Assembly (NCBI GenBank): GCA_016180235.1
Contig: JACPBQ010000004.1
Location: 371,352-435,351 of the forward strand
Reading direction: 5' to 3'
Length of the DNA: 64,000 nt
Source: Candidatus Woesearchaeota archaeon
Lineage (GTDB): Archaea > Nanobdellota > Nanobdellia > Woesearchaeales > GW2011-AR4
The number at the start of each line of letters is the position of its first letter. Position 1 is the stretch's first letter. The position numbers and the translations under genes are program-made. Shown here piece after piece: positions 1 to 64,000 of this stretch. Under the pieces are notes generated by a model that worked only from the letters and a program-made list of their open reading frames with translations, did not search any database and was not told where the DNA came from.

Positions 1-45
1 AAGAAAGAAGTGGTTGATTTATGGGGTATTATTAAAACAAAGTGA
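1..45 (+). CDS. 3' end of an upstream CDS (partial, unknown product)
   Basis: Frame 1 is open from the window edge (KKEVVDLWGIIKTK*); its TGA at 43-45 overlaps the next ATG at 45 (TGATG coupling). Confidence 0.55.
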   Translation, partial: KKEVVDLWGIIKTK

Positions 46-620
46 TGATAATGGAGCCGATAATATCCAAAAACATCAGGGTAAGGCATCCCGAGCATTT
101 TTCCGTCGGTGAAGGCTCTATTATTGATGATTTCTGCTATTTCTCAACTAAAGTAAAAATAGGGAAAGGAAGCCATATCGCATCCGGATGCTGCATAGCC
201 GGAGGCAAAGACAGGCTGTTTGCCCTTGGAGACTATTGCAGCATATCATCTGGAGTAAAGATATGGTGCACTAGCAATGATTTTGTGAACGATCTTATAA
301 TAATAAAACCAGAAAACATAGACATAGGAGACAAGCCGATCAAAGGCGACGTCATAATCGGAAATTTCTGCGGTGTTGGGGCTAATAGCGTCATTATGCC
401 GGATAATAGGATTCCGGAAGGAGTTTCAATAGGCGCTTTAAGCTTTATTCCCTCAAGATTCAAGTTCAAGCCATGGTCTGTATATGCCGGCATTCCCATA
501 AAGCTGGTAAGGCCAAGAAACCGGGAAAATGTAATGAAGCAACTGAAAACTCTAAAGAGTTTTCGAGGTTCGCCAAAGGCTAATCAGGCAAGGGAAATCG
601 AAAAGAAAACAAAAAATTAG
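45..620 (+). CDS. Hexapeptide-repeat (left-handed beta-helix) acyltransferase, sugar N/O-acetyltransferase
   Basis: Repeats such as VKIGKGSHIA, ALGDYCSISS, VIIGNFCGVGANSVIMP and a C-terminal YAGIP motif; ATG at 45 is coupled to the upstream stop. Confidence 0.85.
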   Translation: MIMEPIISKNIRVRHPEHFSVGEGSIIDDFCYFSTKVKIGKGSHIASGCCIAGGKDRLFALGDYCSISSGVKIWCTSNDFVNDLIIIKPENIDIGDKPIKGDVIIGNFCGVGANSVIMPDNRIPEGVSIGALSFIPSRFKFKPWSVYAGIPIKLVRPRNRENVMKQLKTLKSFRGSPKANQAREIEKKTKN

Positions 621-667
621 CTTACCATGAATAATCTATTCTGCCATGAAGCTGTAAAACCCAGAAA

Positions 668-1780
668 ATGAAAAACTCAAAAATAAAGATACCCTGGTGG
701 GAGCCAAAGATCGGAAAAAGGGAACATGAGCTTATCAAAAGCGTATTGGACAACCATTTTCCAAATGAAGGAAAACTGACAACGCTATTTGAGGAAAAAT
801 TAAGCAAGCTTCTCGGTTGCAGGAATGCCATTGCGGTAAACAATGCAACTTCTGCCATGTTCCTGTCTCTTAAGGCATTGGGCATAGGCCATGGAGACGA
901 GGTAATTGTTCCTGATATAACTTTCATATCAACGGCAAATGCAGTGGAAATGACAGGAGCGAAGCCTGTACTGGTAGATATAAACCCAAAAACACTCAAT
1001 ATGGATCCTGATAAATTTGCAGCCGGCATAACAAAAAAAACCAAAGCAGTCATTCCTGTCCATGTCAGCGGAAGGGCAGCTGAAATAGGAAAAATAATGC
1101 AGATAGCACAGGGAAAAAATATCCATGTTGTGGAAGATGCAGCAGAAGGATTCACATCAAGGCACAGGGGAAAATGCCTGGGAAATTTCGGGATAGCAGG
1201 ATGCTTCTCTTTCTCAGCTGCCAAGACCATAACCACAGGCCAGGGCGGAGCTGTTATTACCAATGATGATAAGGTTGCTGTAAGGTTAAGGGAGCTAAAA
1301 GACCAGGGAAGGCCCACAAGAGGCACAGGAGGCGATGATATCCACAATTCCATCGGCTATAATTTTAAGTTTACCGATCTGCAGGCAGCGGTAGGCCTTG
1401 GGCAGTTGGAGTATCTGGGGGAAAGAGCTGAAAGGCAAAAAAGAAACCATAAACTATACGCTGAAAAGCTGAAAGGCTTGGAAGGCATCTCATTGTTTCA
1501 TTTTGACCTGGAAGGAGGGGAAGTGCCGCAGTGGACAGATGCCGCAGCAGAAAAAAGAAATGAACTGGACAAATATCTGCAAGACAGCGGAATTGACTGC
1601 AGAAGATTCTGGTTTCCGGTCCACACGCAAAAGCCCTACAAGCTTCCTGACGCTAATTTTCCAAACAGTACCAAGATGTCCAAAAAAGCCATCTGGCTTC
1701 CTTCAGCCTTTACCCTTACAGACGATGATGTTATGGCAGTTTGTGCCAAAATAAAAGAATTTTACAAAAATGGTCAATAA
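668..1780 (+). CDS. DegT/DnrJ/EryC1/StrS PLP-dependent NDP-sugar aminotransferase (perosamine synthase-like)
   Basis: GDEVIVPDITFISTANAV, VVEDAAEG and FSFSAAKTITTGQGG (PLP lysine). Confidence 0.93.
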   Translation: MKNSKIKIPWWEPKIGKREHELIKSVLDNHFPNEGKLTTLFEEKLSKLLGCRNAIAVNNATSAMFLSLKALGIGHGDEVIVPDITFISTANAVEMTGAKPVLVDINPKTLNMDPDKFAAGITKKTKAVIPVHVSGRAAEIGKIMQIAQGKNIHVVEDAAEGFTSRHRGKCLGNFGIAGCFSFSAAKTITTGQGGAVITNDDKVAVRLRELKDQGRPTRGTGGDDIHNSIGYNFKFTDLQAAVGLGQLEYLGERAERQKRNHKLYAEKLKGLEGISLFHFDLEGGEVPQWTDAAAEKRNELDKYLQDSGIDCRRFWFPVHTQKPYKLPDANFPNSTKMSKKAIWLPSAFTLTDDDVMAVCAKIKEFYKNGQ

Positions 1781-2546
1781 GAACTTAAAGCTATCAATCC
1801 TGATTCCTGTAAGGAATGAAGCCATAAACATACCGGTAATGCTGAAAATTCTGCATGCGGTTGTCGAAGTGCCCAATGAAATACTGATAGTGTGTGACAG
1901 CAAGGATGACAACAGCATTCCTGCTGTCAAAAAACTGCAGCCGGCCTATCCTAACATAAGACTGGTATACAATAATCTTGGGAAAGGGGTAGCTAATGCA
2001 ATCAAAGCAGGGATAAATGCCTCAAACGGAAAATATATACTTCTTTTTGCCGTTGATGAAGTAGGGCCTGTGCTTGCAATAGACGACATGATTCATCTTA
2101 TGGATAAGGGATGCGACCTGGTGAGCTGCACAAGGTATGCATATGGCGGAAGAAGGCTGGGAGGCTCTTTGATACAAGGCATACTGTCTAAAACAGGAAA
2201 CAGGCTTTTTAGGATGGTTTCAGGCTCTGTCTTTACCGATTCAACGACAGGCATCAAAATGTTCAAGAAATCAATTTTTGAAAAAATAAAAATTGAAGCA
2301 AAACCTGTCGGCTGGGCTGTTGTTTTTGAGCTGGCCATTAAAGCCCAGGCTTTTGGAATGAAGCTTGGGGAAGTCCCTATAATCTCCATTGACAGGCTTT
2401 ATGGCGGCAAATCAACTTTTTCCCTCGGCCCATGGGCCAAAGAGTACTTTAGGTGGTTCCTGTGGGGCATTAAAAACCTTCCAAGAGGCCGCATCAAAAA
2501 GCCGATGGTCAGCATTCCATTGAGCACAGCAACCGGAAAAAAATAA
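1770..2546 (+). CDS. GT2 glycosyltransferase, polyprenol/dolichol-phosphate sugar synthase-like (DPM1/ArnC type)
   Basis: LSILIPVRNEA, DSKDD, DLVSCTRY, FTDSTTGIKMF and ELAIKA ... GEVPI; overlaps the upstream gene. Confidence 0.85.
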   Translation: MVNKNLKLSILIPVRNEAINIPVMLKILHAVVEVPNEILIVCDSKDDNSIPAVKKLQPAYPNIRLVYNNLGKGVANAIKAGINASNGKYILLFAVDEVGPVLAIDDMIHLMDKGCDLVSCTRYAYGGRRLGGSLIQGILSKTGNRLFRMVSGSVFTDSTTGIKMFKKSIFEKIKIEAKPVGWAVVFELAIKAQAFGMKLGEVPIISIDRLYGGKSTFSLGPWAKEYFRWFLWGIKNLPRGRIKKPMVSIPLSTATGKK

Positions 2547-2547
2547 A

Positions 2548-3534
2548 ATGAAAAACAAACAATACCTTGTTACAGGAGGAACCGGATTTATAGGAAGCGC
2601 ATTGGTCCAAAGGCTGGTCAAGGAAGGTTATGATGTAAGGGTTATTGACAATGATATCAGGGGGGCAAAAGAGAGATTAAAGGATGTTGCAGGCAAGATT
2701 GAGCTGGTAAAAGGAGATGTAAGGAACCCGGAGGAAGTGCAAAAAGCATGCAAAGGAAGAGATAGCGTAATACACCTGGCTTACATCAACGGCACGGAAT
2801 ATTTCTATAAAATGCCTGAGCTAGTCCTGGAAGTTGCGGTAAAAGGCATGATAAATGTCATTGACGGCTGCATCAAGGAAAATGTCAAGGAGCTGATTTT
2901 AGCCTCAAGCTCTGAAGTTTATCAGACAGCAGAAAAAACACCAACAGATGAAACAGCACAATTGGTCATTCCAGATCCACTTAATCCAAGATATTCTTAT
3001 GGTGGTGGTAAGATAATAAGCGAACTTATGGCCCTAAATTACGGCATAAAGTATTTTGACAGGGTTATTGTTTTCAGACCCCATAATGTTTACGGCCCTG
3101 AAATGGGATGGGAGCACGTGATACCGCAGTTTGTTCTGAGGATGAAATCGTTATGCCAGAAAAACAAGAGCCAAAAAATAAGATTTCCCATACAAGGGAC
3201 TGGAAAAGAAACCAGGGCTTTCTGCTTCATAGACGATTTTATTGATGGATTAATGCTGGTCCTGGAAAAAGGGGAGCATCTCAGCATATATCATATAGGG
3301 ACTATGGAAGAAATTTCTATAAAGAAAGTTGCAGAGGGTGTTGGAAAATACTTTGGCAGGGAGGTGGAAATTGTGCCGGGAGAAGCGGCTAAAGGCGGGA
3401 CAGCAAGAAGATGCCCGGACATATCAAAATTAAAAAAATTAGGCTATAATCCAAAAATGCCATTTCATAAAGGATTAAAGATCACAGCAGAGTGGTACGA
3501 CAAAAATTCCGGCAGAGTCAGGAAGATACAATAA
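2548..3534 (+). CDS. NAD-dependent epimerase/dehydratase (extended SDR)
   Basis: GGTGFIG, SSSEVY, YGGGK (YxxxK) and RPHNVYGP. Confidence 0.92.
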   Translation: MKNKQYLVTGGTGFIGSALVQRLVKEGYDVRVIDNDIRGAKERLKDVAGKIELVKGDVRNPEEVQKACKGRDSVIHLAYINGTEYFYKMPELVLEVAVKGMINVIDGCIKENVKELILASSSEVYQTAEKTPTDETAQLVIPDPLNPRYSYGGGKIISELMALNYGIKYFDRVIVFRPHNVYGPEMGWEHVIPQFVLRMKSLCQKNKSQKIRFPIQGTGKETRAFCFIDDFIDGLMLVLEKGEHLSIYHIGTMEEISIKKVAEGVGKYFGREVEIVPGEAAKGGTARRCPDISKLKKLGYNPKMPFHKGLKITAEWYDKNSGRVRKIQ

Positions 3535-3575
3535 AAAATATCTGCAATCAATAATAAAAAACCATAAAACAAAAA

Positions 3576-4814
3576 ATGAAGACAAGCAAAGTTGTGGAGA
3601 ATTGCCAAGTCTGCGGCAGTAGTAAGTTAGAACCTATCATATTTCTGGGCTATCTCCCACCGGTCAACCAGTTTCATACTATCGGCCAAAAACCCCATGA
3701 ACAGCCAAGCTATCCTGCTCAGCTTCTTTATTGCGCAAAATGCCATTTGGTGCAGCTGGGGCTGGTTGTAGACCCTAAAATACTTTTCCCAAAGGAGTAT
3801 CCATACACAAGCAGCACAACGAAAATACTGAGGGAAAATTTTGCAGAATTATACACGGAATGCACTTCTATTATTAATTTAAACAAAAATGACCTGATTA
3901 TTGACATAGGATCCAATGACGGCAATTTATTGAGCAATTTTAAGGACAATCACAGGGTTTTGGGAATAACTCCGGAAGATATCGGCAAAATTGCCATAGA
4001 ACGCGGAATTCCGACAATATTAGATTATTTCAATGAAGATACTGTTAAAAAAATAAAAAAAGAGCACGGCAAAGCAAGAGTAATCACAGCAACAAATGTA
4101 TTTGCCCATATTGAAGATATAAATAAAATAACAAAACTAATTCTTGAATTATTGGCGGATGATGGGGTTTTTATTTCAGAATCACATTATTTATTGCCAT
4201 TGATAAAGACTTTGCAGTACGACACAATATATCATGAGCATCTGAGATATTACTCTTTGCATAGCCTGAAATATCTGCTGGAGAAGCATGGATTGGAAAT
4301 AATACATGCAAAAGAAATTCCGACGCACGGAGGCTCGATAAGGGTTTATGCTGCAAGAAAAGGAAAGCATGATATCAAAAGCACTGTTAAAACACTGCTT
4401 GAAAAGGAAAAAAACACAGTGACAGACAAAAAAAATCTTCTGCAGTTCAAAAATAAAGTTGTCGTCTCAAAGCTGGAGCTGCATTCCCTGCTTCTTGGGA
4501 TCAAAAAACACGGGGGAAAAATCTACGGCATTGGCGCTCCTTCCAGGGCAAGCACATTAATAAACTATACAGGGATTGATGATGGGATTTTAGACTGCAT
4601 TTTAGAGGTAAAGGGCTCACATAAGATAGGCAAATATATGCCCGGGACATTAGTTCCAGTACTTGAGGAATCCAAGCTGTTTGAGGACCAGCCGGAATAC
4701 GCCATGATGCTTTCTTGGCATATAGCAGATGAGCTGGCTCCAAAACTCCGGCAGAGAGGATTCAAAGGGAAATTCATTGTGCCTCTTCCATCTCCAAAAA
4801 TACTGGATGCCTGA
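3576..4814 (+). CDS. NDP-hexose 3-C-methyltransferase (SAM-dependent, zinc-finger N-terminus)
   Basis: N-terminal CQVC...CAKC zinc site, YPYTSSTT, DIGSNDG, TNVFAH, YDTIYHEH and C-terminal YGIGAPSRAST; this architecture matches the EryBIII/TcaB9/NovU-type sugar C-methyltransferases. Confidence 0.88.
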   Translation: MKTSKVVENCQVCGSSKLEPIIFLGYLPPVNQFHTIGQKPHEQPSYPAQLLYCAKCHLVQLGLVVDPKILFPKEYPYTSSTTKILRENFAELYTECTSIINLNKNDLIIDIGSNDGNLLSNFKDNHRVLGITPEDIGKIAIERGIPTILDYFNEDTVKKIKKEHGKARVITATNVFAHIEDINKITKLILELLADDGVFISESHYLLPLIKTLQYDTIYHEHLRYYSLHSLKYLLEKHGLEIIHAKEIPTHGGSIRVYAARKGKHDIKSTVKTLLEKEKNTVTDKKNLLQFKNKVVVSKLELHSLLLGIKKHGGKIYGIGAPSRASTLINYTGIDDGILDCILEVKGSHKIGKYMPGTLVPVLEESKLFEDQPEYAMMLSWHIADELAPKLRQRGFKGKFIVPLPSPKILDA

Positions 4815-4816
4815 AA

Positions 4817-6838
4817 ATGATAGAGATATTATTGTTAATATTTTTTGCAATAGGAATCTTCTTAATCGGGCTATTTTCAATTTCAGCAATCCTGCCAAAT
4901 CCAGGCACTTTCCAGAAAATCCTGTATGCATTTCCGCTTGGAATCGGAATCATCACTATTGTTTTTTATTCGCTGAACACCTTATTAAAATTTAAGCTCA
5001 CTTCATATTCAGTATGGGCTGTTCTTTTCGTGATTTTGATAATTGCATTTGCCATTTTTCATACTCTTAAAAAAAGAAATTATAGTTTAAAACCGGGCTA
5101 TTTTACCAATTCTTTCAGGAGCTTCAAAAGCCTTTCACCGTCATACAAGCTAATTGCCCTTTCATTAGGAATCCTGCTTATTGTAATGCTAATCCATGCG
5201 ATAATAGTGCCTGTCTATAAGCATGATGCGTTTTTATACCATCTTCCGATTGCAAAAGAGACATTCCTTACAGGCTATTTTCCCGAGCAGATATCGGCTT
5301 CTTACCTGGAATTTGAGCGGGCTTATCCGCCATTGGGCTATTTCAGCTATGCCCTGTTTTACCTGGCACAAGGCAAAGAGAATCTCCTTATAGTAAAACT
5401 GCTTCCATTCGCCTATGGAATACTTCTTCTTGGAATAGTATATCATTTAACCAGATTTATTCTCAAAAGAAGCATAGAAGCCTCAATAATTGCTATGGTG
5501 CTTGTCTTGGCGTCCTATTATTTTTCCAACATGGCCATATTTGAAAACACTGACATCTATACCGGGTTTTATTATGCGGCCGCAGCCTCGCTTCTTCTCC
5601 AGTTTTTCCAGTCCTATAAGCCGTCATATTTCTATGTGGCAGTTATAATGGCAGGCTTATCCTATTGGACGAAATATACCGGACTTGTATGGATAGCCTC
5701 GTTTTTTATCATATCTGTTTTCCTTTATCTCCGCGCCGGGCATAAAAGAGCAAAAATGAACAAATGGCTCTTAACCGGAGCTATTCTTGGCTTTCTTTTA
5801 ATTTTCCCGCACCTGCTAAATAATTACATGATTACTGGAAATCCAATATTTCCACTATTTGACTCTGCAATCGGCAGAAGCGATCCATGGTACCAAGAGA
5901 ATGTCCTATCGGTAATAATGTCACGGCAAATGCCGCAAATCCCATTTGACCTTTTATTCAGGCATGGGGTATTAATCTTTCCCCTATTGATCTCATGGAT
6001 CATATACTCGAAAAAAAACTTTCCGGAAAAATTCATCTTTTCAGTATCGGCCATATCTTTGTTATTTTGGATCCTTTTTTTTCAGGGAGATTCTATACTT
6101 GCTCCCAATACTTATCTTTACCTTGTAGGCCCGTATATTCTTTTATGCGCTGTTGCCAGCCAGACATTCACAAATTTTTTAAGCAAAAAGCCATTGAGAA
6201 TCTCCAGAGGCATATCTTTAGCCTATTTTGCTTTCCTGCTTTTCCTTGCTGTGTCGTTTTTTGCGCATGGATTATACGGAAATATAGGATATACCCGTGT
6301 TCCTGAATATATCCTAGCAATGGCAGTCCTTGCCATACTGTTCCTTTACCCGTTTGTTCACCTGAAGAAGGATTTTGCCCTGGCTCAATTTGGCGTTGTA
6401 ATAGTGATGCTTTTGCCATTTATCCTGAGCCTGGCTGTCTACCCTTTAAAATTCGCCGGAACAGGAGAGCTGGGCAAGGATATAGCGTACAGCTATTATG
6501 AGCCTTCATACAGTTGGATGAAAAATAATCTTTCTCCTGACGACCTAATCCTTACTTTTCATGGCCGGCTTTATCTTCTTACTGCCGATTATATCCCTGT
6601 GGATTCACCTAAAATAATTGAAGCGTATCAAACAGAGTCTTTGGACAGGGCAGTCAAAATCCTTTCTGAGAACGGAATCACATATATTTTCATTTCAGAG
6701 CATTCCAGGGAAATCCCATTGTTCGGCAAATCAATAATCTTCCAGAACCTTGACAGCAATTATTTTACCGAGGTTTTTTCAGAAAATGAGTCAGAGCTGA
6801 AAGTCTCCATTTACAGGATAAACTATAATATGGATTAA
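4817..6838 (+). CDS. Multi-pass membrane protein, GT-C-fold glycosyltransferase-like (ArnT/PMT type)
   Basis: More than 12 hydrophobic segments, first-loop DAFLYHLPIAK, YPP, WTKYTG and a soluble C-terminal domain. Confidence 0.7.
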   Translation: MIEILLLIFFAIGIFLIGLFSISAILPNPGTFQKILYAFPLGIGIITIVFYSLNTLLKFKLTSYSVWAVLFVILIIAFAIFHTLKKRNYSLKPGYFTNSFRSFKSLSPSYKLIALSLGILLIVMLIHAIIVPVYKHDAFLYHLPIAKETFLTGYFPEQISASYLEFERAYPPLGYFSYALFYLAQGKENLLIVKLLPFAYGILLLGIVYHLTRFILKRSIEASIIAMVLVLASYYFSNMAIFENTDIYTGFYYAAAASLLLQFFQSYKPSYFYVAVIMAGLSYWTKYTGLVWIASFFIISVFLYLRAGHKRAKMNKWLLTGAILGFLLIFPHLLNNYMITGNPIFPLFDSAIGRSDPWYQENVLSVIMSRQMPQIPFDLLFRHGVLIFPLLISWIIYSKKNFPEKFIFSVSAISLLFWILFFQGDSILAPNTYLYLVGPYILLCAVASQTFTNFLSKKPLRISRGISLAYFAFLLFLAVSFFAHGLYGNIGYTRVPEYILAMAVLAILFLYPFVHLKKDFALAQFGVVIVMLLPFILSLAVYPLKFAGTGELGKDIAYSYYEPSYSWMKNNLSPDDLILTFHGRLYLLTADYIPVDSPKIIEAYQTESLDRAVKILSENGITYIFISEHSREIPLFGKSIIFQNLDSNYFTEVFSENESELKVSIYRINYNMD

Positions 6839-6960
6839 AACCTGCAAATGCACTTGGAAATGGCTTGATTTTCTTGAGCTGAAGCAACAAGGTGTAGTCA
6901 ATAGCGATTTCCAATATATTAGCCGCATTATAGTTGCGGAATTTAATATCCGTGCCTATA

Positions 6961-6977
6961 AAAGCAAATATTTAAAA
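6961..6977 (+). promoter_or_regulatory. Archaeal BRE/TATA promoter of the flippase
   Basis: aaagcaaata-tttaaaa, with the TATA starting 29 nt before ATG 7000; the same 12-mer aaagcaaatatt precedes acpS (57366-57377). Confidence 0.6.
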
Positions 6978-6999
6978 TTAATGGGCACACTCTAAGCAC

Positions 7000-8544
7000 A
7001 TGGAAAAATCAGAGTCTCATGCAATAAAGAAAGTTGCCAAAGGCGGAGTCATAATCTTTGTTGCCATCATGCTGTCTTCTCTTGCTTTCCTTCTTTACAG
7101 GATAATTGCAGCCAGGTACCTGGGCCCTTCAGACTACGGAATGCTTACCCTCGGAGTAGTTATCCTGAAGATAACAACCATATTCGGGCTTCTTGGCATA
7201 CACATGAGCATTGGCAAGTTCATAAGCCATTATCTTGCCAGGAAACAATACGGCGAAGCGAAAGGGCTGCTGATTGCAAGCTTCTCAGTCACGATATTTT
7301 TCAGCCTTTTCCTGTTCTTCCTGCTTTATGCACTTTCCGGATTTATAGAGCAGAATATACTCAGGATAGAGGGCATTTCCGCAGTCATAAAGATATTTTC
7401 CCTGGGCATCCCGTTCAGCGTAATAACACAATTATTCATTTACTATTTTTTTGCATTCAAGAAGCCGGAATACGCGATAATATCGGAAAGCATTTTTGAG
7501 AAAACAGCTAATCTGTTGTTCCTACTGTTCGCAATATTCATTTCAGCATCCGTATACTTTTTGAGCATAGGCTACATACTCTCTCTGGTAGTTTCTTCTA
7601 TTGTCGGAATATTCCTGTTCAGGTCAAAAATACTGCCGTTCTTTAAAAAAGCGATAAAGCCGATTTTTGAGCTGAGGCAAATGATATACTTCTCTTTCCC
7701 CCTGATGATTGCAGGCGTCCTGGGAGCGGCGCTTGCATGGACAGACACAATCTTTATCGGAATATACAGGCCAAGCAGCGATGTCGGCATCTATAGCGCA
7801 GCATACCTTATTGCTTCCTCGCTCATGATAATCTGGGCATCGTTCGGAGAGATATTTTATCCGATAATCTCTGAGCAGTATGCAAAGAGGGCAAAATCCT
7901 CGATATCCAGGATTTTTGAAGCAGCCTCAAGGTGGATATTCATAATTACACTTCCAATCTTCATCTTCATCTTGGCATTCCCTACCAGGACTTTATCCCT
8001 GGTTTTCGGGGATAGTTTCCTGGAAGCTAACCTGCCGCTTTCAATATTGATTCTGGGCTATTTCGTCATAACAATATCCGGGCTTACAGACCAGGGGCTG
8101 CGCACATTCAAGATGACTAAATTTATTGGTGTCTCGACATTTGCCTCATTTTTGATGAACATACTGCTGAATTTCCTGCTGGTGCCAAGCTACGGGATGA
8201 TGGGAGCGGCAATAGCAACTTCAATAACCATAATAACATTCTCAATAATAAGGATCATAGTCTTCAAGAGAATCCTTAGATTTAAGTTTGAGCTAAAGCT
8301 TTATTTCAGATACATCTTATTAGCCATTATATCCTTTTTCCTGATATTTTACGCATTCAGGCTTTTCAGCCTGCTAAGCACATTTTTCTTCATTATAGCC
8401 ATAATGCTGTATTTGATATCTTATTTTGCCCTGATTATTTTTTCAAAGTCATTCTCAAAAGAGGATGCTGCGGTGCTTCAGGCGCTTGAGCGAAAAATCG
8501 GGATATCAATACCGTTTCTTGAGAGAATATTAAAAGCGAAATAG
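7000..8544 (+). CDS. Polysaccharide flippase (Wzx/MOP superfamily)
   Basis: About 14 TM segments; IAARYLGPSDYG, WTDTIFIGIY..SSDVGIYSAA and LNFLLVPSYGMMGAAIAT. Confidence 0.92.
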   Translation: MEKSESHAIKKVAKGGVIIFVAIMLSSLAFLLYRIIAARYLGPSDYGMLTLGVVILKITTIFGLLGIHMSIGKFISHYLARKQYGEAKGLLIASFSVTIFFSLFLFFLLYALSGFIEQNILRIEGISAVIKIFSLGIPFSVITQLFIYYFFAFKKPEYAIISESIFEKTANLLFLLFAIFISASVYFLSIGYILSLVVSSIVGIFLFRSKILPFFKKAIKPIFELRQMIYFSFPLMIAGVLGAALAWTDTIFIGIYRPSSDVGIYSAAYLIASSLMIIWASFGEIFYPIISEQYAKRAKSSISRIFEAASRWIFIITLPIFIFILAFPTRTLSLVFGDSFLEANLPLSILILGYFVITISGLTDQGLRTFKMTKFIGVSTFASFLMNILLNFLLVPSYGMMGAAIATSITIITFSIIRIIVFKRILRFKFELKLYFRYILLAIISFFLIFYAFRLFSLLSTFFFIIAIMLYLISYFALIIFSKSFSKEDAAVLQALERKIGISIPFLERILKAK

Positions 8545-8635
8545 CGGGTTAAATTTTCTACGTATTTATACTTATTATTTTAGCCTGGGATAGAACTAAT
8601 TAGATAAAATTAAAACCAAATTTAATCTTCAATCC

Positions 8636-8697
8636 GCTCCGCAATTATAGTGGCTAGGCTCGCTCTCTAGCATAACGCTCGCCTAGCCTATTTATTC
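8636..8697 (+). repeat. Intergenic hairpin repeat, family copy A
   Basis: gctccgcaattatagt-ggctaggc-(21 nt)-gcctagcc-t-atttattc; matches the reverse complement of 23731-23791. Confidence 0.8.
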
Positions 8698-8720
8698 TCC
8701 TCTGTTATTTATGCATTAAC

Positions 8721-8728
8721 TTTATAAA
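8721..8728 (+). promoter_or_regulatory. TATA box of the rfbBA unit
   Basis: tttataaa starts 30 nt upstream of ATG 8751. Confidence 0.6.
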
Positions 8729-8750
8729 TCTCCCTATATTCTTTTTTGCC

Positions 8751-9704
8751 ATGAAACTGCTCGTGACCGGGGGCTGCGGGTTTATCGGAAGCAATTTTAT
8801 CAGGCAGACCCTTAAAAAACATCCTGATTACAGAATCATCAATCTTGACAAGCTTACATATGCCGGAAACCCGGAAAACCTCAAGGATATTGAAGGTAAA
8901 AAGAACTACAGGTTTATCAAAGGCGATATATGCGACCCAAAGATAGTATCTGATGCAGTAAAAAATGCCGATGTTGTGATAAATTTCGCTGCAGAAAGCC
9001 ATGTTGACAGGTCTATAGCAGATGCGGACCCTTTTTTACAGACAAACATCATGGGCACGCATGTTCTTCTTAAGGCAGCCTTGAAATTCAACAAAAAATT
9101 CCTGCAGATAAGCACCGATGAGGTTTACGGAAGCATTGATCAGGGTTCTTTTACTGAAAATTCCAATCTCAGCCCAAGCAGCCCTTATTCCGCAAGCAAG
9201 GCAGCTGCAGACCTTTTGTGCTTATCGTACTTTATTACTCACAAGCTTAAAGTCAATATCGTAAGAAGCACAAACAATTTTGGGCCATACCAATATCCTG
9301 AAAAAATAATCCCGCTTTTCATCACCAACCTTTTGGAAGGAAAGAAAGTACCTGTGTACGGAGACGGCAAGAATGTAAGGGACTGGCTTTATGTCGCTGA
9401 CAACTGCGAAGCTATAGACCTGGCGCTGCATAAAGGCAAGGAAGGCGAGATTTTCAACATCTCTTCCGGCAAAGAGATGGAAAACATATGGCTTGCTGAA
9501 ATGCTGATTGAGCATGCCGGGAAAGACAAGTCTTACATGCAATATGTTGAGGACAGGAAAGGGCATGACCGGCGCTATTCACTGGACTCAAAAAAAATAC
9601 GGGCTTTGGGATGGAAACCGAAATTCAGATTTGAGGAAGCTTTAAAAATGACTATTGATTGGTACAAGGATAACAAGGCTTGGTGGGGGAAACTAAAAAA
9701 ATGA
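8751..9704 (+). CDS. rfbB: dTDP-glucose 4,6-dehydratase
   Basis: GGCGFIGSNF, DKLTYAGN, AESHVDRSI, STDEVYG, YSASK and DRKGHDRRY. Confidence 0.96.
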   Translation: MKLLVTGGCGFIGSNFIRQTLKKHPDYRIINLDKLTYAGNPENLKDIEGKKNYRFIKGDICDPKIVSDAVKNADVVINFAAESHVDRSIADADPFLQTNIMGTHVLLKAALKFNKKFLQISTDEVYGSIDQGSFTENSNLSPSSPYSASKAAADLLCLSYFITHKLKVNIVRSTNNFGPYQYPEKIIPLFITNLLEGKKVPVYGDGKNVRDWLYVADNCEAIDLALHKGKEGEIFNISSGKEMENIWLAEMLIEHAGKDKSYMQYVEDRKGHDRRYSLDSKKIRALGWKPKFRFEEALKMTIDWYKDNKAWWGKLKK

Positions 9705-10429
9705 AAGGAGTTGTTCTGGCCGGCGGAAAAGGCACTAGATTATACCCTCTCACAAAAGTGACCAACAAGCATCTTTTGCCTATCTATGACGTGCCGATGA
9801 TATATTATCCTATCAAGACCCTTGCTTCGGCAGGGATAAAAGACATCCTGATAGTTGTTGGCGGAGAAAGCCTGGGAGATTTTTTGAAGCTGCTTGGCAG
9901 CGGAAAAGAGCTTGGAGTAACAATAACTTACAGGGTCCAGGACGGGGCTGAAGGCATTGGGGCAGCTTTGCTTCTTGCAAAAGAGTTCGTAGATGGGGAT
10001 AAATTCATGCTTGTCCTCGGTGACAATATCATGGAGGAAAACCTTGCAGAATACGCTAAAAAATTCGAAAAGGGCAGTAATGGATGCCACCTCTTCTTCA
10101 AGAAAGTCCATGATCCGGAAAGATACGGCACTGCAGAAATGCGCGGTAATAAACTAGTTGCTATCCATGAGAAAGTCAAAAATCCTCCAACGGATTTATG
10201 TGTTACCGGAGTTTACCTGTTTGATCCAGAGTGCTTTGACCTGCTGCCAAAGCTTAAGCCTTCCGGCAGGGGAGAGGTGGAGGTAGGAAGCGTCATCCAG
10301 TATTATATAGATAAGGGCAATGTGGCATGGTCCATGCTGAAAGACTACTGGACCGATGCAGGAACGCTCGAATCCTGGTATGATGCAAATACCATGGTAA
10401 GAAATAAGAGAGAAAAAAAGCAAAAATGA
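9701..10429 (+). CDS. rfbA: Glucose-1-phosphate thymidylyltransferase (short form)
   Basis: LAGGKGTRLYPLT..NKHLLPIYD, LGDN, YGTAE, KPSGRGE and WTDAGT; ATG 9701 overlaps the rfbB TGA. Confidence 0.92.
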   Translation: MKGVVLAGGKGTRLYPLTKVTNKHLLPIYDVPMIYYPIKTLASAGIKDILIVVGGESLGDFLKLLGSGKELGVTITYRVQDGAEGIGAALLLAKEFVDGDKFMLVLGDNIMEENLAEYAKKFEKGSNGCHLFFKKVHDPERYGTAEMRGNKLVAIHEKVKNPPTDLCVTGVYLFDPECFDLLPKLKPSGRGEVEVGSVIQYYIDKGNVAWSMLKDYWTDAGTLESWYDANTMVRNKREKKQK

Positions 10430-11364
10430 TGAAAATTGCCAGATACTCAAAAGATAAAAAAAGGGAATGGGATGAATTTATCGCTAAATCAAAGAACGGC
10501 TGGTTCCTCTTTAAGAGGGACTATATGGACTACCATTCAGACAGGTTCAAGGATTTCTCATTGATGTTTTATGATGACAACAAGCTTGTAGCGCTATTGC
10601 CAGCGAATGCCGATAAGGACACTCTTTACTCCCATGAAGGCCTTACTTATGGAGGCATTATTTCTGATGACAGCATGAAAACACCGCTAATGCTGGAGCT
10701 GTTTGATTCCCTCAGGAAATATGCAAAAGAAAATAAAATTAAAAAAATAATATACAAGGCAATACCTTTTATTTACCACAAGCTGCCAGCCCAGGAGGAT
10801 TTATATGCCTTATACCGCAATAATGCCAAGCTAGTAAAAAGAGAGGTTTCATCTACGATATTCCAGGTTGGCAAGCTCGATTTCAACAGGAGGAAGAAGC
10901 GCTATATCGTGGAAGCGCTGGACCGCGGCTTGACTATCAAAGAAACAGGGGATTTTGAAAGCTTTCATAATATTGTCAACCAAACACTAAAGGAAAAATA
11001 TGGAAGAGAGCCGGTTCATTCAGCAGACGAAATGAGTATGCTTGCAAAAAGGTTCCCGGAAAACATAAGCCTTTTCGGATGCTTCAACAAGGGCAAGATT
11101 GTTGGAGGGGCATTAGTCTATGCCACTTCAAGAGTGGCCCATGTGCAGTACCTGTTCTCTTCAAGCGAGGGCAAGAGCCTCGGGGCAAATGACCTTATTG
11201 GAGATTATCTGATAAACAGGAAATATGCTGACCTGCCTTATTTCAACTTTGGCATATCGACAGAGAACAATGGATTGGTGCTGAACGAGCAATTAATCTC
11301 GTTCAAGGAAGAATTCGGGGCAAGAGCCATTGCCATAGACACTTATGAAATCAGTATTAATTAA
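10426..11364 (+). CDS. GNAT/FemAB-like N-acyltransferase associated with amino-sugar clusters
   Basis: WDEFIAKSKNG.FLF.RDYMDYH.DRF, SHEGLTYGG, FNFGIST and FKEEFGAR. Confidence 0.8.
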   Translation: MMKIARYSKDKKREWDEFIAKSKNGWFLFKRDYMDYHSDRFKDFSLMFYDDNKLVALLPANADKDTLYSHEGLTYGGIISDDSMKTPLMLELFDSLRKYAKENKIKKIIYKAIPFIYHKLPAQEDLYALYRNNAKLVKREVSSTIFQVGKLDFNRRKKRYIVEALDRGLTIKETGDFESFHNIVNQTLKEKYGREPVHSADEMSMLAKRFPENISLFGCFNKGKIVGGALVYATSRVAHVQYLFSSSEGKSLGANDLIGDYLINRKYADLPYFNFGISTENNGLVLNEQLISFKEEFGARAIAIDTYEISIN

Positions 11365-11375
11365 AGGTTATTAAA

Positions 11376-12113
11376 ATGCGAAATCTGGATGATTATCAGG
11401 AGCAGTATTCCAACTACCCGTTCGAGCGCTTTCTGGTCAAATACAGAAAATCAAAAGTCATTTCTCAAATAAAAAAATACAAGCATAAAAAAATCCTTGA
11501 CGTGGGATGTGGCTTGGACCCTTTATTCAAGGACTTTGAGGACTTTGACGAGATGGTTGTTCTTGAGCCCGCGCAGAAGTTTTTTGACCTGGCCATAGGG
11601 CTAAGGGGCAAATTAAGGCTAGAATCCAAGGTAAAAATCCTAAAAACAACATTTGAAGACTATAAGTTTAAACCTGGAGATTTTGACATTATACTTTTAA
11701 GCAGCCTGCTCCATGAATTGCCCGAGCCTGAGGCTTTTTTGAAATTAGTCAGCAAGCGCATAGGCAGGAAGACAATTGTCCATATCAATACCCCAAATGC
11801 AAGATCATTCCACCGGCTTTTGGCAGTCGAAATGGGGCTGATAAAGAACGAATATGAAAAATCAAAGAGCCAAATAAGATTCCAGAGAAAATCGGTTTTC
11901 AGCAGCAGAGACATAGAGAAGCTGGCCAAGGACTCTGGCTTGGAGGTGGTTGAAATTGGCACTTATGCCTTCAAGCCATTCACGCATGAACAGCTTCTTC
12001 AGATGCTTAAAGACTCAATAATCAATGAAGGTACAATAGAAGCCATGTTCAGGATGGATAAATTTGCGCCTGAACTGGGGTCTGAAATCTTTGCAGACTT
12101 GAAGAGGAAATAA
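11376..12113 (+). CDS. Class I SAM-dependent methyltransferase
   Basis: ILDVGCG motif I, FDIILLSSLLHE and PNARSFHR. Confidence 0.88.
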   Translation: MRNLDDYQEQYSNYPFERFLVKYRKSKVISQIKKYKHKKILDVGCGLDPLFKDFEDFDEMVVLEPAQKFFDLAIGLRGKLRLESKVKILKTTFEDYKFKPGDFDIILLSSLLHELPEPEAFLKLVSKRIGRKTIVHINTPNARSFHRLLAVEMGLIKNEYEKSKSQIRFQRKSVFSSRDIEKLAKDSGLEVVEIGTYAFKPFTHEQLLQMLKDSIINEGTIEAMFRMDKFAPELGSEIFADLKRK

Positions 12114-12114
12114 A

Positions 12115-13047
12115 ATGATCACCAAAGAAGCTGAAGATAAAAAAGCAAACAATTATGACATTGTGTTCTGCAGCTCGGCCAGGACAGGATTTGAACACCT
12201 TTTGAGAAGCCTAAAATTAGGCAGGAAAAAGATCCTGATGCCTGCATATATTGGCGAGACAGACACGGACGGCTCAGGAGTATTCGAGCCTATACGTAAT
12301 ACAAGGACCGCATATGATTTTTACAGCGTCAGCAGGAAATTGGTTCCTAATATGGACGAAATAGAAAAAAAGCTCAAGACCGGAAATTACGGAGCTTTGT
12401 TTATTATCCATTATTTCGGATTTTCACAGTGTGATCCTGCTGAAGCAAGGGCGCTATGCGATAAATTTGGCGTGATATTCATTGAGGACTGCGCCCATAC
12501 CTGGTGCTCAAAATCAAACCAGAGAAAACTCGGAACATTCGGGCACTTTTCACTTTTCTCAATCCATAAACTGGTTGCGGCAAAAGGAGGAGGTTTTTTG
12601 CTTAAAAACAAGGAATTCAACATGGAGCCATTGGATCAAAGTAAGAAAATATCCCCGGATGACATGCAATTATTTTTCACCAGCAACTGGGAGAAAATCA
12701 ACAAGATCCGGTTGAGGAACTACAATTACCTGCTTGATGCTCTACGCAACGAAAAGCTTATAGAGATAATGTACCCAAAGCTGGAACAGGGAATAATACC
12801 ATTAAATTTTCCGATACTGTTCAAGAAAAACCTAAGGGAGAAAGTTTACTTCCGGATGATCAAAAAAGGAGTCATAACTATTGCGCTGTATTACCGCTTA
12901 ATACCTGAAATCCCAGTTTCAAAATTCCCCGTCTCTGTTGAAATTTCCAATAGTATTCTCAACCTGCCGGTGCACCAGGACATTACTCCTGAAGATTTGA
13001 AGAAAACAGTAAATGCACTCAAAGAATCCTTGAAAGAATTGGGATAG
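12115..13047 (+). CDS. Short, divergent DegT-family PLP aminotransferase
   Basis: IIHYFG, FIEDCAH, FSLFSIHK (PLP Lys) and C-terminal LNLPVHQD; 310 aa. Confidence 0.78.
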   Translation: MITKEAEDKKANNYDIVFCSSARTGFEHLLRSLKLGRKKILMPAYIGETDTDGSGVFEPIRNTRTAYDFYSVSRKLVPNMDEIEKKLKTGNYGALFIIHYFGFSQCDPAEARALCDKFGVIFIEDCAHTWCSKSNQRKLGTFGHFSLFSIHKLVAAKGGGFLLKNKEFNMEPLDQSKKISPDDMQLFFTSNWEKINKIRLRNYNYLLDALRNEKLIEIMYPKLEQGIIPLNFPILFKKNLREKVYFRMIKKGVITIALYYRLIPEIPVSKFPVSVEISNSILNLPVHQDITPEDLKKTVNALKESLKELG

Positions 13048-13085
13048 GGATTGTGTACTTTGGACAATATATTCTGAAATAATAT

Positions 13086-13337
13086 CTAGAGGTGCTTTAG
13101 TATATTCTCACCTTTTTTAGTTTTTTCAAATATCTTATACTTCCTTGCTTTAGGAGTATGACAAACAACTAATCCTTTATTAATTAGGCTTTGCAATGCT
13201 CTTGTTACGTGCGCCTTATCAATTTTAACTTCTTTTTTTAGTTGGGTTGGTATTTTCGGTTGGTTTAATGCCCTCAAAATAAGTTCCCTATATCTACTTC
13301 TCTTGATGAAACTAATTAGTTGCCAATCTGTTGTCAT
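13086..13337 (-). CDS. Small winged-helix DNA-binding protein (ArsR/MarR-like, archaeal type)
   Basis: 83 aa, RSRYRELILRAL..PKIPTQL....IDKAHVTRALQSLINKGLV.C...RKYKIFE.T.KG, a typical wHTH pattern. Confidence 0.82.
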   Translation of the reverse strand: MTTDWQLISFIKRSRYRELILRALNQPKIPTQLKKEVKIDKAHVTRALQSLINKGLVVCHTPKARKYKIFEKTKKGENILKHL

Positions 13338-13338
13338 A

Positions 13339-13396
13339 TAGTTACTTTACATAAACTTTATAAAGAAATTGTTGCCTAATGGTTACATTTAGTTAC
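13339..13396. promoter_or_regulatory. Divergent promoter with palindromic TATA and three GTTAC boxes (candidate operator)
   Basis: ctttataaag palindrome at 13356-13365; tagttac at 13339, tggttac at 13380 and tagttac at 13390. Confidence 0.45.
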
Positions 13397-13410
13397 AAAT
13401 AAATACTAAT

Positions 13411-14199
13411 ATGATAAAAGATTTTTATGAAGAGGTCGAGAGTAGTGGAAGTTCCGTAAAAACAAAAACAGACCTGCAAAATTATGGTGTGAATTATTTA
13501 AATGAATTAAGAAAGAAAGGATTTTCCGCAGAATTAAGTGATATAAACATAAAAATAAAAATTGTTACAAAGTTAGTAAAGAATTCAAAATTTAAAGATA
13601 TTTTAGAAATCGGCTGTGCAGTTAACCCCATGTTTCCATATTTTGATTTCAATTCTTATACAATAGTAGAGCCAAATGGCGTTTTTGTTGAGCAAATAAA
13701 CAAGGATTTGCCTACAAATGTACTAGTCATCCAAAATTTTATAGAAAATATCTCTTTCAAAAAAAAGTTTGATTTAATTATAATGAGCGGCGTTCTTCAT
13801 GAAGTCCAAAATCCTGGTGAGATTCTTCAAACTTTACACAAATTTAGCCATAAAAACACTTTGATTCATATTAACTTGCCTAATGCATTTTCATTTCATA
13901 GAGTATTAGCTTATGAAAGTGGCATCATTAAGAGCATATTCCAAAGTTCCAAATTGGATAAAATTCTTAAAAGACATCAATTTGACAAAAAAAGACTATT
14001 AAATCTGCTTCATAAAAATAATTTTAAAATTATCTCTACTGGAACTTTTCTAACTAAAGTACTAACCAATTCTCAATTAGAAATTTTAATCAATCAAAAG
14101 ATAGTTAGCAAGAAAATTCTAAAAGGTCTAGAAAAAATAAATAAATATATACCGGAATTAGGCTGCTATCTGTTTGCAAATGTTAAAATTAAAACTTAG
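13411..14199 (+). CDS. SAM-dependent methyltransferase, low-GC homologue of 11376..12113
   Basis: ILEIGCA, FDLIIMSGVLHE and INLPNAFSFHRVLA align with the 11376 protein. Confidence 0.82.
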   Translation: MIKDFYEEVESSGSSVKTKTDLQNYGVNYLNELRKKGFSAELSDINIKIKIVTKLVKNSKFKDILEIGCAVNPMFPYFDFNSYTIVEPNGVFVEQINKDLPTNVLVIQNFIENISFKKKFDLIIMSGVLHEVQNPGEILQTLHKFSHKNTLIHINLPNAFSFHRVLAYESGIIKSIFQSSKLDKILKRHQFDKKRLLNLLHKNNFKIISTGTFLTKVLTNSQLEILINQKIVSKKILKGLEKINKYIPELGCYLFANVKIKT

Positions 14200-15263
14200 T
14201 GTTTGATTTTTCTTATTGCTTTATCTAATTCCCCCCCCAGATAAGACCATGTGAGTTTTTTTAACTGACCGGAATAATCAACTTTTTTGATCTTTAACGC
14301 AGCATTAATCTTCTTTGCAATATCCTCTATGTCATTCTGCCTGTACATCAAATTAGGGGTCTTTAAAACGCTTTTATAGTCGCCTATATCGGGGCAAACT
14401 ATAGGCCTGGAGAAGCACATGTACTCAGCCAATCTGAAGCTGGTATAGCCAAATCTTGCAAATTCGTAAGGATATACTATTACCAGTACATCAGCAGCGC
14501 TCAGCAAATCCATCAGTTTTCTATATTCCATAGAGTCAAAGCCGATTACGCTGCTGCCTTCCTTTTCTGCCCTGGATTTATTGCCGTCTCCTATAAGGAG
14601 AAGAGTTGCATTGACATGCTTCATGCTTTTTATCAGGAGATCGATGCTTTTTTCAACAATCCTGTCGCGCCTGCCGGCGTAAGCCACTATGCTGCCTTTG
14701 GGAAGCCTGAACATTTTTCTGGCTTTATTTTTATCAATTGGCCTGCACTTTTCAGGGTTCACGCCATTAGTTATCGATATGATATTTTTGTTTAGACTAT
14801 GATACCTTTCCCCCAATTTTGGGGATGCAGCCACTACGAGGGATGCCTTAATTATAGCTTTCTTCTCTAGCATCTTTACAAAAGGAAATTTATAACTTTT
14901 ATAGAATTCATACATGTCCTGTATTTCGTAAATAAATGGGGTTTTTTGCCTTACAAACCATGCAATTATACCGAAGATAGGGTCAGAACCCGCAAAAATA
15001 GCATCATATCTCTCTTTTTTGATGCTTTTTCTCAGGCTTAGGATGAATGGCAGCGAATTCCATATGCTCAACGGCCTTACAAAAACTTTTATTGCTCCTA
15101 TTCCAGAGTCAAAATGCTGCTTCTTTATGTAATCTGCAGCAAGGAAATGCACAGTATGCCCGAGCTTTTGCAGCTGCTCAGCCAATTTTACCTGCCTCCC
15201 GAAATTATCCCTAACTGCGTCTTTTCCCGAAGTAAATCTTTTTGCGAGAAACAATATTTTCAT
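14196..15263 (-). CDS. GT4 glycosyltransferase
   Basis: GT-B pattern: ITNGVNPE, KSIDLLIKSM, ADVLV, LAEYMCFSRPIVCPDIG. Confidence 0.85.
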   Translation of the reverse strand: MKILFLAKRFTSGKDAVRDNFGRQVKLAEQLQKLGHTVHFLAADYIKKQHFDSGIGAIKVFVRPLSIWNSLPFILSLRKSIKKERYDAIFAGSDPIFGIIAWFVRQKTPFIYEIQDMYEFYKSYKFPFVKMLEKKAIIKASLVVAASPKLGERYHSLNKNIISITNGVNPEKCRPIDKNKARKMFRLPKGSIVAYAGRRDRIVEKSIDLLIKSMKHVNATLLLIGDGNKSRAEKEGSSVIGFDSMEYRKLMDLLSAADVLVIVYPYEFARFGYTSFRLAEYMCFSRPIVCPDIGDYKSVLKTPNLMYRQNDIEDIAKKINAALKIKKVDYSGQLKKLTWSYLGGELDKAIRKIKH

Positions 15264-15277
15264 CTTGACCCTGCTGC

Positions 15278-16237
15278 TTACCAGTATTTTTCCTTATTCC
15301 TGGAATAAAAATCCATTGTTATCTTCAGGCCTTTTTCCAGCGGCATTTTTGGATTCCATCCTGTCAATTTTTTCAGTTTTGCTATGTCTGCCACAAAATC
15401 CCCGGGCTCTATCTGCTTCAGAACCTTTGAATATTCGACTTTTTTAACTTCACTATTGGTCATCCTGCTTATGAGGCTTGCCAGTTCAAGGAATGAGATG
15501 CCTTTTCCAGTGCCCACATTTATCACCTGGCCATCTGTTTTGCCGATGTCCGCGCATCTTATTATTGCATCGCATGCATCCTCAACAAATATATAATCGC
15601 GCAGTATCTTTCCGTCTCCCATGACAGTTATGGGATGCTTGTCCAATGCCTGCATGACAAAATAATTCACCATTCCATAGGCTTTTTTCATCTGGTGCCT
15701 TGGCCCATAAGTATTTACAAGGCGCAATATCGTGAAATTTATCCCGTACAGGTTTGAGTACATTCCTATTATCTTTTCTGCAGCAAGGCTCGTGATGGCA
15801 TACATTCCCTTCGGATTAGTAGGCATCTCCTCATTTACGGGAATTTTTTTAACTTCGCCATATACGGACCTTGTGCTGCTGAATATTATCTTTGCATCAG
15901 GATTATTTTTCCTGCATGCTTCAAGAAGAGAAATAGTCCCGTTGATCCTCAAGCCAACATCCTCCATCGGGTTTTCTATGCTTCTCTTATGGTCTACCTG
16001 GCCGGCAAGGTGGAATATAACATCTTTGTTCCTGACAGCATCATTTATTGCCTTTTCATCCCTTATGTCTTTCTTGATTACTTTTACTTTATCTTTTATC
16101 TCCAGGATGTTGAAATCATTGCCTCCAAGGCCAGGCACCATGGAGTCTATTATGGCAACTTCATTGTTCTGGGAAACCAGCTTATGGGCAAGATTGCTAC
16201 CTATAAAGCCCATGCCTCCGGTGATTAAAGCTTTCAT
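15278..16237 (-). CDS. NAD-dependent epimerase/dehydratase with an atypical active site (YAITS)
   Basis: ITGGMGFIGSNL, SSTRSVYG and RLVNTYGPR; start placed at MKALITGG. Confidence 0.88.
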   Translation of the reverse strand: MKALITGGMGFIGSNLAHKLVSQNNEVAIIDSMVPGLGGNDFNILEIKDKVKVIKKDIRDEKAINDAVRNKDVIFHLAGQVDHKRSIENPMEDVGLRINGTISLLEACRKNNPDAKIIFSSTRSVYGEVKKIPVNEEMPTNPKGMYAITSLAAEKIIGMYSNLYGINFTILRLVNTYGPRHQMKKAYGMVNYFVMQALDKHPITVMGDGKILRDYIFVEDACDAIIRCADIGKTDGQVINVGTGKGISFLELASLISRMTNSEVKKVEYSKVLKQIEPGDFVADIAKLKKLTGWNPKMPLEKGLKITMDFYSRNKEKYW

Positions 16238-16322
16238 GTTTAGACCCAACAAACCCAAGAGTATTTAAAAAGATTGCCTATGCGGGTAAAGTCAAATCAA
16301 ATGTGTTGCAAATTTTCAATCT

Positions 16323-16385
16323 GCCTTCGGCAAATTCTAGTGCGAGGCGTCGCTGTCTCTCCACATCGCTCCGCCTCGCTAATTC
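16323..16385 (+). repeat. Intergenic hairpin repeat, family copy B
   Basis: gccttcggc-aaattc-tagt-gcgaggcg-tcgctgtctc...cgctc-cgcctcgc-taattc; 8-bp perfect stem. Confidence 0.7.
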
Positions 16386-16434
16386 ATTATACGGCCTTTT
16401 TTACTTAAGCTGAAAAGACCCAGAATCAGCTATA

Positions 16435-16442
16435 TTTATAAA
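16435..16442 (+). promoter_or_regulatory. TATA box of the GT4 gene at 16465
   Basis: tttataaa starts 30 nt upstream of the ATG. Confidence 0.6.
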
Positions 16443-16464
16443 ATATGAGCAAATCTTTACACTC

Positions 16465-17634
16465 ATGAGAATCTGCATATTATGCACCTCTTACCCAAGG
16501 TCAAAAAACGACCACTGGGTGCCGTTCATGCACTCTTTGGCAAAAGAGCTGGCAAAAACAGAGGATGTAACGGTTGTGGCTTCCGGAGATGCTACCACAA
16601 AGAGCTATGAAGTAAGGGATAAAGTCAAAATACACAGATTTAATTATTTCTATCCAAAAAAACTCCAGAAGCTTACATATACGGGGGGAATGAGGGAGAG
16701 CTTCGGCAAGGGCTTTCTGGCCAAGATGCAGGCCCCATTTTTCATGCTCGCTTTTTTGACCAAATCACTAAAAATAGGGAAGAACTGCGATGTTGTTAAT
16801 GCGCACTGGACTTTGTCAGGATTGGCAGCCTTGCCCCTGAAAATGTTCTATAAGAAGCCCATTGTGCTGACAGAGCATGGCGGAAGCATAAGAGGGCTTC
16901 CTAGATGGCTCAATAGATTTGTTTTCAGGAGAATGGACATCATCACTTCCGCGCATAATGACCTGATAGAAGAAATGAAAAAAATGGGGATAAAAAATAT
17001 TGCTGATGCCAGGAACTTTCTTGACGAGGAAAAATTCCTGAGAAAGCATGATAAAAACGCAATAAGGAAGGAGCTTGGAATAAAGGAAAAAAACATTGTT
17101 ACTTTTATCGGAAGATTTGAGGACATGAAAGACCCATTGAATTTTGTAGAATCAATCCCGCATGCAATCAAAAAAACAAAAGATGTTAAATTCATAATTA
17201 TTGGTGACGGGCATTTAAGGGGAGATATTGCGAATAAAATAAAGTCATTAAAAATCGGAAAAAATGTCATCTTGCCAGGCCCAAATTCAGAAATCGGCAA
17301 ATACCTTTCTGTTTCGGATATTTTTGTTGCGTGCAGCAAAATTGAAAACTGCTTCAGCACCACAATTCTAGAGGCTATGCTTTCTAAAGTGCCCTGCATC
17401 ATAACAAAGGCCGGGCAAACAGAGAAATATTTTATCCATAACAAGTATGCTTATCTTGTGGAAAAACAGAATCCAAAAGCGCTTGGGGAAGCTATCGCTT
17501 ACCTCCTGAAAAACACAGGCGTGAGGAAAAAATTAGCATCAAACGGCATGGATTTTCTCGAGAAATACAGATTCAGGAAAAATGCGATAAGAAATAAGAT
17601 GATGGGCGCATTCAATAAAGCAATAAATCGCTGA
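16465..17634 (+). CDS. GT4 glycosyltransferase
   Basis: VVNAHW, TEHGG, FIGRFEDMKD, IIGDG and ILEAMLSKVPCI. Confidence 0.9.
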   Translation: MRICILCTSYPRSKNDHWVPFMHSLAKELAKTEDVTVVASGDATTKSYEVRDKVKIHRFNYFYPKKLQKLTYTGGMRESFGKGFLAKMQAPFFMLAFLTKSLKIGKNCDVVNAHWTLSGLAALPLKMFYKKPIVLTEHGGSIRGLPRWLNRFVFRRMDIITSAHNDLIEEMKKMGIKNIADARNFLDEEKFLRKHDKNAIRKELGIKEKNIVTFIGRFEDMKDPLNFVESIPHAIKKTKDVKFIIIGDGHLRGDIANKIKSLKIGKNVILPGPNSEIGKYLSVSDIFVACSKIENCFSTTILEAMLSKVPCIITKAGQTEKYFIHNKYAYLVEKQNPKALGEAIAYLLKNTGVRKKLASNGMDFLEKYRFRKNAIRNKMMGAFNKAINR

Positions 17635-17636
17635 AA

Positions 17637-18383
17637 CTATGCTATCCTGTATTTTTTCCTCAATTCCTCATTAACCTGATTAAGGGTCTTTATCCTGAAT
17701 CCATCTCTTGTAAGAAAATATTCCTGTATGGTTTTTCCCCATTTTTTGAATGGAGTCGGATGAGTAAGGACTATGACCAAACCGTTTGTTTTCCTTCCGA
17801 TATCCACAATATCCTTATACAAGCTTTTTATGTTATTTCCCTTGTTCCTGTATAGGTTGATGAACTCTATCTCGGGAAAATGAGGGTATTCTATAAGGCC
17901 CAAGTCTGTAAGGAACGGCCTGAACAATGTAAGCTTTGTCCAGTTGTCATAGCTCGAATCTGCCTTGAAATGGCCTTTCAAAAGCCTTAGGTCAGGAAGA
18001 TGATATTGGTGCGCCCTTACTATCCCTGTTTTCCTGCCTATTAAATCATCTATCAGCTTTTTCTCCTTCAAAACTTTATCCATATTGCTGCCTATGAAAT
18101 TTGCATGGTACTGGAAGTCCCATTGGGAATGCGAGTTTATCCACTTTTTTGACGGATGTGACATCGCAAGAAGGAACATGGTTGATTTTATGCCATATTT
18201 CCTTTCCATATCAACAATAGCGTCAATATTCGGCTCATAACCCTCGTCTATGTCATGGGTAAAGACCATTGTAGGCTCATTTAACGCTAAAGTTTCCCTG
18301 TAATGGTCAAGGTACTTTGTTTTGGCATAATTTTTCCTCAGCCTTCTTATTGTGGCCGCAGCAAGGTAATGGAAATATTTCAT
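17637..18383 (-). CDS. Polysaccharide deacetylase-like protein (NodB/CE4-like fold)
   Basis: FTHDIDE, TMFLL, QYHA, VRAHQY, DSSY and VLTHP. Confidence 0.65.
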   Translation of the reverse strand: MKYFHYLAAATIRRLRKNYAKTKYLDHYRETLALNEPTMVFTHDIDEGYEPNIDAIVDMERKYGIKSTMFLLAMSHPSKKWINSHSQWDFQYHANFIGSNMDKVLKEKKLIDDLIGRKTGIVRAHQYHLPDLRLLKGHFKADSSYDNWTKLTLFRPFLTDLGLIEYPHFPEIEFINLYRNKGNNIKSLYKDIVDIGRKTNGLVIVLTHPTPFKKWGKTIQEYFLTRDGFRIKTLNQVNEELRKKYRIA

Positions 18384-19474
18384 CTTGAGAAATCCCTTAT
18401 TTCATTGACTACTGTTTTTATCTCCTCTTCCTTCAGCTCAGGGAACATCGGCAATGAAAGTATCTCATCTGCAGACTGCTCTGATACGGGGAAAGAGCCT
18501 TTTTTGCATCCCAGCCATGAATAAGCCTCTGTAAGGTGCACAGGAACAGGATAATGGATTCCTGTCTGTATTCCTTTTGAATTCAGGTGCTCAACAAGCT
18601 TCTGCCTGTTTTTAACCCTCACAACATAAAGATGATAAACATGCCGGTTATAGGCTTTTTCTACAGGAGTTATAACGCCTGATTCACTAAATAATTCATT
18701 GTATATTTTTGCATTTTTCCTTCTCATCTCTGTCCACTTTTCAAGATGCCTTAATTTTACCCTTAAAATCGCTGCCTGTATCTCTTCCAAACGATAATTA
18801 TAGCCTATGTACTTATGGACATTCTTTTTTTCCTGGCCGTGGTCCCTATAGATTCTCATCTTCTCGTATAATTCTTTATCTTGCGTAATAACCATGCCGC
18901 CTTCGCCGTATGCACCCAGGTTTTTTCCCGGATAAAAGCTGAAGCAGCCTACATCAGAAAAAGGCATTTTTTTATCGTGATGCATAGCACCATGGGCCTG
19001 TGCTGCATCCTCTATTACTTTAAGATTATGCTTTTTGGCTATCTCCATTATCTGCTTCATGTCGGCAGGCTGGCCGTACAAATGGACTGGCATTATGGCT
19101 TTTGTCTTTCCGGTTATTGCCTTTTCCAGCTTATCAGCATCAATGTTATAAGTGTCCTGATTCATGTCAGCAAATCTTGGAATTGCGCCTGTATAGGAAA
19201 TTGCCTCGCATGTAGCAAAGTATGTGTTTGGCGCAGTTATAACTTCGTCTCCTTTTCCTATGCCTGATGCAACTAAAGCAAGATGCAGGGCAGAGGTGCC
19301 ATTATTGACTCCTACGGCATAAGATGCCTTACAGAAATCGGCAAATTCCTTCTCGAAAAGCTCAAGCTTCTCCCCAAGAACGAATCTTCCGGAATCAAGA
19401 ACTTCCTGTATAGCATGGTTTATATCTTTTTTTATCGATTCATACTGCGCATTAAGATCAACGAATTTTATCAT
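18380..19474 (-). CDS. DegT-family aminotransferase (WbpE/WlbC-like)
   Basis: KFVDL.AQY, PVHLYGQ, EDAAQAHGA, SFYPGKNLGAYGEGG and GYNYRLEEIQAA. Confidence 0.93.
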   Translation of the reverse strand: MIKFVDLNAQYESIKKDINHAIQEVLDSGRFVLGEKLELFEKEFADFCKASYAVGVNNGTSALHLALVASGIGKGDEVITAPNTYFATCEAISYTGAIPRFADMNQDTYNIDADKLEKAITGKTKAIMPVHLYGQPADMKQIMEIAKKHNLKVIEDAAQAHGAMHHDKKMPFSDVGCFSFYPGKNLGAYGEGGMVITQDKELYEKMRIYRDHGQEKKNVHKYIGYNYRLEEIQAAILRVKLRHLEKWTEMRRKNAKIYNELFSESGVITPVEKAYNRHVYHLYVVRVKNRQKLVEHLNSKGIQTGIHYPVPVHLTEAYSWLGCKKGSFPVSEQSADEILSLPMFPELKEEEIKTVVNEIRDFSR

Positions 19475-19569
19475 TTTTTTTGAACCAAAATTGTGTTTTT
19501 TAGTTTTTATTATTTTTTCTTATCAAACAAAATTGATGGCAACCTTCATTTTTTGGATGAAGTTTCTTA

Positions 19570-20049
19570 TTATTTTATCTTGTCCTTTACTTCCCCTATG
19601 ACTTTTGCTGGATTTCCTGCAACTATCGCGTTTTTTGGGACGTCTTTTGTAACAACAGAACCGGCTCCGACTATCGAGTTTTCACCTATAGTAACGCCGC
19701 ACATTATAGTTGCGTTAGCGCCTATGCCGGCTCGTTTTTTGACCAGAGTTTTGGTAACTTCCCAGTCTTCTGCTGTCTTTAGGCTTCCGTCTATATTAGT
19801 GGCCCTTGGAAGCTTGTCGTTGGTAAAGCACGCATGAGGCCCTACAAACACCCCGTCTTCCAGCTCAACGCCCTCAGGTATGAAAGCAAACGCCTCTATC
19901 TTGCAGTTCTTCCCGATTTTTACATTTTTCTGTATTTCGACGAATGCTGCTATTTTTGTATTGTCACCTATCGTGCATCCGTACAGGTTAACAAGATCTT
20001 TATGGAATATCTTTACATTATTACCAAGCTTTACGTCCTTGCTAATCAT
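19570..20049 (-). CDS. Hexapeptide N-acetyltransferase (WbpD/WlbB-like)
   Basis: [34 protein letters not shown] and VAGNPAK; AGGTGA RBS upstream. Confidence 0.9.
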
Positions 20050-21079
20050 TTTTTAAATTCACCTTTCTGCCATCGTCTTTTAAAGATTCCTGCATGGCTT
20101 CCAGCACCTTTACGACCCTCAATCCTGAAAAGCCATCGGTAAGCGGCTTTTTATTGTTTTTTATGCAGCCGATAAAATGCCTTGCCATTGTGTTTAATGA
20201 CTCTTTATTCTCTATCTTCGGAGCATGCACATCTCCTGACCTGTAAGTAAGCTTCCATTGCTCAAATGTATCATAGTATGGCTGCCTTGGTATATTATTC
20301 TTTTCTATTGTGACACCTTTGTCATATATCCTTATCTTTTCATTATCAAGAGTATCATCGAAAACAAGCATTTTTTTGTTGCCTACAATAGTGGTTTTCC
20401 TTATCTTCATGGGGTCCAGCCAGGAAACGTGCATGTTTGCCATTACCTTGTCTTTAAATTCAAGATTGATATGCGCGTCATCCTCAATCCCGTTTCTTAC
20501 ATAAGACTGGCCCACTGCCCTTACCGCTGTTGGAGGATGCCCAAGATAGTACATCAGCATCGATATGTCATGAGGGGCAAGGTCCCATATCACGTTGACT
20601 TTTTCCTGGAACAGGCCTAAATTAACCCTTATCATGTCTATCGTGAATATCTTTCCTAACTCTCCGGAGCTTATTATCTCTTTTACTTTCATTGCCGGAG
20701 TGCTGTATTCAAAAGTGTGGTCAACCATCAGGACTTTCTTGCTTTTTTCAGCTGCTTTTATCAGGCTTTTTGCTTCTTCAGAGCTTGCTGTTATGGGCTT
20801 TTCAACCAAAACATGCTTGCCTGCATCCAGGCAGTCTTTTGCGATTTTGTAATGGGTTTCTATAGGTGTTGCGACTATCACAGCATCCACATCCTTGTCA
20901 TTCAAAATATTTTTGTAGTCTTTAGTTATGTTTGTTTTTGGGTAAAGATTCCTGACATGCTGCAGCCTCTTTTCATCAAAGTCTGCGCAGTAAACTACCT
21001 CAGAATCCGGAATGCTGTTGAAGTTCCTCACAAGGTTAGGGCCCCAATACCCATAACCTATTATGCCCAGCTTTACCAT
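20042..21079 (-). CDS. Gfo/Idh/MocA oxidoreductase (WbpB/WlbA-like sugar 3-dehydrogenase)
   Basis: [28 protein letters not shown] and WDLAPHD; start placed at MVKLG, 31 nt from the atatttaaatat TATA. Confidence 0.9.
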
Positions 21080-21169
21080 ATACTGACGGAGGATATACCA
21101 GATATTTAAATATGTATTGGGTTTCAAATAAAGCGGAATTAAATGGTTTTTTCGTTTTTAAATCTGTTC

Positions 21170-21315
21170 GCCTTCGGCTATGACTTATTTCGATCTAATT
21201 TTTAAATCCTACGGCAGATTTTAGTGCTCGGCTCGCTCTCTTGCCATGCTGGGAAATCTCTGATTTCCGGCATACCGAAAATCCTCTGGATTTTCCAGTA
21301 TACGCTCGCCTCGCC
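21170..21315 (+). repeat. Composite intergenic repeat, family copy C, with inserted small hairpins
   Basis: gccttcggc at 21170; cctacggc-agatt-ttagt-gctcggc-tcgctctc ... cgctc-gcctcgc; the loop holds ggaaatc-tct-gatttcc (21252-21268) and gaaaatcc-tct-ggattttc (21277-21295). Confidence 0.65.
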
Positions 21316-21363
21316 ATCTATTAGACTAGTTTTCTTAAATTTAAACTGCTTGGCTTTCCAATT

Positions 21364-22026
21364 TTACCTTTTCTTCAGAACCATTATCCAAACAGGAGAA
21401 AAAAACTTCAATAAGCTATAGGCTGGTTTTGGCATCCATATCTTATTGCTTATTATCCTTGAAGTCAGATCATCAAAAACAAAGTATTTTTTAATTTTTT
21501 TTGTGAATTTATGATAAGTCAATGGGTGAACATTGTAGCATTTTCCTTTTCCTGAAATCCTCACATAAGAATCGGCAATTTTATTGGGAAGCCAGGACAG
21601 GAACAACAAGCTGAAATTTGGCTCAAGCGGCCATAATCTGTTGAGCATGCTAAGATAGGCAATTCCATCTTTTTTCATTACCCTATTTATTTCCTTCAGG
21701 TGCATTTCATCATTTTTTGTGTGGGCCATCACATGGTTGGAAACAACAACATCAAACTCATTGTCTTTGAAAGGCAGATTTTCATCCCTTATTTTTTTGA
21801 AATCGTAATGGCTTTTTTCAATCCTTTCATCAGCAACATCAACAGAACAGGCTTTTTTGGACGCTTTTCCAAGCTCAGAAGATATCACTCCGGAACCAGT
21901 GCCAATATCGAGTATTTTGCATTTTTTAAGGTTTTTATAATTTTTTAAAATGCCGATTATTAATGCTGCCTTTTCTTTTCTGCTTTTTATGTCCAGAACT
22001 GCATGGCTTGTTTTGGATTTTTTCAT
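21364..22026 (-). CDS. Class I SAM-dependent methyltransferase
   Basis: ILDIGTGSG, LPFKDNEFDVVVSNHV and MKKDG. Confidence 0.88.
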   Translation of the reverse strand: MKKSKTSHAVLDIKSRKEKAALIIGILKNYKNLKKCKILDIGTGSGVISSELGKASKKACSVDVADERIEKSHYDFKKIRDENLPFKDNEFDVVVSNHVMAHTKNDEMHLKEINRVMKKDGIAYLSMLNRLWPLEPNFSLLFLSWLPNKIADSYVRISGKGKCYNVHPLTYHKFTKKIKKYFVFDDLTSRIISNKIWMPKPAYSLLKFFSPVWIMVLKKR

Positions 22027-22038
22027 ATCAGAAAACAA

Positions 22039-22923
22039 TTAATCTTTCCTGAGCATATCAGCCAAAAATCCGAATATTATTATCTGCAGGCCTATGCTTA
22101 AGATCAAGATATCAAGCATTATCAATGCAAAATGCCCCACAATGCCGGAAGTAAGATGGAGATACAGGAGGTAGAGGCCTATCAAAAAACCAATGCCAAA
22201 AATAAATGATCCAAAGACGCCAAAAAACTTCAATGGCTCATAATCCCTGTACAGCCTGATAAGGTTTATCCAGGCCCTTATAGCGTATCCAAAAGGGCTG
22301 CTGATCAGCCTGCTCCTGTCATTTCTTTTTGCAAAATATACAGGCACTTCCTTAATCCTGAATTTTTGGTTTACAGCCTTTATTATCTGCTCCTGGGTGT
22401 AAGTATGGTTTGATATTATATCTATGTTTTCTGCAACTTCCCTTGTAAATGCCCTGAATCCAGTCTGGGCATCCGTTATTTTCATGCCAGTGACTTTTGA
22501 TATGACTCTTGAGAATGCCTTGTTTCCCAGCCTCTTAATGAAAGGCATGCTCTCTATTTTTCCCTTGAACCTGCTTCCAAGAACAAGATCATAGCCGTTA
22601 TTGATTTCCTCCAATAATTTTGGTATTTCTTTCGGCAGGTACTGCAGGTCAGCATCTATATGCACTATCACATCGGCTTTCAGGCCAAGGGCCTTTTTGA
22701 TTTCCGTATTAAAAGTCTCTGCCAGGCCGTAATTTTTTGGATGGGAATAAACCATCGCGTTATGCCTTTTTGCTTCTCCTGCTGTATTGTCCTTGCTTCC
22801 GTCATCAACCACGAGGATTTTATAAGTGTACTTGCTGCTTTTCATTGCCTGGTGTATGCTGTCAACTACTTTTCCTATGGTCCTTTCCTCGTTGTAAGCC
22901 GGTATTGTTACTATTATTTGCAT
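22039..22923 (-). CDS. GT2 glycosyltransferase with C-terminal TM helices (Dol-P sugar synthase/AglJ-like)
   Basis: TIPAYNEE, VVDDGSKD, HIDADLQY, DLVLGSRF and TDAQTGFRA; the true start is likely ATG 22923, since the longer track ORF runs into a palindrome. Confidence 0.9.
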   Translation of the reverse strand: MQIIVTIPAYNEERTIGKVVDSIHQAMKSSKYTYKILVVDDGSKDNTAGEAKRHNAMVYSHPKNYGLAETFNTEIKKALGLKADVIVHIDADLQYLPKEIPKLLEEINNGYDLVLGSRFKGKIESMPFIKRLGNKAFSRVISKVTGMKITDAQTGFRAFTREVAENIDIISNHTYTQEQIIKAVNQKFRIKEVPVYFAKRNDRSRLISSPFGYAIRAWINLIRLYRDYEPLKFFGVFGSFIFGIGFLIGLYLLYLHLTSGIVGHFALIMLDILILSIGLQIIIFGFLADMLRKD

Positions 22924-22975
22924 TGTGCCTGCTAATATATGGCTATTTAAATGCCTTTCTGTTGCGCTAAATAAC

Positions 22976-23128
22976 GGCTTCGGTGAAAATAAATCCAAGT
23001 TGCCATCGGTTCGCACTTTATTTTTAGGTTATATTGACATTCCCCGTAAGGGACATCCCCCTTGTCAATGCTATGTATAAAATTAAAGGTGCTCACAAAT
23101 TGATGGCAACTCTATTTTCACCGAAGCC
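22976..23128. repeat. 153-bp nested palindrome, MITE-like element
   Basis: Left arm ggcttcggtgaaaata-aatcca-agttgccatc (22976-23007), right arm gatggcaact-c-tattttcaccgaagcc (23102-23128); inner attgaca/tgtcaat stem and a ccc-gtaa-ggg hairpin. Confidence 0.7.
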
Positions 23129-23174
23129 CCCCAATAACTAAAATTTTAAAAATATACCATCATTAGTTGCGGGA

Positions 23175-23708
23175 ATGGGCATAAAAAAAGACATGTTCAG
23201 GGCATTAGTGCATATCGCTTTCCAGCCCGGCAAGGCCAAAGACAGAATTTTGAGGAAGTACTGCTCTGATATCAGGGGCAAGAAAGTCCTTGAGATAGGC
23301 TCAGGCAAAGCGGTCAGAGGAAAATATGCTTATTCTGTAGCTGATTTTTTCGAGAAGAGAGGAAATAAAGTCACCAAGTCAGATGTTAATCCTGCCTACA
23401 AGCATAAAATAATAGACATAACAAAGGAAATTCCCGGAAAGTACGATGCAATAATCTGCTTTAATGTTTTGGAGCATGTGTTTGATTTCCAGAAAGGGAT
23501 AAGGCAGCTGCACAAATCACTGGATAAAAACGGCAGGCTTATAGTGCTTGTTCCAGCTTTCTATCCGCTGCATGACGAGCCGCATGATTACTGGAGATTT
23601 ACGGAGCATTCTTTAAGGAAGCTTTTTTCCATTTTCAAAACTCTTAAGATTGAGCATTACGGCAAACGCGAATTGCCATTCTTTTATTTTGTGGTTGCGG
23701 TAAAATAG
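23175..23708 (+). CDS. Class I SAM-dependent methyltransferase
   Basis: VLEIGSG, YDAIICFNVLEHV and PAFYPLHDEPHDYWRFT. Confidence 0.88.
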   Translation: MGIKKDMFRALVHIAFQPGKAKDRILRKYCSDIRGKKVLEIGSGKAVRGKYAYSVADFFEKRGNKVTKSDVNPAYKHKIIDITKEIPGKYDAIICFNVLEHVFDFQKGIRQLHKSLDKNGRLIVLVPAFYPLHDEPHDYWRFTEHSLRKLFSIFKTLKIEHYGKRELPFFYFVVAVK

Positions 23709-23730
23709 AAGGGTATCAAAAAAACCTTTG

Positions 23731-23791
23731 GAATAAATCCGCGAGGCGAGTGTGTGGCAGACAACGAGCCTCGCGACTATAATTGCGGAGC
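23731..23791 (-). repeat. Intergenic hairpin repeat, family copy D
   Basis: Reverse complement reads gctccgcaattatagt-cgcgaggc-(20 nt)-gcctcgcg-g-atttattc; 16-nt identity with copy A. Confidence 0.8.
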
Positions 23792-23870
23792 AGAATAAAT
23801 TATATATCAATTCACTACATAAGCTAATTTAATAACAACATTTTTAAACATAATTTCTAACCCATAGATT

Positions 23871-25694
23871 ATGAGTTTTGTAACCATACTATTGTTTTTT
23901 GTATATACTTACTGCCTTGGATTTGCTGTATCTTCTTTTGTAAAGAACTCTGAAAATTTTCTTGAGAGAAACCTCATGAGGATAGGATTCGGGCTCTCTT
24001 TGCTTCCTTTTTTGGGATTAATCTTGAATTTATTTAATGTGCCGATAGACTGGAAGATCATTCTGGCATTGTCATTGGCATATCCCATATATTACCTTAT
24101 CAAGAACAAGCCAGTGCCCAAATTTGCCTTTAAGCTGACTAAAACAGACTTAAGCATTCTGGCCATGCTTGTTATTTTTTTAATCAACCTTTACATTTAT
24201 GCTTCAGGGGCTTTTGCCTATCCTTATCTGGAGGATGACGATTCATGGAGCCATGCTGTAGGCTCAAAATTTGTTGCTATAGAAAAAACTGTTTTTGCAA
24301 GTGTTGGAAATCGGTTTCATTATATCGATCCTTATCCGCCAACCTATGATTTGCTTATGGGCCTATTGCACCAGACAAATGATTCCATATACTGGACTTT
24401 GAAGTTTTTCAACGCGCTCATAATATCCTTGTCTACAATTTTCTTTTACTTTTTTGTGAAGGAATTCACAGGCAGCAGGAACAAGGCCTTATTTGCAGCT
24501 TTTGCCCTGCTTTCCATACCTGCATTCATGTCGCATTTCATATGGGCTTTGTCCTTGACAGTACCCCTTTACTTTGTCGTTTTCTATGCCCTGGAAATGA
24601 TCAAGCATGACAGGAGATGGTGGATTGTAGCTGCATTGAGCATGGTTACAGTTCTAACATCCTCTCCAACACACTCAACTTATTTCGGCTTGATTTTGAT
24701 CTTATATCTTGCAACTAAAGTAATACTTGAGAGGAAAATTTTAGTATGGCATATCGTTTCCGGAGCTGTGGGCCTTGCGTTGTCCCTTGTTTTTTGGTGG
24801 ATCCCCATGATATTGAGTTATGGCATTGACGGGACATTGACAGGCTTAGGATTCAGCTTTGCTGATGTGAAGGAAGCAGGCCTTGGAGGCGCTTTGCAGG
24901 GAACAGGCGACAGGATCTATACCTTCCCAGATTTTTTTATGGCACAAAAGCAGAACATGATAAACAATCCTATAGGGATAGGAATAGCCTTGTCCATTTT
25001 AGCGATTATTGGTATAATATTTATTATTTTAAACTATAAAACTTTATTGAAGAAAGAAAACCATTGGGCTATTATAACTCTGGTATTGTTTTTATTTACT
25101 TTATATGCTGTCAATGCCGCAAGATTCCCTGTCAAGCTTTCCCCGTTCAGGGCATGGATGCTTTTAGCTATTCCCGTATGCATTTTAGCTGCTGAAGGGG
25201 CTTTTAATATAGCAAAAATATCCAAAAACTCAGCAGGAACAATCGGCATGTTCGGAATTTTAATAATCCTGGTATTGGGAGTATATTTTACCTCTACCCA
25301 GCAGAAGATAGCGGTAAATACAGCCTCATGGCCCCCAGGCGCTTTCTGGACTTCCGGAGAGGAAATAGGGGCTTATGTATGGGTAAAACAAAATCTGCCT
25401 ACAAATTCAAATGTATTCACTTTTTCAAATAACGGCCCAGTCATCGGCATGGACATGTATGCCTGCCACTGGTGCAAAGATGATTCGGATTATATGAATA
25501 AAGGGTTTAACCAGACTGCGGAAGAGAACTACAATTGGCTGAAAAGCAAAGGATATGAATATCTTATCATTGACGGGCAGGCAGCAAGGAAATTCGGAGC
25601 TGACAATTTGAATACTAAGGTGCAGGAGCTTGGGCAGTCCGGATTATTCAAACCGGTGTTCCAGAACCAGGGAGCGCTGATATTTAAGGTTTAA
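23871..25694 (+). CDS. Multi-pass membrane protein, GT-C-fold glycosyltransferase-like
   Basis: Many TM segments, first external loop EDDDSWSHA, YPPTY and a soluble C-terminal domain; no WWDYG motif. Confidence 0.6.
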   Translation: MSFVTILLFFVYTYCLGFAVSSFVKNSENFLERNLMRIGFGLSLLPFLGLILNLFNVPIDWKIILALSLAYPIYYLIKNKPVPKFAFKLTKTDLSILAMLVIFLINLYIYASGAFAYPYLEDDDSWSHAVGSKFVAIEKTVFASVGNRFHYIDPYPPTYDLLMGLLHQTNDSIYWTLKFFNALIISLSTIFFYFFVKEFTGSRNKALFAAFALLSIPAFMSHFIWALSLTVPLYFVVFYALEMIKHDRRWWIVAALSMVTVLTSSPTHSTYFGLILILYLATKVILERKILVWHIVSGAVGLALSLVFWWIPMILSYGIDGTLTGLGFSFADVKEAGLGGALQGTGDRIYTFPDFFMAQKQNMINNPIGIGIALSILAIIGIIFIILNYKTLLKKENHWAIITLVLFLFTLYAVNAARFPVKLSPFRAWMLLAIPVCILAAEGAFNIAKISKNSAGTIGMFGILIILVLGVYFTSTQQKIAVNTASWPPGAFWTSGEEIGAYVWVKQNLPTNSNVFTFSNNGPVIGMDMYACHWCKDDSDYMNKGFNQTAEENYNWLKSKGYEYLIIDGQAARKFGADNLNTKVQELGQSGLFKPVFQNQGALIFKV

Positions 25695-25718
25695 ATAAAA
25701 AATTAATTAATATGCGTT

Positions 25719-26948
25719 TTATGGCCCTGTTTTTTTTAGTACACTTTCATAAACCTTTAAGGTTTTCTGAACAGATTTTGTAACGCTGAACTCACTGGCT
25801 CTTTTCAGCAATTTACTTCTGTCCCATTTCCTGCCTAAAGCCAAAATAATTTTTTGAGCCAAATCCTTTTCGTCTTTCAGCCTGACCAGATAGCCCACAT
25901 CCTTGCTTACAATCTCAGGGTTTCCTGCGACATTGGTGGCTATAACAGGCTTTCCGCACGCCAAAGCCTCGCTTAAAACATTTGGAAGGCCTTCATTAAG
26001 GCTCGGCAGCACAAGAACATCTGATGCATTCATCCACAACGGAATTTCCTCAGGCTTTTTCATTCCGGCAAAAAATACATGCTCATTTAAATTTAATTTT
26101 CGGGATAAAGCCATCAATTCATTTTTTGACCTTCCATCGCCTACAATGCAGCACAGGGCATTTTTATTTTCCTTAACAACCAAACTCATGGCTTTAATCA
26201 GGTACTCTATACCTTTTCTTTCTGCAAGGTATCCCACAAACAGGATTATTTTTTTATCAATATCCAAATTTAACTTTTTCCTGCAGCTAATAATGGACAT
26301 GGGCCTGAACCTGCCTACGGCATAGCCGCTCGGTATCACATAAATCTCTTTATCTTTTATCCCCATATCCAGGACTTCTTTTTCCATGGAACGGCTTTTG
26401 CATATAATAGCATCAGAATTCCTCAAGGCCAATTTTGAAAAAAACCTTAAAAACATGACTTTTGAATAGCGGTTTATATCCTCGCCGTGCAACATGACCA
26501 AAAGGGGCTTTTTGTATTTTTTTTTGGTTGATGCGCCAATAATGCTTTCGGTAATGCAACCATGTATCTTTATCATGTCAAAGCCCCATTCTTTTTCCAG
26601 TTTTCTGATAAGCTTTTTTGACGATAAATAGGAAAAAAAAGTCTCAAAAAACAAGGCTATGCTTAAAAAATTAGGATGAATTGTAAATCTCGGGAAAAAG
26701 GGATATTTTGGATGATAGACCTCAATGCCATCAATAGTTTCCCTGAACGGAACTGTTGAAAATTTGTGGTAAGGGTTGAATTTCCTGAAACTTGGAATAT
26801 AAGGATATGGAAATATTATCCTGATATCGCAATATTTCTTCAAAAGATCATACTGGTTCTTGATGAATATTCCGGCTGTAGGATTGACTTTTGTGGGATA
26901 CATAGGCGTTATGACCAGCAGCTTTATTTTTTTTGCCATAGCATTCAC
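25719..26948 (-). CDS. GT4 glycosyltransferase (TuaC-like); alternative start at ATG 26939
   Basis: MLHGED, FVGYLAERKG, ASDVLVLPSLNEGLPNVLSEALACGKPVIATNVAG. Confidence 0.93.
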   Translation of the reverse strand: MNAMAKKIKLLVITPMYPTKVNPTAGIFIKNQYDLLKKYCDIRIIFPYPYIPSFRKFNPYHKFSTVPFRETIDGIEVYHPKYPFFPRFTIHPNFLSIALFFETFFSYLSSKKLIRKLEKEWGFDMIKIHGCITESIIGASTKKKYKKPLLVMLHGEDINRYSKVMFLRFFSKLALRNSDAIICKSRSMEKEVLDMGIKDKEIYVIPSGYAVGRFRPMSIISCRKKLNLDIDKKIILFVGYLAERKGIEYLIKAMSLVVKENKNALCCIVGDGRSKNELMALSRKLNLNEHVFFAGMKKPEEIPLWMNASDVLVLPSLNEGLPNVLSEALACGKPVIATNVAGNPEIVSKDVGYLVRLKDEKDLAQKIILALGRKWDRSKLLKRASEFSVTKSVQKTLKVYESVLKKTGP

Positions 26949-27895
26949 AGCATATTATTTTTGTACCATGCAAAGAAATTCTTCATGCCCTGCTCAAGCG
27001 CAATTTTAGGCTTATAATCCAGCAGTTTTTTCGCTTTAGAAATGTCTGCAAAGGTAACTGAGACATCGCCTTTTTGCTCAGGCAGCTGCTTTATCTTAGG
27101 ATCTTTTCCCACTACCATGCTTATCACAGAAATCAGTTTTTTCAGCTCTATCGGCCTTGAATCGCCAAGATTGATTATCTCAAAATCAAAATCTTTGTCC
27201 AATGCTGCCATCAACCCATCAATTATGTCTGTGACGTAGGTATAATCCCTTTTTGAGTGCCCATTGCCGAACATGGGGATTTCCTTTCCCTCATAAACCA
27301 GCTTGGTGAATTTATACGGAGCCATCTCAGGCCTGCCGCGGGGCCCATAAACAGTAAACAAGCGCATGCATGCAATCTTAATTCCGTATAATCTGCTGTA
27401 TGCCCCGCAAAAAATCTCTGCTGAACGTTTTGAGGCTGCATATGGGCTGATCATGTTATCCACAGGGTCGGTTTCAGAAAACGGCGTTTTTTTATTTTCC
27501 CCGTATACTGAGGATGAAGAGGCAAAAATTAGTTTTTTTATGCCAAATTTCCTGCAGATTTCCAGAATATTCAAAGTTCCGGCAACATTGACTTTTTCGA
27601 ACAATTTTGGGTTTTCTATTGAGGCTCTAACCCCGACTTCAGCAGCAAGATGGAAAACAGCATCTATGCTAATTTTATCAAAAATTCCTTCCAAGCCGCC
27701 AAAATCGCAGATATCCTTCCTAAAAAGCCTGAAGTTTTTGTCCTTGAGGCAAGTTTTGATATTATTTTCCTTGATTTTAGGGTCATAATAGCTGTTAAAA
27801 TTGTCTATACAAAAGACATTATGGCCTTTTTTCAGCAAGGATTCGCATAGGTTGCTGCCAATAAACCCAGCCCCTCCGGTTACAAGAATATTCAT
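26945..27895 (-). CDS. UDP-glucuronate 4-epimerase-like SDR
   Basis: GGAGFIGS, HLAAEVGVR.S, SSSSVYG, SPYAASK and RLFTVYGPRGRPEMA; start 28 nt from the tatttaaata TATA. Confidence 0.88.
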   Translation of the reverse strand: MNILVTGGAGFIGSNLCESLLKKGHNVFCIDNFNSYYDPKIKENNIKTCLKDKNFRLFRKDICDFGGLEGIFDKISIDAVFHLAAEVGVRASIENPKLFEKVNVAGTLNILEICRKFGIKKLIFASSSSVYGENKKTPFSETDPVDNMISPYAASKRSAEIFCGAYSRLYGIKIACMRLFTVYGPRGRPEMAPYKFTKLVYEGKEIPMFGNGHSKRDYTYVTDIIDGLMAALDKDFDFEIINLGDSRPIELKKLISVISMVVGKDPKIKQLPEQKGDVSVTFADISKAKKLLDYKPKIALEQGMKNFFAWYKNNML

Positions 27896-27982
27896 GTGCT
27901 TTGGGGTTACATCTATATTTAAATAGTTTATCACTTCCCAATACCATAAAATAGACGGTCTAAATGACTGGCGGTTTTTGAT

Positions 27983-29815
27983 ATGTGTGGCATTGCGGGA
28001 TTTAACTGGGATGACAAGAAGCTGATAAATTCCATGCTGGACTCCCTGTCCAAAAGAGGGCCGGACGAATCCGGATTTTATATCGACCGCGGCATCAGCA
28101 TGGGAACCAGAAGGCTGAGCGTAATAGACCTCAGCAAGAAAGGAAAACAGCCGATTTCAAACGAGGACGGGACAAAATGGATAGCCTATAATGGCGAAAT
28201 CTATAATTTTAAGGAACTTAGGGATGAGCTGCAAAAAAAGGGCCATAAATTCACAAGCGGCACAGATACAGAGGTCATAATCCACTCTTATGAGGAATAC
28301 GGCAAAAGGTGCGTGGAAAAATTCAACGGGATGTTTGCTTTTGCCGTATGGGACACCAAAAAAAAGGAGCTTTTTATTGCGAGAGACAGGCTCGGAGTCA
28401 AGCCGCTTTTCTATTTCATGGATGGGAAGAAATTTGCCTTTGCCTCAGAGATAAAAGCCATACTTAAATACCATAAAAACCCTTCAATTGACGAAAAATC
28501 AATCTATTTCTACCTGAATTACGGCTACACGCCAAACAACAAGACCGTATTCACGAAAATCTTCAAACTTCCTGCAGGCTGCACTCTCACCTTTAAAAAT
28601 TCCGAATTTAAAATTGAAAAATACTGGAAAATTGATTTTTCCCGGAAGGAGGATGGGAGCGAGGATTATTTCATAAAAAAAATAAGGGAGCACATGGAGG
28701 AATCCGTCAAGATAAGGCTTATTGCGGATGTGCCTGTAGGGGCTTTTTTATCCGGTGGCTTGGACAGCAGCGCAATTGTGGCATATATCTCAAAACATAA
28801 AGACAATCTGAAAACATTTTCTGTGGGCTTTGAGCATGACAAGTTTGACGAGTCCAAATATGCCAAAATTGTCTCTGAAAAATTCGGGACAGAGCATCAT
28901 CAAATGCAGTTTACGCATGAAAATGTCATAAAACTGCTGCCAAAACTCGTTGATTATTATGACGAGCCTTTTGGAGACCCTTCCATGATGCCAACTTACC
29001 TGGTTTCAACAGTTGCAAGGAAGCACGTGACAGTATCATTGTCAGGAGACGGAGGAGATGAGTCATTTTTGGGCTATGACCGCTACAAGCAGTATAGGCT
29101 CATAAATCTCCAAAATCATGCACCTTTTCTCAGCAAAATCGCAAATCCTTTCATAAAATCCCTGTCTAAAATCACAAATCATAATTTAATCAAAAAAACC
29201 GGCAAGTATCTGGAGTTCAACAGGCTAAATGGCTATGAGCAGTACTCCGAGCTAAGGTCGGCTTTCGGCTCAGATGAAAGAAAAAACCTTTTCCTGAAAA
29301 ATCATGATTTTTCGCCTTATTTCAAGGAATTTTTTATTTTTAAAAACTATCTAGACAATATAAGCAATGCCGATATAAATACATACCTTCCCGATGACAT
29401 CCTGACCAAGCTTGACAGGTCAACCATGATGGTGAGCCTGGAAGGGAGGGTGCCGTTCCTGGACTACAAATTCATGGAGTTTTCCGCGAAAATACCGGCG
29501 AGGCTTAAGCTGAAAGGCATGGAAACAAAATATATATTAAAAAAGTCCCTTATCGGCATCCTGCCACGGGAAATAATCTACAGGAAAAAACAAGGGTTCT
29601 CTTTCCCGCTTGACTTATACATCAAGAACGAGCTGAAAGACCTGGTTAAAAACAATTTGTCTGAGAAAAGCAAACTGCATGAATATGTGGACAAGGGCCA
29701 TATAGAAAAACTGCTCAGGCTGCACTACAATAATGAAAAAAATTATGCCAACGGCCTATGGGCAATATTTATCCTGAAATTATGGCTGGATATGTATCTT
29801 AAAAAATACAATTAA
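27983..29815 (+). CDS. asnB: Asparagine synthase (glutamine-hydrolysing)-like amidotransferase, probably acting on glycan uronic acids
   Basis: N-terminal MCGIAG, RRLSVID, YNGEIYN, RDRLGVKPL, LSGGLDSS, SGDGGDE and RKKQGF. Confidence 0.93.
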   Translation: MCGIAGFNWDDKKLINSMLDSLSKRGPDESGFYIDRGISMGTRRLSVIDLSKKGKQPISNEDGTKWIAYNGEIYNFKELRDELQKKGHKFTSGTDTEVIIHSYEEYGKRCVEKFNGMFAFAVWDTKKKELFIARDRLGVKPLFYFMDGKKFAFASEIKAILKYHKNPSIDEKSIYFYLNYGYTPNNKTVFTKIFKLPAGCTLTFKNSEFKIEKYWKIDFSRKEDGSEDYFIKKIREHMEESVKIRLIADVPVGAFLSGGLDSSAIVAYISKHKDNLKTFSVGFEHDKFDESKYAKIVSEKFGTEHHQMQFTHENVIKLLPKLVDYYDEPFGDPSMMPTYLVSTVARKHVTVSLSGDGGDESFLGYDRYKQYRLINLQNHAPFLSKIANPFIKSLSKITNHNLIKKTGKYLEFNRLNGYEQYSELRSAFGSDERKNLFLKNHDFSPYFKEFFIFKNYLDNISNADINTYLPDDILTKLDRSTMMVSLEGRVPFLDYKFMEFSAKIPARLKLKGMETKYILKKSLIGILPREIIYRKKQGFSFPLDLYIKNELKDLVKNNLSEKSKLHEYVDKGHIEKLLRLHYNNEKNYANGLWAIFILKLWLDMYLKKYN

Positions 29816-30747
29816 CCCCTTTCAAAAAATATCTCAAAAGCCCCTTTTTTACCTGTGAGAAAATGAGCATCTTCCAGCATGTCATTTATTTTCATAAATG
29901 ATAAATCATACTCGCTTCTTTTTTTTACCTTCATCTCAGTCACTGTCAGGCACTTTATAACCAGGCTGGTTTCAAAACCATTATCCTTTAAGGTCTTCAA
30001 CAAAAACTTTGTCTGGCTCTTATTCATAATGTGCGGATGAAGCTCAATAAACAGCTTTAGCGGCTTTTTTTTCTTAAGGGTATTTTTCATGCCTTTTAAT
30101 ATCTGGAATTCATAGCCTTCAACATCCATCCTTATGAAATCCGGATATTTTCTATTTTTCAGGAAATTATCCAGTGTGACAACCTTAACATCCAATTTCC
30201 CTATGACATTCCTCTGATGCAGGAACGAATGCCAGTTTGAATACGAAGTTATATTCATCTTGGCAGTCTTATTCTTTTCGCCTATCCCCATCTGGAATAC
30301 CTCTATGTTGGAGTAATCATTCAATCCAATATTCTTTTTTAAAGAAGCAATATTGTCAGGCACAGGCTCAATCGCATAAACCCTGCCTTTTTTTCCAACA
30401 AGCTGCGATTCCATGAGGGCATAGTATCCTATATTTGCCCCAATATCCACAACAGTACCCCTCTCTTTTATTATCTTTTTTATGATTTTAGTGGATTCCG
30501 GCTCCCTTATCCCATCCAGAGCAAGGTCTTTTGATATGCCTCTGTCCTTAAGGTTAAGGTACATTTTGCTTCCCTGCACATTTCTGATTATTATGCTGTT
30601 TTTTGCCTTTATTTTTAAGAGAAGAAATTTAATGTGCCTTATACCCAAAATAAGCCGGAATGCTAGGAATTTAATAACTCTTACAATAAAGTAAAATGCG
30701 CTTTTTCCACTACCCTGCATCTGATTTTTTTTATGTTCTTCAGCCAT
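29812..30747 (-). CDS. FkbM-family methyltransferase
   Basis: VVDIGANIGYYAL, VYAIEP, TLD and FIRMDVEGYE. Confidence 0.92.
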   Translation of the reverse strand: MAEEHKKNQMQGSGKSAFYFIVRVIKFLAFRLILGIRHIKFLLLKIKAKNSIIIRNVQGSKMYLNLKDRGISKDLALDGIREPESTKIIKKIIKERGTVVDIGANIGYYALMESQLVGKKGRVYAIEPVPDNIASLKKNIGLNDYSNIEVFQMGIGEKNKTAKMNITSYSNWHSFLHQRNVIGKLDVKVVTLDNFLKNRKYPDFIRMDVEGYEFQILKGMKNTLKKKKPLKLFIELHPHIMNKSQTKFLLKTLKDNGFETSLVIKCLTVTEMKVKKRSEYDLSFMKINDMLEDAHFLTGKKGAFEIFFERG

Positions 30748-30864
30748 TTTATTACTCTATTAATTTAGCATAATCCTTATCATGAAACCAAAAATCCGGA
30801 TATTATTTTATTATTTAAGGCTTTCCAAATTGTTATGTAAGGGCAAAAAGCAAAATTAAGAAGC

Positions 30865-30892
30865 AATTATCGCAGCTTATTTGCGCATAATT
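30865..30892. repeat. Inverted repeat between the divergent FkbM and sulfatase-like genes
   Basis: aattat-cgca-gcttatt-tgcg-c-ataatt. Confidence 0.4.
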
Positions 30893-30945
30893 CCAAACAA
30901 AAAGGTATATAAATTAACGACTGTTCTTTTTATTTGAAGGCAAAA

Positions 30946-32307
30946 ATGAATGTCATTCTTATTGTAGTAGATGCATTGCGCTTTGACCATCTGGGCATAG
31001 GCGGCTATGGCAGGGATACAAGCCCGAATATAGACAAGCTTGCCAAAAAAGGCACAATATTCCCAAATGCCTACTGCCCCTTGCCAAGGACAGACCCTTC
31101 AATGATGTCTATTTTTACCGGCATGTACCCCCATAACCACGGGATAAGGCTGGTAGCCAACAACAAGGCTGATGCTTCTTTGGCAACTTTAGCTGAAACA
31201 CTCAAAAACCATGCATATAAAACGGCATTCATAGGCGGATTTGGAGTGCATGACCACGCTTTAGAGAAAGGATTTGATGATTTTAACCTGATGGGATGGA
31301 AAATAAGATCTAAAATCAAGAGAACCATTTTCAAGGCATATAACCCATCGAATTATTACGGAGAGGCAAGGCAATACACCGATATAGCGGTAAACTGGAT
31401 CAGGAAGAATTCCAAAAACAAGTTCTTTTTATGCGTCCACTACGAGGATCTGCATTGGCCTTATGAGGCCCCAAAGCCTTTTGAGCATATGTTTGATCCC
31501 GAATACGGGGGAAACCATGATTTTAACACAGTAAATCATGGAAAATTCTCAAGAGGAGAGCTTATTTTCGGCAAGGCAAAACTGCCGAAGGAAGAAATAG
31601 AGCACGCGATTGCACATTATGACGGCGGCATAAGATACATAGATGCTCAAATTCACAGGCTGCTGGGCTGCGTTGAAAGCCATGGGCTTGACGATGATAC
31701 GCTAATAATACTGACTGCCGACCATGGCGAAAATTTCGGCGAGCATAATTTTTATTTCCAGCACGGAGCAAGCCTTTACGAGCCCAGCCTGAAAGTTCCT
31801 ATGATATTAAACCATTCCAAATCAATCCCCCGAGGAAAAATAATAAGCCAAAGGGTCCGGAATTTTGACATAATGCCCACTGTACTTGATATTCTTGGAA
31901 TACCGATCCTTGATAAGATTGACGGAGCAAGCCTTTTGCCCTTGATAAAAGGCGAGGGCAAAAAAACCCTGAATTTCATTTTTGCCGAAAGCATTGAAGA
32001 GCATTTTAAAGGGAATGAAAGGGTATTTTTTCCAGGCATTAAGGGCAAATGGAGGGCCATGATAGAAGGGGACTGGAAAATCATTTACATACCGCATCCG
32101 AAAAATGATATCTTTGAATTATACAACCTTAGAGAGGACCCTCAGGAAAAAAATGACCTTATAGGCAAAGAAAAAGAAATCGCTTCAAAAATGAAAGAAA
32201 AGATCCTGGATTTTTTAAAGCCACAAAGTAATGAAGGAGATGCAAATATCACAAACCTTGCTGAAAAATCAAAAAAACTGCTGAGAAAGATCGGCTATTT
32301 GGAATAG
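30946..32307 (+). CDS. Sulfatase-like hydrolase/transferase (alkaline phosphatase superfamily), Thr at the nucleophile position
   Basis: VILIVVDALRFD, PRTDPSMMSIFTG in place of CxPxR, HWPY, YDGGIRYID, TADHGE and ELYNL.EDP.E; no signal peptide or TM. Confidence 0.88.
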   Translation: MNVILIVVDALRFDHLGIGGYGRDTSPNIDKLAKKGTIFPNAYCPLPRTDPSMMSIFTGMYPHNHGIRLVANNKADASLATLAETLKNHAYKTAFIGGFGVHDHALEKGFDDFNLMGWKIRSKIKRTIFKAYNPSNYYGEARQYTDIAVNWIRKNSKNKFFLCVHYEDLHWPYEAPKPFEHMFDPEYGGNHDFNTVNHGKFSRGELIFGKAKLPKEEIEHAIAHYDGGIRYIDAQIHRLLGCVESHGLDDDTLIILTADHGENFGEHNFYFQHGASLYEPSLKVPMILNHSKSIPRGKIISQRVRNFDIMPTVLDILGIPILDKIDGASLLPLIKGEGKKTLNFIFAESIEEHFKGNERVFFPGIKGKWRAMIEGDWKIIYIPHPKNDIFELYNLREDPQEKNDLIGKEKEIASKMKEKILDFLKPQSNEGDANITNLAEKSKKLLRKIGYLE

Positions 32308-32310
32308 AAA

Positions 32311-33432
32311 ATGATTAACCTGTTCAGGAAAAAAAAGCCAAACGTAATTATGATAATGATAGACGGCCTTAGGCATGATGCCCTTAGCATGGTTCCTTAT
32401 TACAACGAGCTGAAAAAGGAAGCAACGTTCTTTTCCAGGCTGATTACTTATGCTCCATATACTATAGGCTCATTGCATGCACTATTCTCAGGCATGAACG
32501 GCAACCAGAATGGCGTTAACGGCTATTACAGGAGCTACAGCTTCGACAAGAAAAACTGCTTTACGCTGGCGCAGTACATGAAAGAACAAGGATACTACAC
32601 AGAATGCGACCTTATCTACGAGAGCATAATTCCCACACAGGGGTTTGAAAAGGTGAGAACGCATGACGAGTTCAAAGACGACCTAACCAAAAAGCACTCA
32701 GAGATCCTGAACCAAATAAAAAACAAAAAGCCATTCTTTCTTTTTCTGGATTACAGCAAAATACACACAAACCTCGTGAGCAATGTAATCAAAAAATATT
32801 CCGATTTTGACAGGGAATACTTCAATAATAAGGATAATAATTTTAAGAATTACCTGGAGTGGGCAAAGGCAAGCGCAGACTACCTCAAATCTATTATTGA
32901 AAAAATAAAAGATGCCAAATTATGGGATGATTCGATAATTCTTGTATTCACAGACCATGGCGGCAGCACCGGAGACAAAGTCGGGGAGAGGGCATACGGA
33001 GTCTACCTTTATGAATACACATTGAGGTGCTTCTTATACATCATAGGGAAGGATTTTCCCAAAAACCTGCAGATAGATCATATTGCCCAAAGCATTGACA
33101 TCCTGCCAACAATAATGGATATTTTCAGCGTGAAGGAGAAAGACGGCTATAAAAAAATTCAGGGAAAATCATTCCTGCCCTTCATTAAGGGAAAGCATGA
33201 TGGCAGGATTGCCTATTCCGAGACCGGAGGCTTGGGAGGGCCAACGCCATCTCCGGAAAAACACAATCTAAAATGCGTCCGGAATGACAGATGGAAGCTG
33301 ATTTATAACGAAAGCAGCAAAAAAAAAGAACTTTATGACCTGGAAGCGGATCCTGAAGAGAAAGACAATCTGGCCGGCAAGGGACTGGCAGAAGAAAAGG
33401 AGCTCTGGGAAGAGCTGCAAAAATACAATTAG
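32311..33432 (+). CDS. Second sulfatase-like hydrolase/transferase, Thr at the nucleophile position
   Basis: PNVIMIMIDGLRHD, APYTIGSLHALFSG, FTDHG, SIDILPT and ELYDL..DPEE. Confidence 0.82.
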   Translation: MINLFRKKKPNVIMIMIDGLRHDALSMVPYYNELKKEATFFSRLITYAPYTIGSLHALFSGMNGNQNGVNGYYRSYSFDKKNCFTLAQYMKEQGYYTECDLIYESIIPTQGFEKVRTHDEFKDDLTKKHSEILNQIKNKKPFFLFLDYSKIHTNLVSNVIKKYSDFDREYFNNKDNNFKNYLEWAKASADYLKSIIEKIKDAKLWDDSIILVFTDHGGSTGDKVGERAYGVYLYEYTLRCFLYIIGKDFPKNLQIDHIAQSIDILPTIMDIFSVKEKDGYKKIQGKSFLPFIKGKHDGRIAYSETGGLGGPTPSPEKHNLKCVRNDRWKLIYNESSKKKELYDLEADPEEKDNLAGKGLAEEKELWEELQKYN

Positions 33433-33482
33433 GCTTTTTTCTTAAATACCGGAAATGCAGCACATAGCCTAATTCCGAAAGA

Positions 33483-33509
33483 TTTAAAAAGCCACTAGTA
33501 ACACTAGTA
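33483..33509 (+). promoter_or_regulatory. TATA box plus tandem CACTAGTA boxes (candidate operator) of the phosphonate operon
   Basis: tttaaaaa starts 30 nt before ATG 33513; cactagta at 33493-33500 and 33502-33509, each with the palindromic ACTAGT core. Confidence 0.55.
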
Positions 33510-33512
33510 GAT

Positions 33513-34061
33513 ATGAAGAAACCAGTGTGGGCAAACAAATCCAATGGGCAGCTATGCGTGACTATACCCAAAGGCTCAGGGATAAAAGAAGGGGACATAG
33601 TCAATGTGGAAAAGGAGAAAATCAACACTATTGTCTACAGCTCTGTTACAGGCGACATGTTCCACTACGGGCACCTCAGGCTGCTCCAGAAAGCGAATGA
33701 GCTTGGAGATTTTCATATATGCGGGGTTGTTACCGATGAAGCGATAAGATCCTACAAAGAAGAGCCTATAGCAGGCCTAAAAGAAAGAAAAACAATCATC
33801 TCGGACCTCAGATGCGTGGACATGGTCATGGTGCAGGGCAATTTAGACCCGACAGAAAACCTGCAAAAAATACATGCGCAGTTCCCTTATGCAAAAATAA
33901 TCCTTGTATACGGCTCAAACTGGAAAAAGGTGCCTGGGGCAGATTATATGAAGAAAATTAACGGCAAAATAATGCAGCCGGAATTTTACGGGAAATTATC
34001 GACAGAGAACATCATCAGGAAAATCTTCAGAATCTACAGGAATGGAGCTGGCATCAAATGA
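33513..34061 (+). CDS. Cytidylyltransferase (HxGH family) with an N-terminal AbrB/MazE-like domain
   Basis: Residues 1-35 contain GQLCVTIPK..GIKEGD.V.V; then GDMFHYGH, GVVTD and VYGSNW. Confidence 0.8.
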   Translation: MKKPVWANKSNGQLCVTIPKGSGIKEGDIVNVEKEKINTIVYSSVTGDMFHYGHLRLLQKANELGDFHICGVVTDEAIRSYKEEPIAGLKERKTIISDLRCVDMVMVQGNLDPTENLQKIHAQFPYAKIILVYGSNWKKVPGADYMKKINGKIMQPEFYGKLSTENIIRKIFRIYRNGAGIK

Positions 34062-35359
34062 AAAAAGTTTATGTGGGAATGAGCACTGACGTAGTGCATC
34101 ACGGCCATATAAAAATAATAGAGGAAGCGAGAAAGCTTGGCGAAGTGACAGTAGGATTGCTGACAGACAATGCCATTGCGAATTATAAAAGGATTCCGCT
34201 GCTGTCATATGAACAGAGGAAAAAAATAATAGAGAACATAAAAGGAGTAAAAGAAGTGATCCCTCAGGAAACGCTCGATTATGGGCCAAATCTTATAATG
34301 CTAAAACCGGACTATGTAGTCCATGGCACTGACTGGCGCGAAGGCGTGCAGAAAAAGGCGAGGGAAGGAGTTATTGAAACGCTTAAGGGATGGGGAGGCT
34401 TGCTTGTAGAGCCCGAGTACACCAAAGATATTTCTGCAACCCAATTGGCCAATGCAATCAATAAGATAGGGACTACGCCTGAAATCAGGCTGAAAAAACT
34501 GAGGAGACTTTTAGAGCTTAAGCCGATAGTCAGGATTATGGAAGTGCATAACGGCCTTACAGGAAGGATTGTAGAAACGACAAGAATTGCTGAGGAAGGA
34601 AATGTAAAGGAATTCGACGGCATGTGGGAAAGCAGCCTTACCGATTCAACATCAAAAGGAAAGCCGGACATAGAGCTCGTTGATTTTACTTCCAGGCTGC
34701 AGACAATAGACCAGATTTTTGAGGTCACGACCAAGCCCATGATTGTTGACGGCGACACCGGGGGCTTAGTGGAGCATTTTGTCTATACTGTAAAGACGCT
34801 TGAAAGGCTCGGGGTATCTGCAGTCATAATAGAGGACAAGACAGGGCTGAAGAAAAACTCGCTTTTCGGCACCGAAGTAAAACAGGAGCAGGAAGCCATA
34901 GAAAATTTCTCGCATAAAATATCCGAGGGGAAAAAAGCCCAGGTTACGGAAGATTTCATGATAATAGCAAGGATAGAGAGCCTGATACTGAACAAAGGCG
35001 TTGAAGATGCCCTTAAAAGGGCAAGAGCCTATATTGAAGCCGGAGCAGACGGCATAATGATACACAGCAAGGAAAAAGACCCAAAAGAAGTCCTTGATTT
35101 CTGCAGGGAATACTCTAAATTTGAAGACAAAGTGCCCCTGGTGGCTGTTCCCAGCTCATATAATTCCATTACAGAGGACGAATTAGCCAATGCAGGCGTA
35201 AAAATAGTGATATACGCGAATCATCTTTTGAGGAGCGCGTATCCTGCCATGATAAAGGCAGCAGAATCCATATTGAGGAACGGAAGGTGCAAGGAAGCAT
35301 CGGAAGAACACTGCATGCCCATAAATGAAATCCTGAACCTGATTCCGGGAGGCAAATAA
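34058..35359 (+). CDS. aepX: Phosphoenolpyruvate mutase with an N-terminal cytidylyltransferase domain
   Basis: HHGH NTase domain; EVHNGLTG, WESSLTDS, DGDTGG and the PepM signature EDKTGLKKNS. Confidence 0.96.
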   Translation: MKKVYVGMSTDVVHHGHIKIIEEARKLGEVTVGLLTDNAIANYKRIPLLSYEQRKKIIENIKGVKEVIPQETLDYGPNLIMLKPDYVVHGTDWREGVQKKAREGVIETLKGWGGLLVEPEYTKDISATQLANAINKIGTTPEIRLKKLRRLLELKPIVRIMEVHNGLTGRIVETTRIAEEGNVKEFDGMWESSLTDSTSKGKPDIELVDFTSRLQTIDQIFEVTTKPMIVDGDTGGLVEHFVYTVKTLERLGVSAVIIEDKTGLKKNSLFGTEVKQEQEAIENFSHKISEGKKAQVTEDFMIIARIESLILNKGVEDALKRARAYIEAGADGIMIHSKEKDPKEVLDFCREYSKFEDKVPLVAVPSSYNSITEDELANAGVKIVIYANHLLRSAYPAMIKAAESILRNGRCKEASEEHCMPINEILNLIPGGK

Positions 35360-35374
35360 AATCCCTGATCAAAA

Positions 35375-36493
35375 ATGATACCATGCAAGAAATTCTATAA
35401 TGCCCTGATCCGCAACGGAATAGGCTTTTTTACCGGCGTTCCAGACTCTTTGCTGAAAGATTTCTGCGCTTACGTGACTGACAACACTCCAGAGGAAAAA
35501 AACATAATTGCAGCAAATGAGGGCAATGCAGTTGCGCTGGCTTCAGGCTATCATCTCGCAACCGGAAAAGCAGGGTTAGTGTACATGCAGAATTCCGGAT
35601 TTGGAAATACAGTAAATCCTTTAACTTCTTTGGCAGACGAGGAAGTCTATTCCATCCCGATGCTCCTGCTGATCGGATGGAGGGGAGGGCCAACTGCCAA
35701 GGATGAGCCACAGCACAAAAAAATGGGCAAAATCACACTAGAACTTTTGCAGACACTGGAAATACCCTATGAAATACTCGGTGAAAATTACGCAGAAACG
35801 ATAAAAAATGCAGCGGCCCATATGAAAAGCAGAAAATCGCCTTATGCGATTGTTGTCAAAAATGACACATTCGAAAAATATGAATTAAGGAGCAAAAAAG
35901 AGACTAATTACGGGTTAAACAGGGAAGATGCAATAAATCTCATTGTCCCTTTGCTTGACGAGAATGGCATAATTGTATCAACAACCGGAATGACCTCAAG
36001 GGAATTGTTCGAGATAAGGGAAGCAGGCAAGGAAGGCCATGAAAAGGATTTCCTCACAGTGGGATGCATGGGTCATTCCTCATCGATTGCTCTGACACTT
36101 GCAGCGGAAAAGCCCGGAAATGATGTCTATTGCCTTGACGGCGACGGGGCCTTAATAATGCACATGGGAGCTTTGGCTATAATAGGGCAGCTGAAGCCGA
36201 AGAACTTCAAGCACATTGTTTTCAATAATTTTGCCCACGATTCCGTCGGAGGGCAGCCAACCGCAGCCTATAATATCAATATTCCGGCAATTGCGAAAGC
36301 CAACGGCTACACAGACGCATTTTCCGCAGAAACCAGAGAGGATATAATAAGCAAGATAGAAGATATGAAGGAAATGGATGGGCCAGTTTTGCTTGAAATC
36401 AAAGTGAACAAAGGCGCAAGAAAAAACCTTGGAAGGCCTACAACAACGCCAATCCAGAATAAGGAAGCTTTTATGGGGTTTTTGAAAGGATAA
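35375..36493 (+). CDS. aepY: Phosphonopyruvate decarboxylase
   Basis: FTGVPDSLLK, ANEGNAVALASG, YMQNSGFGN.VNP, DEPQH, VG.MGH.SS and LDGDGA. Confidence 0.95.
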   Translation: MIPCKKFYNALIRNGIGFFTGVPDSLLKDFCAYVTDNTPEEKNIIAANEGNAVALASGYHLATGKAGLVYMQNSGFGNTVNPLTSLADEEVYSIPMLLLIGWRGGPTAKDEPQHKKMGKITLELLQTLEIPYEILGENYAETIKNAAAHMKSRKSPYAIVVKNDTFEKYELRSKKETNYGLNREDAINLIVPLLDENGIIVSTTGMTSRELFEIREAGKEGHEKDFLTVGCMGHSSSIALTLAAEKPGNDVYCLDGDGALIMHMGALAIIGQLKPKNFKHIVFNNFAHDSVGGQPTAAYNINIPAIAKANGYTDAFSAETREDIISKIEDMKEMDGPVLLEIKVNKGARKNLGRPTTTPIQNKEAFMGFLKG

Positions 36494-36494
36494 A

Positions 36495-37634
36495 ATGCCG
36501 CAGCAAGAATATTTAGGCTATAATTCGATAGAAAACTTAAGAAATATTTTATCTAAGCACATCCCTAAATCCATTTTTTTAGTTACCCATAAAGATTCTT
36601 ATGAGAGATGCGGGGCAAAATCAATAATAGACAGTTTTCTGAATAGCAGCAATCTAGCCCATTTTAATGATTTTGAGATAAACCCAAAAATAGAAGACAT
36701 TGAAAGAGGAATCAACATTTTTAAAAAGAACAATTGTGATTTTGTAATTGCCGTTGGGGGAGGCAGCGCCATGGACACTGCTAAATCAATAAATCTTTTT
36801 GCCAATAATCCCGGCAATCCAATGGACTATATCCAAAAAAAGCAAATTATAGAAAATAAAGGCAAAACTTTAGCCGCTATACCGACAACTTCCGGTTCCG
36901 GGAGCGAAGCAACGAAGTTTGCAGTCATTTACACTGAAAAAATAAAGCAGTCTTTGGAGCACGAATTCATGCTTCCTGATTACGCAATTGTCGATCCGCA
37001 GTTTACAATGAGCCTGCCAAAGTATGTCACTGCATGCAGCGGCATGGATGCCTTATCGCAAGGTATAGAATCCTATTGGTGTGTCAATTCAAATGAAGAA
37101 TCAAAAAAATACGCAAAAGAGGCAATCAAGCTCGTAATTAAAAATCTTTCTGCTGCTGTAAACAATCCCTCTAAAGAGTCAAGGGAGGCAATGTCAAAAG
37201 CAGCTCATTTGGCAGGAAAAGCCATCAATATATCAAAAACAACAGCCTGCCACGCAGTCTCTTACCCAATCACCTCTTATTTCAATCTTCCCCATGGGCA
37301 TGCAGTGGCATTGACCTTGCCATCAATGCTGATATATAACTCTAAAGTCGATGAAAACAGCTTATTGGACAAAAGAGGCATAATTTATGTCAAAAAAACC
37401 ATTAATGAAATCATAAAATTCATTGATGCTAAAAGTGCTGATGATGCGGGCAAAAAATTGCAAAATTTGATGATTGGCATAGGATTAAGCACTCAACTGG
37501 GCCAATTAGGAATAAAAACCGAAGACGATGTCAAATTGATAATCCAGCGGGGCTTTAACCCGCAAAGGGTCAACAATAACCCAAGAAGATTAACTGAAGA
37601 GGCTTTGAAAGAAATTCTGGAAAAAATAAGATGA
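36495..37634 (+). CDS. Phosphonoacetaldehyde reductase (iron-containing alcohol dehydrogenase)
   Basis: AVGGGSAMD.AK, PTTSGSGSEAT, DALSQ.IES and HAVSY...HGH; directly after aepY. Confidence 0.88.
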   Translation: MPQQEYLGYNSIENLRNILSKHIPKSIFLVTHKDSYERCGAKSIIDSFLNSSNLAHFNDFEINPKIEDIERGINIFKKNNCDFVIAVGGGSAMDTAKSINLFANNPGNPMDYIQKKQIIENKGKTLAAIPTTSGSGSEATKFAVIYTEKIKQSLEHEFMLPDYAIVDPQFTMSLPKYVTACSGMDALSQGIESYWCVNSNEESKKYAKEAIKLVIKNLSAAVNNPSKESREAMSKAAHLAGKAINISKTTACHAVSYPITSYFNLPHGHAVALTLPSMLIYNSKVDENSLLDKRGIIYVKKTINEIIKFIDAKSADDAGKKLQNLMIGIGLSTQLGQLGIKTEDDVKLIIQRGFNPQRVNNNPRRLTEEALKEILEKIR

Positions 37635-38344
37635 AAGCAATGCTGCTAAATTCAGGAGTAGGTAACAGACTTAGGCCATTTACAGATAGCAATCCAAAAT
37701 GCCTAATAAAAATCAATCATGACACCATCCTTGAGCACGAAATAAAAAACCTTTTGCATTACGGAATCAGGGATATAATAATAACAACCGGATTTTTCGA
37801 GGAAAAAATCAAGGATTTAATAAAAAACAAATTTCCTGAAGCAAACGTAAAATATGCAAAGAGCGACAAGCCGGACACAACAAATGCCATTTACTCCATG
37901 TGGCTGGCAAGGTACTTGGCGGATGACGACATATTGCTGATGCATGGCGACATGATTTTTGATAAAGAGCTGCTTGGAAGGCTCCTAAAATCAAAGCATC
38001 CCAGCTGCGCTTTAGTCAACAACAAAATAGAATTGCCGGAAAAAGACTTTAAGGCCAGGATAAACGGAGGCACTGTCATGGAAATAGGAGTGGATGTTTT
38101 CGGCAAAGATGCATTTTTCCTTGCTCCGGTTTACAGGATATCAAAAAAAGATTTTAGGCTATGGATGGAAGAAATAAGCAAATTCATAAAGAGGAAAGAT
38201 GTCACGGTATATGCGGAAAACGCCTTTAACAATATTTCCTCAAAACTCAAGCTTTATCCTGTTTATTACCAGGATGAATTCTGCATGGAAATAGACAATT
38301 TTGATGATTTACAGAAGGCAAGGAAGTTTTTTAGGCGAAAATAG
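37631..38344 (+). CDS. LicC/PntC-like NTP transferase (phosphonate cytidylyltransferase candidate)
   Basis: NSGVGNRL.P....PKCL, TNAIYS, MHGDMIFD and MEIDNFDDL. Confidence 0.85.
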   Translation: MKAMLLNSGVGNRLRPFTDSNPKCLIKINHDTILEHEIKNLLHYGIRDIIITTGFFEEKIKDLIKNKFPEANVKYAKSDKPDTTNAIYSMWLARYLADDDILLMHGDMIFDKELLGRLLKSKHPSCALVNNKIELPEKDFKARINGGTVMEIGVDVFGKDAFFLAPVYRISKKDFRLWMEEISKFIKRKDVTVYAENAFNNISSKLKLYPVYYQDEFCMEIDNFDDLQKARKFFRRK

Positions 38345-38369
38345 GCCTTTTTACATTAAAAACATTCAA

Positions 38370-39860
38370 TTATTTTACTATCCTCCTATACAAGTCCTTT
38401 ACTTCCCTGATATCTATAATCCTGAACAAAAACAGCATAGCTGCATAGATTATTCCAGATATTACCAGGATAATAGCTGTTTCTGCCCAAATATTAAGGG
38501 ATAATACTCTCTTTAAGGCCCATATTAATAAGGTAAAGATTGCGCCAGCTAAAACCGTTCTTGCCCATATCCCTATGGGGAAAGACAGCTTTATGTATTT
38601 TCTCACATCCTTAAAGGTCAGGGCCATGATTATGAAATAGCTGGATGCTGTCGAAATTGCAGCCCCGATTATGCCGATAACCGGAATTAAAATCAGGTTT
38701 AACACGAAATTTAAGGCCGCGCCGAAATAAATAATTTTGCTGTATATCTGCGGCTTTCCGATGCCAGCAAAGAAGTTAGAGTTTATAACACTCAAAACAG
38801 CGAATATCATGCCTACAGCTAAAATTTTCATAGAAGTGCTGGCTGATAGATAGTCTTTTCCGTACAAAATCTGTATCAGCAAGTCGGTAAATGACAGCAT
38901 AACCAAAGCCAATGGAATAATCATTATGATGGAATACTTATAAAGTGATTCCATGCCTGCTATCAGTATCTTCTTGTTGTTTTTTGCCCACAGCTCGCTT
39001 GTCAGCGGAAGCAGGACAGCTGCAATAGGGAGTATAAAATTCCTCAATGCCCTGGCAGTCGGCAGCGCAACGCTGTACAAGGCTACAGCCTTTAAATCGG
39101 TAAAATAGGTTAACATTACAATATCCGTAGAGCCTAAGATCACAACACCAACACTTATAGATATAACATGTATCCCATACTTGAACAGTCTTTTTATCAG
39201 TTTTTTATTAAAGGAAAATTTTGATTTAAGAAAATCCGGAAAAACCTTCTTGACCAGTATCACGCTGAAAAGCACAGTTATGATGGCCGAGGCAATGACA
39301 TATGCATAAGCAGGGCTTAAAACACCATAATTTAGCTTTAGCCCAATTATGATTATAGATATTAATAACAATCCCCTTATTACGTCTATGCCGGAGAAGT
39401 AAACCGGCTTTTTGAACCCCTGAAAGGCAAATTTCAAGGTCTGCACAAAACTGTCAATGAAAAATGCTACTGCAAGGACTTTAAGAAGAATACCAGCTTC
39501 ATCATATTTAAAATAGTTTGCTGCAAGAAAATCGGAAAGAATGTAAAGAACTATTATGACCACAGAATTTGTCAATAGCTGTATAAATGCAGAATACATT
39601 ATGCAATTCTTTATCATGCTGCTTTTCTTCTTGTGCACAAATTCCGGGATGAATTTGGCCAGTGCGCGGTCAAAGCCCAGGCTCTTGAAGATGCCAAAAA
39701 TCCCCACAAAAGCAAACACGGCATAAAAAAGCCCAAACTCTTCCACTGAAAGGTTTCTTGCCAATAGCACCCTGACTACATAACCCAAAATAGCTGCTAT
39801 AATGGAAATCAGCAGAATTGTTGTTGCGCCCCTGACAGCGAATTTCGTATAGCTTTCCAT
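38370..39860 (-). CDS. Second polysaccharide flippase (alternative start at 39863)
   Basis: LARNLSVEEFG, TDIVML.....KAVALYSVA and LNLILIPVIGIIGAAIST; about 14 TM segments. Confidence 0.92.
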   Translation of the reverse strand: MESYTKFAVRGATTILLISIIAAILGYVVRVLLARNLSVEEFGLFYAVFAFVGIFGIFKSLGFDRALAKFIPEFVHKKKSSMIKNCIMYSAFIQLLTNSVVIIVLYILSDFLAANYFKYDEAGILLKVLAVAFFIDSFVQTLKFAFQGFKKPVYFSGIDVIRGLLLISIIIIGLKLNYGVLSPAYAYVIASAIITVLFSVILVKKVFPDFLKSKFSFNKKLIKRLFKYGIHVISISVGVVILGSTDIVMLTYFTDLKAVALYSVALPTARALRNFILPIAAVLLPLTSELWAKNNKKILIAGMESLYKYSIIMIIPLALVMLSFTDLLIQILYGKDYLSASTSMKILAVGMIFAVLSVINSNFFAGIGKPQIYSKIIYFGAALNFVLNLILIPVIGIIGAAISTASSYFIIMALTFKDVRKYIKLSFPIGIWARTVLAGAIFTLLIWALKRVLSLNIWAETAIILVISGIIYAAMLFLFRIIDIREVKDLYRRIVK

Positions 39861-39970
39861 CATTAACCGGCTTTTATTGCTATTTAAATTATTTATGAAT
39901 TATCAGCACTGGAAACACATTGCCCAAACAAAACCAAAAATTTATAAATCAAGTAGGATACTTCCACGAT

Positions 39971-41224
39971 ATGGAAAATCATCCAGGCATTGAGAATTCC
40001 GGAAATCCAAGTGAAATAAAGCATAAAGACAGCTCCGGAAGAATACTCCTGAATGTTGTCGAAAGCGGCCATGACGCAAACATTGCGGATAATGGCGCTA
40101 AAGCCACCAACGGCAGCCTGAATAAAAAATCCGCTGTGCAGCCCCTTAATTTCACCCATCATCTGCACAAGGTTTTGAACAAGGCAAACCAGCTGCCCTC
40201 TTACTTCATTTTTTACCCTACCAGCAGGTGCAACCTTAGCTGCAAGCATTGCTTTTACCATGATAGCCTAAACAAGAAATTCAACGAGCTTACGCTGGAA
40301 GAGATTGACAAGTTCACCAAGACCATGGATCCTCTGCTGCACCTGATCCTTACCGGAGGGGAGCCTTATCTGAGGCACGATATAGACGAGATTGTCAGGA
40401 TATTCTATGAGAACACCAGGGTTCCTATAATCTCAATACCATCAAACGGGTTTTTCAGGGACAGGATGGTGCAAAAAATCAGGAACATGATGGAATGGTG
40501 CCCTGAGCTGGTGCTCAACCAGCTGATTTCGCTGGACGGCCTGAGGGAAGAGCACGACAAGATCAGAGGGCCGGGGAGCTTTGACAAGTCCATCAAAACG
40601 CTTAATACATTAAAAGAGCTGCAAAAAGAGTACGGGCGCATAAATATCGGCATAGTAACGACATTCACATCACTAAACCAGCACAATTTCAAGGAAATTA
40701 TCAAGGGAGTCTTTGAGATAGCCAAGCCGGACAACATAACCATCACATTGATAAGAGGAGACCCAAAAGAAAAGATCAATGTCAATCTCGATATAAGCCT
40801 TTACAGGGAGGCTGTAAAGTACAGGGACTCATTATTCTTTTCCAAAGAGATGCCGGGACATATAGGGTTCAAGGGGAATAAAATAGCCACTGCTGCAAGA
40901 GTGATACTGAATGAGAAAGTGGAGCAGATTTACCAGACAAAACAATACCAGATGCCGTGCTACGCGGGAAACTTAAGCGGAGTGATGTATCCGGAAGGCC
41001 AGGTGCACCCGTGCGAAATCCTGGACAATTCCCATGCACTAGGCAACATCAGGGAATTTAACTATGACTTCAGGAAACTGTGGCTGTCCCAAAAAGCCAA
41101 GGAAGAGGTCAAATTTATCCGGGGCACAAACTGCTTCTGCACGCATGAATGCTTTAACACAGTAAACATACTCTTCAATGCAAAGTTCTATCCAAGGCTC
41201 ATAAAAATTGCGTCTTCTATCTGA
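39971..41224 (+). CDS. Radical SAM protein with a C-terminal SPASM/twitch Cys cluster
   Basis: CNLSCKHC (CxxxCxxC), LTGGEP, SLDG, CYAG, PCE and CFCTHEC; ATG 39971 is 30 nt after tttataaa at 39941. Confidence 0.9.
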   Translation: MENHPGIENSGNPSEIKHKDSSGRILLNVVESGHDANIADNGAKATNGSLNKKSAVQPLNFTHHLHKVLNKANQLPSYFIFYPTSRCNLSCKHCFYHDSLNKKFNELTLEEIDKFTKTMDPLLHLILTGGEPYLRHDIDEIVRIFYENTRVPIISIPSNGFFRDRMVQKIRNMMEWCPELVLNQLISLDGLREEHDKIRGPGSFDKSIKTLNTLKELQKEYGRINIGIVTTFTSLNQHNFKEIIKGVFEIAKPDNITITLIRGDPKEKINVNLDISLYREAVKYRDSLFFSKEMPGHIGFKGNKIATAARVILNEKVEQIYQTKQYQMPCYAGNLSGVMYPEGQVHPCEILDNSHALGNIREFNYDFRKLWLSQKAKEEVKFIRGTNCFCTHECFNTVNILFNAKFYPRLIKIASSI

Positions 41225-41236
41225 TCCCGCATATTT

Positions 41237-42253
41237 TCAATATCTCTTTCCCAGGAGGAAATCAACAAACCCTAAAATTATTCCTATCTGCGTCAGGGAA
41301 TTGTTTATTATGGACACAAAAAAAGCCAATGCAGAAAATCCAATACCTTTCTTCCTAGCCATGTACAAAAAGTAATCAATATTTATTAAAAAAAACATGC
41401 CGACTAAAAAAATCAATGCAAAAAACAATGAGCTTATGGGGAAAAAAACCAGCATCGCCAAGCCGAACAGTATAATGAAAGACAACGGGATAGATGCCAG
41501 CAGGGAAAAGCTGGAATGGCTTCCTTTCAATTCACGCGCGTCAAAGAGGTGCTTTTTTCTCAGGAGGCTTTTTATCTTGTCAAACCCCGTCCTGAAATCC
41601 TGCCTTACCAATGACTTAAAATTAAACTTTTTCATATGCATTACCTGAATGCTATTATCATAGAGTATCTTATGGCCCCTCCTCGTAAGCTCAATTCCAA
41701 ACTCCTCGTCCTCTATAGATGCGTTTCTGATTGAAGCGTCAAAACCGTGGCTATCGAGGAACACATCCTTCTTTATTGCGGTGCAAAACGAGGCTATGCT
41801 GTTTGAGTATCTTCCGGAACACTTTTTAAAATGGTAATGGAGCGTTATGTTCTTGAAAAAAGAGAAGAAATTGGCATAGTAAGGAACCAAAGTGTAGTTT
41901 CCCTGGAGCGCGCTTATCTCCCTGTGTGTTTCAAACGCATTTTTCACCGCTTCCAGAAAACCACTGCTTGCAAGAACATCGGAATCAATGAAAATCAGTA
42001 TCCTGCCTTTCGCTTCCTTTGCTCCAAAATTCCTGGCAAACCCCGGGCCATTGTTTTTTTCCAGGTAGAAATACCTCACTTTATATTTTTTAATAACATC
42101 TTTATGGCCTATGGTCGATCCGTCGTCTATGACCAGCACTTCAAAGTTCCTGTAATCCTGCGAGAACACTGACTTCAAGCACTTGTCCAGCAGATCCGGC
42201 CGGTTAAAAACAGGAATGATTATGGATATTTCAGGGATTTTTCCTTTAGCCAT
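41237..42253 (-). CDS. GT2 glycosyltransferase with C-terminal TM helices
   Basis: SIIIPVFN, VIDDGS, GPGFARN.G, FIDSD and EDEEFG. Confidence 0.9.
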   Translation of the reverse strand: MAKGKIPEISIIIPVFNRPDLLDKCLKSVFSQDYRNFEVLVIDDGSTIGHKDVIKKYKVRYFYLEKNNGPGFARNFGAKEAKGRILIFIDSDVLASSGFLEAVKNAFETHREISALQGNYTLVPYYANFFSFFKNITLHYHFKKCSGRYSNSIASFCTAIKKDVFLDSHGFDASIRNASIEDEEFGIELTRRGHKILYDNSIQVMHMKKFNFKSLVRQDFRTGFDKIKSLLRKKHLFDARELKGSHSSFSLLASIPLSFIILFGLAMLVFFPISSLFFALIFLVGMFFLINIDYFLYMARKKGIGFSALAFFVSIINNSLTQIGIILGFVDFLLGKRY

Positions 42254-42315
42254 CAATTATCCCCCCAAACGTTTTCCATATTTATAATCCTCCCAAGAAC
42301 GCTCATCCTAGGCAA

Positions 42316-43086
42316 TCATTTAATATCGAACTTGTGTATTTTTTTGATGCCTGATTTCTGGAGCCTGTACTGAATCAGGGATTTCATTATATTGAGCCCG
42401 TAGACAATTGAATTCCGAAATGATATATTGTGGGACTCAGGGCCGTAGTGGGTAGGTATCGGAATTTCCGCTATCCTCTTTTTTTTGATGTGAAGCTGGA
42501 TAAGTATGTCAGTGTCAAAGCTGTAGCCGTCTGTGCACCTTTCGATTGCTATGTCTTTCAAGGCGTCAATCCTGTATGCCCTGAAGCCTGTATGGTATTC
42601 TGAAAGCCTCAGCCCCAGGACAGCATTTTCAACAGCTGTCAGGAGCCTATTGCCAAAGTATTTCCAGATCGGCATGCCTCCTGCAAGCGGATTTCCAAGG
42701 AATCTTGAGCCCATCGACGCATCAGCCTTCCCTTCGATTATTGGCTTTATCAGCTGGGGTATATACTCCGGGGCATACTGGACATCGCCGTGCAGCATCA
42801 CTACCACATCATAGCCTTTTTTTATAGCATAATTATAGCCCTTTTTTTGGTTGCCGCCATAGCCAAGATTCTCCTTATTCCTGTAGATGTTCAGTTTTTT
42901 TACCTTGTTCCGGTATTTGTAGCCAAGTCCGGCGTAATAAGTATTGTCATCACTGCAATCATCAAAAACATATATTTCCTCTGCTCTTTTCTTTATTTCA
43001 TCAGGTATCCTTTCTATAGCTGATATCAGGGTTCGGACAGCCTGGTATGCTATAATAAAAATTGCAATCTTCATTTTTTTGCCCAT
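42316..43086 (-). CDS. GT2 glycosyltransferase (Dol-P sugar synthase-like)
   Basis: FIIAYQA, DDCSDD, GYGGNQK, LHGDVQY, MGSRF, SEYHTGFRAY and FDTDILIQ. Confidence 0.9.
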   Translation of the reverse strand: MGKKMKIAIFIIAYQAVRTLISAIERIPDEIKKRAEEIYVFDDCSDDNTYYAGLGYKYRNKVKKLNIYRNKENLGYGGNQKKGYNYAIKKGYDVVVMLHGDVQYAPEYIPQLIKPIIEGKADASMGSRFLGNPLAGGMPIWKYFGNRLLTAVENAVLGLRLSEYHTGFRAYRIDALKDIAIERCTDGYSFDTDILIQLHIKKKRIAEIPIPTHYGPESHNISFRNSIVYGLNIMKSLIQYRLQKSGIKKIHKFDIK

Positions 43087-43170
43087 TTTCTGCCCCAAGT
43101 CCCGTGTAAAGGTTAATTATTTAAATATATTATTTTTACCAGTCCTATTTGAAGAGTTAAAGGTGACTGC

Positions 43171-43629
43171 ATGATAGAAGGAGTAAAAGTCAAGAAGCTT
43201 AAGAAGATTGCGGATTACAGGGGCTTCCTGATGGAAATGCTCCGTGACGATGATGATTTTTACGTGAAATTCGGCCAGGTTTATATGACCGTATGCAATC
43301 CCGGAATTGTCAAGGCATGGCACTACCACAAAAAGCAAAGCGACAACTTCGTGATAATAAGGGGAAAAGGGCGCATAGGGCTTTATGACGGGAGGGAAGG
43401 GTCAAAAACAAAAGGTAAGGCCATGGAATTCACAGTGGATGAGAATAATCCTATCCTGGTATTCATACCTCCAGGGGTGCTTCATGGGTATGAGACAATA
43501 GGAAATGAGCCTTGCTATCTTATAAACTGCGTCACAGAGCATTACGACTATGGCCATCCTGATGAGCATAGGGTAGACCCTTTCGATAACGATATCCCTT
43601 TCAAATGGAACAACAAGAAAGGCGGATAA
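43171..43629 (+). CDS. rfbC: dTDP-4-dehydrorhamnose 3,5-epimerase (cupin)
   Basis: DYRGFLME, FGQVY, KAWHYH and IPPGVLHGY; AGGTGA RBS at 43161. Confidence 0.85.
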   Translation: MIEGVKVKKLKKIADYRGFLMEMLRDDDDFYVKFGQVYMTVCNPGIVKAWHYHKKQSDNFVIIRGKGRIGLYDGREGSKTKGKAMEFTVDENNPILVFIPPGVLHGYETIGNEPCYLINCVTEHYDYGHPDEHRVDPFDNDIPFKWNNKKGG

Positions 43630-43778
43630 GCATACATAATTCTTAATCAGGACCAATAATAACCTTTTTATAACCTTAAGCAAAACAAGAGCTATTTTAA
43701 TCAATGCAATTAGCCTTAAAAATCAATAAACAAACGAAATAAAATCCCAATAACAGGGGCAAAAGGGCATAATAACAA

Positions 43779-44600
43779 ATGAAAATAGTCATTTTAGGGA
43801 CAAATGGAATGCTTGGAAAGGATATCGCAGAAGCTTTCAGTAACTTTGATGTTTACCCTTTTGATAAAAGAGAGCTGGACATAACAAATGCCAGACTATT
43901 AGATATGAAACTTAAGGCAATAAAGCCGGATTTTGTCATAAACGCAGCAGGATACACCGATGTTGACGGATGCGAAACAAACAAGGAGCTTGCTTATAAT
44001 GTAAATGCAAATGGAGTAAAAAATATTGCTGTTTCATGCAGCAAATACGGCAGCACATTAATCCATATCAGCTCTGATTATGTTTTTGATGGGGAAAAAG
44101 ACGGCTATAGCGAGCATGCCAATCCAAGCCCCATAAACATTTACGGAGACTCAAAGTACAAGGGCGAGCTTTACTTGATGGATGCTTCCAAAAGATACTA
44201 CCTTATACGCACATCATGGCTTTTTGGGAAAAACGGCAGGAATTTTGTAGATACAATATTAAGACTGTCGAAAACAAAAACCCAGCTGGAAGTCGTCAAT
44301 GACCAGAGGGGAAGCCCCACATACACAAAAGACCTGTCAATCGCAATCAAGAATATGATAAACAATAATCCTGAATTCGGAATATACCACCTGACTAACA
44401 GCGGGGTTTGCACCTGGTTTGAGTTCGCAAAGGAGATAATAAAAATCAAAGGCCTGAAAGTCGATATAGAGCCAATATCAAGCGAAAAATTGAACAGGCC
44501 GGCGAAAAGGCCGAAATGCTCAGTGTTGATAAACAACAAACTGCCGAAGCTCAGAAACTGGAAAGAGGCAGTTAAAGACTACTTGGCCAATGAGAAATAA
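43779..44600 (+). CDS. rfbD: dTDP-4-dehydrorhamnose reductase
   Basis: GTNGMLG, INAAGYTDVDGCE, HISSDYVFDG, YGDSK, RTSWLFG and DQRGSPT. Confidence 0.93.
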   Translation: MKIVILGTNGMLGKDIAEAFSNFDVYPFDKRELDITNARLLDMKLKAIKPDFVINAAGYTDVDGCETNKELAYNVNANGVKNIAVSCSKYGSTLIHISSDYVFDGEKDGYSEHANPSPINIYGDSKYKGELYLMDASKRYYLIRTSWLFGKNGRNFVDTILRLSKTKTQLEVVNDQRGSPTYTKDLSIAIKNMINNNPEFGIYHLTNSGVCTWFEFAKEIIKIKGLKVDIEPISSEKLNRPAKRPKCSVLINNKLPKLRNWKEAVKDYLANEK

Positions 44601-44615
44601 ATGGCAATATTGCAC

Positions 44616-46106
44616 TTAAGGGATATAATATAATGCCGCGCTTTTTTGGTCTTTGCCGGCTTCTTTAATTATCACCCATTTAGCCGGGGGATTGAAAACT
44701 TCTTCCTGGAAGGAAAATTCCATGAAAGGATGGGCTTCCTTGACTGCCTGGATAATGTTTTTGTCCACCAGGACATACGCATCTCTTATCTTGCTTAAAT
44801 CATGCATTGGCTTTCCTGCATCAGTTTGCACATCAAATTCTTTAATCTCAATATCTCCTTTGTATCCGGACAAATACCCAAGGACAGCTTTGGACCTCTT
44901 ATCTGTATATAACGGCTTGTCCAAATCGCTGACAGCAGGATAAAGGCTGGCAAGGTTTTGGGTTACCTGCTTTGTATCCTGCTCCAGGTAAATGAAGCCA
45001 ATTGAAGCTGCAAAAAGCATCAAAATAATTGACGGCATAAGGGCTTTTCTTATCACTTCCTCGTTGCTCAGCAAAAAATAAGACAACAGCATTATTCCCG
45101 GAAAAATTACAGGAAACAGGTATCTGGGGACTCCTGCGAAGGGCAAATAACTGGAAAGGCTCGTGCTGCCAAAGCTTATGTAAAGCAAAAGTACGCTAAA
45201 CCAAATTATTAATGGGTAGGTTTCTTTTTTTCTTAACAATATCGAGTAAACAAGTGCTATGAATATAAAAGGAAAAAACAGGCCAAATTGGCTGCTGGTG
45301 AACAATAAATACGGATAATGCACAAGAGAAGATGGAAATGAGCCCCTGCCAAAGAAACCCGAGCTTTCCACAACATCTTCGTAATTCTGACTCAACGAAT
45401 GGTACCTGTAAAACGGGTCACCTGTATTAAGCATAAATAATATAGACTCAAAACTAAAAACCACAATAAAGCCGGCTAATATATACAAATAATTCAGCTT
45501 TATTTTCCTATAAAATATGGCATAAGCGCCAAAGAAAAGCACTATTAAAACTGCAGTCTCCCTAAATGTGTATGCTATGCCGATAAAAAGGCCAGAAAGG
45601 ATGTAGCTCAGATTCATTTTTAATTTTTTCTGACACCTCTCACCAAGCAAAAAGAGGAATACGCCAAGGCCGATGAAAAATGCTGAGGGCAAGTCGCTCA
45701 CGAGCCTAGTGGCAAAAATCACGTCCAAGGGAAAAAACGAGAGGAGAAAAGCAGACAACAAACCGACCTTTTCACCAAACAGAAATCTTCCAAAATAAAA
45801 TATCAATATCATGCCTGCAATTGAGAACAGTAGTACAGGAAATACCGAGGAAAAATCATTAACTCCGAACAAGCCGTACATGAAGCTGACTGAATATAAA
45901 AAGAACAGCCTCATTCCCTGGTGGGTGCCGGGAAATGCATAATCATCTTGCGACAGGTCATATGCATACTTCGTGTATCCCAGGTCATCAGATGCTCCTA
46001 TGCCGCTGAAAAAATACAGCCTAAGCGCTATTCCAAAAAGTATTATTAATGCAAGCCATATTAAGGATTTCCCTCTGATTTTCCTTCCCGGTTCTGCAGC
46101 TGCCAT
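44616..46106 (-). CDS. ArnT/PMT-family (GT39/83-like) GT-C membrane glycosyltransferase
   Basis: First loop ASDDLGY, LFGVNDFS, LLSAFLLSFFPLDV and RYLFP; many TM segments. Confidence 0.8.
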   Translation of the reverse strand: MAAAEPGRKIRGKSLIWLALIILFGIALRLYFFSGIGASDDLGYTKYAYDLSQDDYAFPGTHQGMRLFFLYSVSFMYGLFGVNDFSSVFPVLLFSIAGMILIFYFGRFLFGEKVGLLSAFLLSFFPLDVIFATRLVSDLPSAFFIGLGVFLFLLGERCQKKLKMNLSYILSGLFIGIAYTFRETAVLIVLFFGAYAIFYRKIKLNYLYILAGFIVVFSFESILFMLNTGDPFYRYHSLSQNYEDVVESSGFFGRGSFPSSLVHYPYLLFTSSQFGLFFPFIFIALVYSILLRKKETYPLIIWFSVLLLYISFGSTSLSSYLPFAGVPRYLFPVIFPGIMLLSYFLLSNEEVIRKALMPSIILMLFAASIGFIYLEQDTKQVTQNLASLYPAVSDLDKPLYTDKRSKAVLGYLSGYKGDIEIKEFDVQTDAGKPMHDLSKIRDAYVLVDKNIIQAVKEAHPFMEFSFQEEVFNPPAKWVIIKEAGKDQKSAALYYIP

Positions 46107-47234
46107 CTACCACGAACTGTAAATTTTTAATGCAACTTTTTCTATGGAAAAATTATCCAAAATCCTCTTCCTCCCTTTTGTTGCAATCTTTTCAGCCATA
46201 AGATTATTTTTCATTAAAGATAATATATTATCTGCCATGTCCTGAACATCAAATCTTTTTGAAACCAAACCATAGCTCTCATCAGGAATGACAAATTTCC
46301 TGCCCCCGCACTCCATCACCACAACAGGAATCTGGCATGCCATGGCCTCGTTTGCTGCAGGAGTAATTTCCTGGTAATTTGCAAGGACAAATATGTCTGA
46401 AAGGTTATAAATCTTTGCCAGCTCATCATGGCCCTTTTTGCCCAGGAATCTTACATTATTCTCTATGCCAAGGCTTTTTGCCAGGTTTTCCAGATAATCC
46501 CTATAATAGCCTTCTCCAACAATCCACAGTTCTGCGTTTTTATAGCCCTTATCAGTTATCTTTTTTAGCGCCCTTATTATAAGATGATGGCCCTTTAATT
46601 TATACAACCCGCCAACAGATAGCAATATTGTTTTATTCTGCATCTTTTTTATTTTTAATGCCTTAAACGTCTTTGTATCTGTGGCATGGCCGATTATTAT
46701 TGATTTTCGTGAATTTTTACCTATCAGCCTTAATTTAACGGCCCTTTCCTCTGCCTGGGGATTTGTGAATAAGAAAGCAGATGCATAATCGTAAGCCCTT
46801 TTTACCATAGGAACAACAATAAACTTTGCCAATTTAAACAGGAAAAACCCCTCAACTGTCTGTGATGTCCTGTAAATCAGCTTTGCATTGTATTTCTTTG
46901 CCGCCTTATAAGACTGGTATGCAAAGCCATAGAATTCAGGGTTGCTGGATTCTATGACATCATAGCCTTTTAATTTTTCAATGAGGTCAGTGTACCAAAA
47001 CCTGGGAATTCCAAGAACAAGCAATATTTTTTCAATAAGGGTCTTATAATCAATGCTCTTAATTTTCTCTATTTTAAAGCCCTTATATTTTATATTATTT
47101 TTTTTGTCAGTAAAGATTGCAGCTTCTATGTTCCTGTTTTTTATCAAATATCCGTATACCTTAAGCAAATTTGCAAGGGAAGAATGTATGTCATCGACCG
47201 TTGGTATTACAATGGCAACTTTGAGCTTTTTCAT
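46107..47234 (-). CDS. GT4 glycosyltransferase
   Basis: SVGGLYKLKG, IVGEG, FLG, SDIFV and EAMACQIPVV. Confidence 0.88.
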   Translation of the reverse strand: MKKLKVAIVIPTVDDIHSSLANLLKVYGYLIKNRNIEAAIFTDKKNNIKYKGFKIEKIKSIDYKTLIEKILLVLGIPRFWYTDLIEKLKGYDVIESSNPEFYGFAYQSYKAAKKYNAKLIYRTSQTVEGFFLFKLAKFIVVPMVKRAYDYASAFLFTNPQAEERAVKLRLIGKNSRKSIIIGHATDTKTFKALKIKKMQNKTILLSVGGLYKLKGHHLIIRALKKITDKGYKNAELWIVGEGYYRDYLENLAKSLGIENNVRFLGKKGHDELAKIYNLSDIFVLANYQEITPAANEAMACQIPVVVMECGGRKFVIPDESYGLVSKRFDVQDMADNILSLMKNNLMAEKIATKGRKRILDNFSIEKVALKIYSSW

Positions 47235-47253
47235 AGGAAAGAGTTATGAGAAA

Positions 47254-47265
47254 CTATTTAAATAG
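47254..47265. promoter_or_regulatory. Palindromic TATA element centred between two divergent starts
   Basis: ctatttaaatag is a perfect palindrome whose centre is 25.5 nt from both ATG 47234 (-) and ATG 47285 (+). Confidence 0.6.
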
Positions 47266-47284
47266 CTTTACTTTCTCGGAACGC

Positions 47285-48379
47285 ATGAAAATTGCAAGCA
47301 TCGTTGGCACAAGGCCTAATTTCATGAAGATAGCCCCGTTGGCAAACCAGTTCAAAGAATTTGGGATAGGGCATATACTGATACATACAGGCCAGCATTA
47401 TGACAATGAGATGAGCAAGCTGTTCTTTGACGATTTGGAGATTCCCAAACCGGATATAAATCTTGGCGTGGGCTCCGGTACAAGAGAAAAGCAGATTGAA
47501 ATCATAAAGCACAAACTGGAGCCGATACTGAAAGAAGAGGATCCTGATTTAGTGATAGTTGTTGGAGACGTGAATTCAACCCTTGCCGGGGCCGAGGCAG
47601 CAAAAAAACTCGGAATCAAAGTTGCACATGTGGAAGCAGGCCTGAGGAGCTTTGACAAGGATATGGTGGAGGAGCTTAACAGGATAGAAACGGACAAGAT
47701 AAGCGACTTCCTGTTTACAACGGAGAAGAGCGGCAATGAGAACCTAATAAAAGAAAAAATAGATGAGGAAAAGATTTTTTTTGTCGGAAATGTGATGATA
47801 GACACTTTATTGAGCCACAGGGAAAAAGCGGAAAAATCCGATATCTTGAAGAGGCTTAATCTCAACAAAAAAGAATATTGCACACTGACACTGCACAGGC
47901 CTACCAATGTAGACACAAAAGAAGGATTTGACAATATCATCGATATCCTGGAAAAGCTGCAGGAAAAAATCAAAATCGTGTTTCCAGTACATCCAAGAAC
48001 AAGAAAAAACATTGAAACATTCCATCTGGAAAAGAAAATCGGGAGCATGAAGAATCTAATAATCATTGAGCCTCTTGGCTACCTTGACTTTCTCTGCCTC
48101 ATGGACAACAGCAAAATTGTGCTTACAGACTCAGGCGGAATACAGGAAGAGACGACTGTCCTGGGGATTCCGTGCATCACCTTGAGAAAAAATACGGAAA
48201 GGCCAGTTACTTTTGAAGAAGGCACCAACACGATAGTGAGCACCGATAAGGATAAAATAATCAAAAAAGCCCTTGACATCCTGGACGGAAAAGTCAAATT
48301 TAAAAACAAAATACCGGAACTTTGGGACGGAAAGGCTGCAGAAAGAATCAGCATGATAATTCTGAAGCACTTCAATTAA
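47285..48379 (+). CDS. wecB: UDP-N-acetylglucosamine 2-epimerase, non-hydrolysing (WecB/WbpI-like)
   Basis: GTRPNFMK, HTGQHYD, GDVNST, HVEAGLRS, TDSGGIQEE and TERP. Confidence 0.95.
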   Translation: MKIASIVGTRPNFMKIAPLANQFKEFGIGHILIHTGQHYDNEMSKLFFDDLEIPKPDINLGVGSGTREKQIEIIKHKLEPILKEEDPDLVIVVGDVNSTLAGAEAAKKLGIKVAHVEAGLRSFDKDMVEELNRIETDKISDFLFTTEKSGNENLIKEKIDEEKIFFVGNVMIDTLLSHREKAEKSDILKRLNLNKKEYCTLTLHRPTNVDTKEGFDNIIDILEKLQEKIKIVFPVHPRTRKNIETFHLEKKIGSMKNLIIIEPLGYLDFLCLMDNSKIVLTDSGGIQEETTVLGIPCITLRKNTERPVTFEEGTNTIVSTDKDKIIKKALDILDGKVKFKNKIPELWDGKAAERISMIILKHFN

Positions 48380-48380
48380 A

Positions 48381-49265
48381 ATGGAAAAAAGCAGGCAGGC
48401 AAGAAGCTTGAAAGAAAGGATAAAAAAGTATGTCCCATTCCTGGCGCAAATCCAAATTTATAAGCTTGTCAAAAAAACAAGGTTTTTGAGGCATAAAATA
48501 TCCAGCAAGATTCTGGGTAAGGAAGACATAAAAAAAGCCTTTAGGCAGGCCGGCCTGAAAAAAAATGACATCGTTGTTGTGCATTCTTCTCTTGGCAGGA
48601 TCGGGCATGTAAAGAACGGGGCTGATGCTGTTATAGATGCTTTCCTGGAGATAATAGGCAAAAATGGGCTGCTTATCATGCCGGCTTTTTCCGCATTGAA
48701 CTATGATAAAAAAAGAAAAATGCATGTTTTTGATGTGAAAAAGACCCCAACTTATACCGGTGCAATCCCTGAGACTTTCAGAAAACGGGAAAATGTAAAA
48801 AGAAGCATATCCCCTACGCATTCCTACTGCGCTTTTGGCAGGAGAGCATCTGAATTTGTGAGAAACCATGAGAACTGCGACAACCCTTTTGCCATGAACG
48901 GCCCTTTTGGGAAGATTTACCGCTGGAATGCAAAAATTTTCCTCATCGGGGTTGATCAGCTCGCAAATACCCCTTTGCATATTGTAGAGGACAAGACGGA
49001 GTTCCCTGTCAAAGTCTTTACTGACAAATTCAAAGTTCTAGTCATAGATGATGGAAAAGAGAAAATAGTAAAGGCAAGAAAGCACCTGGACAGCCTGAGA
49101 AGGCATCGTGACCCCAACATACTGGAAAAATACTGCATGAGCTATGGGGTGATGAAAATACACAGGCTCGGAAGCACAGAACTTAGGATCCTAAATGCAA
49201 AGGATTTTGTCCATATGATGGAGGAGCTTGTCAGGAAAAACATAACAATATACCACGCAAAATGA
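48381..49265 (+). CDS. Aminoglycoside N3-acetyltransferase-family protein (AAC(3)/YokD/FrbF-like)
   Basis: VVHSSL, LIMPAFS, TGAIPETFR, RS..PTHS, IFLIGV and NT.LH.VE. Confidence 0.85.
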   Translation: MEKSRQARSLKERIKKYVPFLAQIQIYKLVKKTRFLRHKISSKILGKEDIKKAFRQAGLKKNDIVVVHSSLGRIGHVKNGADAVIDAFLEIIGKNGLLIMPAFSALNYDKKRKMHVFDVKKTPTYTGAIPETFRKRENVKRSISPTHSYCAFGRRASEFVRNHENCDNPFAMNGPFGKIYRWNAKIFLIGVDQLANTPLHIVEDKTEFPVKVFTDKFKVLVIDDGKEKIVKARKHLDSLRRHRDPNILEKYCMSYGVMKIHRLGSTELRILNAKDFVHMMEELVRKNITIYHAK

Positions 49266-49274
49266 GCCTGTGCT

Positions 49275-50255
49275 TTATTTCCTGCATTTGATGTAGGCCC
49301 ATTCCACGGCGAAGGATTTGCTGTCTGCAAGGGAATTTTTCTCCTCCAGTTCCCGGAAAAGCTGTTTGGCTGCCAGAACAATTGCTGCATCCCTGTCCCT
49401 TTCTTCTTTTGGCGAAGGATACCTTCCCCCTATTTCCGGCAGTATGCCTGCCTGCAATCTCCTGACCCTGAGAAAATTCATCCAATCTGCGTACTTTACC
49501 CTGATTTTTTTGTAGACAGGATTTTCATGCTGAAAACCAGCATGATTCAATGCTTCCAGATAAACATCCATGTCCCTTGGAGACGGAAAAACAAATTTTC
49601 TTTGCGGAATCTCCGATACAATGCGCTCAGAAATGCCCGCTTTATACTCTTCAAACATGGGATTGCTGTTTATCATGCCCAACGCGATATCATGGACGCT
49701 GTGTATCGTATCTTCTATCATCAGCACATCTTTTGGCATGCCTTGCCTGGATATATTGCCGCTCTGGAATACAAATTTACCGGGACTTTTAAGCGCCCTG
49801 AAGATGCCGCTGAATGCATTTTCCAGGTCCGGCACCAGATGGAATGTGTTGGCAGATATCACCATATCAGCCGCATTTTTTCCGATTGTCTTGTCCAGGG
49901 TGCCATATTTGCCGTCCTTCTTGCCGAGAATAAAAAAAGACACATTCGGATTTTTGCCCAGGATCTCATAAGCCTTTGCAAGCCAGGCCGGTGAATTGTC
50001 GACGAGCCACAAGCTTATTTTTGCATCAAGCTGCTCCAGGATGCTTATTGCAGATGCTCCTGTGCCGGCGCCGAAATCCACCACAATATCATTTTCATCT
50101 ATATCGGGCTTAATTATGGCTATCAGCTCATTTATATTATCCACATTCCAGCTGGCACCAATAACCGCATTATGGTAGCCCTCAGCGCCTTTTGAAACCG
50201 GCATGTCAGGGATCCATTTCTTCTGCATCGCATTAATCTGATTCATTTTTTCCAT
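49275..50255 (-). CDS. Class I SAM-dependent methyltransferase, substrate unknown (start may be 50246)
   Basis: VVDFGAGTG, WLVDNS, ISANTFH and ALKSPGKF. Confidence 0.75.
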   Translation of the reverse strand: MEKMNQINAMQKKWIPDMPVSKGAEGYHNAVIGASWNVDNINELIAIIKPDIDENDIVVDFGAGTGASAISILEQLDAKISLWLVDNSPAWLAKAYEILGKNPNVSFFILGKKDGKYGTLDKTIGKNAADMVISANTFHLVPDLENAFSGIFRALKSPGKFVFQSGNISRQGMPKDVLMIEDTIHSVHDIALGMINSNPMFEEYKAGISERIVSEIPQRKFVFPSPRDMDVYLEALNHAGFQHENPVYKKIRVKYADWMNFLRVRRLQAGILPEIGGRYPSPKEERDRDAAIVLAAKQLFRELEEKNSLADSKSFAVEWAYIKCRK

Positions 50256-50324
50256 GCCAATCGAAACTTTTTAAACAATGAATTTCATCAATGATGAGTA
50301 GTTTTTAACATATTTTTCCGAAAC

Positions 50325-51491
50325 TCAAATAATCTTCATATGCATTCCCGGGTTTGCTTCCAGCAATAATGCATCAATGAAAAATTTTGCTGCCCAGTTC
50401 GGGAAGCAAAATGGAGCGTACCATCCATAAATAGGAAAGGCTCCCGGAATTCCGCCTCTTATAGCCTTGTTCGAGGATGACAAGTTCTGCACCTTTTTCA
50501 TATAATTGTTGCTCTTTTTTGCCGCATCGATGAACCTTTCATCCTTTGTTTCTATGAATAATTTCTGCCATATTATTGACATCTGGGAATTTCCTGTGAG
50601 GCAGGACCATTTCACGCTGCTTTTCCAGTCCTTATCGAAGCTGCCCGGAAGAGAGCCATCATTTCTTTGCCTGCCTGCCAATGCCAAGGCAGCTTTTTCG
50701 GCAGCTTTTACATACGCTGTTTTTTTCAGGTAAAGCCCCGATTCCAAGATGCCCCTTATTGAATATGCAATCGTATGGACTAAAGGCTCCTGGCCGGGGT
50801 AGAATCCGTTATTCTGAAACCAGCCGTTTTCCTGCTGCTGCGTCAAAGCCCAAACTATATTTTTTTCAGCGGCTTTCTTATAAGAGCCTTTTTTGCTTAT
50901 CTTATGCGCCAGAAGAATGGCCCATGCAGTCCTGGAATTATATGTATGCATATGGCCCAGGTATTCATTTTTTCTCCAGCACCCGTCCTTGTCCATGACA
51001 GACAACAGCCAGTCTGCCGCTTTGACGGCTGCTTCCCTGTATTTTTTGCTTTTAGTCTCTTCGTAAGCCCTGCATAAACCAAAAATCACCTGGCCTGTGT
51101 TGAAGACTATCGGAGTGTCTTTTTTTCCCGCTCCGGGGAATGCTCCGGAAGAAAGCTGGAAATTCAATTCAAAATCTGCCATCTCAACAGCCTTTTGCCT
51201 GTAAACAGGATTTTTTGAGAAATGCGCATAATTAAAGAAAGTGGGTATGATATATCCTGTGGTTTCCACATAGGAATAAGACCATCCATCAAACAGGGAA
51301 TAAAGCGCGCTTACGCCTCCATCATTGTTCTGCTCCTGGGCATAAGACAGCCAATCCATTGCAGCTTTCATATGGGTTTCATTCGGATATGTCTTATTAT
51401 AGAGCTTAAAATAATCTTTTATAGATAAGGATGAAATCTGATAAAATTTTCCCGGATTAAGCCCTTTAATGATGTAATTTATGTATCTCAT
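50325..51491 (-). CDS. (alpha/alpha)6-barrel protein, prenyltransferase/squalene-oxidase-repeat-like, function unknown
   Basis: Repeated A.DWL...Q..DG motifs; ETTGYIIPT, FNTGQ, HTYN, HTIAY, CLTG and KFFIDAL. Confidence 0.6.
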   Translation of the reverse strand: MRYINYIIKGLNPGKFYQISSLSIKDYFKLYNKTYPNETHMKAAMDWLSYAQEQNNDGGVSALYSLFDGWSYSYVETTGYIIPTFFNYAHFSKNPVYRQKAVEMADFELNFQLSSGAFPGAGKKDTPIVFNTGQVIFGLCRAYEETKSKKYREAAVKAADWLLSVMDKDGCWRKNEYLGHMHTYNSRTAWAILLAHKISKKGSYKKAAEKNIVWALTQQQENGWFQNNGFYPGQEPLVHTIAYSIRGILESGLYLKKTAYVKAAEKAALALAGRQRNDGSLPGSFDKDWKSSVKWSCLTGNSQMSIIWQKLFIETKDERFIDAAKKSNNYMKKVQNLSSSNKAIRGGIPGAFPIYGWYAPFCFPNWAAKFFIDALLLEANPGMHMKII

Positions 51492-51513
51492 TCTTAATCA
51501 TCCCTAATCATCC

Positions 51514-52314
51514 TCAATAGTCATAAAATCCTTTTCCTGTTTTCCTGCCAAGCCTGTTTTGCCTTATCAAATCTGACAATATTGGAGACGGCTTGTATTT
51601 GTAGTCATTCAGCTGCTTAAAGAGGCTGTTAAGGATATCAAATGCAACATCAATCCCGACAAGATCCAGGATTGTTATAGGGCCAAGGGGATGGTTTGCA
51701 GTCAGCATCATGCTCCTGTCGACATCTTCTTTTGTTGCAATGCCTTTATAGACCGTGTTTGCAGCTTCATTTAGCATCGCGAACATTATCCTGTTGAACA
51801 GAAAACCGGGCTCATCCTTTACTAAAACCGGCTCTTTGCCTATTTGCCTGGCAAGGCTCAGAATGGCGCTTTTTGTTTCCCTGCTTGTTTCCGGCAGCAT
51901 CGGGATTTCAACAACTTTCATAAGCGTTGCAGGATTTGAAAGATGGAATCCTATTATATTCTTTTTGTGCTTGCAATTCGCTGCAATCACGTGCAACGGG
52001 ATAGTTGAAGAGTTTGAGGCAATGATTGCATGATCTGACGCTACCCTGTCAAGATTTTCAAATACTTCCTGCTTTATAGCCCTGTCTTCCTTAACTGATT
52101 CAATGAGCAGATCGCATTCCGACAAACTGGCATAGCTGCCTTCTATCTTTAATCTGCCAGCCATTTTCTTATCATAGAACAGCTTGCGGCAGTGGTCTTT
52201 CGCATCTTTCTTCCTTGAAACCATCATTACATAAAAGCCCCTGCTCAGGAAAAGCTCCGCTGTCTGGCAGCCCATTGTACCGCATCCTACTATGCCAATT
52301 TTCCTGATTCCCAT
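51514..52314 (-). CDS. 3-hydroxyacyl(butyryl)-CoA dehydrogenase
   Basis: GIVGCGTMG, ESVKED, ASNSST, GFH..NP, PGF.FNR, HPLGP and GRKTGKGFYDY; start 31 nt from a TATA. Confidence 0.9.
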   Translation of the reverse strand: MGIRKIGIVGCGTMGCQTAELFLSRGFYVMMVSRKKDAKDHCRKLFYDKKMAGRLKIEGSYASLSECDLLIESVKEDRAIKQEVFENLDRVASDHAIIASNSSTIPLHVIAANCKHKKNIIGFHLSNPATLMKVVEIPMLPETSRETKSAILSLARQIGKEPVLVKDEPGFLFNRIMFAMLNEAANTVYKGIATKEDVDRSMMLTANHPLGPITILDLVGIDVAFDILNSLFKQLNDYKYKPSPILSDLIRQNRLGRKTGKGFYDY

Positions 52315-52511
52315 ACTTGCATGGTTTTTAACCAGCTTTAAAAAGCTTTTCACAGAGTAAATATCATAAATTCCTGACGATATACCATGAATGAAAACAT
52401 GGATATGCAAATAGTTAACTTTAAATAGTAACCAAAAAATTCAAATAAAAATATTAATGCCATAAAATTAATTACAAACAGCAAAAATAAATAAAACTGG
52501 GTTTAATATAA

Positions 52512-53420
52512 ATGAACATAATATTCACTGGTGGTTCAGGATTCATAGGATTGCCTATTGTAAAAAAGCTTCTTGACAGGGGGCATCATGTTAGGATAAT
52601 AGACCTTGCAAAACCGGAAATATCGCACAAGAACCTGGACTTCGTGAAAAAATCAATTCTTGAAGACATCCATAAAGACATAACAGGGTTTGATTTTCTG
52701 TTCCATTTTGCAGCCAATATCGGCGTGAGCTTCAACGATTCCCATCCTTTAGAGACCATGGAGGTTGACCTTGAGGGATCCGCAAAGGTTTTCAAAACAG
52801 CCATAAAGGCCGGAATCAAGGATATGATGTACGCTTCTTCATCTGAGGTATACGGAAACCCAAGGGAATTGCCGATAAAGGAAGACAGCATAAAGGGCCC
52901 GGTTTCATCGTATGGGGTAGCAAAACTTGGATCGGAGATTTACGCAAATTCCTATAACCAGCAATTTGGGGCAAACATAAAGATTGTCAGGTTCTTCAAT
53001 GTCTATGGGCCCAGGCAATCCATTAAATTTGTCGTTCCAATATTCATAACCAAAGCGCTAAAAAATGAGCCAATACCTGTTTACGGCGATGGGTCGCAAG
53101 CCAGATGCTACACTTATGTGGATGATGCGATAGATGGGGCTTTGGATGTCTTTGACAAAGGCGAGAAAGGCGGAAATTATAATATAGGCAACACCCACCC
53201 AACCACAGTATTGCAGCTTGCTGAAACAATAAAAGAAATAACCAAATCATCCTCAGAAATAACAGTCATGGGCTATGGGCCGGAAACAAGGCTAAGAAAA
53301 AGAGAGGTAGACTACAGGATCCCAAGCATGGAAAAAATGCGAACCCTTGGGTGGGAAGCAAAGACGCGCATAAGAGAAGGAGCAATTAAGACTGCCGATT
53401 GGATAAAGAAAAATCTCTAG
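52512..53420 (+). CDS. NAD-dependent epimerase/dehydratase
   Basis: TGGSGFIG, SSSEVYG, YGVAK, RFFNVYGPRQ and GDGSQAR. Confidence 0.9.
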   Translation: MNIIFTGGSGFIGLPIVKKLLDRGHHVRIIDLAKPEISHKNLDFVKKSILEDIHKDITGFDFLFHFAANIGVSFNDSHPLETMEVDLEGSAKVFKTAIKAGIKDMMYASSSEVYGNPRELPIKEDSIKGPVSSYGVAKLGSEIYANSYNQQFGANIKIVRFFNVYGPRQSIKFVVPIFITKALKNEPIPVYGDGSQARCYTYVDDAIDGALDVFDKGEKGGNYNIGNTHPTTVLQLAETIKEITKSSSEITVMGYGPETRLRKREVDYRIPSMEKMRTLGWEAKTRIREGAIKTADWIKKNL

Positions 53421-53474
53421 TTCTCATCCGGCTCAATAATAACCTTTAAATAATTAGGCTCAGCACTTGCTATT

Positions 53475-54197
53475 GTGAAAGTTTTAATAACCGGGGGTAA
53501 AGGCGCACTGGGAAGGGCCCTTTGCAGCAAATTTGAAGGAGCTTATTGCCCGAGCCATGGAGAGATGGACATAACGGACCCAAAAGCTGTGGATAAAATA
53601 ATATCCAAATACAATCCGGACGTTTTGATTCATACAGCAGCTGTTGTCGGAGTAAGGGAATGCGAAGACGACAAGGAGAAAGCCTGGAATACCAATGTGG
53701 AAGGAACGCAGAATATAATAAATTCATTAAAAAAATTGAATAACAACTGCTATCTTATTTATATATCGACAGCATGCGTTTTTGCCGGGGAAAAGGAAAA
53801 ATACTACACGGAGAAAGATGCACCTTCACCTAAAAATTACTATTCTTTCACTAAAGCCTGCGGAGAGATTGCAGCCAGGCAATACCAGAATGCGTGCATA
53901 ATAAGGACAAATTTCGCGCCCAAGGGGCAGTGGAAATATCCCAAGGCATTTACGGACAGGTTCGGGACATACTTATTCCCGGAAAATATAGCACAGGCAA
54001 TCTCCGAAGTCATAGGGAAAAAGGAGAAAGGGATAATCCACATTGCCGGGGACAAGAGGATGAGCATGCATGAGCTGGCATTGCTGGCAGGCTCAAAAAA
54101 TACGGGAAAAATGACATTGGATGAATACAAAGGGCCTCCAGTGACAGTGGATATGAGCTTATCAACGAAAAGATGGAAAAAATACAAGATAAACTGA
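53475..54197 (+). CDS. RmlD-like NAD(P)-dependent sugar reductase
   Basis: TGGKGALG, DIT, IHTAA, YISTACVF and YSFTK; the GTG start is 30 nt after tttaaata at 53445. Confidence 0.8.
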   Translation: MKVLITGGKGALGRALCSKFEGAYCPSHGEMDITDPKAVDKIISKYNPDVLIHTAAVVGVRECEDDKEKAWNTNVEGTQNIINSLKKLNNNCYLIYISTACVFAGEKEKYYTEKDAPSPKNYYSFTKACGEIAARQYQNACIIRTNFAPKGQWKYPKAFTDRFGTYLFPENIAQAISEVIGKKEKGIIHIAGDKRMSMHELALLAGSKNTGKMTLDEYKGPPVTVDMSLSTKRWKKYKIN

Positions 54198-54199
54198 CA

Positions 54200-54748
54200 A
54201 TGGAATTAAAAAAACTGAACCTGGGCTGCGGAAAAGATATAAAAAAAGGATACATCAATCTCGACCAGTCAAAACTGGAAGGTGTTGATGTAGCGTATGA
54301 CCTTAACAAATTCCCATGGCCATTCCCAAAGAACTATTTTGACGAGATATATGCGAGGGATGCCATAGAGCATTTAAAAGACATATTCAAAGTCATGAGG
54401 GAAATAAACAGGATCTCAAAACCCGGAGCAACTGTAAAGCTAATTGTCCCTTACTGGCACTCTTCCGCAGCTTTTTACCCCAATCATTACTATTTCTTCA
54501 ATGTTGACAGCCTGAAGCTGTTCACAGAAAAAGGCAGAAGCTATGACAACCATTACGGCTTCAAGCTTGAAAAAATAAAGCTGATACCTTCCAGGATAGG
54601 CTGGCTCATACCGCCAATACCATTGCCGAAGTCCATTTTTAAGAATGTCATAGACTTAAGGCATCTTTTCAGCTATATTTTCGGGGAAATAATAGTAAAA
54701 ATCGAATTCACCCTGAAGGCAGTTAAAGATAAGTATGCTAGACAATAA
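54200..54748 (+). CDS. Class I SAM-dependent methyltransferase-like protein
   Basis: KLNLGCG, DLNKFPWPF..NYFDEI....IEH and ISKPGA...IVP. Confidence 0.8.
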   Translation: MELKKLNLGCGKDIKKGYINLDQSKLEGVDVAYDLNKFPWPFPKNYFDEIYARDAIEHLKDIFKVMREINRISKPGATVKLIVPYWHSSAAFYPNHYYFFNVDSLKLFTEKGRSYDNHYGFKLEKIKLIPSRIGWLIPPIPLPKSIFKNVIDLRHLFSYIFGEIIVKIEFTLKAVKDKYARQ

Positions 54749-55715
54749 AGGGCTTTTTTAAGAGGTATTTTTCACTGAAGATTTTTAGTATGTAACTATC
54801 ATCAGCTTTTCTCAGCCTTTGGACTTCCCTCCTCTTCTTCAATACCAGCCTAAAATTAAGAATTATCCAGAAAATTGCCTTTAGCCTGGCAAACGCATTC
54901 CCGAACTTTAATTTGGCTAAATCCCTCAGAATTGAAGCTGCTCTCATCAAAGCAACGTAAGGCAGCATGGGCAAAATTGTTTTTATCTCAAATATCCTGA
55001 AAAAAGTCATCAAAAGATTTCTTTCCAGCAAAAAAACTGATTTTGATTGGGCCTCCCATTTTTTTGTGGTGAAGGCGTGCATGTGGTAATTTATAGCTCC
55101 ATTAACCATTACAACTTTCATCCCAAGCATGCGTATCCTCAACCCAAGATCCAGATCCTCGGCATAAATAAAATAATCAGGATCAAATAAATAGCCAAAT
55201 TTGCCTATGACAGATTTTCTTATAAATCCCCCTCCCATATATGGTATTTCTGTTATTTTTTTGTTTTTATCCCTGGCATAATGGCCGCAATACATTGACC
55301 TTGAGACCCATGTGCCTCCTGAAATCACCTTGGGGTCAAAATAATTAACAGAAACATAAGTTGTCATTGCAATGCTGCTGTCTTTTTCCAAAACATCTAT
55401 GAACTTTTTAAAGCAGCCTTTATGCAGTATAAGGTCGTTATTCGCGAAATAGACATATTTCCCATTGCAATACCGCAATGCAGAATTTATTCCGACATAC
55501 CCAAGATTTTTTTTATTAGCGACTATTTTTACATTCGGATATGCTTTCTTGACGAAATCCACGCTTCCGTCGCTTGAGGCATTATCAACAAGAATGCTGT
55601 TTATCTTATCCTTGGGGTAGTCAATCTTTGAAAGCGAAGCAAGGAAATTATCCAAAACTTCCTTTCCATTGTAATTAACGACTATTACGTCAACAAAAGG
55701 GAATTTTCCGCTCAT
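54738..55715 (-). CDS. GT2 glycosyltransferase (WbbL/rhamnosyltransferase-like)
   Basis: VIVVNYNG, VDNASSDGS, NLGY, NND, YAEDLDLGLR and YH. Confidence 0.9.
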   Translation of the reverse strand: MSGKFPFVDVIVVNYNGKEVLDNFLASLSKIDYPKDKINSILVDNASSDGSVDFVKKAYPNVKIVANKKNLGYVGINSALRYCNGKYVYFANNDLILHKGCFKKFIDVLEKDSSIAMTTYVSVNYFDPKVISGGTWVSRSMYCGHYARDKNKKITEIPYMGGGFIRKSVIGKFGYLFDPDYFIYAEDLDLGLRIRMLGMKVVMVNGAINYHMHAFTTKKWEAQSKSVFLLERNLLMTFFRIFEIKTILPMLPYVALMRAASILRDLAKLKFGNAFARLKAIFWIILNFRLVLKKRREVQRLRKADDSYILKIFSEKYLLKKPFIV

Positions 55716-55723
55716 TATATCTC

Positions 55724-56677
55724 TTAATCTTTCTTTAATATATATTTTTTGTAGAGGTCTTTCATATGCATAAGCCAGCTATGGTTCGGCATTGCATAAA
55801 ACCCGCTTACTTCCATGCCATCCTCTATCGAGCTTATCAAAACAGAATTCAGCAGCACTTTGCAGTCATTTCCCACATCAACATGGTCTTTTATTGTACA
55901 GCCCAATCCTACCCATACCCTTTTTCCCAACTTGCAGCTTCCTCCAAGGCAGGTCATCCCGCAAATCCTGGTATCTTCGCCTATAGCGCAATTATGGCTT
56001 ATGTAGACAAGGTTGTCTATCTTAGCATTGTCATCTATCCTTGTCCACGCAAAGCTTGCCCTGTCAATAACAGCATTGCTCCCAATCTCAACATTATTGC
56101 CAATTCTAACCCCGCCAATGTTTATAAGCCTTGCAGCCTTGTTTTCCCTGTCCATAACAGTGCTGAAGCCTTCTCCGCCTATAACAACGCCGGAATCTAT
56201 AGTGCATTTGTTTCCAATAGAAACCTTGTCATAAATGCTCACATTCGAGCTTATAATCGTGCTGTCGCCAACCGAAACATGGCTTCCAATGACAGTATTT
56301 GGCAGTATCCTGACATTATTTCCTATCCTGACATTATTTCCAAACCTCACTGTGCTGTCGATACTGCAGCCTTTCCCAACAACCGGCTTTTCATTACCTG
56401 TATTGAAGGGCCTGAAATCCTTATGAAGGGCATTATGATATTCAATAAAAGCCAAATGAGGGTCGTCTACGATTATGTACTTGTTTCCCCTTATACCCTT
56501 GATTTTTTCATAGATATCCTTTGAGGTTAAGACAATGACACCCTGGCCATCCTTCAAGAATTTCTTATATTCAATATACTTTATGAAGCTTACTTTATTT
56601 TTTTCAATGTTCTCAAGACTACAAGTGCCGTCATTATCCGGTATGCTGTATTTTTTTTGGACAGTTTTTGGATCCAT
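55724..56677 (-). CDS. LpxD-like N-acyltransferase (left-handed beta-helix)
   Basis: IVDDPH, long hexapeptide run, VIGGEGF, GGVRIGNNVEIG.N.VIDR and KIDNLVYISHN (LpxD KIDNLVQIAHN, His retained). Confidence 0.82.
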   Translation of the reverse strand: MDPKTVQKKYSIPDNDGTCSLENIEKNKVSFIKYIEYKKFLKDGQGVIVLTSKDIYEKIKGIRGNKYIIVDDPHLAFIEYHNALHKDFRPFNTGNEKPVVGKGCSIDSTVRFGNNVRIGNNVRILPNTVIGSHVSVGDSTIISSNVSIYDKVSIGNKCTIDSGVVIGGEGFSTVMDRENKAARLINIGGVRIGNNVEIGSNAVIDRASFAWTRIDDNAKIDNLVYISHNCAIGEDTRICGMTCLGGSCKLGKRVWVGLGCTIKDHVDVGNDCKVLLNSVLISSIEDGMEVSGFYAMPNHSWLMHMKDLYKKYILKKD

Positions 56678-56686
56678 GTCAGAACT

Positions 56687-57304
56687 TTATTCTACCCACC
56701 TAAGTATCTCAAATGCTTCAGCATATTCTTCATTTGCCGAATGGCCGCGTATTTTTGCGACGCTTTTTAGCATCTCCGGGCTCCTCATTGCCCTTACCTC
56801 TGATTTATAGCATGAGTATGCCTTTAACTTGCGATTCATGTCAACCGGGACAAAATAATTCAGCTTGAGGGGAAAAGGGTTCCAAATGGACTGATGGAAT
56901 GTCTCAAATATCAACACTTTTTTCACAAAGAAATTTGTGTCATGCGGCCTTAAAGCAACCAGCGCAGCATTATAAACAGCCCTGTGGTCCTGGTTGTAAT
57001 CTGGGCAGGGTATGAAAACGCGCTCCGGCCTGAGCTTGTTTATGAGCTTTTCAAAAATAGGGATCAATTCCTGCGCTTTGTAGGAATTTACCTTGCTTTC
57101 CCTGTTATAATCCCATTTTATGCCAAGGAATGATGCTGCCGCTTCCAGCTCCTTTAATCTTTGGTTTACAGGCAGCTGGCCTGCGGCCATATTGCTCTCG
57201 TCAACCCCGCAATAATACACAAATGAATCCTCATTTAATACGCTGACACAACCCAAAGCTTCATCATCAGCGTGCGGCGAAAAAACCAAATTTTTGCATG
57301 TCAT
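56687..57304 (-). CDS. PIG-L/LmbE-family de-N-acetylase
   Basis: SPHADDEALG (HxDD), QDH, and K..A...Y.SE ... AEAF. Confidence 0.88.
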   Translation of the reverse strand: MTCKNLVFSPHADDEALGCVSVLNEDSFVYYCGVDESNMAAGQLPVNQRLKELEAAASFLGIKWDYNRESKVNSYKAQELIPIFEKLINKLRPERVFIPCPDYNQDHRAVYNAALVALRPHDTNFFVKKVLIFETFHQSIWNPFPLKLNYFVPVDMNRKLKAYSCYKSEVRAMRSPEMLKSVAKIRGHSANEEYAEAFEILRWVE

Positions 57305-57405
57305 AATGACTCATCTAATCAAGTGGTTTCAATAGTGATTATTTAAACTTTTTTATACGGTAACGAAAGCAAATATTATAAAAAGGCCCAGATTAACGCC
57401 TGCCT

Positions 57406-57741
57406 ATGATAACGGGAATTGGTGTTGATATAGAATCTGTTAACCGGTTTAAAGGCCTGTGCAAAGACAAGCATTTTCTCAGCCTCGTATTCACAAAGCG
57501 CGAGAGGGACTATTGCCAAAGAATGAAAGAGCCCCATATAAGCTATGCCGGCAAATTTTGCGCCAAGGAAGCTGTAATGAAAGCAAATTCAAAAAAACTG
57601 GATATCAAAGACATTGAAATCATCAATGCTTCAAATGATAAGCCAGAAGCCTACATCAAAAGAAAAAAGATGAAAAGCGTACACTGCAGCATCTCGCACA
57701 CTAAAACCCATGTGATTGCCTTTGCAGTGATTGAAAAATAA
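57406..57741 (+). CDS. acpS: Holo-ACP synthase (4'-phosphopantetheinyl transferase)
   Basis: GIGVDIE...RF, FT.RE..YC, AGKFCAKEA and SISH....AFA. Confidence 0.92.
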   Translation: MITGIGVDIESVNRFKGLCKDKHFLSLVFTKRERDYCQRMKEPHISYAGKFCAKEAVMKANSKKLDIKDIEIINASNDKPEAYIKRKKMKSVHCSISHTKTHVIAFAVIEK

Positions 57742-57746
57742 GCTAA

Positions 57747-58895
57747 TCATTCTTCCAGCTTTTTCTTCATCTCGTTCAAAAAATCAGCGACATATTTGCC
57801 GTTGCACACCCTATGATCGAAGGCTACAGTGAGATTGAGCTTTTTGCCGTAAGCAGCCTTTCCATCCTCATGCACTGCAGAATCATATTCTGCACCTATG
57901 CCAAGGATTGCAGACTGCCATGCATTAACAATAGGCTCAAACTGGAGTATCCCATGAGACGAAAAATCGCTGATTGTAAAAGTCCCATCCTGCAGATCCC
58001 CCACATGGATCTCTTTTTTGATCAACTGCAGCAGCAACTCCTTTATTTTTGCTGAAAATTTATCGAGCTGCAACCTGTCCGCATTATGTATTACCGGGAC
58101 AAAAAGATCTGTACCGATATTCATGGCATAGCCTATATTCACATCCTTGTACCTGCAGATAAAGCCATTTTCATAATAAGAATTCAATAAGGGATATTTT
58201 AACAAGGCCCTGGCTGCATTATAGGATATGTATTCTCCAAGGCTCAGCATTATCCTTTTTTCTTTTGCATATTCCTCGACTTTTTGCAATAGCTTCCTTG
58301 TTGAAACTGATACTGTCAGGGACGACTGCAGGTATTCTTTGCTGTGGCTGAGGTACTCAATCTCGGTTTTTTTGATGTTATTTACTGCTATCCTCTCGAC
58401 ATTTCCACGCCGGGACTTTTGAACATTCTGAATATATTCCTTTACATCATCTTCCTTGATAATTTTACCGCTGCCTGCAAATGCATCTGACAAGTCAATG
58501 CTATGCTCCCTGGCCAGCTTCTTTGCCGAAGGGGTCGCTTTGATTTCATAATTAAACTCATTTTGCCCTCTTGCGGCAGCCTGCTCTGACGGCATTGCTG
58601 TTTTTGAGGTGCCTGCTTTTGAGCTATGTTTTCTATGCAGCTGCGGAATCTTGTCGCCTTTCTGCCCAATATAACCGACTTCGTCAAGAACATTGGCATC
58701 TTCGCCCTCCCTGCAATTCAGCGCCAAGATTTTCCCATCCCCATCCGCTTCAATCACAAAGGTGGCTTTATATGTCTCAATTTCAAATATAGGATCGCCT
58801 TTCTTTACATTGTCACCTTCCTTAAAATTCAATTTACCTATCTTAACCTCTTCAATATTTGCACCCATCTTCGGTATGAATATTACTGTTCCCAT
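57747..58895 (-). CDS. Dihydrolipoamide acyltransferase (E2)-like protein: lipoyl, PSBD and catalytic domains
   Basis: EIETYKA lipoyl-Lys, ATPSAKKLARE...I.EDDV (PSBD), GTFTIS and AFDHRVCNG. Confidence 0.88.
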   Translation of the reverse strand: MGTVIFIPKMGANIEEVKIGKLNFKEGDNVKKGDPIFEIETYKATFVIEADGDGKILALNCREGEDANVLDEVGYIGQKGDKIPQLHRKHSSKAGTSKTAMPSEQAAARGQNEFNYEIKATPSAKKLAREHSIDLSDAFAGSGKIIKEDDVKEYIQNVQKSRRGNVERIAVNNIKKTEIEYLSHSKEYLQSSLTVSVSTRKLLQKVEEYAKEKRIMLSLGEYISYNAARALLKYPLLNSYYENGFICRYKDVNIGYAMNIGTDLFVPVIHNADRLQLDKFSAKIKELLLQLIKKEIHVGDLQDGTFTISDFSSHGILQFEPIVNAWQSAILGIGAEYDSAVHEDGKAAYGKKLNLTVAFDHRVCNGKYVADFLNEMKKKLEE

Positions 58896-58904
58896 TTTTA
58901 TCGC

Positions 58905-59879
58905 TCATTCATTGATTATGCTCCATGCTTCTTTCTCTATCCTTTCCGCAGTCGGAAGCACTTTCCTCTCAAGATCAGGAGCAGATGGAATGGGGACATC
59001 CATGGTGCATACCCTTCTTATAGCCGAGTCCAGCGAGTAAAAGCACTCCTCATTTATCCTTGCAATAATCTCTGCACTTATACCACATTCTGAATACCCT
59101 TCTTCCACGACAAGGACTTTCCCAATCCGCTTAACAGAAGACTTGATTGTCTGCATGTCAAGGGGCTTAATGGTCCGCAGGTCTATAATCTCAATTGAAA
59201 TCCCTTTTTTTTCGAAAGCTTCCGCAACATCCAGGCAGTCCTTAACGCTCTTGCTGTATGTTATAATCAGGAGATCCTTCCCTTGCCTTATGACTTCTGC
59301 CTTTCCCAGCGGGATAAACTCCGGATATCCTTTTTCCTCCTCTTCAATAGCATAAAGGTTCTTATTTTCAATAAAAATCACGGGATTTTTATCCTCTATC
59401 GACGCTTTCAGCAGCCCCTTCACATCAGAATTCCTGTAAGGCGCGACAATTTTTATGCCCGGGATGTGCATAAGCGGGGCGATTATGCTCTTTGAATGTG
59501 TTGCCCCATAGCCCCTTCCGGCGCCGGCAGCAACACGGATAACCAACGGAACATTTACTTCTCCGTGCGTAAGATAACAAAAAATGCTCGCATGGTTAAA
59601 AAGCTGGTCGTAGGCCAATGTCATGAAGTCCATGAACATGATTTCTACAATCGGCTTGAGGCCATTAATTGCTGCCCCAATGCCTAGGCCGACTATTGCC
59701 TGCTCAGACATTGGCGTGTCAATGATCCTTTTTGGGCCATACTTCTCCAACAGGCCCCTGGTCGCGCCAAAACAGCCACCATATTTACCTATATCCTCGC
59801 CAATTATAAAGACCGATGGGTCTTTCTCCAAAGACTCATCAAGAGCTTCTTTTATCAGCTGGGCGTAGTTCTTTTTCAT
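58905..59879 (-). CDS. 2-oxoacid dehydrogenase E1 beta subunit-like
   Basis: GEDIG.YGG.FG, DTPMSE, EIMFMDF, HSKS and EIIDLRTIKPLD. Confidence 0.93.
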   Translation of the reverse strand: MKKNYAQLIKEALDESLEKDPSVFIIGEDIGKYGGCFGATRGLLEKYGPKRIIDTPMSEQAIVGLGIGAAINGLKPIVEIMFMDFMTLAYDQLFNHASIFCYLTHGEVNVPLVIRVAAGAGRGYGATHSKSIIAPLMHIPGIKIVAPYRNSDVKGLLKASIEDKNPVIFIENKNLYAIEEEEKGYPEFIPLGKAEVIRQGKDLLIITYSKSVKDCLDVAEAFEKKGISIEIIDLRTIKPLDMQTIKSSVKRIGKVLVVEEGYSECGISAEIIARINEECFYSLDSAIRRVCTMDVPIPSAPDLERKVLPTAERIEKEAWSIINE

Positions 59880-59880
59880 C

Positions 59881-60825
59881 TTAATCCTTGTATATATTTG
59901 CGCTTACCTCAAAATCTTCACGTTCAGAATTGCGGCTTATAATCTCTTCTGAGAGTGAATCCAATTTTTCCCTGATTTTTCCCTTAATCTTCTGGATTCC
60001 TTCCCCGGTTATTTTTTTTGACACCAACAGCTCTTTTTCGAGGCATGCAAGCGCGTCCTTTTCCATCCAAAATTTTTCCTCTTCTTTATCCCTATACAGA
60101 TTCTGGTCATTCTTTGAGTGGCCGCAGTGCCTGTAGGTCTTCACCTCAATAAAAAACGGCTGTGGTTTTTTGCGTATTTGGGATATAAATTCCTTCGCAA
60201 CAGAATCAAGCTTCCTAAAATCATTCTCATCGACCAGCTCACATTGAATATTGTAGGCCTTTACCTTGCCAATAATCTCGCTGCTATGGCCGACACTTGT
60301 GGGAGTAGACATCGCGTAATGGTTATTTTCACAAACAAAAAGAACAGGCAGATCCATAACCGAGGCAAGATTCAGTGACTCAGAGACGTAGCCTTCATTG
60401 AAACCCCCATCACCAAGGAATGCCACAACAACATTATTGCTGTTCTTGTACTTATTTGCAAACGCAAGGCCGTTTGCAATAGGTATCATTCCCCCGCTAA
60501 CCCCGTTTGCAATAAAGTTCTGCTTTATGGAGCTGACATGCTGGGAGCCCCCCATGCCATGATTATAGCCGGCAGATTTGCCCATAAGTTCAGCCAAAAA
60601 TTTTTTTATATCCAGCCTCTTTGAGATTGCATGTCCATGGCCCCTATGTGTGCTAGTTACAAAATCCTCATCTGTCAAATACTGGGAAATTATTGCAGGA
60701 ATAAACTCCTGGCCTATGCAGAAATGGGCTGTTCCCCCAACCAAGCCGCGCTTAAACAGTTCGCTCAGCTTGTTTTCAAATTCCCTGATGAAGCAGATTT
60801 CCTCGTATATTTTTAAATCGTCCAT
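59881..60825 (-). CDS. 2-oxoacid dehydrogenase E1 alpha subunit-like (TPP)
   Basis: HFCIGQE, STHRGHGH, the GDG...ENN TPP motif and TYRHCGHS. Confidence 0.93.
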   Translation of the reverse strand: MDDLKIYEEICFIREFENKLSELFKRGLVGGTAHFCIGQEFIPAIISQYLTDEDFVTSTHRGHGHAISKRLDIKKFLAELMGKSAGYNHGMGGSQHVSSIKQNFIANGVSGGMIPIANGLAFANKYKNSNNVVVAFLGDGGFNEGYVSESLNLASVMDLPVLFVCENNHYAMSTPTSVGHSSEIIGKVKAYNIQCELVDENDFRKLDSVAKEFISQIRKKPQPFFIEVKTYRHCGHSKNDQNLYRDKEEEKFWMEKDALACLEKELLVSKKITGEGIQKIKGKIREKLDSLSEEIISRNSEREDFEVSANIYKD

Positions 60826-60845
60826 GCCTTAGCAAACGAAAAAAC

Positions 60846-60854
60846 ATTTAAATA
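60846..60854. promoter_or_regulatory. Shared palindromic TATA between E1alpha (-) and ACP (+)
   Basis: atttaaat(a) lies in a 51-bp gap, about 27-30 nt from both start codons. Confidence 0.55.
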
Positions 60855-60876
60855 GGTTTCCTTTTTCTTCAAAGGC

Positions 60877-61107
60877 ATGCAGACGAAGAAACCAAGCAAG
60901 GACGAGCTGATTGTATTTTTTTCAGAATTCTGGAAAATAGACCAGGATGAAGTCACGGATAAACTTGAGCTAAACAGCAAATCACTTCCCGGGTTTGATT
61001 CTCTACGGCTGTTCCAGTTCTTTGCAGCAGTTGAATTCAAATTCAAAGTAAAAATCAAGAAACTGAACAGCATCCGCACTTTCGGCGAACTCTTCAATAA
61101 TATCTGA
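60877..61107 (+). CDS. Acyl carrier protein
   Basis: 76 aa with FDSL (phosphopantetheine Ser) followed by ...VE.KF.V.I....IRTFGEL. Confidence 0.82.
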   Translation: MQTKKPSKDELIVFFSEFWKIDQDEVTDKLELNSKSLPGFDSLRLFQFFAAVEFKFKVKIKKLNSIRTFGELFNNI

Positions 61108-61149
61108 TTCTGAACTACAGGATATCTTATTGGGTTTTTGCCGAAGCAG

Positions 61150-62415
61150 TCATCTTTGGCCTATGCCCCTGTATGCAATACCAATCTTTTTTATCTTTTC
61201 CTTGTTAAGGCAATTCCTTCCGTCAATTACTATCTTGATATTGTTCTCCTTTAATTTTCCGATATCTATATTCCTAAACATAGAGTGGTCCGCAGCCAGA
61301 ATTATATACTCCACTTTTCCGAGCAGCGTGCTTAATTCCTTTACATCGCTTTTTTCCCTGATGTAGGGGTCAAAAACCAGAACTTCTGCCTGTTTCTCTT
61401 TTAGCACTTCTATAACTTTAAGCGCAGGGCTTTCCCTCATGTCATCAACATCTGCCTTGTATGCGAGCCCTAAAACACCGACCTTTGCCCCTTTTATGCC
61501 TTTTTTCAGCTTTTTCAGCTCTTCTTCCAGCAATTGCACCGTGTAGTGAGGCATATTATTGTTTATTTCCCTTGCCAAGCTCAAAAACCTGTGGTTAAAT
61601 CCTATCTGCTTTGCCTTTTCTATCAGGTAATAAGGGTCAACCGGGATGCAGTGGCCACCTACTCCAACGCCGGGGTAATGTGCCATGAACGCAAACGGCT
61701 TTGTAGAAGCCCCTTTGATGATCTCAAGAATATCAATCCCTGCCTTGTCGAAGCTCATGGCCATCTCATTTATGAATGCAATGTTCACATCCCTAAAAGT
61801 ATTTTCCATGATTTTTGCGGCTTCCGCAGCCTTTGCGCTGCTCAGTTTCGTTATATCCGCATCAATAATTTTCTTATAGAATTCATAGGCTTTTTCCGTC
61901 GATTTTTTGTCGATTCCCGCGACTACCCTTGGAAGGTTTTTTACTGTCCACTTTTTATTTCCAGGGACTATCCTTTCAGGGCAGTGGGCAAGATAAAAGA
62001 CAACATCGGACTTTTTCAGTATTGGCAGCACTATTTCTTCCGTTGTTCCCGGGTAAATGGTCGATTCTATAACCACCAGGGTATTTTCTTTAAGATGCCC
62101 GGATATCGATATGCATGCATCCTTTAACGGCTTTAAATCAGGAAGATGCCTGTCATCCACGGGAGTAGGGACGCATACAATAACAACCGAAGAATTTTTT
62201 ATTGCCTGAAAATTATCAGCAGCCTTTATTTTTCCCTTTGACTTTCTCACTTCCTCTATCAAATCGGGATCGTTGATGGGGCTAATTCCTTTGTTAATCT
62301 GATCTACCTTATTTTTGTTTATGTCTATGCCATAAACATCCATGCCTTTTTCAGCGCATAAGCATGCCAACGGCAGCCCTACATAACCCAGCCCAACTAT
62401 AGTTACTGATGCCAT
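61150..62415 (-). CDS. wecC: UDP-N-acetylhexosamine 6-dehydrogenase (WecC/WbpA family)
   Basis: GLGYVGLP, VIESTIYPGTT, CPERI.PG, KIMEN.FRDVNIA, GVGGHCIPVDP and YKADVDD.RESP. Confidence 0.93.
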   Translation of the reverse strand: MASVTIVGLGYVGLPLACLCAEKGMDVYGIDINKNKVDQINKGISPINDPDLIEEVRKSKGKIKAADNFQAIKNSSVVIVCVPTPVDDRHLPDLKPLKDACISISGHLKENTLVVIESTIYPGTTEEIVLPILKKSDVVFYLAHCPERIVPGNKKWTVKNLPRVVAGIDKKSTEKAYEFYKKIIDADITKLSSAKAAEAAKIMENTFRDVNIAFINEMAMSFDKAGIDILEIIKGASTKPFAFMAHYPGVGVGGHCIPVDPYYLIEKAKQIGFNHRFLSLAREINNNMPHYTVQLLEEELKKLKKGIKGAKVGVLGLAYKADVDDMRESPALKVIEVLKEKQAEVLVFDPYIREKSDVKELSTLLGKVEYIILAADHSMFRNIDIGKLKENNIKIVIDGRNCLNKEKIKKIGIAYRGIGQR

Positions 62416-62543
62416 CAGGGCGAAAAGACTCTAGTTTGCTTTATAAATTTTTGCGCTATTATTAAGGGTATGCAAAATGCTTTAGACCATAAAACATTTA
62501 TAAAGGACTGAATAAAACGGATTTTGGGGTTAAAAATCAGCAT

Positions 62544-63602
62544 ATGATAATAAACGGCAAAAACTACAGGACAGTATGGATGAAGAGCAATGTAATCTAT
62601 ACAATAGAGCAAAGGCTATTGCCGCATGAATTTAAGATAGTGGGGCTAAAAACAGCAAAAGAAGCTGCAGATGCTATTAAAGACATGATGATAAGAGGCG
62701 CTCCTGCCATCGGCGCAATGGGAGCCTATGGCCTTGCGCAGGCAATAAGCAATCAGAAGGAAACTAACAGGGAAAAATTCATTGAAAACATCAAAAAAAT
62801 AAAAAAAATGCTGTGGGAAACAAGGCCTACTGCCTATGACCTGACTCATGGGCTGAATTTTGTTTTTGACAGGATTAAGAATCAAAGCTATATCAATAAC
62901 ATAAAGAAAATTGCTGCAGCAGCTGCTGAGGAGTATGCAGACAGAAGCGCGGAGGCATGCAAAAAAATAGGAATTTTTGGGAATAATATCATTAAAAATA
63001 ATTCTAATATACTTACTCATTGCAATGCAGGGGCTTTGGCAACAGTTGATTACGGGACTGCGCTTGCTCCAATCAGATTAGCTTATTACAATAAAAAAAA
63101 CATACATGTTTTTGTGAGCGAAACCCGGCCAAGAAACCAGGGGGCAAAACTGACTGCATGGGAGCTTGCACAGGAAAACATTCCTCATTCTATAATTGCT
63201 GATAGCGCAGCAGGATATTTTATGGCAAAAAAAGAGATAGATTTGGTAATAACAGGAGCAGACAGGATTGCTGCGAATGGCGATGCAGCAAACAAGATAG
63301 GGACTTATGGGAAATCTGTTTTGGCCAAAGAGAACGGAATTCCATTTTACATAGCTGCCCCATTCTCGACAATTGACCCAAACACAAAGACAGGCAATGA
63401 AATACCTATAGAAGAAAGAAGCCAGGAAGAAATCAATTATATTTCAATTATTAGCAATAATAAATTGATGAAAATAAGAATGACTCCGAAAGAAAGCACT
63501 GCAAGAAACCCTGCATTTGATGTGACTCCGGCTAAATACATTACAGGAATAATAACTGAGAAAGGAATCATAAAGCCGAATGAGTTAAGAAATTTGTTAT
63601 AA
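62544..63602 (+). CDS. mtnA: S-methyl-5-thioribose-1-phosphate isomerase
   Basis: IRGAPAIG, RPTA, THCNAGALATVDYGTAL, ETRP..QG, GADRIAANGD.ANKIGTY and NPAFDVTP. Confidence 0.92.
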   Translation: MIINGKNYRTVWMKSNVIYTIEQRLLPHEFKIVGLKTAKEAADAIKDMMIRGAPAIGAMGAYGLAQAISNQKETNREKFIENIKKIKKMLWETRPTAYDLTHGLNFVFDRIKNQSYINNIKKIAAAAAEEYADRSAEACKKIGIFGNNIIKNNSNILTHCNAGALATVDYGTALAPIRLAYYNKKNIHVFVSETRPRNQGAKLTAWELAQENIPHSIIADSAAGYFMAKKEIDLVITGADRIAANGDAANKIGTYGKSVLAKENGIPFYIAAPFSTIDPNTKTGNEIPIEERSQEEINYISIISNNKLMKIRMTPKESTARNPAFDVTPAKYITGIITEKGIIKPNELRNLL

Positions 63603-63605
63603 TTT

Positions 63606-64000
63606 TTATTCTATCCTATCCGGATTGATTATTACCTTTAAAGAATCTTTTGGCTCTGCGACAAGCTTAAAGCCTTTGCCTATATCACCCAAATCCAGCT
63701 TATGCGTTATCAATCCCTTAATATTCATCTTTTTTGCCTGTATGAGCTTTAATGACTCTTCCAGGTCATTCGGAGCAGCGCCGTAAGATGATGTAATTGT
63801 TATCTCATTTCTCCAGAAGTCAAGGCTCGGTACCTCTATATTTTTGTTTGGAATTGCAAAAAATAAAATTGTGCCTTTTTTGTCTATGCAGTTAAAAGCC
63901 TGCCCGGCTGCCTGCAAAGCGCCAGTGCATACTATGACCATGTCTGCCTTAATATCCAAATCATGCTTTTTTGCATCAATCACTTTATCAGCTCCGAATT
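63606..64000 (-). CDS. Zinc-binding (MDR) alcohol dehydrogenase, C-terminal part (5' end beyond the window)
   Basis: The frame stays open to the window edge: FGADKVIDA...ADMVIVCTG...GTILFFA...LITHKL...KVII. Confidence 0.8.
   Translation of the reverse strand, partial: FGADKVIDAKKHDLDIKADMVIVCTGALQAAGQAFNCIDKKGTILFFAIPNKNIEVPSLDFWRNEITITSSYGAAPNDLEESLKLIQAKKMNIKGLITHKLDLGDIGKGFKLVAEPKDSLKVIINPDRIE

Follow-up and report, generated by a model that had tools for sequence, protein, structure and literature searches.

An archaeal ACP, E1/E2 and AcpS gene cassette as a candidate source of short acyl groups for surface glycans

Analysis of a 64,000-nucleotide window from a Woesearchaeota archaeon (contig JACPBQ010000004.1) revealed a five-gene cassette at 57406-61107, in which genes for the E1alpha, E1beta and E2 components of a lipoyl-dependent enzyme lie between genes for an acyl carrier protein (ACP) and an AcpS-type phosphopantetheinyl transferase. 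We consider it reasonably probable that this cassette provides the short acyl group with which a surface glycan is decorated. In the proposed pathway, AcpS would convert apo-ACP to holo-ACP at Ser42, while E1alpha/beta, using ThDP, would cleave a central metabolite (pyruvate or some other 2-oxoacid, or else an alpha-hydroxyketone, for example a ketose phosphate) and reductively acylate the lipoyl arm of E2. From there, the catalytic domain of E2 would hand the group on to holo-ACP, at its phosphopantetheine thiol; holo-ACP would here take the place of CoA in the classical complex, and the lipoyl arm would be re-oxidised by an E3 encoded elsewhere. A neighbouring PIG-L enzyme would de-N-acetylate a sugar of the UDP-HexNAc(A) type, an LpxD-like enzyme would transfer the ACP-bound acyl group to the freed amine, and the product would be used by the adjacent GT2 glycosyltransferase. 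We infer the lipoyl-to-ACP direction of transfer, the sugar acted upon and the identity of the acyl group; the last is probably a C2 unit, either glycolyl, by analogy with the Qnc and Scl systems of Streptomyces described below, or acetyl. If the group were acetyl, removing an acetyl from a nitrogen and then putting one back would serve no purpose.

The AcpS-type 4'-phosphopantetheinyl transferase (57406-57741, + strand) is a single-domain protein of 111 aa that scored 59.7 bits against PF01648 (cut-off 25) and 69.6 bits against TIGR00556 (cut-off 45.35), and fell slightly under the 59.8 cut-off of the holo-ACP synthase equivalog TIGR00516, at 55.9 bits. It aligns end to end with Bacillus subtilis AcpS (1F7L), retaining GIGVDI, AKEAxxKA and SISHT. 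Its GIGVDI and AKEAVMKA align with GIGLDI and AKEAFSKA of 1F7L, in which we take the Mg/CoA-binding residues to be Asp8, Glu58 and Lys62. Judged from its sequence, this ORF is an intact AcpS.

The ACP (60877-61107, + strand) is a divergent protein of 76 aa with the motif GFDSLRLF, in which Ser42 is the predicted phosphopantetheine serine. A profile search gave no match to the Pfam PP-binding family PF00550, and the sole library match was to the ACP model NF002150 (21.2 bits, E 2.5e-4), which missed the cut-off of 66. The family is rare: a search of 1.84 billion representatives yielded 16 proteins at E<=1e-3. All 14 rows of the family alignment carry Ser42, and the family profile, whose PDB matches were exclusively ACPs (best E 4.9e-6), places Ser42 on the DSL serine. 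In the AlphaFold model (pLDDT 88.8), helix II (residues 42-56) begins at Ser42, and the best 50 Foldseek matches to the model were all ACPs (TM 0.64-0.78). Given the invariant Ser42, the ACP-only profile matches and the predicted ACP fold, we regard this ORF as a genuine, though divergent, ACP. Thus, the FDSL carrier protein and the AcpS-type enzyme named in the first-pass annotation both stand as real. No second carrier protein was found in the genome.

The contig encodes a two-repeat TBP, and TTTAWATA-like octamers (up to one mismatch) show a sharp genome-wide peak starting at -30 from the ATG, with 57 sites versus ~4 at background positions; hence, the genome is archaeal. A near-palindromic TATA box, TTTAAATA (60847-60854), sits in the 51-bp spacer between the divergent ACP and E1alpha genes and is common to both, lying at exactly -30 from the ACP gene and, on the other strand, at -27 from the E1alpha operon. 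Its position weight matrix (PWM) score is 15.4 in the ACP direction (92nd percentile of promoters) and 7.5 in the E1alpha direction. The AcpS gene is preceded by a weaker TATA-like element, ATTATAAA (57375-57382, + strand), at -31 from the start codon, with a PWM score of 8.0, which corresponds to the 59th percentile of promoters and the 95th of control positions. For E1beta and E2, we saw no separate promoter. These data bear out the earlier observations that the contig is archaeal and that a TATA box lies about 30 nt before each of the two genes. The suggestion that their promoters had been "rewired" to archaeal signals falls away, since these are the ordinary promoters of this genome.

ACP and AcpS had been viewed as a stand-alone pair; we find instead that the E1alpha, E1beta and E2 genes between them are conserved partners, and the probable loader. 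In an E1alpha tree, the cassette clade comprises 34 rows with support of 100, and all sampled members adjoin carriers and/or AcpS. In every related locus that we read, E1alpha, E1beta and E2 accompany the carrier family and/or AcpS, in several gene orders and always within glycan clusters. The linkage of carrier to E1 recurs in at least seven loci with rearranged orders, and the loci that pair the carrier family with this E1/E2 lineage span GC contents of 27 to 46%. Locus L008, which is 88% identical, keeps the gene order of the window with open reading frames, and L019 (E1alpha, then ACP-AcpS, then E2-E1beta) has the same short form, which lacks E3-LplA-LipA. Longer operons, E1alpha-E1beta-E3-LplA-LipA-E2, are accompanied by ACP in L022 (genome G122), by ACP on one side and AcpS on the other in L030, and by MBOAT-ACP and AcpS in L026; in L028, the same slot is filled by a different, PP-binding-type carrier. 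Some of the loci with this ACP family (L006, L015 and L021) encode short proteins consisting only of an E2 core, with no lipoyl domain and no catalytic His, so that the association of ACP with the E2 core may not be catalytic in every case. In a sister lineage of the E1alpha tree (L029), lipoyl and peripheral-subunit-binding (PSBD) domains are fused to a PglD-type sugar N-acyltransferase in place of the E2 core, a direct link between the wider enzyme group and the N-acylation of sugars. In L031, a lipoyl protein is encoded on its own, together with a carrier-like partner.

AcpS is present in eight of the 301 genomes of the class, and the ACP family in two (G000 and G122). Some E2 occurs in 40 of these genomes, and the two genomes with the ACP family are those with closely related E2 proteins. 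This patchy distribution of both AcpS and ACP fits accessory, laterally moving genes, and archaeal ACP and AcpS have been described as rare and acquired by transfer (PMC3533463). The cassette clade neighbours other archaeal-labelled E1alpha sequences, and so it has the appearance of a cassette already established in DPANN, not of a recent arrival. The horizontal acquisition proposed in the first-pass annotation is consistent with the distribution, whereas direct import from bacteria is not supported; we infer a bacterial origin for ACP and AcpS.

The setting of ACP and AcpS is a large glycan cluster, as had been proposed. Divergent from AcpS is a gene for a PIG-L/LmbE-family de-N-acetylase (56687-57304, - strand; PF02585, 41 bits), followed by genes for an LpxD-like UDP-sugar N-acyltransferase of an acyl-ACP-dependent family (55724-56677, - strand) and, last in the run, a GT2 glycosyltransferase (54738-55715, - strand). 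A WecC/WbpA-like NDP-sugar 6-dehydrogenase gene (61150-62415, - strand; TIGR03026, 430.7 bits) is convergent with the ACP gene, a position kept in L008. The LpxD-like protein, encoded 730 bp from AcpS, scored 248 against NF002060 (cut-off 207) and 235.6 against the equivalog TIGR01853, under its cut-off of 242.5. It is similar to LpxD over its full length, including the N-terminal uridine-binding domain; in the PDB it matched only LpxD structures (118 bits), and the catalytic His is conserved (ISHNCAIG aligned to IAHNVQIG). None of the lipid A partner genes LpxA, LpxB, LpxC and LpxK was found among the window genes scanned. AcpS relatives in Woesearchaeota, Pacearchaeota, Nanoarchaeota and Micrarchaeota likewise occur in glycan loci with carrier proteins adjoining, and small LbH acyltransferases lie beside AcpS or the carrier in L012, L015, L019, L021 and L023. 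G122 and six further genomes that carry AcpS lack the LpxD-like gene, so the N-acylation step is specific to this locus; we counted this absence against the model.

The strongest competing explanation, which we nevertheless consider unlikely, is that E1, E2 and the distant E3 form a housekeeping pyruvate dehydrogenase (PDH) making acetyl-CoA, that ACP and AcpS serve only the LpxD-like enzyme and are loaded in some other way, and that the adjacency reflects chance or co-regulation. E1alpha (59881-60825, - strand; 314 aa) is a ThDP-binding subunit of the PDH/acetoin-dehydrogenase-like type (PF00676, 200 bits), and its closest solved structure is human PDH E1alpha, which we also counted against our model. 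E1beta (58905-59879, - strand; 324 aa) matches PF02779 and PF02780 and exceeds the cut-off of the subfamily model NF006667 (353.9 versus 321). E2 (57747-58895, - strand; 382 aa) has lipoyl, peripheral-subunit-binding and catalytic acyltransferase domains with intact motifs: the lipoyl Lys in ETYKAT, the catalytic His in DHR and Ser in TFTIS. This is the only E2, and the only 2-oxoacid dehydrogenase set, in the genome; hence, it may double as, or simply be, the pyruvate dehydrogenase of the cell. The unlinked E3 (TIGR01350, 567 bits), whose only possible E2 is this one, has as neighbours thiolase, crotonase, FabZ-like and FabG-like genes, would-be users of acetyl-CoA, and DPANN studies commonly take E1/E2-type genes as PDH (PMC10936187). 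However, E1alpha and E2 fall short of the PDH equivalog cut-offs (270.6 versus 393.85 for TIGR03182, and 173.7, far under 445, for TIGR01349). The recurrence of the carrier/E1 linkage in rearranged orders, the restriction of the ACP family to genomes with this E2 lineage, and the TATA box common to ACP and E1alpha also speak against this explanation, and we found no other acyl-ACP loader (acyl-ACP synthetase, FabD or FkbH) near the cassette. In favour of acyl supply to the glycan we counted the conserved linkage, the co-occurrence, this shared TATA box, the Qnc/Scl precedent, the E2 catalytic residues together with E3, the LpxD-like consumer, the L029 sister lineage and the lack of KS and FabD.

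Less probable still is that the cassette is a decaying remnant, in which the operon has lost E3, LplA and LipA, leaving E2 unable to be lipoylated and the carrier idle. A gap of 9 bp lies between E1beta and E2, at the point where the operons of relatives contain E3-LplA-LipA, and the lipoyl motif is ETYKAT rather than TDKAT. In this genome, which is 81% complete, we detected no LplA, LipA or LipB/LipM-family gene, including by tblastn with LplA and LipA from within the clade; the lipoate-protein ligase model PF21948 had no match, and the PF03099 match is BirA. We counted the lack of lipoate ligase and LipA against our model; the operons of relatives carry both. Nevertheless, the assembly lacks ~19% of the genome, the five ORFs are all intact and retain their catalytic residues, the promoters are strong, L019 has the same short form, and the frames are open in L008.

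A role for ACP and AcpS in lipoylation of E2, with octanoyl-ACP feeding an octanoyltransferase as in bacteria and mitochondria, is very improbable: it matches the classic job of ACP outside fatty-acid synthesis (PMC9307952), and an LplA-family gene and LipA lie within the same operon in relatives, but this genome yielded neither these nor a KS or FabD for octanoyl-ACP synthesis, LplA and LipA work without ACP, and the ACP family also accompanies E2-core-only proteins that have no lipoyl domain. Equally implausible is a partly ACP-dependent archaeal fatty-acid route in which ACP would work with the products of FabZ-like, FabG-like and thiolase genes at another place on the contig; FabG, FabI and FabZ are on record in DPANN MAGs (PMC10936187), but the FabZ-like and FabG-like genes here (105.7 bits versus a cut-off of 113, and 291.5 versus 297.75) are ~200 kb away, at C9:226-235 kb, the genome has no KS or FabD, none of the loci read had a Fab gene beside the ACP family, and archaeal homologues of Fab enzymes are thought to use CoA esters (PMC3533463). 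The window itself has no Fab or KS genes, as first reported.

Acyl supply from the lipoyl arm to surface glycans may extend beyond this locus. We propose, tentatively and with less than even confidence, that the genes labelled "pyruvate dehydrogenase" in many DPANN archaea are lipoyl-arm acyl suppliers for surface glycans, largely independent of acyl-CoA, rather than enzymes of central metabolism. Output may take three forms: from lipoyl-E2 to a private ACP and on to an LpxD-like/LbH enzyme or MBOAT (the window, L019, L022, L026 and L030), through lipoyl and PSBD domains fused to a PglD-type sugar N-acyltransferase (L029), or through a separate lipoyl protein that has a carrier-like partner (L031). 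In that case, an ACP/AcpS pair came into archaea for glycan chemistry and not lipid synthesis, and DPANN reconstructions that score PDH as pyruvate oxidation need revisiting.

The closest precedents are the QncN/L/M (quinocarcin) and SclQ1-4 plus SclP (scleric acid) systems of Streptomyces, which, as summarised in PMC6335953 from Peng et al. 2012, produce glycolicacyl-S-ACP; the logic set out there is passage of a ThDP-bound C2 unit to a lipoyl arm and then to ACP, not CoA. We compared composition and sizes (PMC6335953, Table 1). The same five parts are encoded together at 57406-61107, and the sizes of 111, 382, 324, 314 and 76 aa for AcpS, E2, E1beta, E1alpha and ACP are closely similar to those of the Scl proteins, in which SclP is the PPTase, SclQ4 a lipoyl and acyltransferase protein (386 aa), SclQ3 E1beta (338 aa), SclQ2 E1alpha (305 aa) and SclQ1 ACP (76 aa) (PMC6335953). 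The C2 route via the lipoyl arm to ACP that we propose would also be shared. In contrast, the host here is an archaeon, the PPTase is of the AcpS type (111 aa, versus 213 aa for SclP), the carrier belongs to a separate rare family, the ACP-bound group is predicted to be used by an LpxD-like sugar N-acyltransferase encoded in a glycan locus rather than by an NRPS, and relatives of this cassette have their own E3, LplA and LipA. The predicted steps of UDP-sugar de-N-acetylation and N-acylation from acyl-ACP by an LpxD-fold enzyme recall LpxC and LpxD of lipid A synthesis, and the LpxD-like protein exceeds the NCBIfam cut-off for the LpxD subfamily and retains the catalytic His; however, the deacetylase has a PIG-L/LmbE and not an LpxC fold, the organism is an archaeon whose window lacks LpxA, LpxB and LpxK, and the acyl group is presumably short, unlike the 3-hydroxymyristoyl group of lipid A. 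Heterotetrameric pyruvate and acetoin dehydrogenases (E1alpha2beta2-E2-E3) share the domain architecture and the ThDP and lipoyl chemistry, with an E3 in the genome, but here E1alpha and E2 miss the equivalog cut-offs and the genes lie in a glycan locus, flanked by and co-occurring with a carrier and AcpS, with E3 unlinked. As in the Dlt system (DltC-DltB-DltD), the carrier lies beside an MBOAT and a DUF1574 protein in L026, with an MBOAT nearby in L004 and L006, which suggests delivery of acyl groups from carrier to MBOAT for an extracellular glycan; no MBOAT adjoins the cassette in the window, and the proposed loader is a lipoyl enzyme, whereas DltA is an adenylating ligase.

The genes for a 76-aa acyl carrier protein (ACP; 60877-61107, plus strand) and an AcpS (57406-57741, plus strand) enclose three genes on the minus strand, E1α (59881-60825), E1β (58905-59879) and E2 (57747-58895), and we conclude that these are conserved partners of the carrier system, not bystanders. 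The first-pass annotation had proposed that ACP and AcpS form a horizontally acquired glycan carrier system with archaeal promoters. The carrier system is real, has an archaeal setting and is tied to glycan genes, but the E1 and E2 genes between its two components had been overlooked. The observation is confirmed and its interpretation as a whole is partly supported. Gene families between 54.7 and 62.4 kb were assigned with Pfam and NCBIfam, which identified, beyond AcpS, the genes of a PIG-L de-N-acetylase (56687-57304), an LpxD-like protein (55724-56677) and a GT2 glycosyltransferase (54738-55715) and, beyond ACP, that of an NDP-sugar dehydrogenase (61150-62415), all on the minus strand. An antisense ORF of 94 aa (60813-61097, minus strand) covers nearly the whole ACP gene; it matches no family and is presumably spurious.

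The window (positions 371352-435351 of contig C9) belongs to an assembly of 1.04 Mb that is 81% complete, with about 19% of the genome missing. A search of this genome for archaeal SSU rRNA was empty, rRNA being absent from the assembly; hence, we took TBP as a marker, and found a TBP gene with two repeats on the same contig as the window. We also scanned for promoter elements 458 ATG-started ORFs whose upstream DNA is free for 45 bp or more. TTTAWATA-like octamers form one sharp peak, with the octamer starting at -30 (57 sites, versus ~4 elsewhere), as is characteristic of archaeal TATA promoters with leaderless mRNAs. Together, the two-repeat TBP and the genome-wide peak identify the contig as archaeal. 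ARAGORN detected only six tRNA genes in the whole 1.04-Mb genome, three of them 85-93 nt long; such few and long predictions suggest that most tRNAs may be intron-bearing or split, as also occurs in other DPANN archaea.

Using a position weight matrix (PWM) derived from the sites of the -30 peak, we scored the promoters of the cassette. The box of the ACP gene, TTTAAATA (60847-60854), lies at -30 and scores 15.4, the 92nd percentile of promoters, and that of AcpS lies at -31 and scores 8.0, which places it at the 59th percentile among promoters and at the 95th among control positions; these are the TATA boxes noted earlier about 30 nt before both starts. A box for E1α at -27 (PWM score 7.5) is the reverse reading of the near-palindromic ACP box. 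Since this one box scores for both genes, a single TATA element in the 51-bp spacer is common to the carrier gene and the E1α-E1β-E2 operon. The PWM scan detected no separate promoter for E1β or E2.

The 76-aa protein has no match to PF00550, and a word-indexed homologue search returned a single relative. By HMMER, run exhaustively against 1.84 billion representatives, its family comprised only 16 proteins at E<=1e-3, and a related-locus search with a 5-row alignment recovered one genome locus and two metagenome loci. Ser42 is invariant in a 14-row family alignment, within the motif (D/N/S)-S-(L/I)-(R/K). When the profile of this alignment was compared with the PDB, all 38 sequences at E<=1 were ACPs (best 4.9e-6), and Ser42 fell on their DSL serine. 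The AlphaFold model (pLDDT 88.8) places the start of helix II at Ser42, and its best 50 Foldseek matches are all ACPs. We conclude that the small FDSL protein is, as first annotated, a genuine though divergent carrier; no other carrier is detectable in the genome. Similarly, the 111-aa phosphopantetheinyl transferase is AcpS by its Pfam and NCBIfam domain scores, in agreement with the first-pass annotation, and retains the metal- and CoA-binding motifs in an alignment with B. subtilis AcpS. It has 61 relatives in a large protein set, the named ones coming from Woesearchaeota, Nanoarchaeota, Micrarchaeota and Pacearchaeota. Every context that we read was a glycan cluster in which AcpS adjoined a carrier protein together with a set for acyl loading or acyl modification, these sets comprising FkbH, MaoC dehydratase, SDR, MBOAT and LbH transferase.

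Related loci repeat the association of carrier genes with E1 and E2. Locus L008 has the same gene order as the window and is 88% identical, and L019, on a MAG contig labelled Methanosarcinales (GC 46%), reads E1α, ACP-AcpS, E2-E1β. In G122, a second genome of the same class (locus L022, GC 27%), ACP adjoins E1α-E1β-E3-LplA(C)-LplA-LipA-E2, E3 being dihydrolipoyl dehydrogenase; its AcpS gene is on a separate contig from this operon, adjoining an LbH transferase. An E1α-E1β-E3-LplA-LipA-E2 operon lies between MBOAT-ACP and AcpS in L026 and between ACP and AcpS in L030; it is followed by AcpS with no carrier seen in L027, and in L028 a different, PP-binding-type carrier occupies the same slot. 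In the E1α tree, sequences of the linked loci form a 34-row clade with support of 100 and a long stem, and from this tree the cassette appears to have been present in DPANN lineages for a long time. Across 301 genomes of the class, some E2 occurs in 40, mostly 30-35% identical to that of the window, and window-type AcpS in eight. The ACP family occurs in only two, the window's genome and G122, which are also the two with closely related E2. From this rarity and patchiness we infer a bacterial origin of the carrier system.

The window's E2, the sole E2 of its genome, retains the lipoyl Lys (ETYKAT), the peripheral-subunit-binding domain (PSBD), the His of DHR and the Ser of TFTIS, and a bona fide E3 is encoded at C9:231752-233173. 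A PF03099 match was ruled out as a lipoate ligase, being BirA by NCBIfam and located beside biotin carboxylase. We found neither LplA (PF21948) nor homologues of the in-clade LplA or LipA in the 81%-complete genome, and this is the main weakness for cassette function here. That ACP is instead the lipoylation donor for E2 is an alternative to which we give low weight. Equally little weight attaches to a role of ACP in fatty-acid synthesis: the earlier remark that KS is missing from the window extends to the genome assembly, which also lacks FabD, and use of the carrier in type II FAS or PKS is therefore excluded within the limits of the assembly. FabZ-like and FabG-like genes do occur near E3, and these, with thiolase and crotonase genes, agree with the CoA-based route of archaea that PMC3533463 discusses. 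The region (C9:226847-235178, outside the window) encodes a FabZ-like protein, two thiolase-like ORFs, a zinc-ribbon/DUF362-like protein, crotonase, E3 and a FabG-like SDR; over a stretch of 43 residues, the 204-aa N-terminal thiolase copy is near-identical to the 319-aa ORF.

We favour transfer of an acyl group from E1 through lipoyl-E2 to holo-ACP, and from there, by the LpxD-like protein, to the amino group of a de-N-acetylated UDP-amino sugar; this full mechanism is, on balance, probable. The 317-aa LpxD-like protein exceeds the NCBIfam LpxD subfamily cut-off; its PDB matches are confined to LpxD structures, and its catalytic His is conserved. LpxD enzymes draw their acyl group from acyl-ACP, and LpxD-ACP complexes are represented by PDB 4IHF-4IHH. 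The gene is preceded by PIG-L and followed by GT2, mirroring the LpxC-then-LpxD logic, although the window's deacetylase is unrelated to LpxC. If the acyl group is glycolyl, an N-acyl swap would be chemically sensible; acetyl would fit the PDH-like E1. The LpxD-like gene was rejected as a regular companion of AcpS (none of seven other AcpS genomes has it); small LbH transferases or MBOATs take its place in other loci.

The window has genes for UDP-diacetamido-uronic-acid-type sugars, including a UDP-GlcNAc 2-epimerase, two NDP-sugar pathway sets and a Wbp trio (18380-21127) of WbpE-like DegT aminotransferase, small WbpD-like LbH acetyltransferase and WbpB-like GFO/IDH/MocA oxidoreductase. Such a trio is the usual set for UDP-2,3-diacetamido-2,3-dideoxy-uronic acids. 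Directly after the epimerase, 48381-49265 encodes an aminoglycoside 3-N-acetyltransferase-family protein (PF02522, 178 bits). At 34058-38344, a fused cytidylyltransferase/PEP mutase, a phosphonopyruvate-decarboxylase-like ThDP enzyme, an Fe-alcohol dehydrogenase and a nucleotidyltransferase together resemble a hydroxyethylphosphonate-type decoration operon. Within the glycan island (50325-52410), a 3-hydroxybutyryl-CoA-dehydrogenase-like gene (NF004474, 250 bits, below cut-off) adjoins that of an (alpha/alpha)6-barrel-like protein; no thiolase or hydratase lies near it, and its product could edit a hydroxyacyl decoration.

Variant designs tie the wider E1/E2 enzyme group to glycan acylation. 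Two sequences, P0184 and P0135, occupy neighbouring branches of the E1α tree, outside the 34-row clade, and their loci are L029 and L031. In L029 (Woesearchaeota, GCA_964582035.1), LipA-E3-LplA-E1α-E1β precedes one 372-aa multidomain protein (9940-11058) with a lipoyl domain, an E3/E1-binding PSBD, PglD_N and hexapeptide repeats, followed by DegT and WbpB-like genes; from its domains, this fusion resembles an E2 in which a PglD-type sugar N-acyltransferase has taken the place of the catalytic core. In L031 (1345-3948), within a glycan cluster, the gene after E1α-E1β encodes a lipoyl protein of 76 aa that stands free, and a 97-aa protein whose GGLNSL motif resembles that of carriers is encoded divergently from E1α. 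A third design combines the same ACP family and AcpS with an LbH transferase and, always beside ACP and AcpS, an E2-core-only protein of ~200 aa (L006:10336-10965; L015:2192-2764; L021:7668-8285). Here, F, S or A replaces the catalytic His of DHR (DFR/DSR/DAR); because this His is missing, a role as acyl-CoA:ACP transacylase is doubtful, and the proteins may act as scaffolds or be pseudo-enzymes. Another recurrent neighbour, immediately upstream of the ACP-family gene, is a small protein that is rich in Cys and resembles a zinc ribbon (CxxC...CxxC, GW at the end); it has a weak Mut7-C match (L030:7756-7929; L015:3152-3295; L021:6270-6482; C-terminus of L019:214-585), and has no counterpart in the window.

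ACP and AcpS typify bacterial lipid synthesis and, to our knowledge, are missing from nearly all archaea. In this archaeon both are intact, have normal promoters and, judging from the assembly, stand apart from fatty-acid synthesis; the partner conserved with them is a complex of the lipoylated dehydrogenase type within a glycan locus. If the proposed mechanism is correct, minimal symbiotic archaea take surface acyl decorations directly from a central metabolite, an LpxC/LpxD-like N-acyl swap exists beyond lipid A, and caution is needed in taking DPANN "PDH" genes as proof of pyruvate-oxidising metabolism. We know of published coupling between a lipoylated dehydrogenase-type complex and ACP only for a few Streptomyces antibiotic pathways, and the part of the literature that we searched contained no description of such an archaeal cassette. 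In the SclP/SclQ4/SclQ3/SclQ2/SclQ1 and QncN/L/M systems, a ketose phosphate is converted via ThDP and a lipoyl arm to glycolicacyl-S-ACP (PMC6335953). The archaeal cassette has a parts list equal to that of SclP/SclQ1-4 and QncN/L/M.
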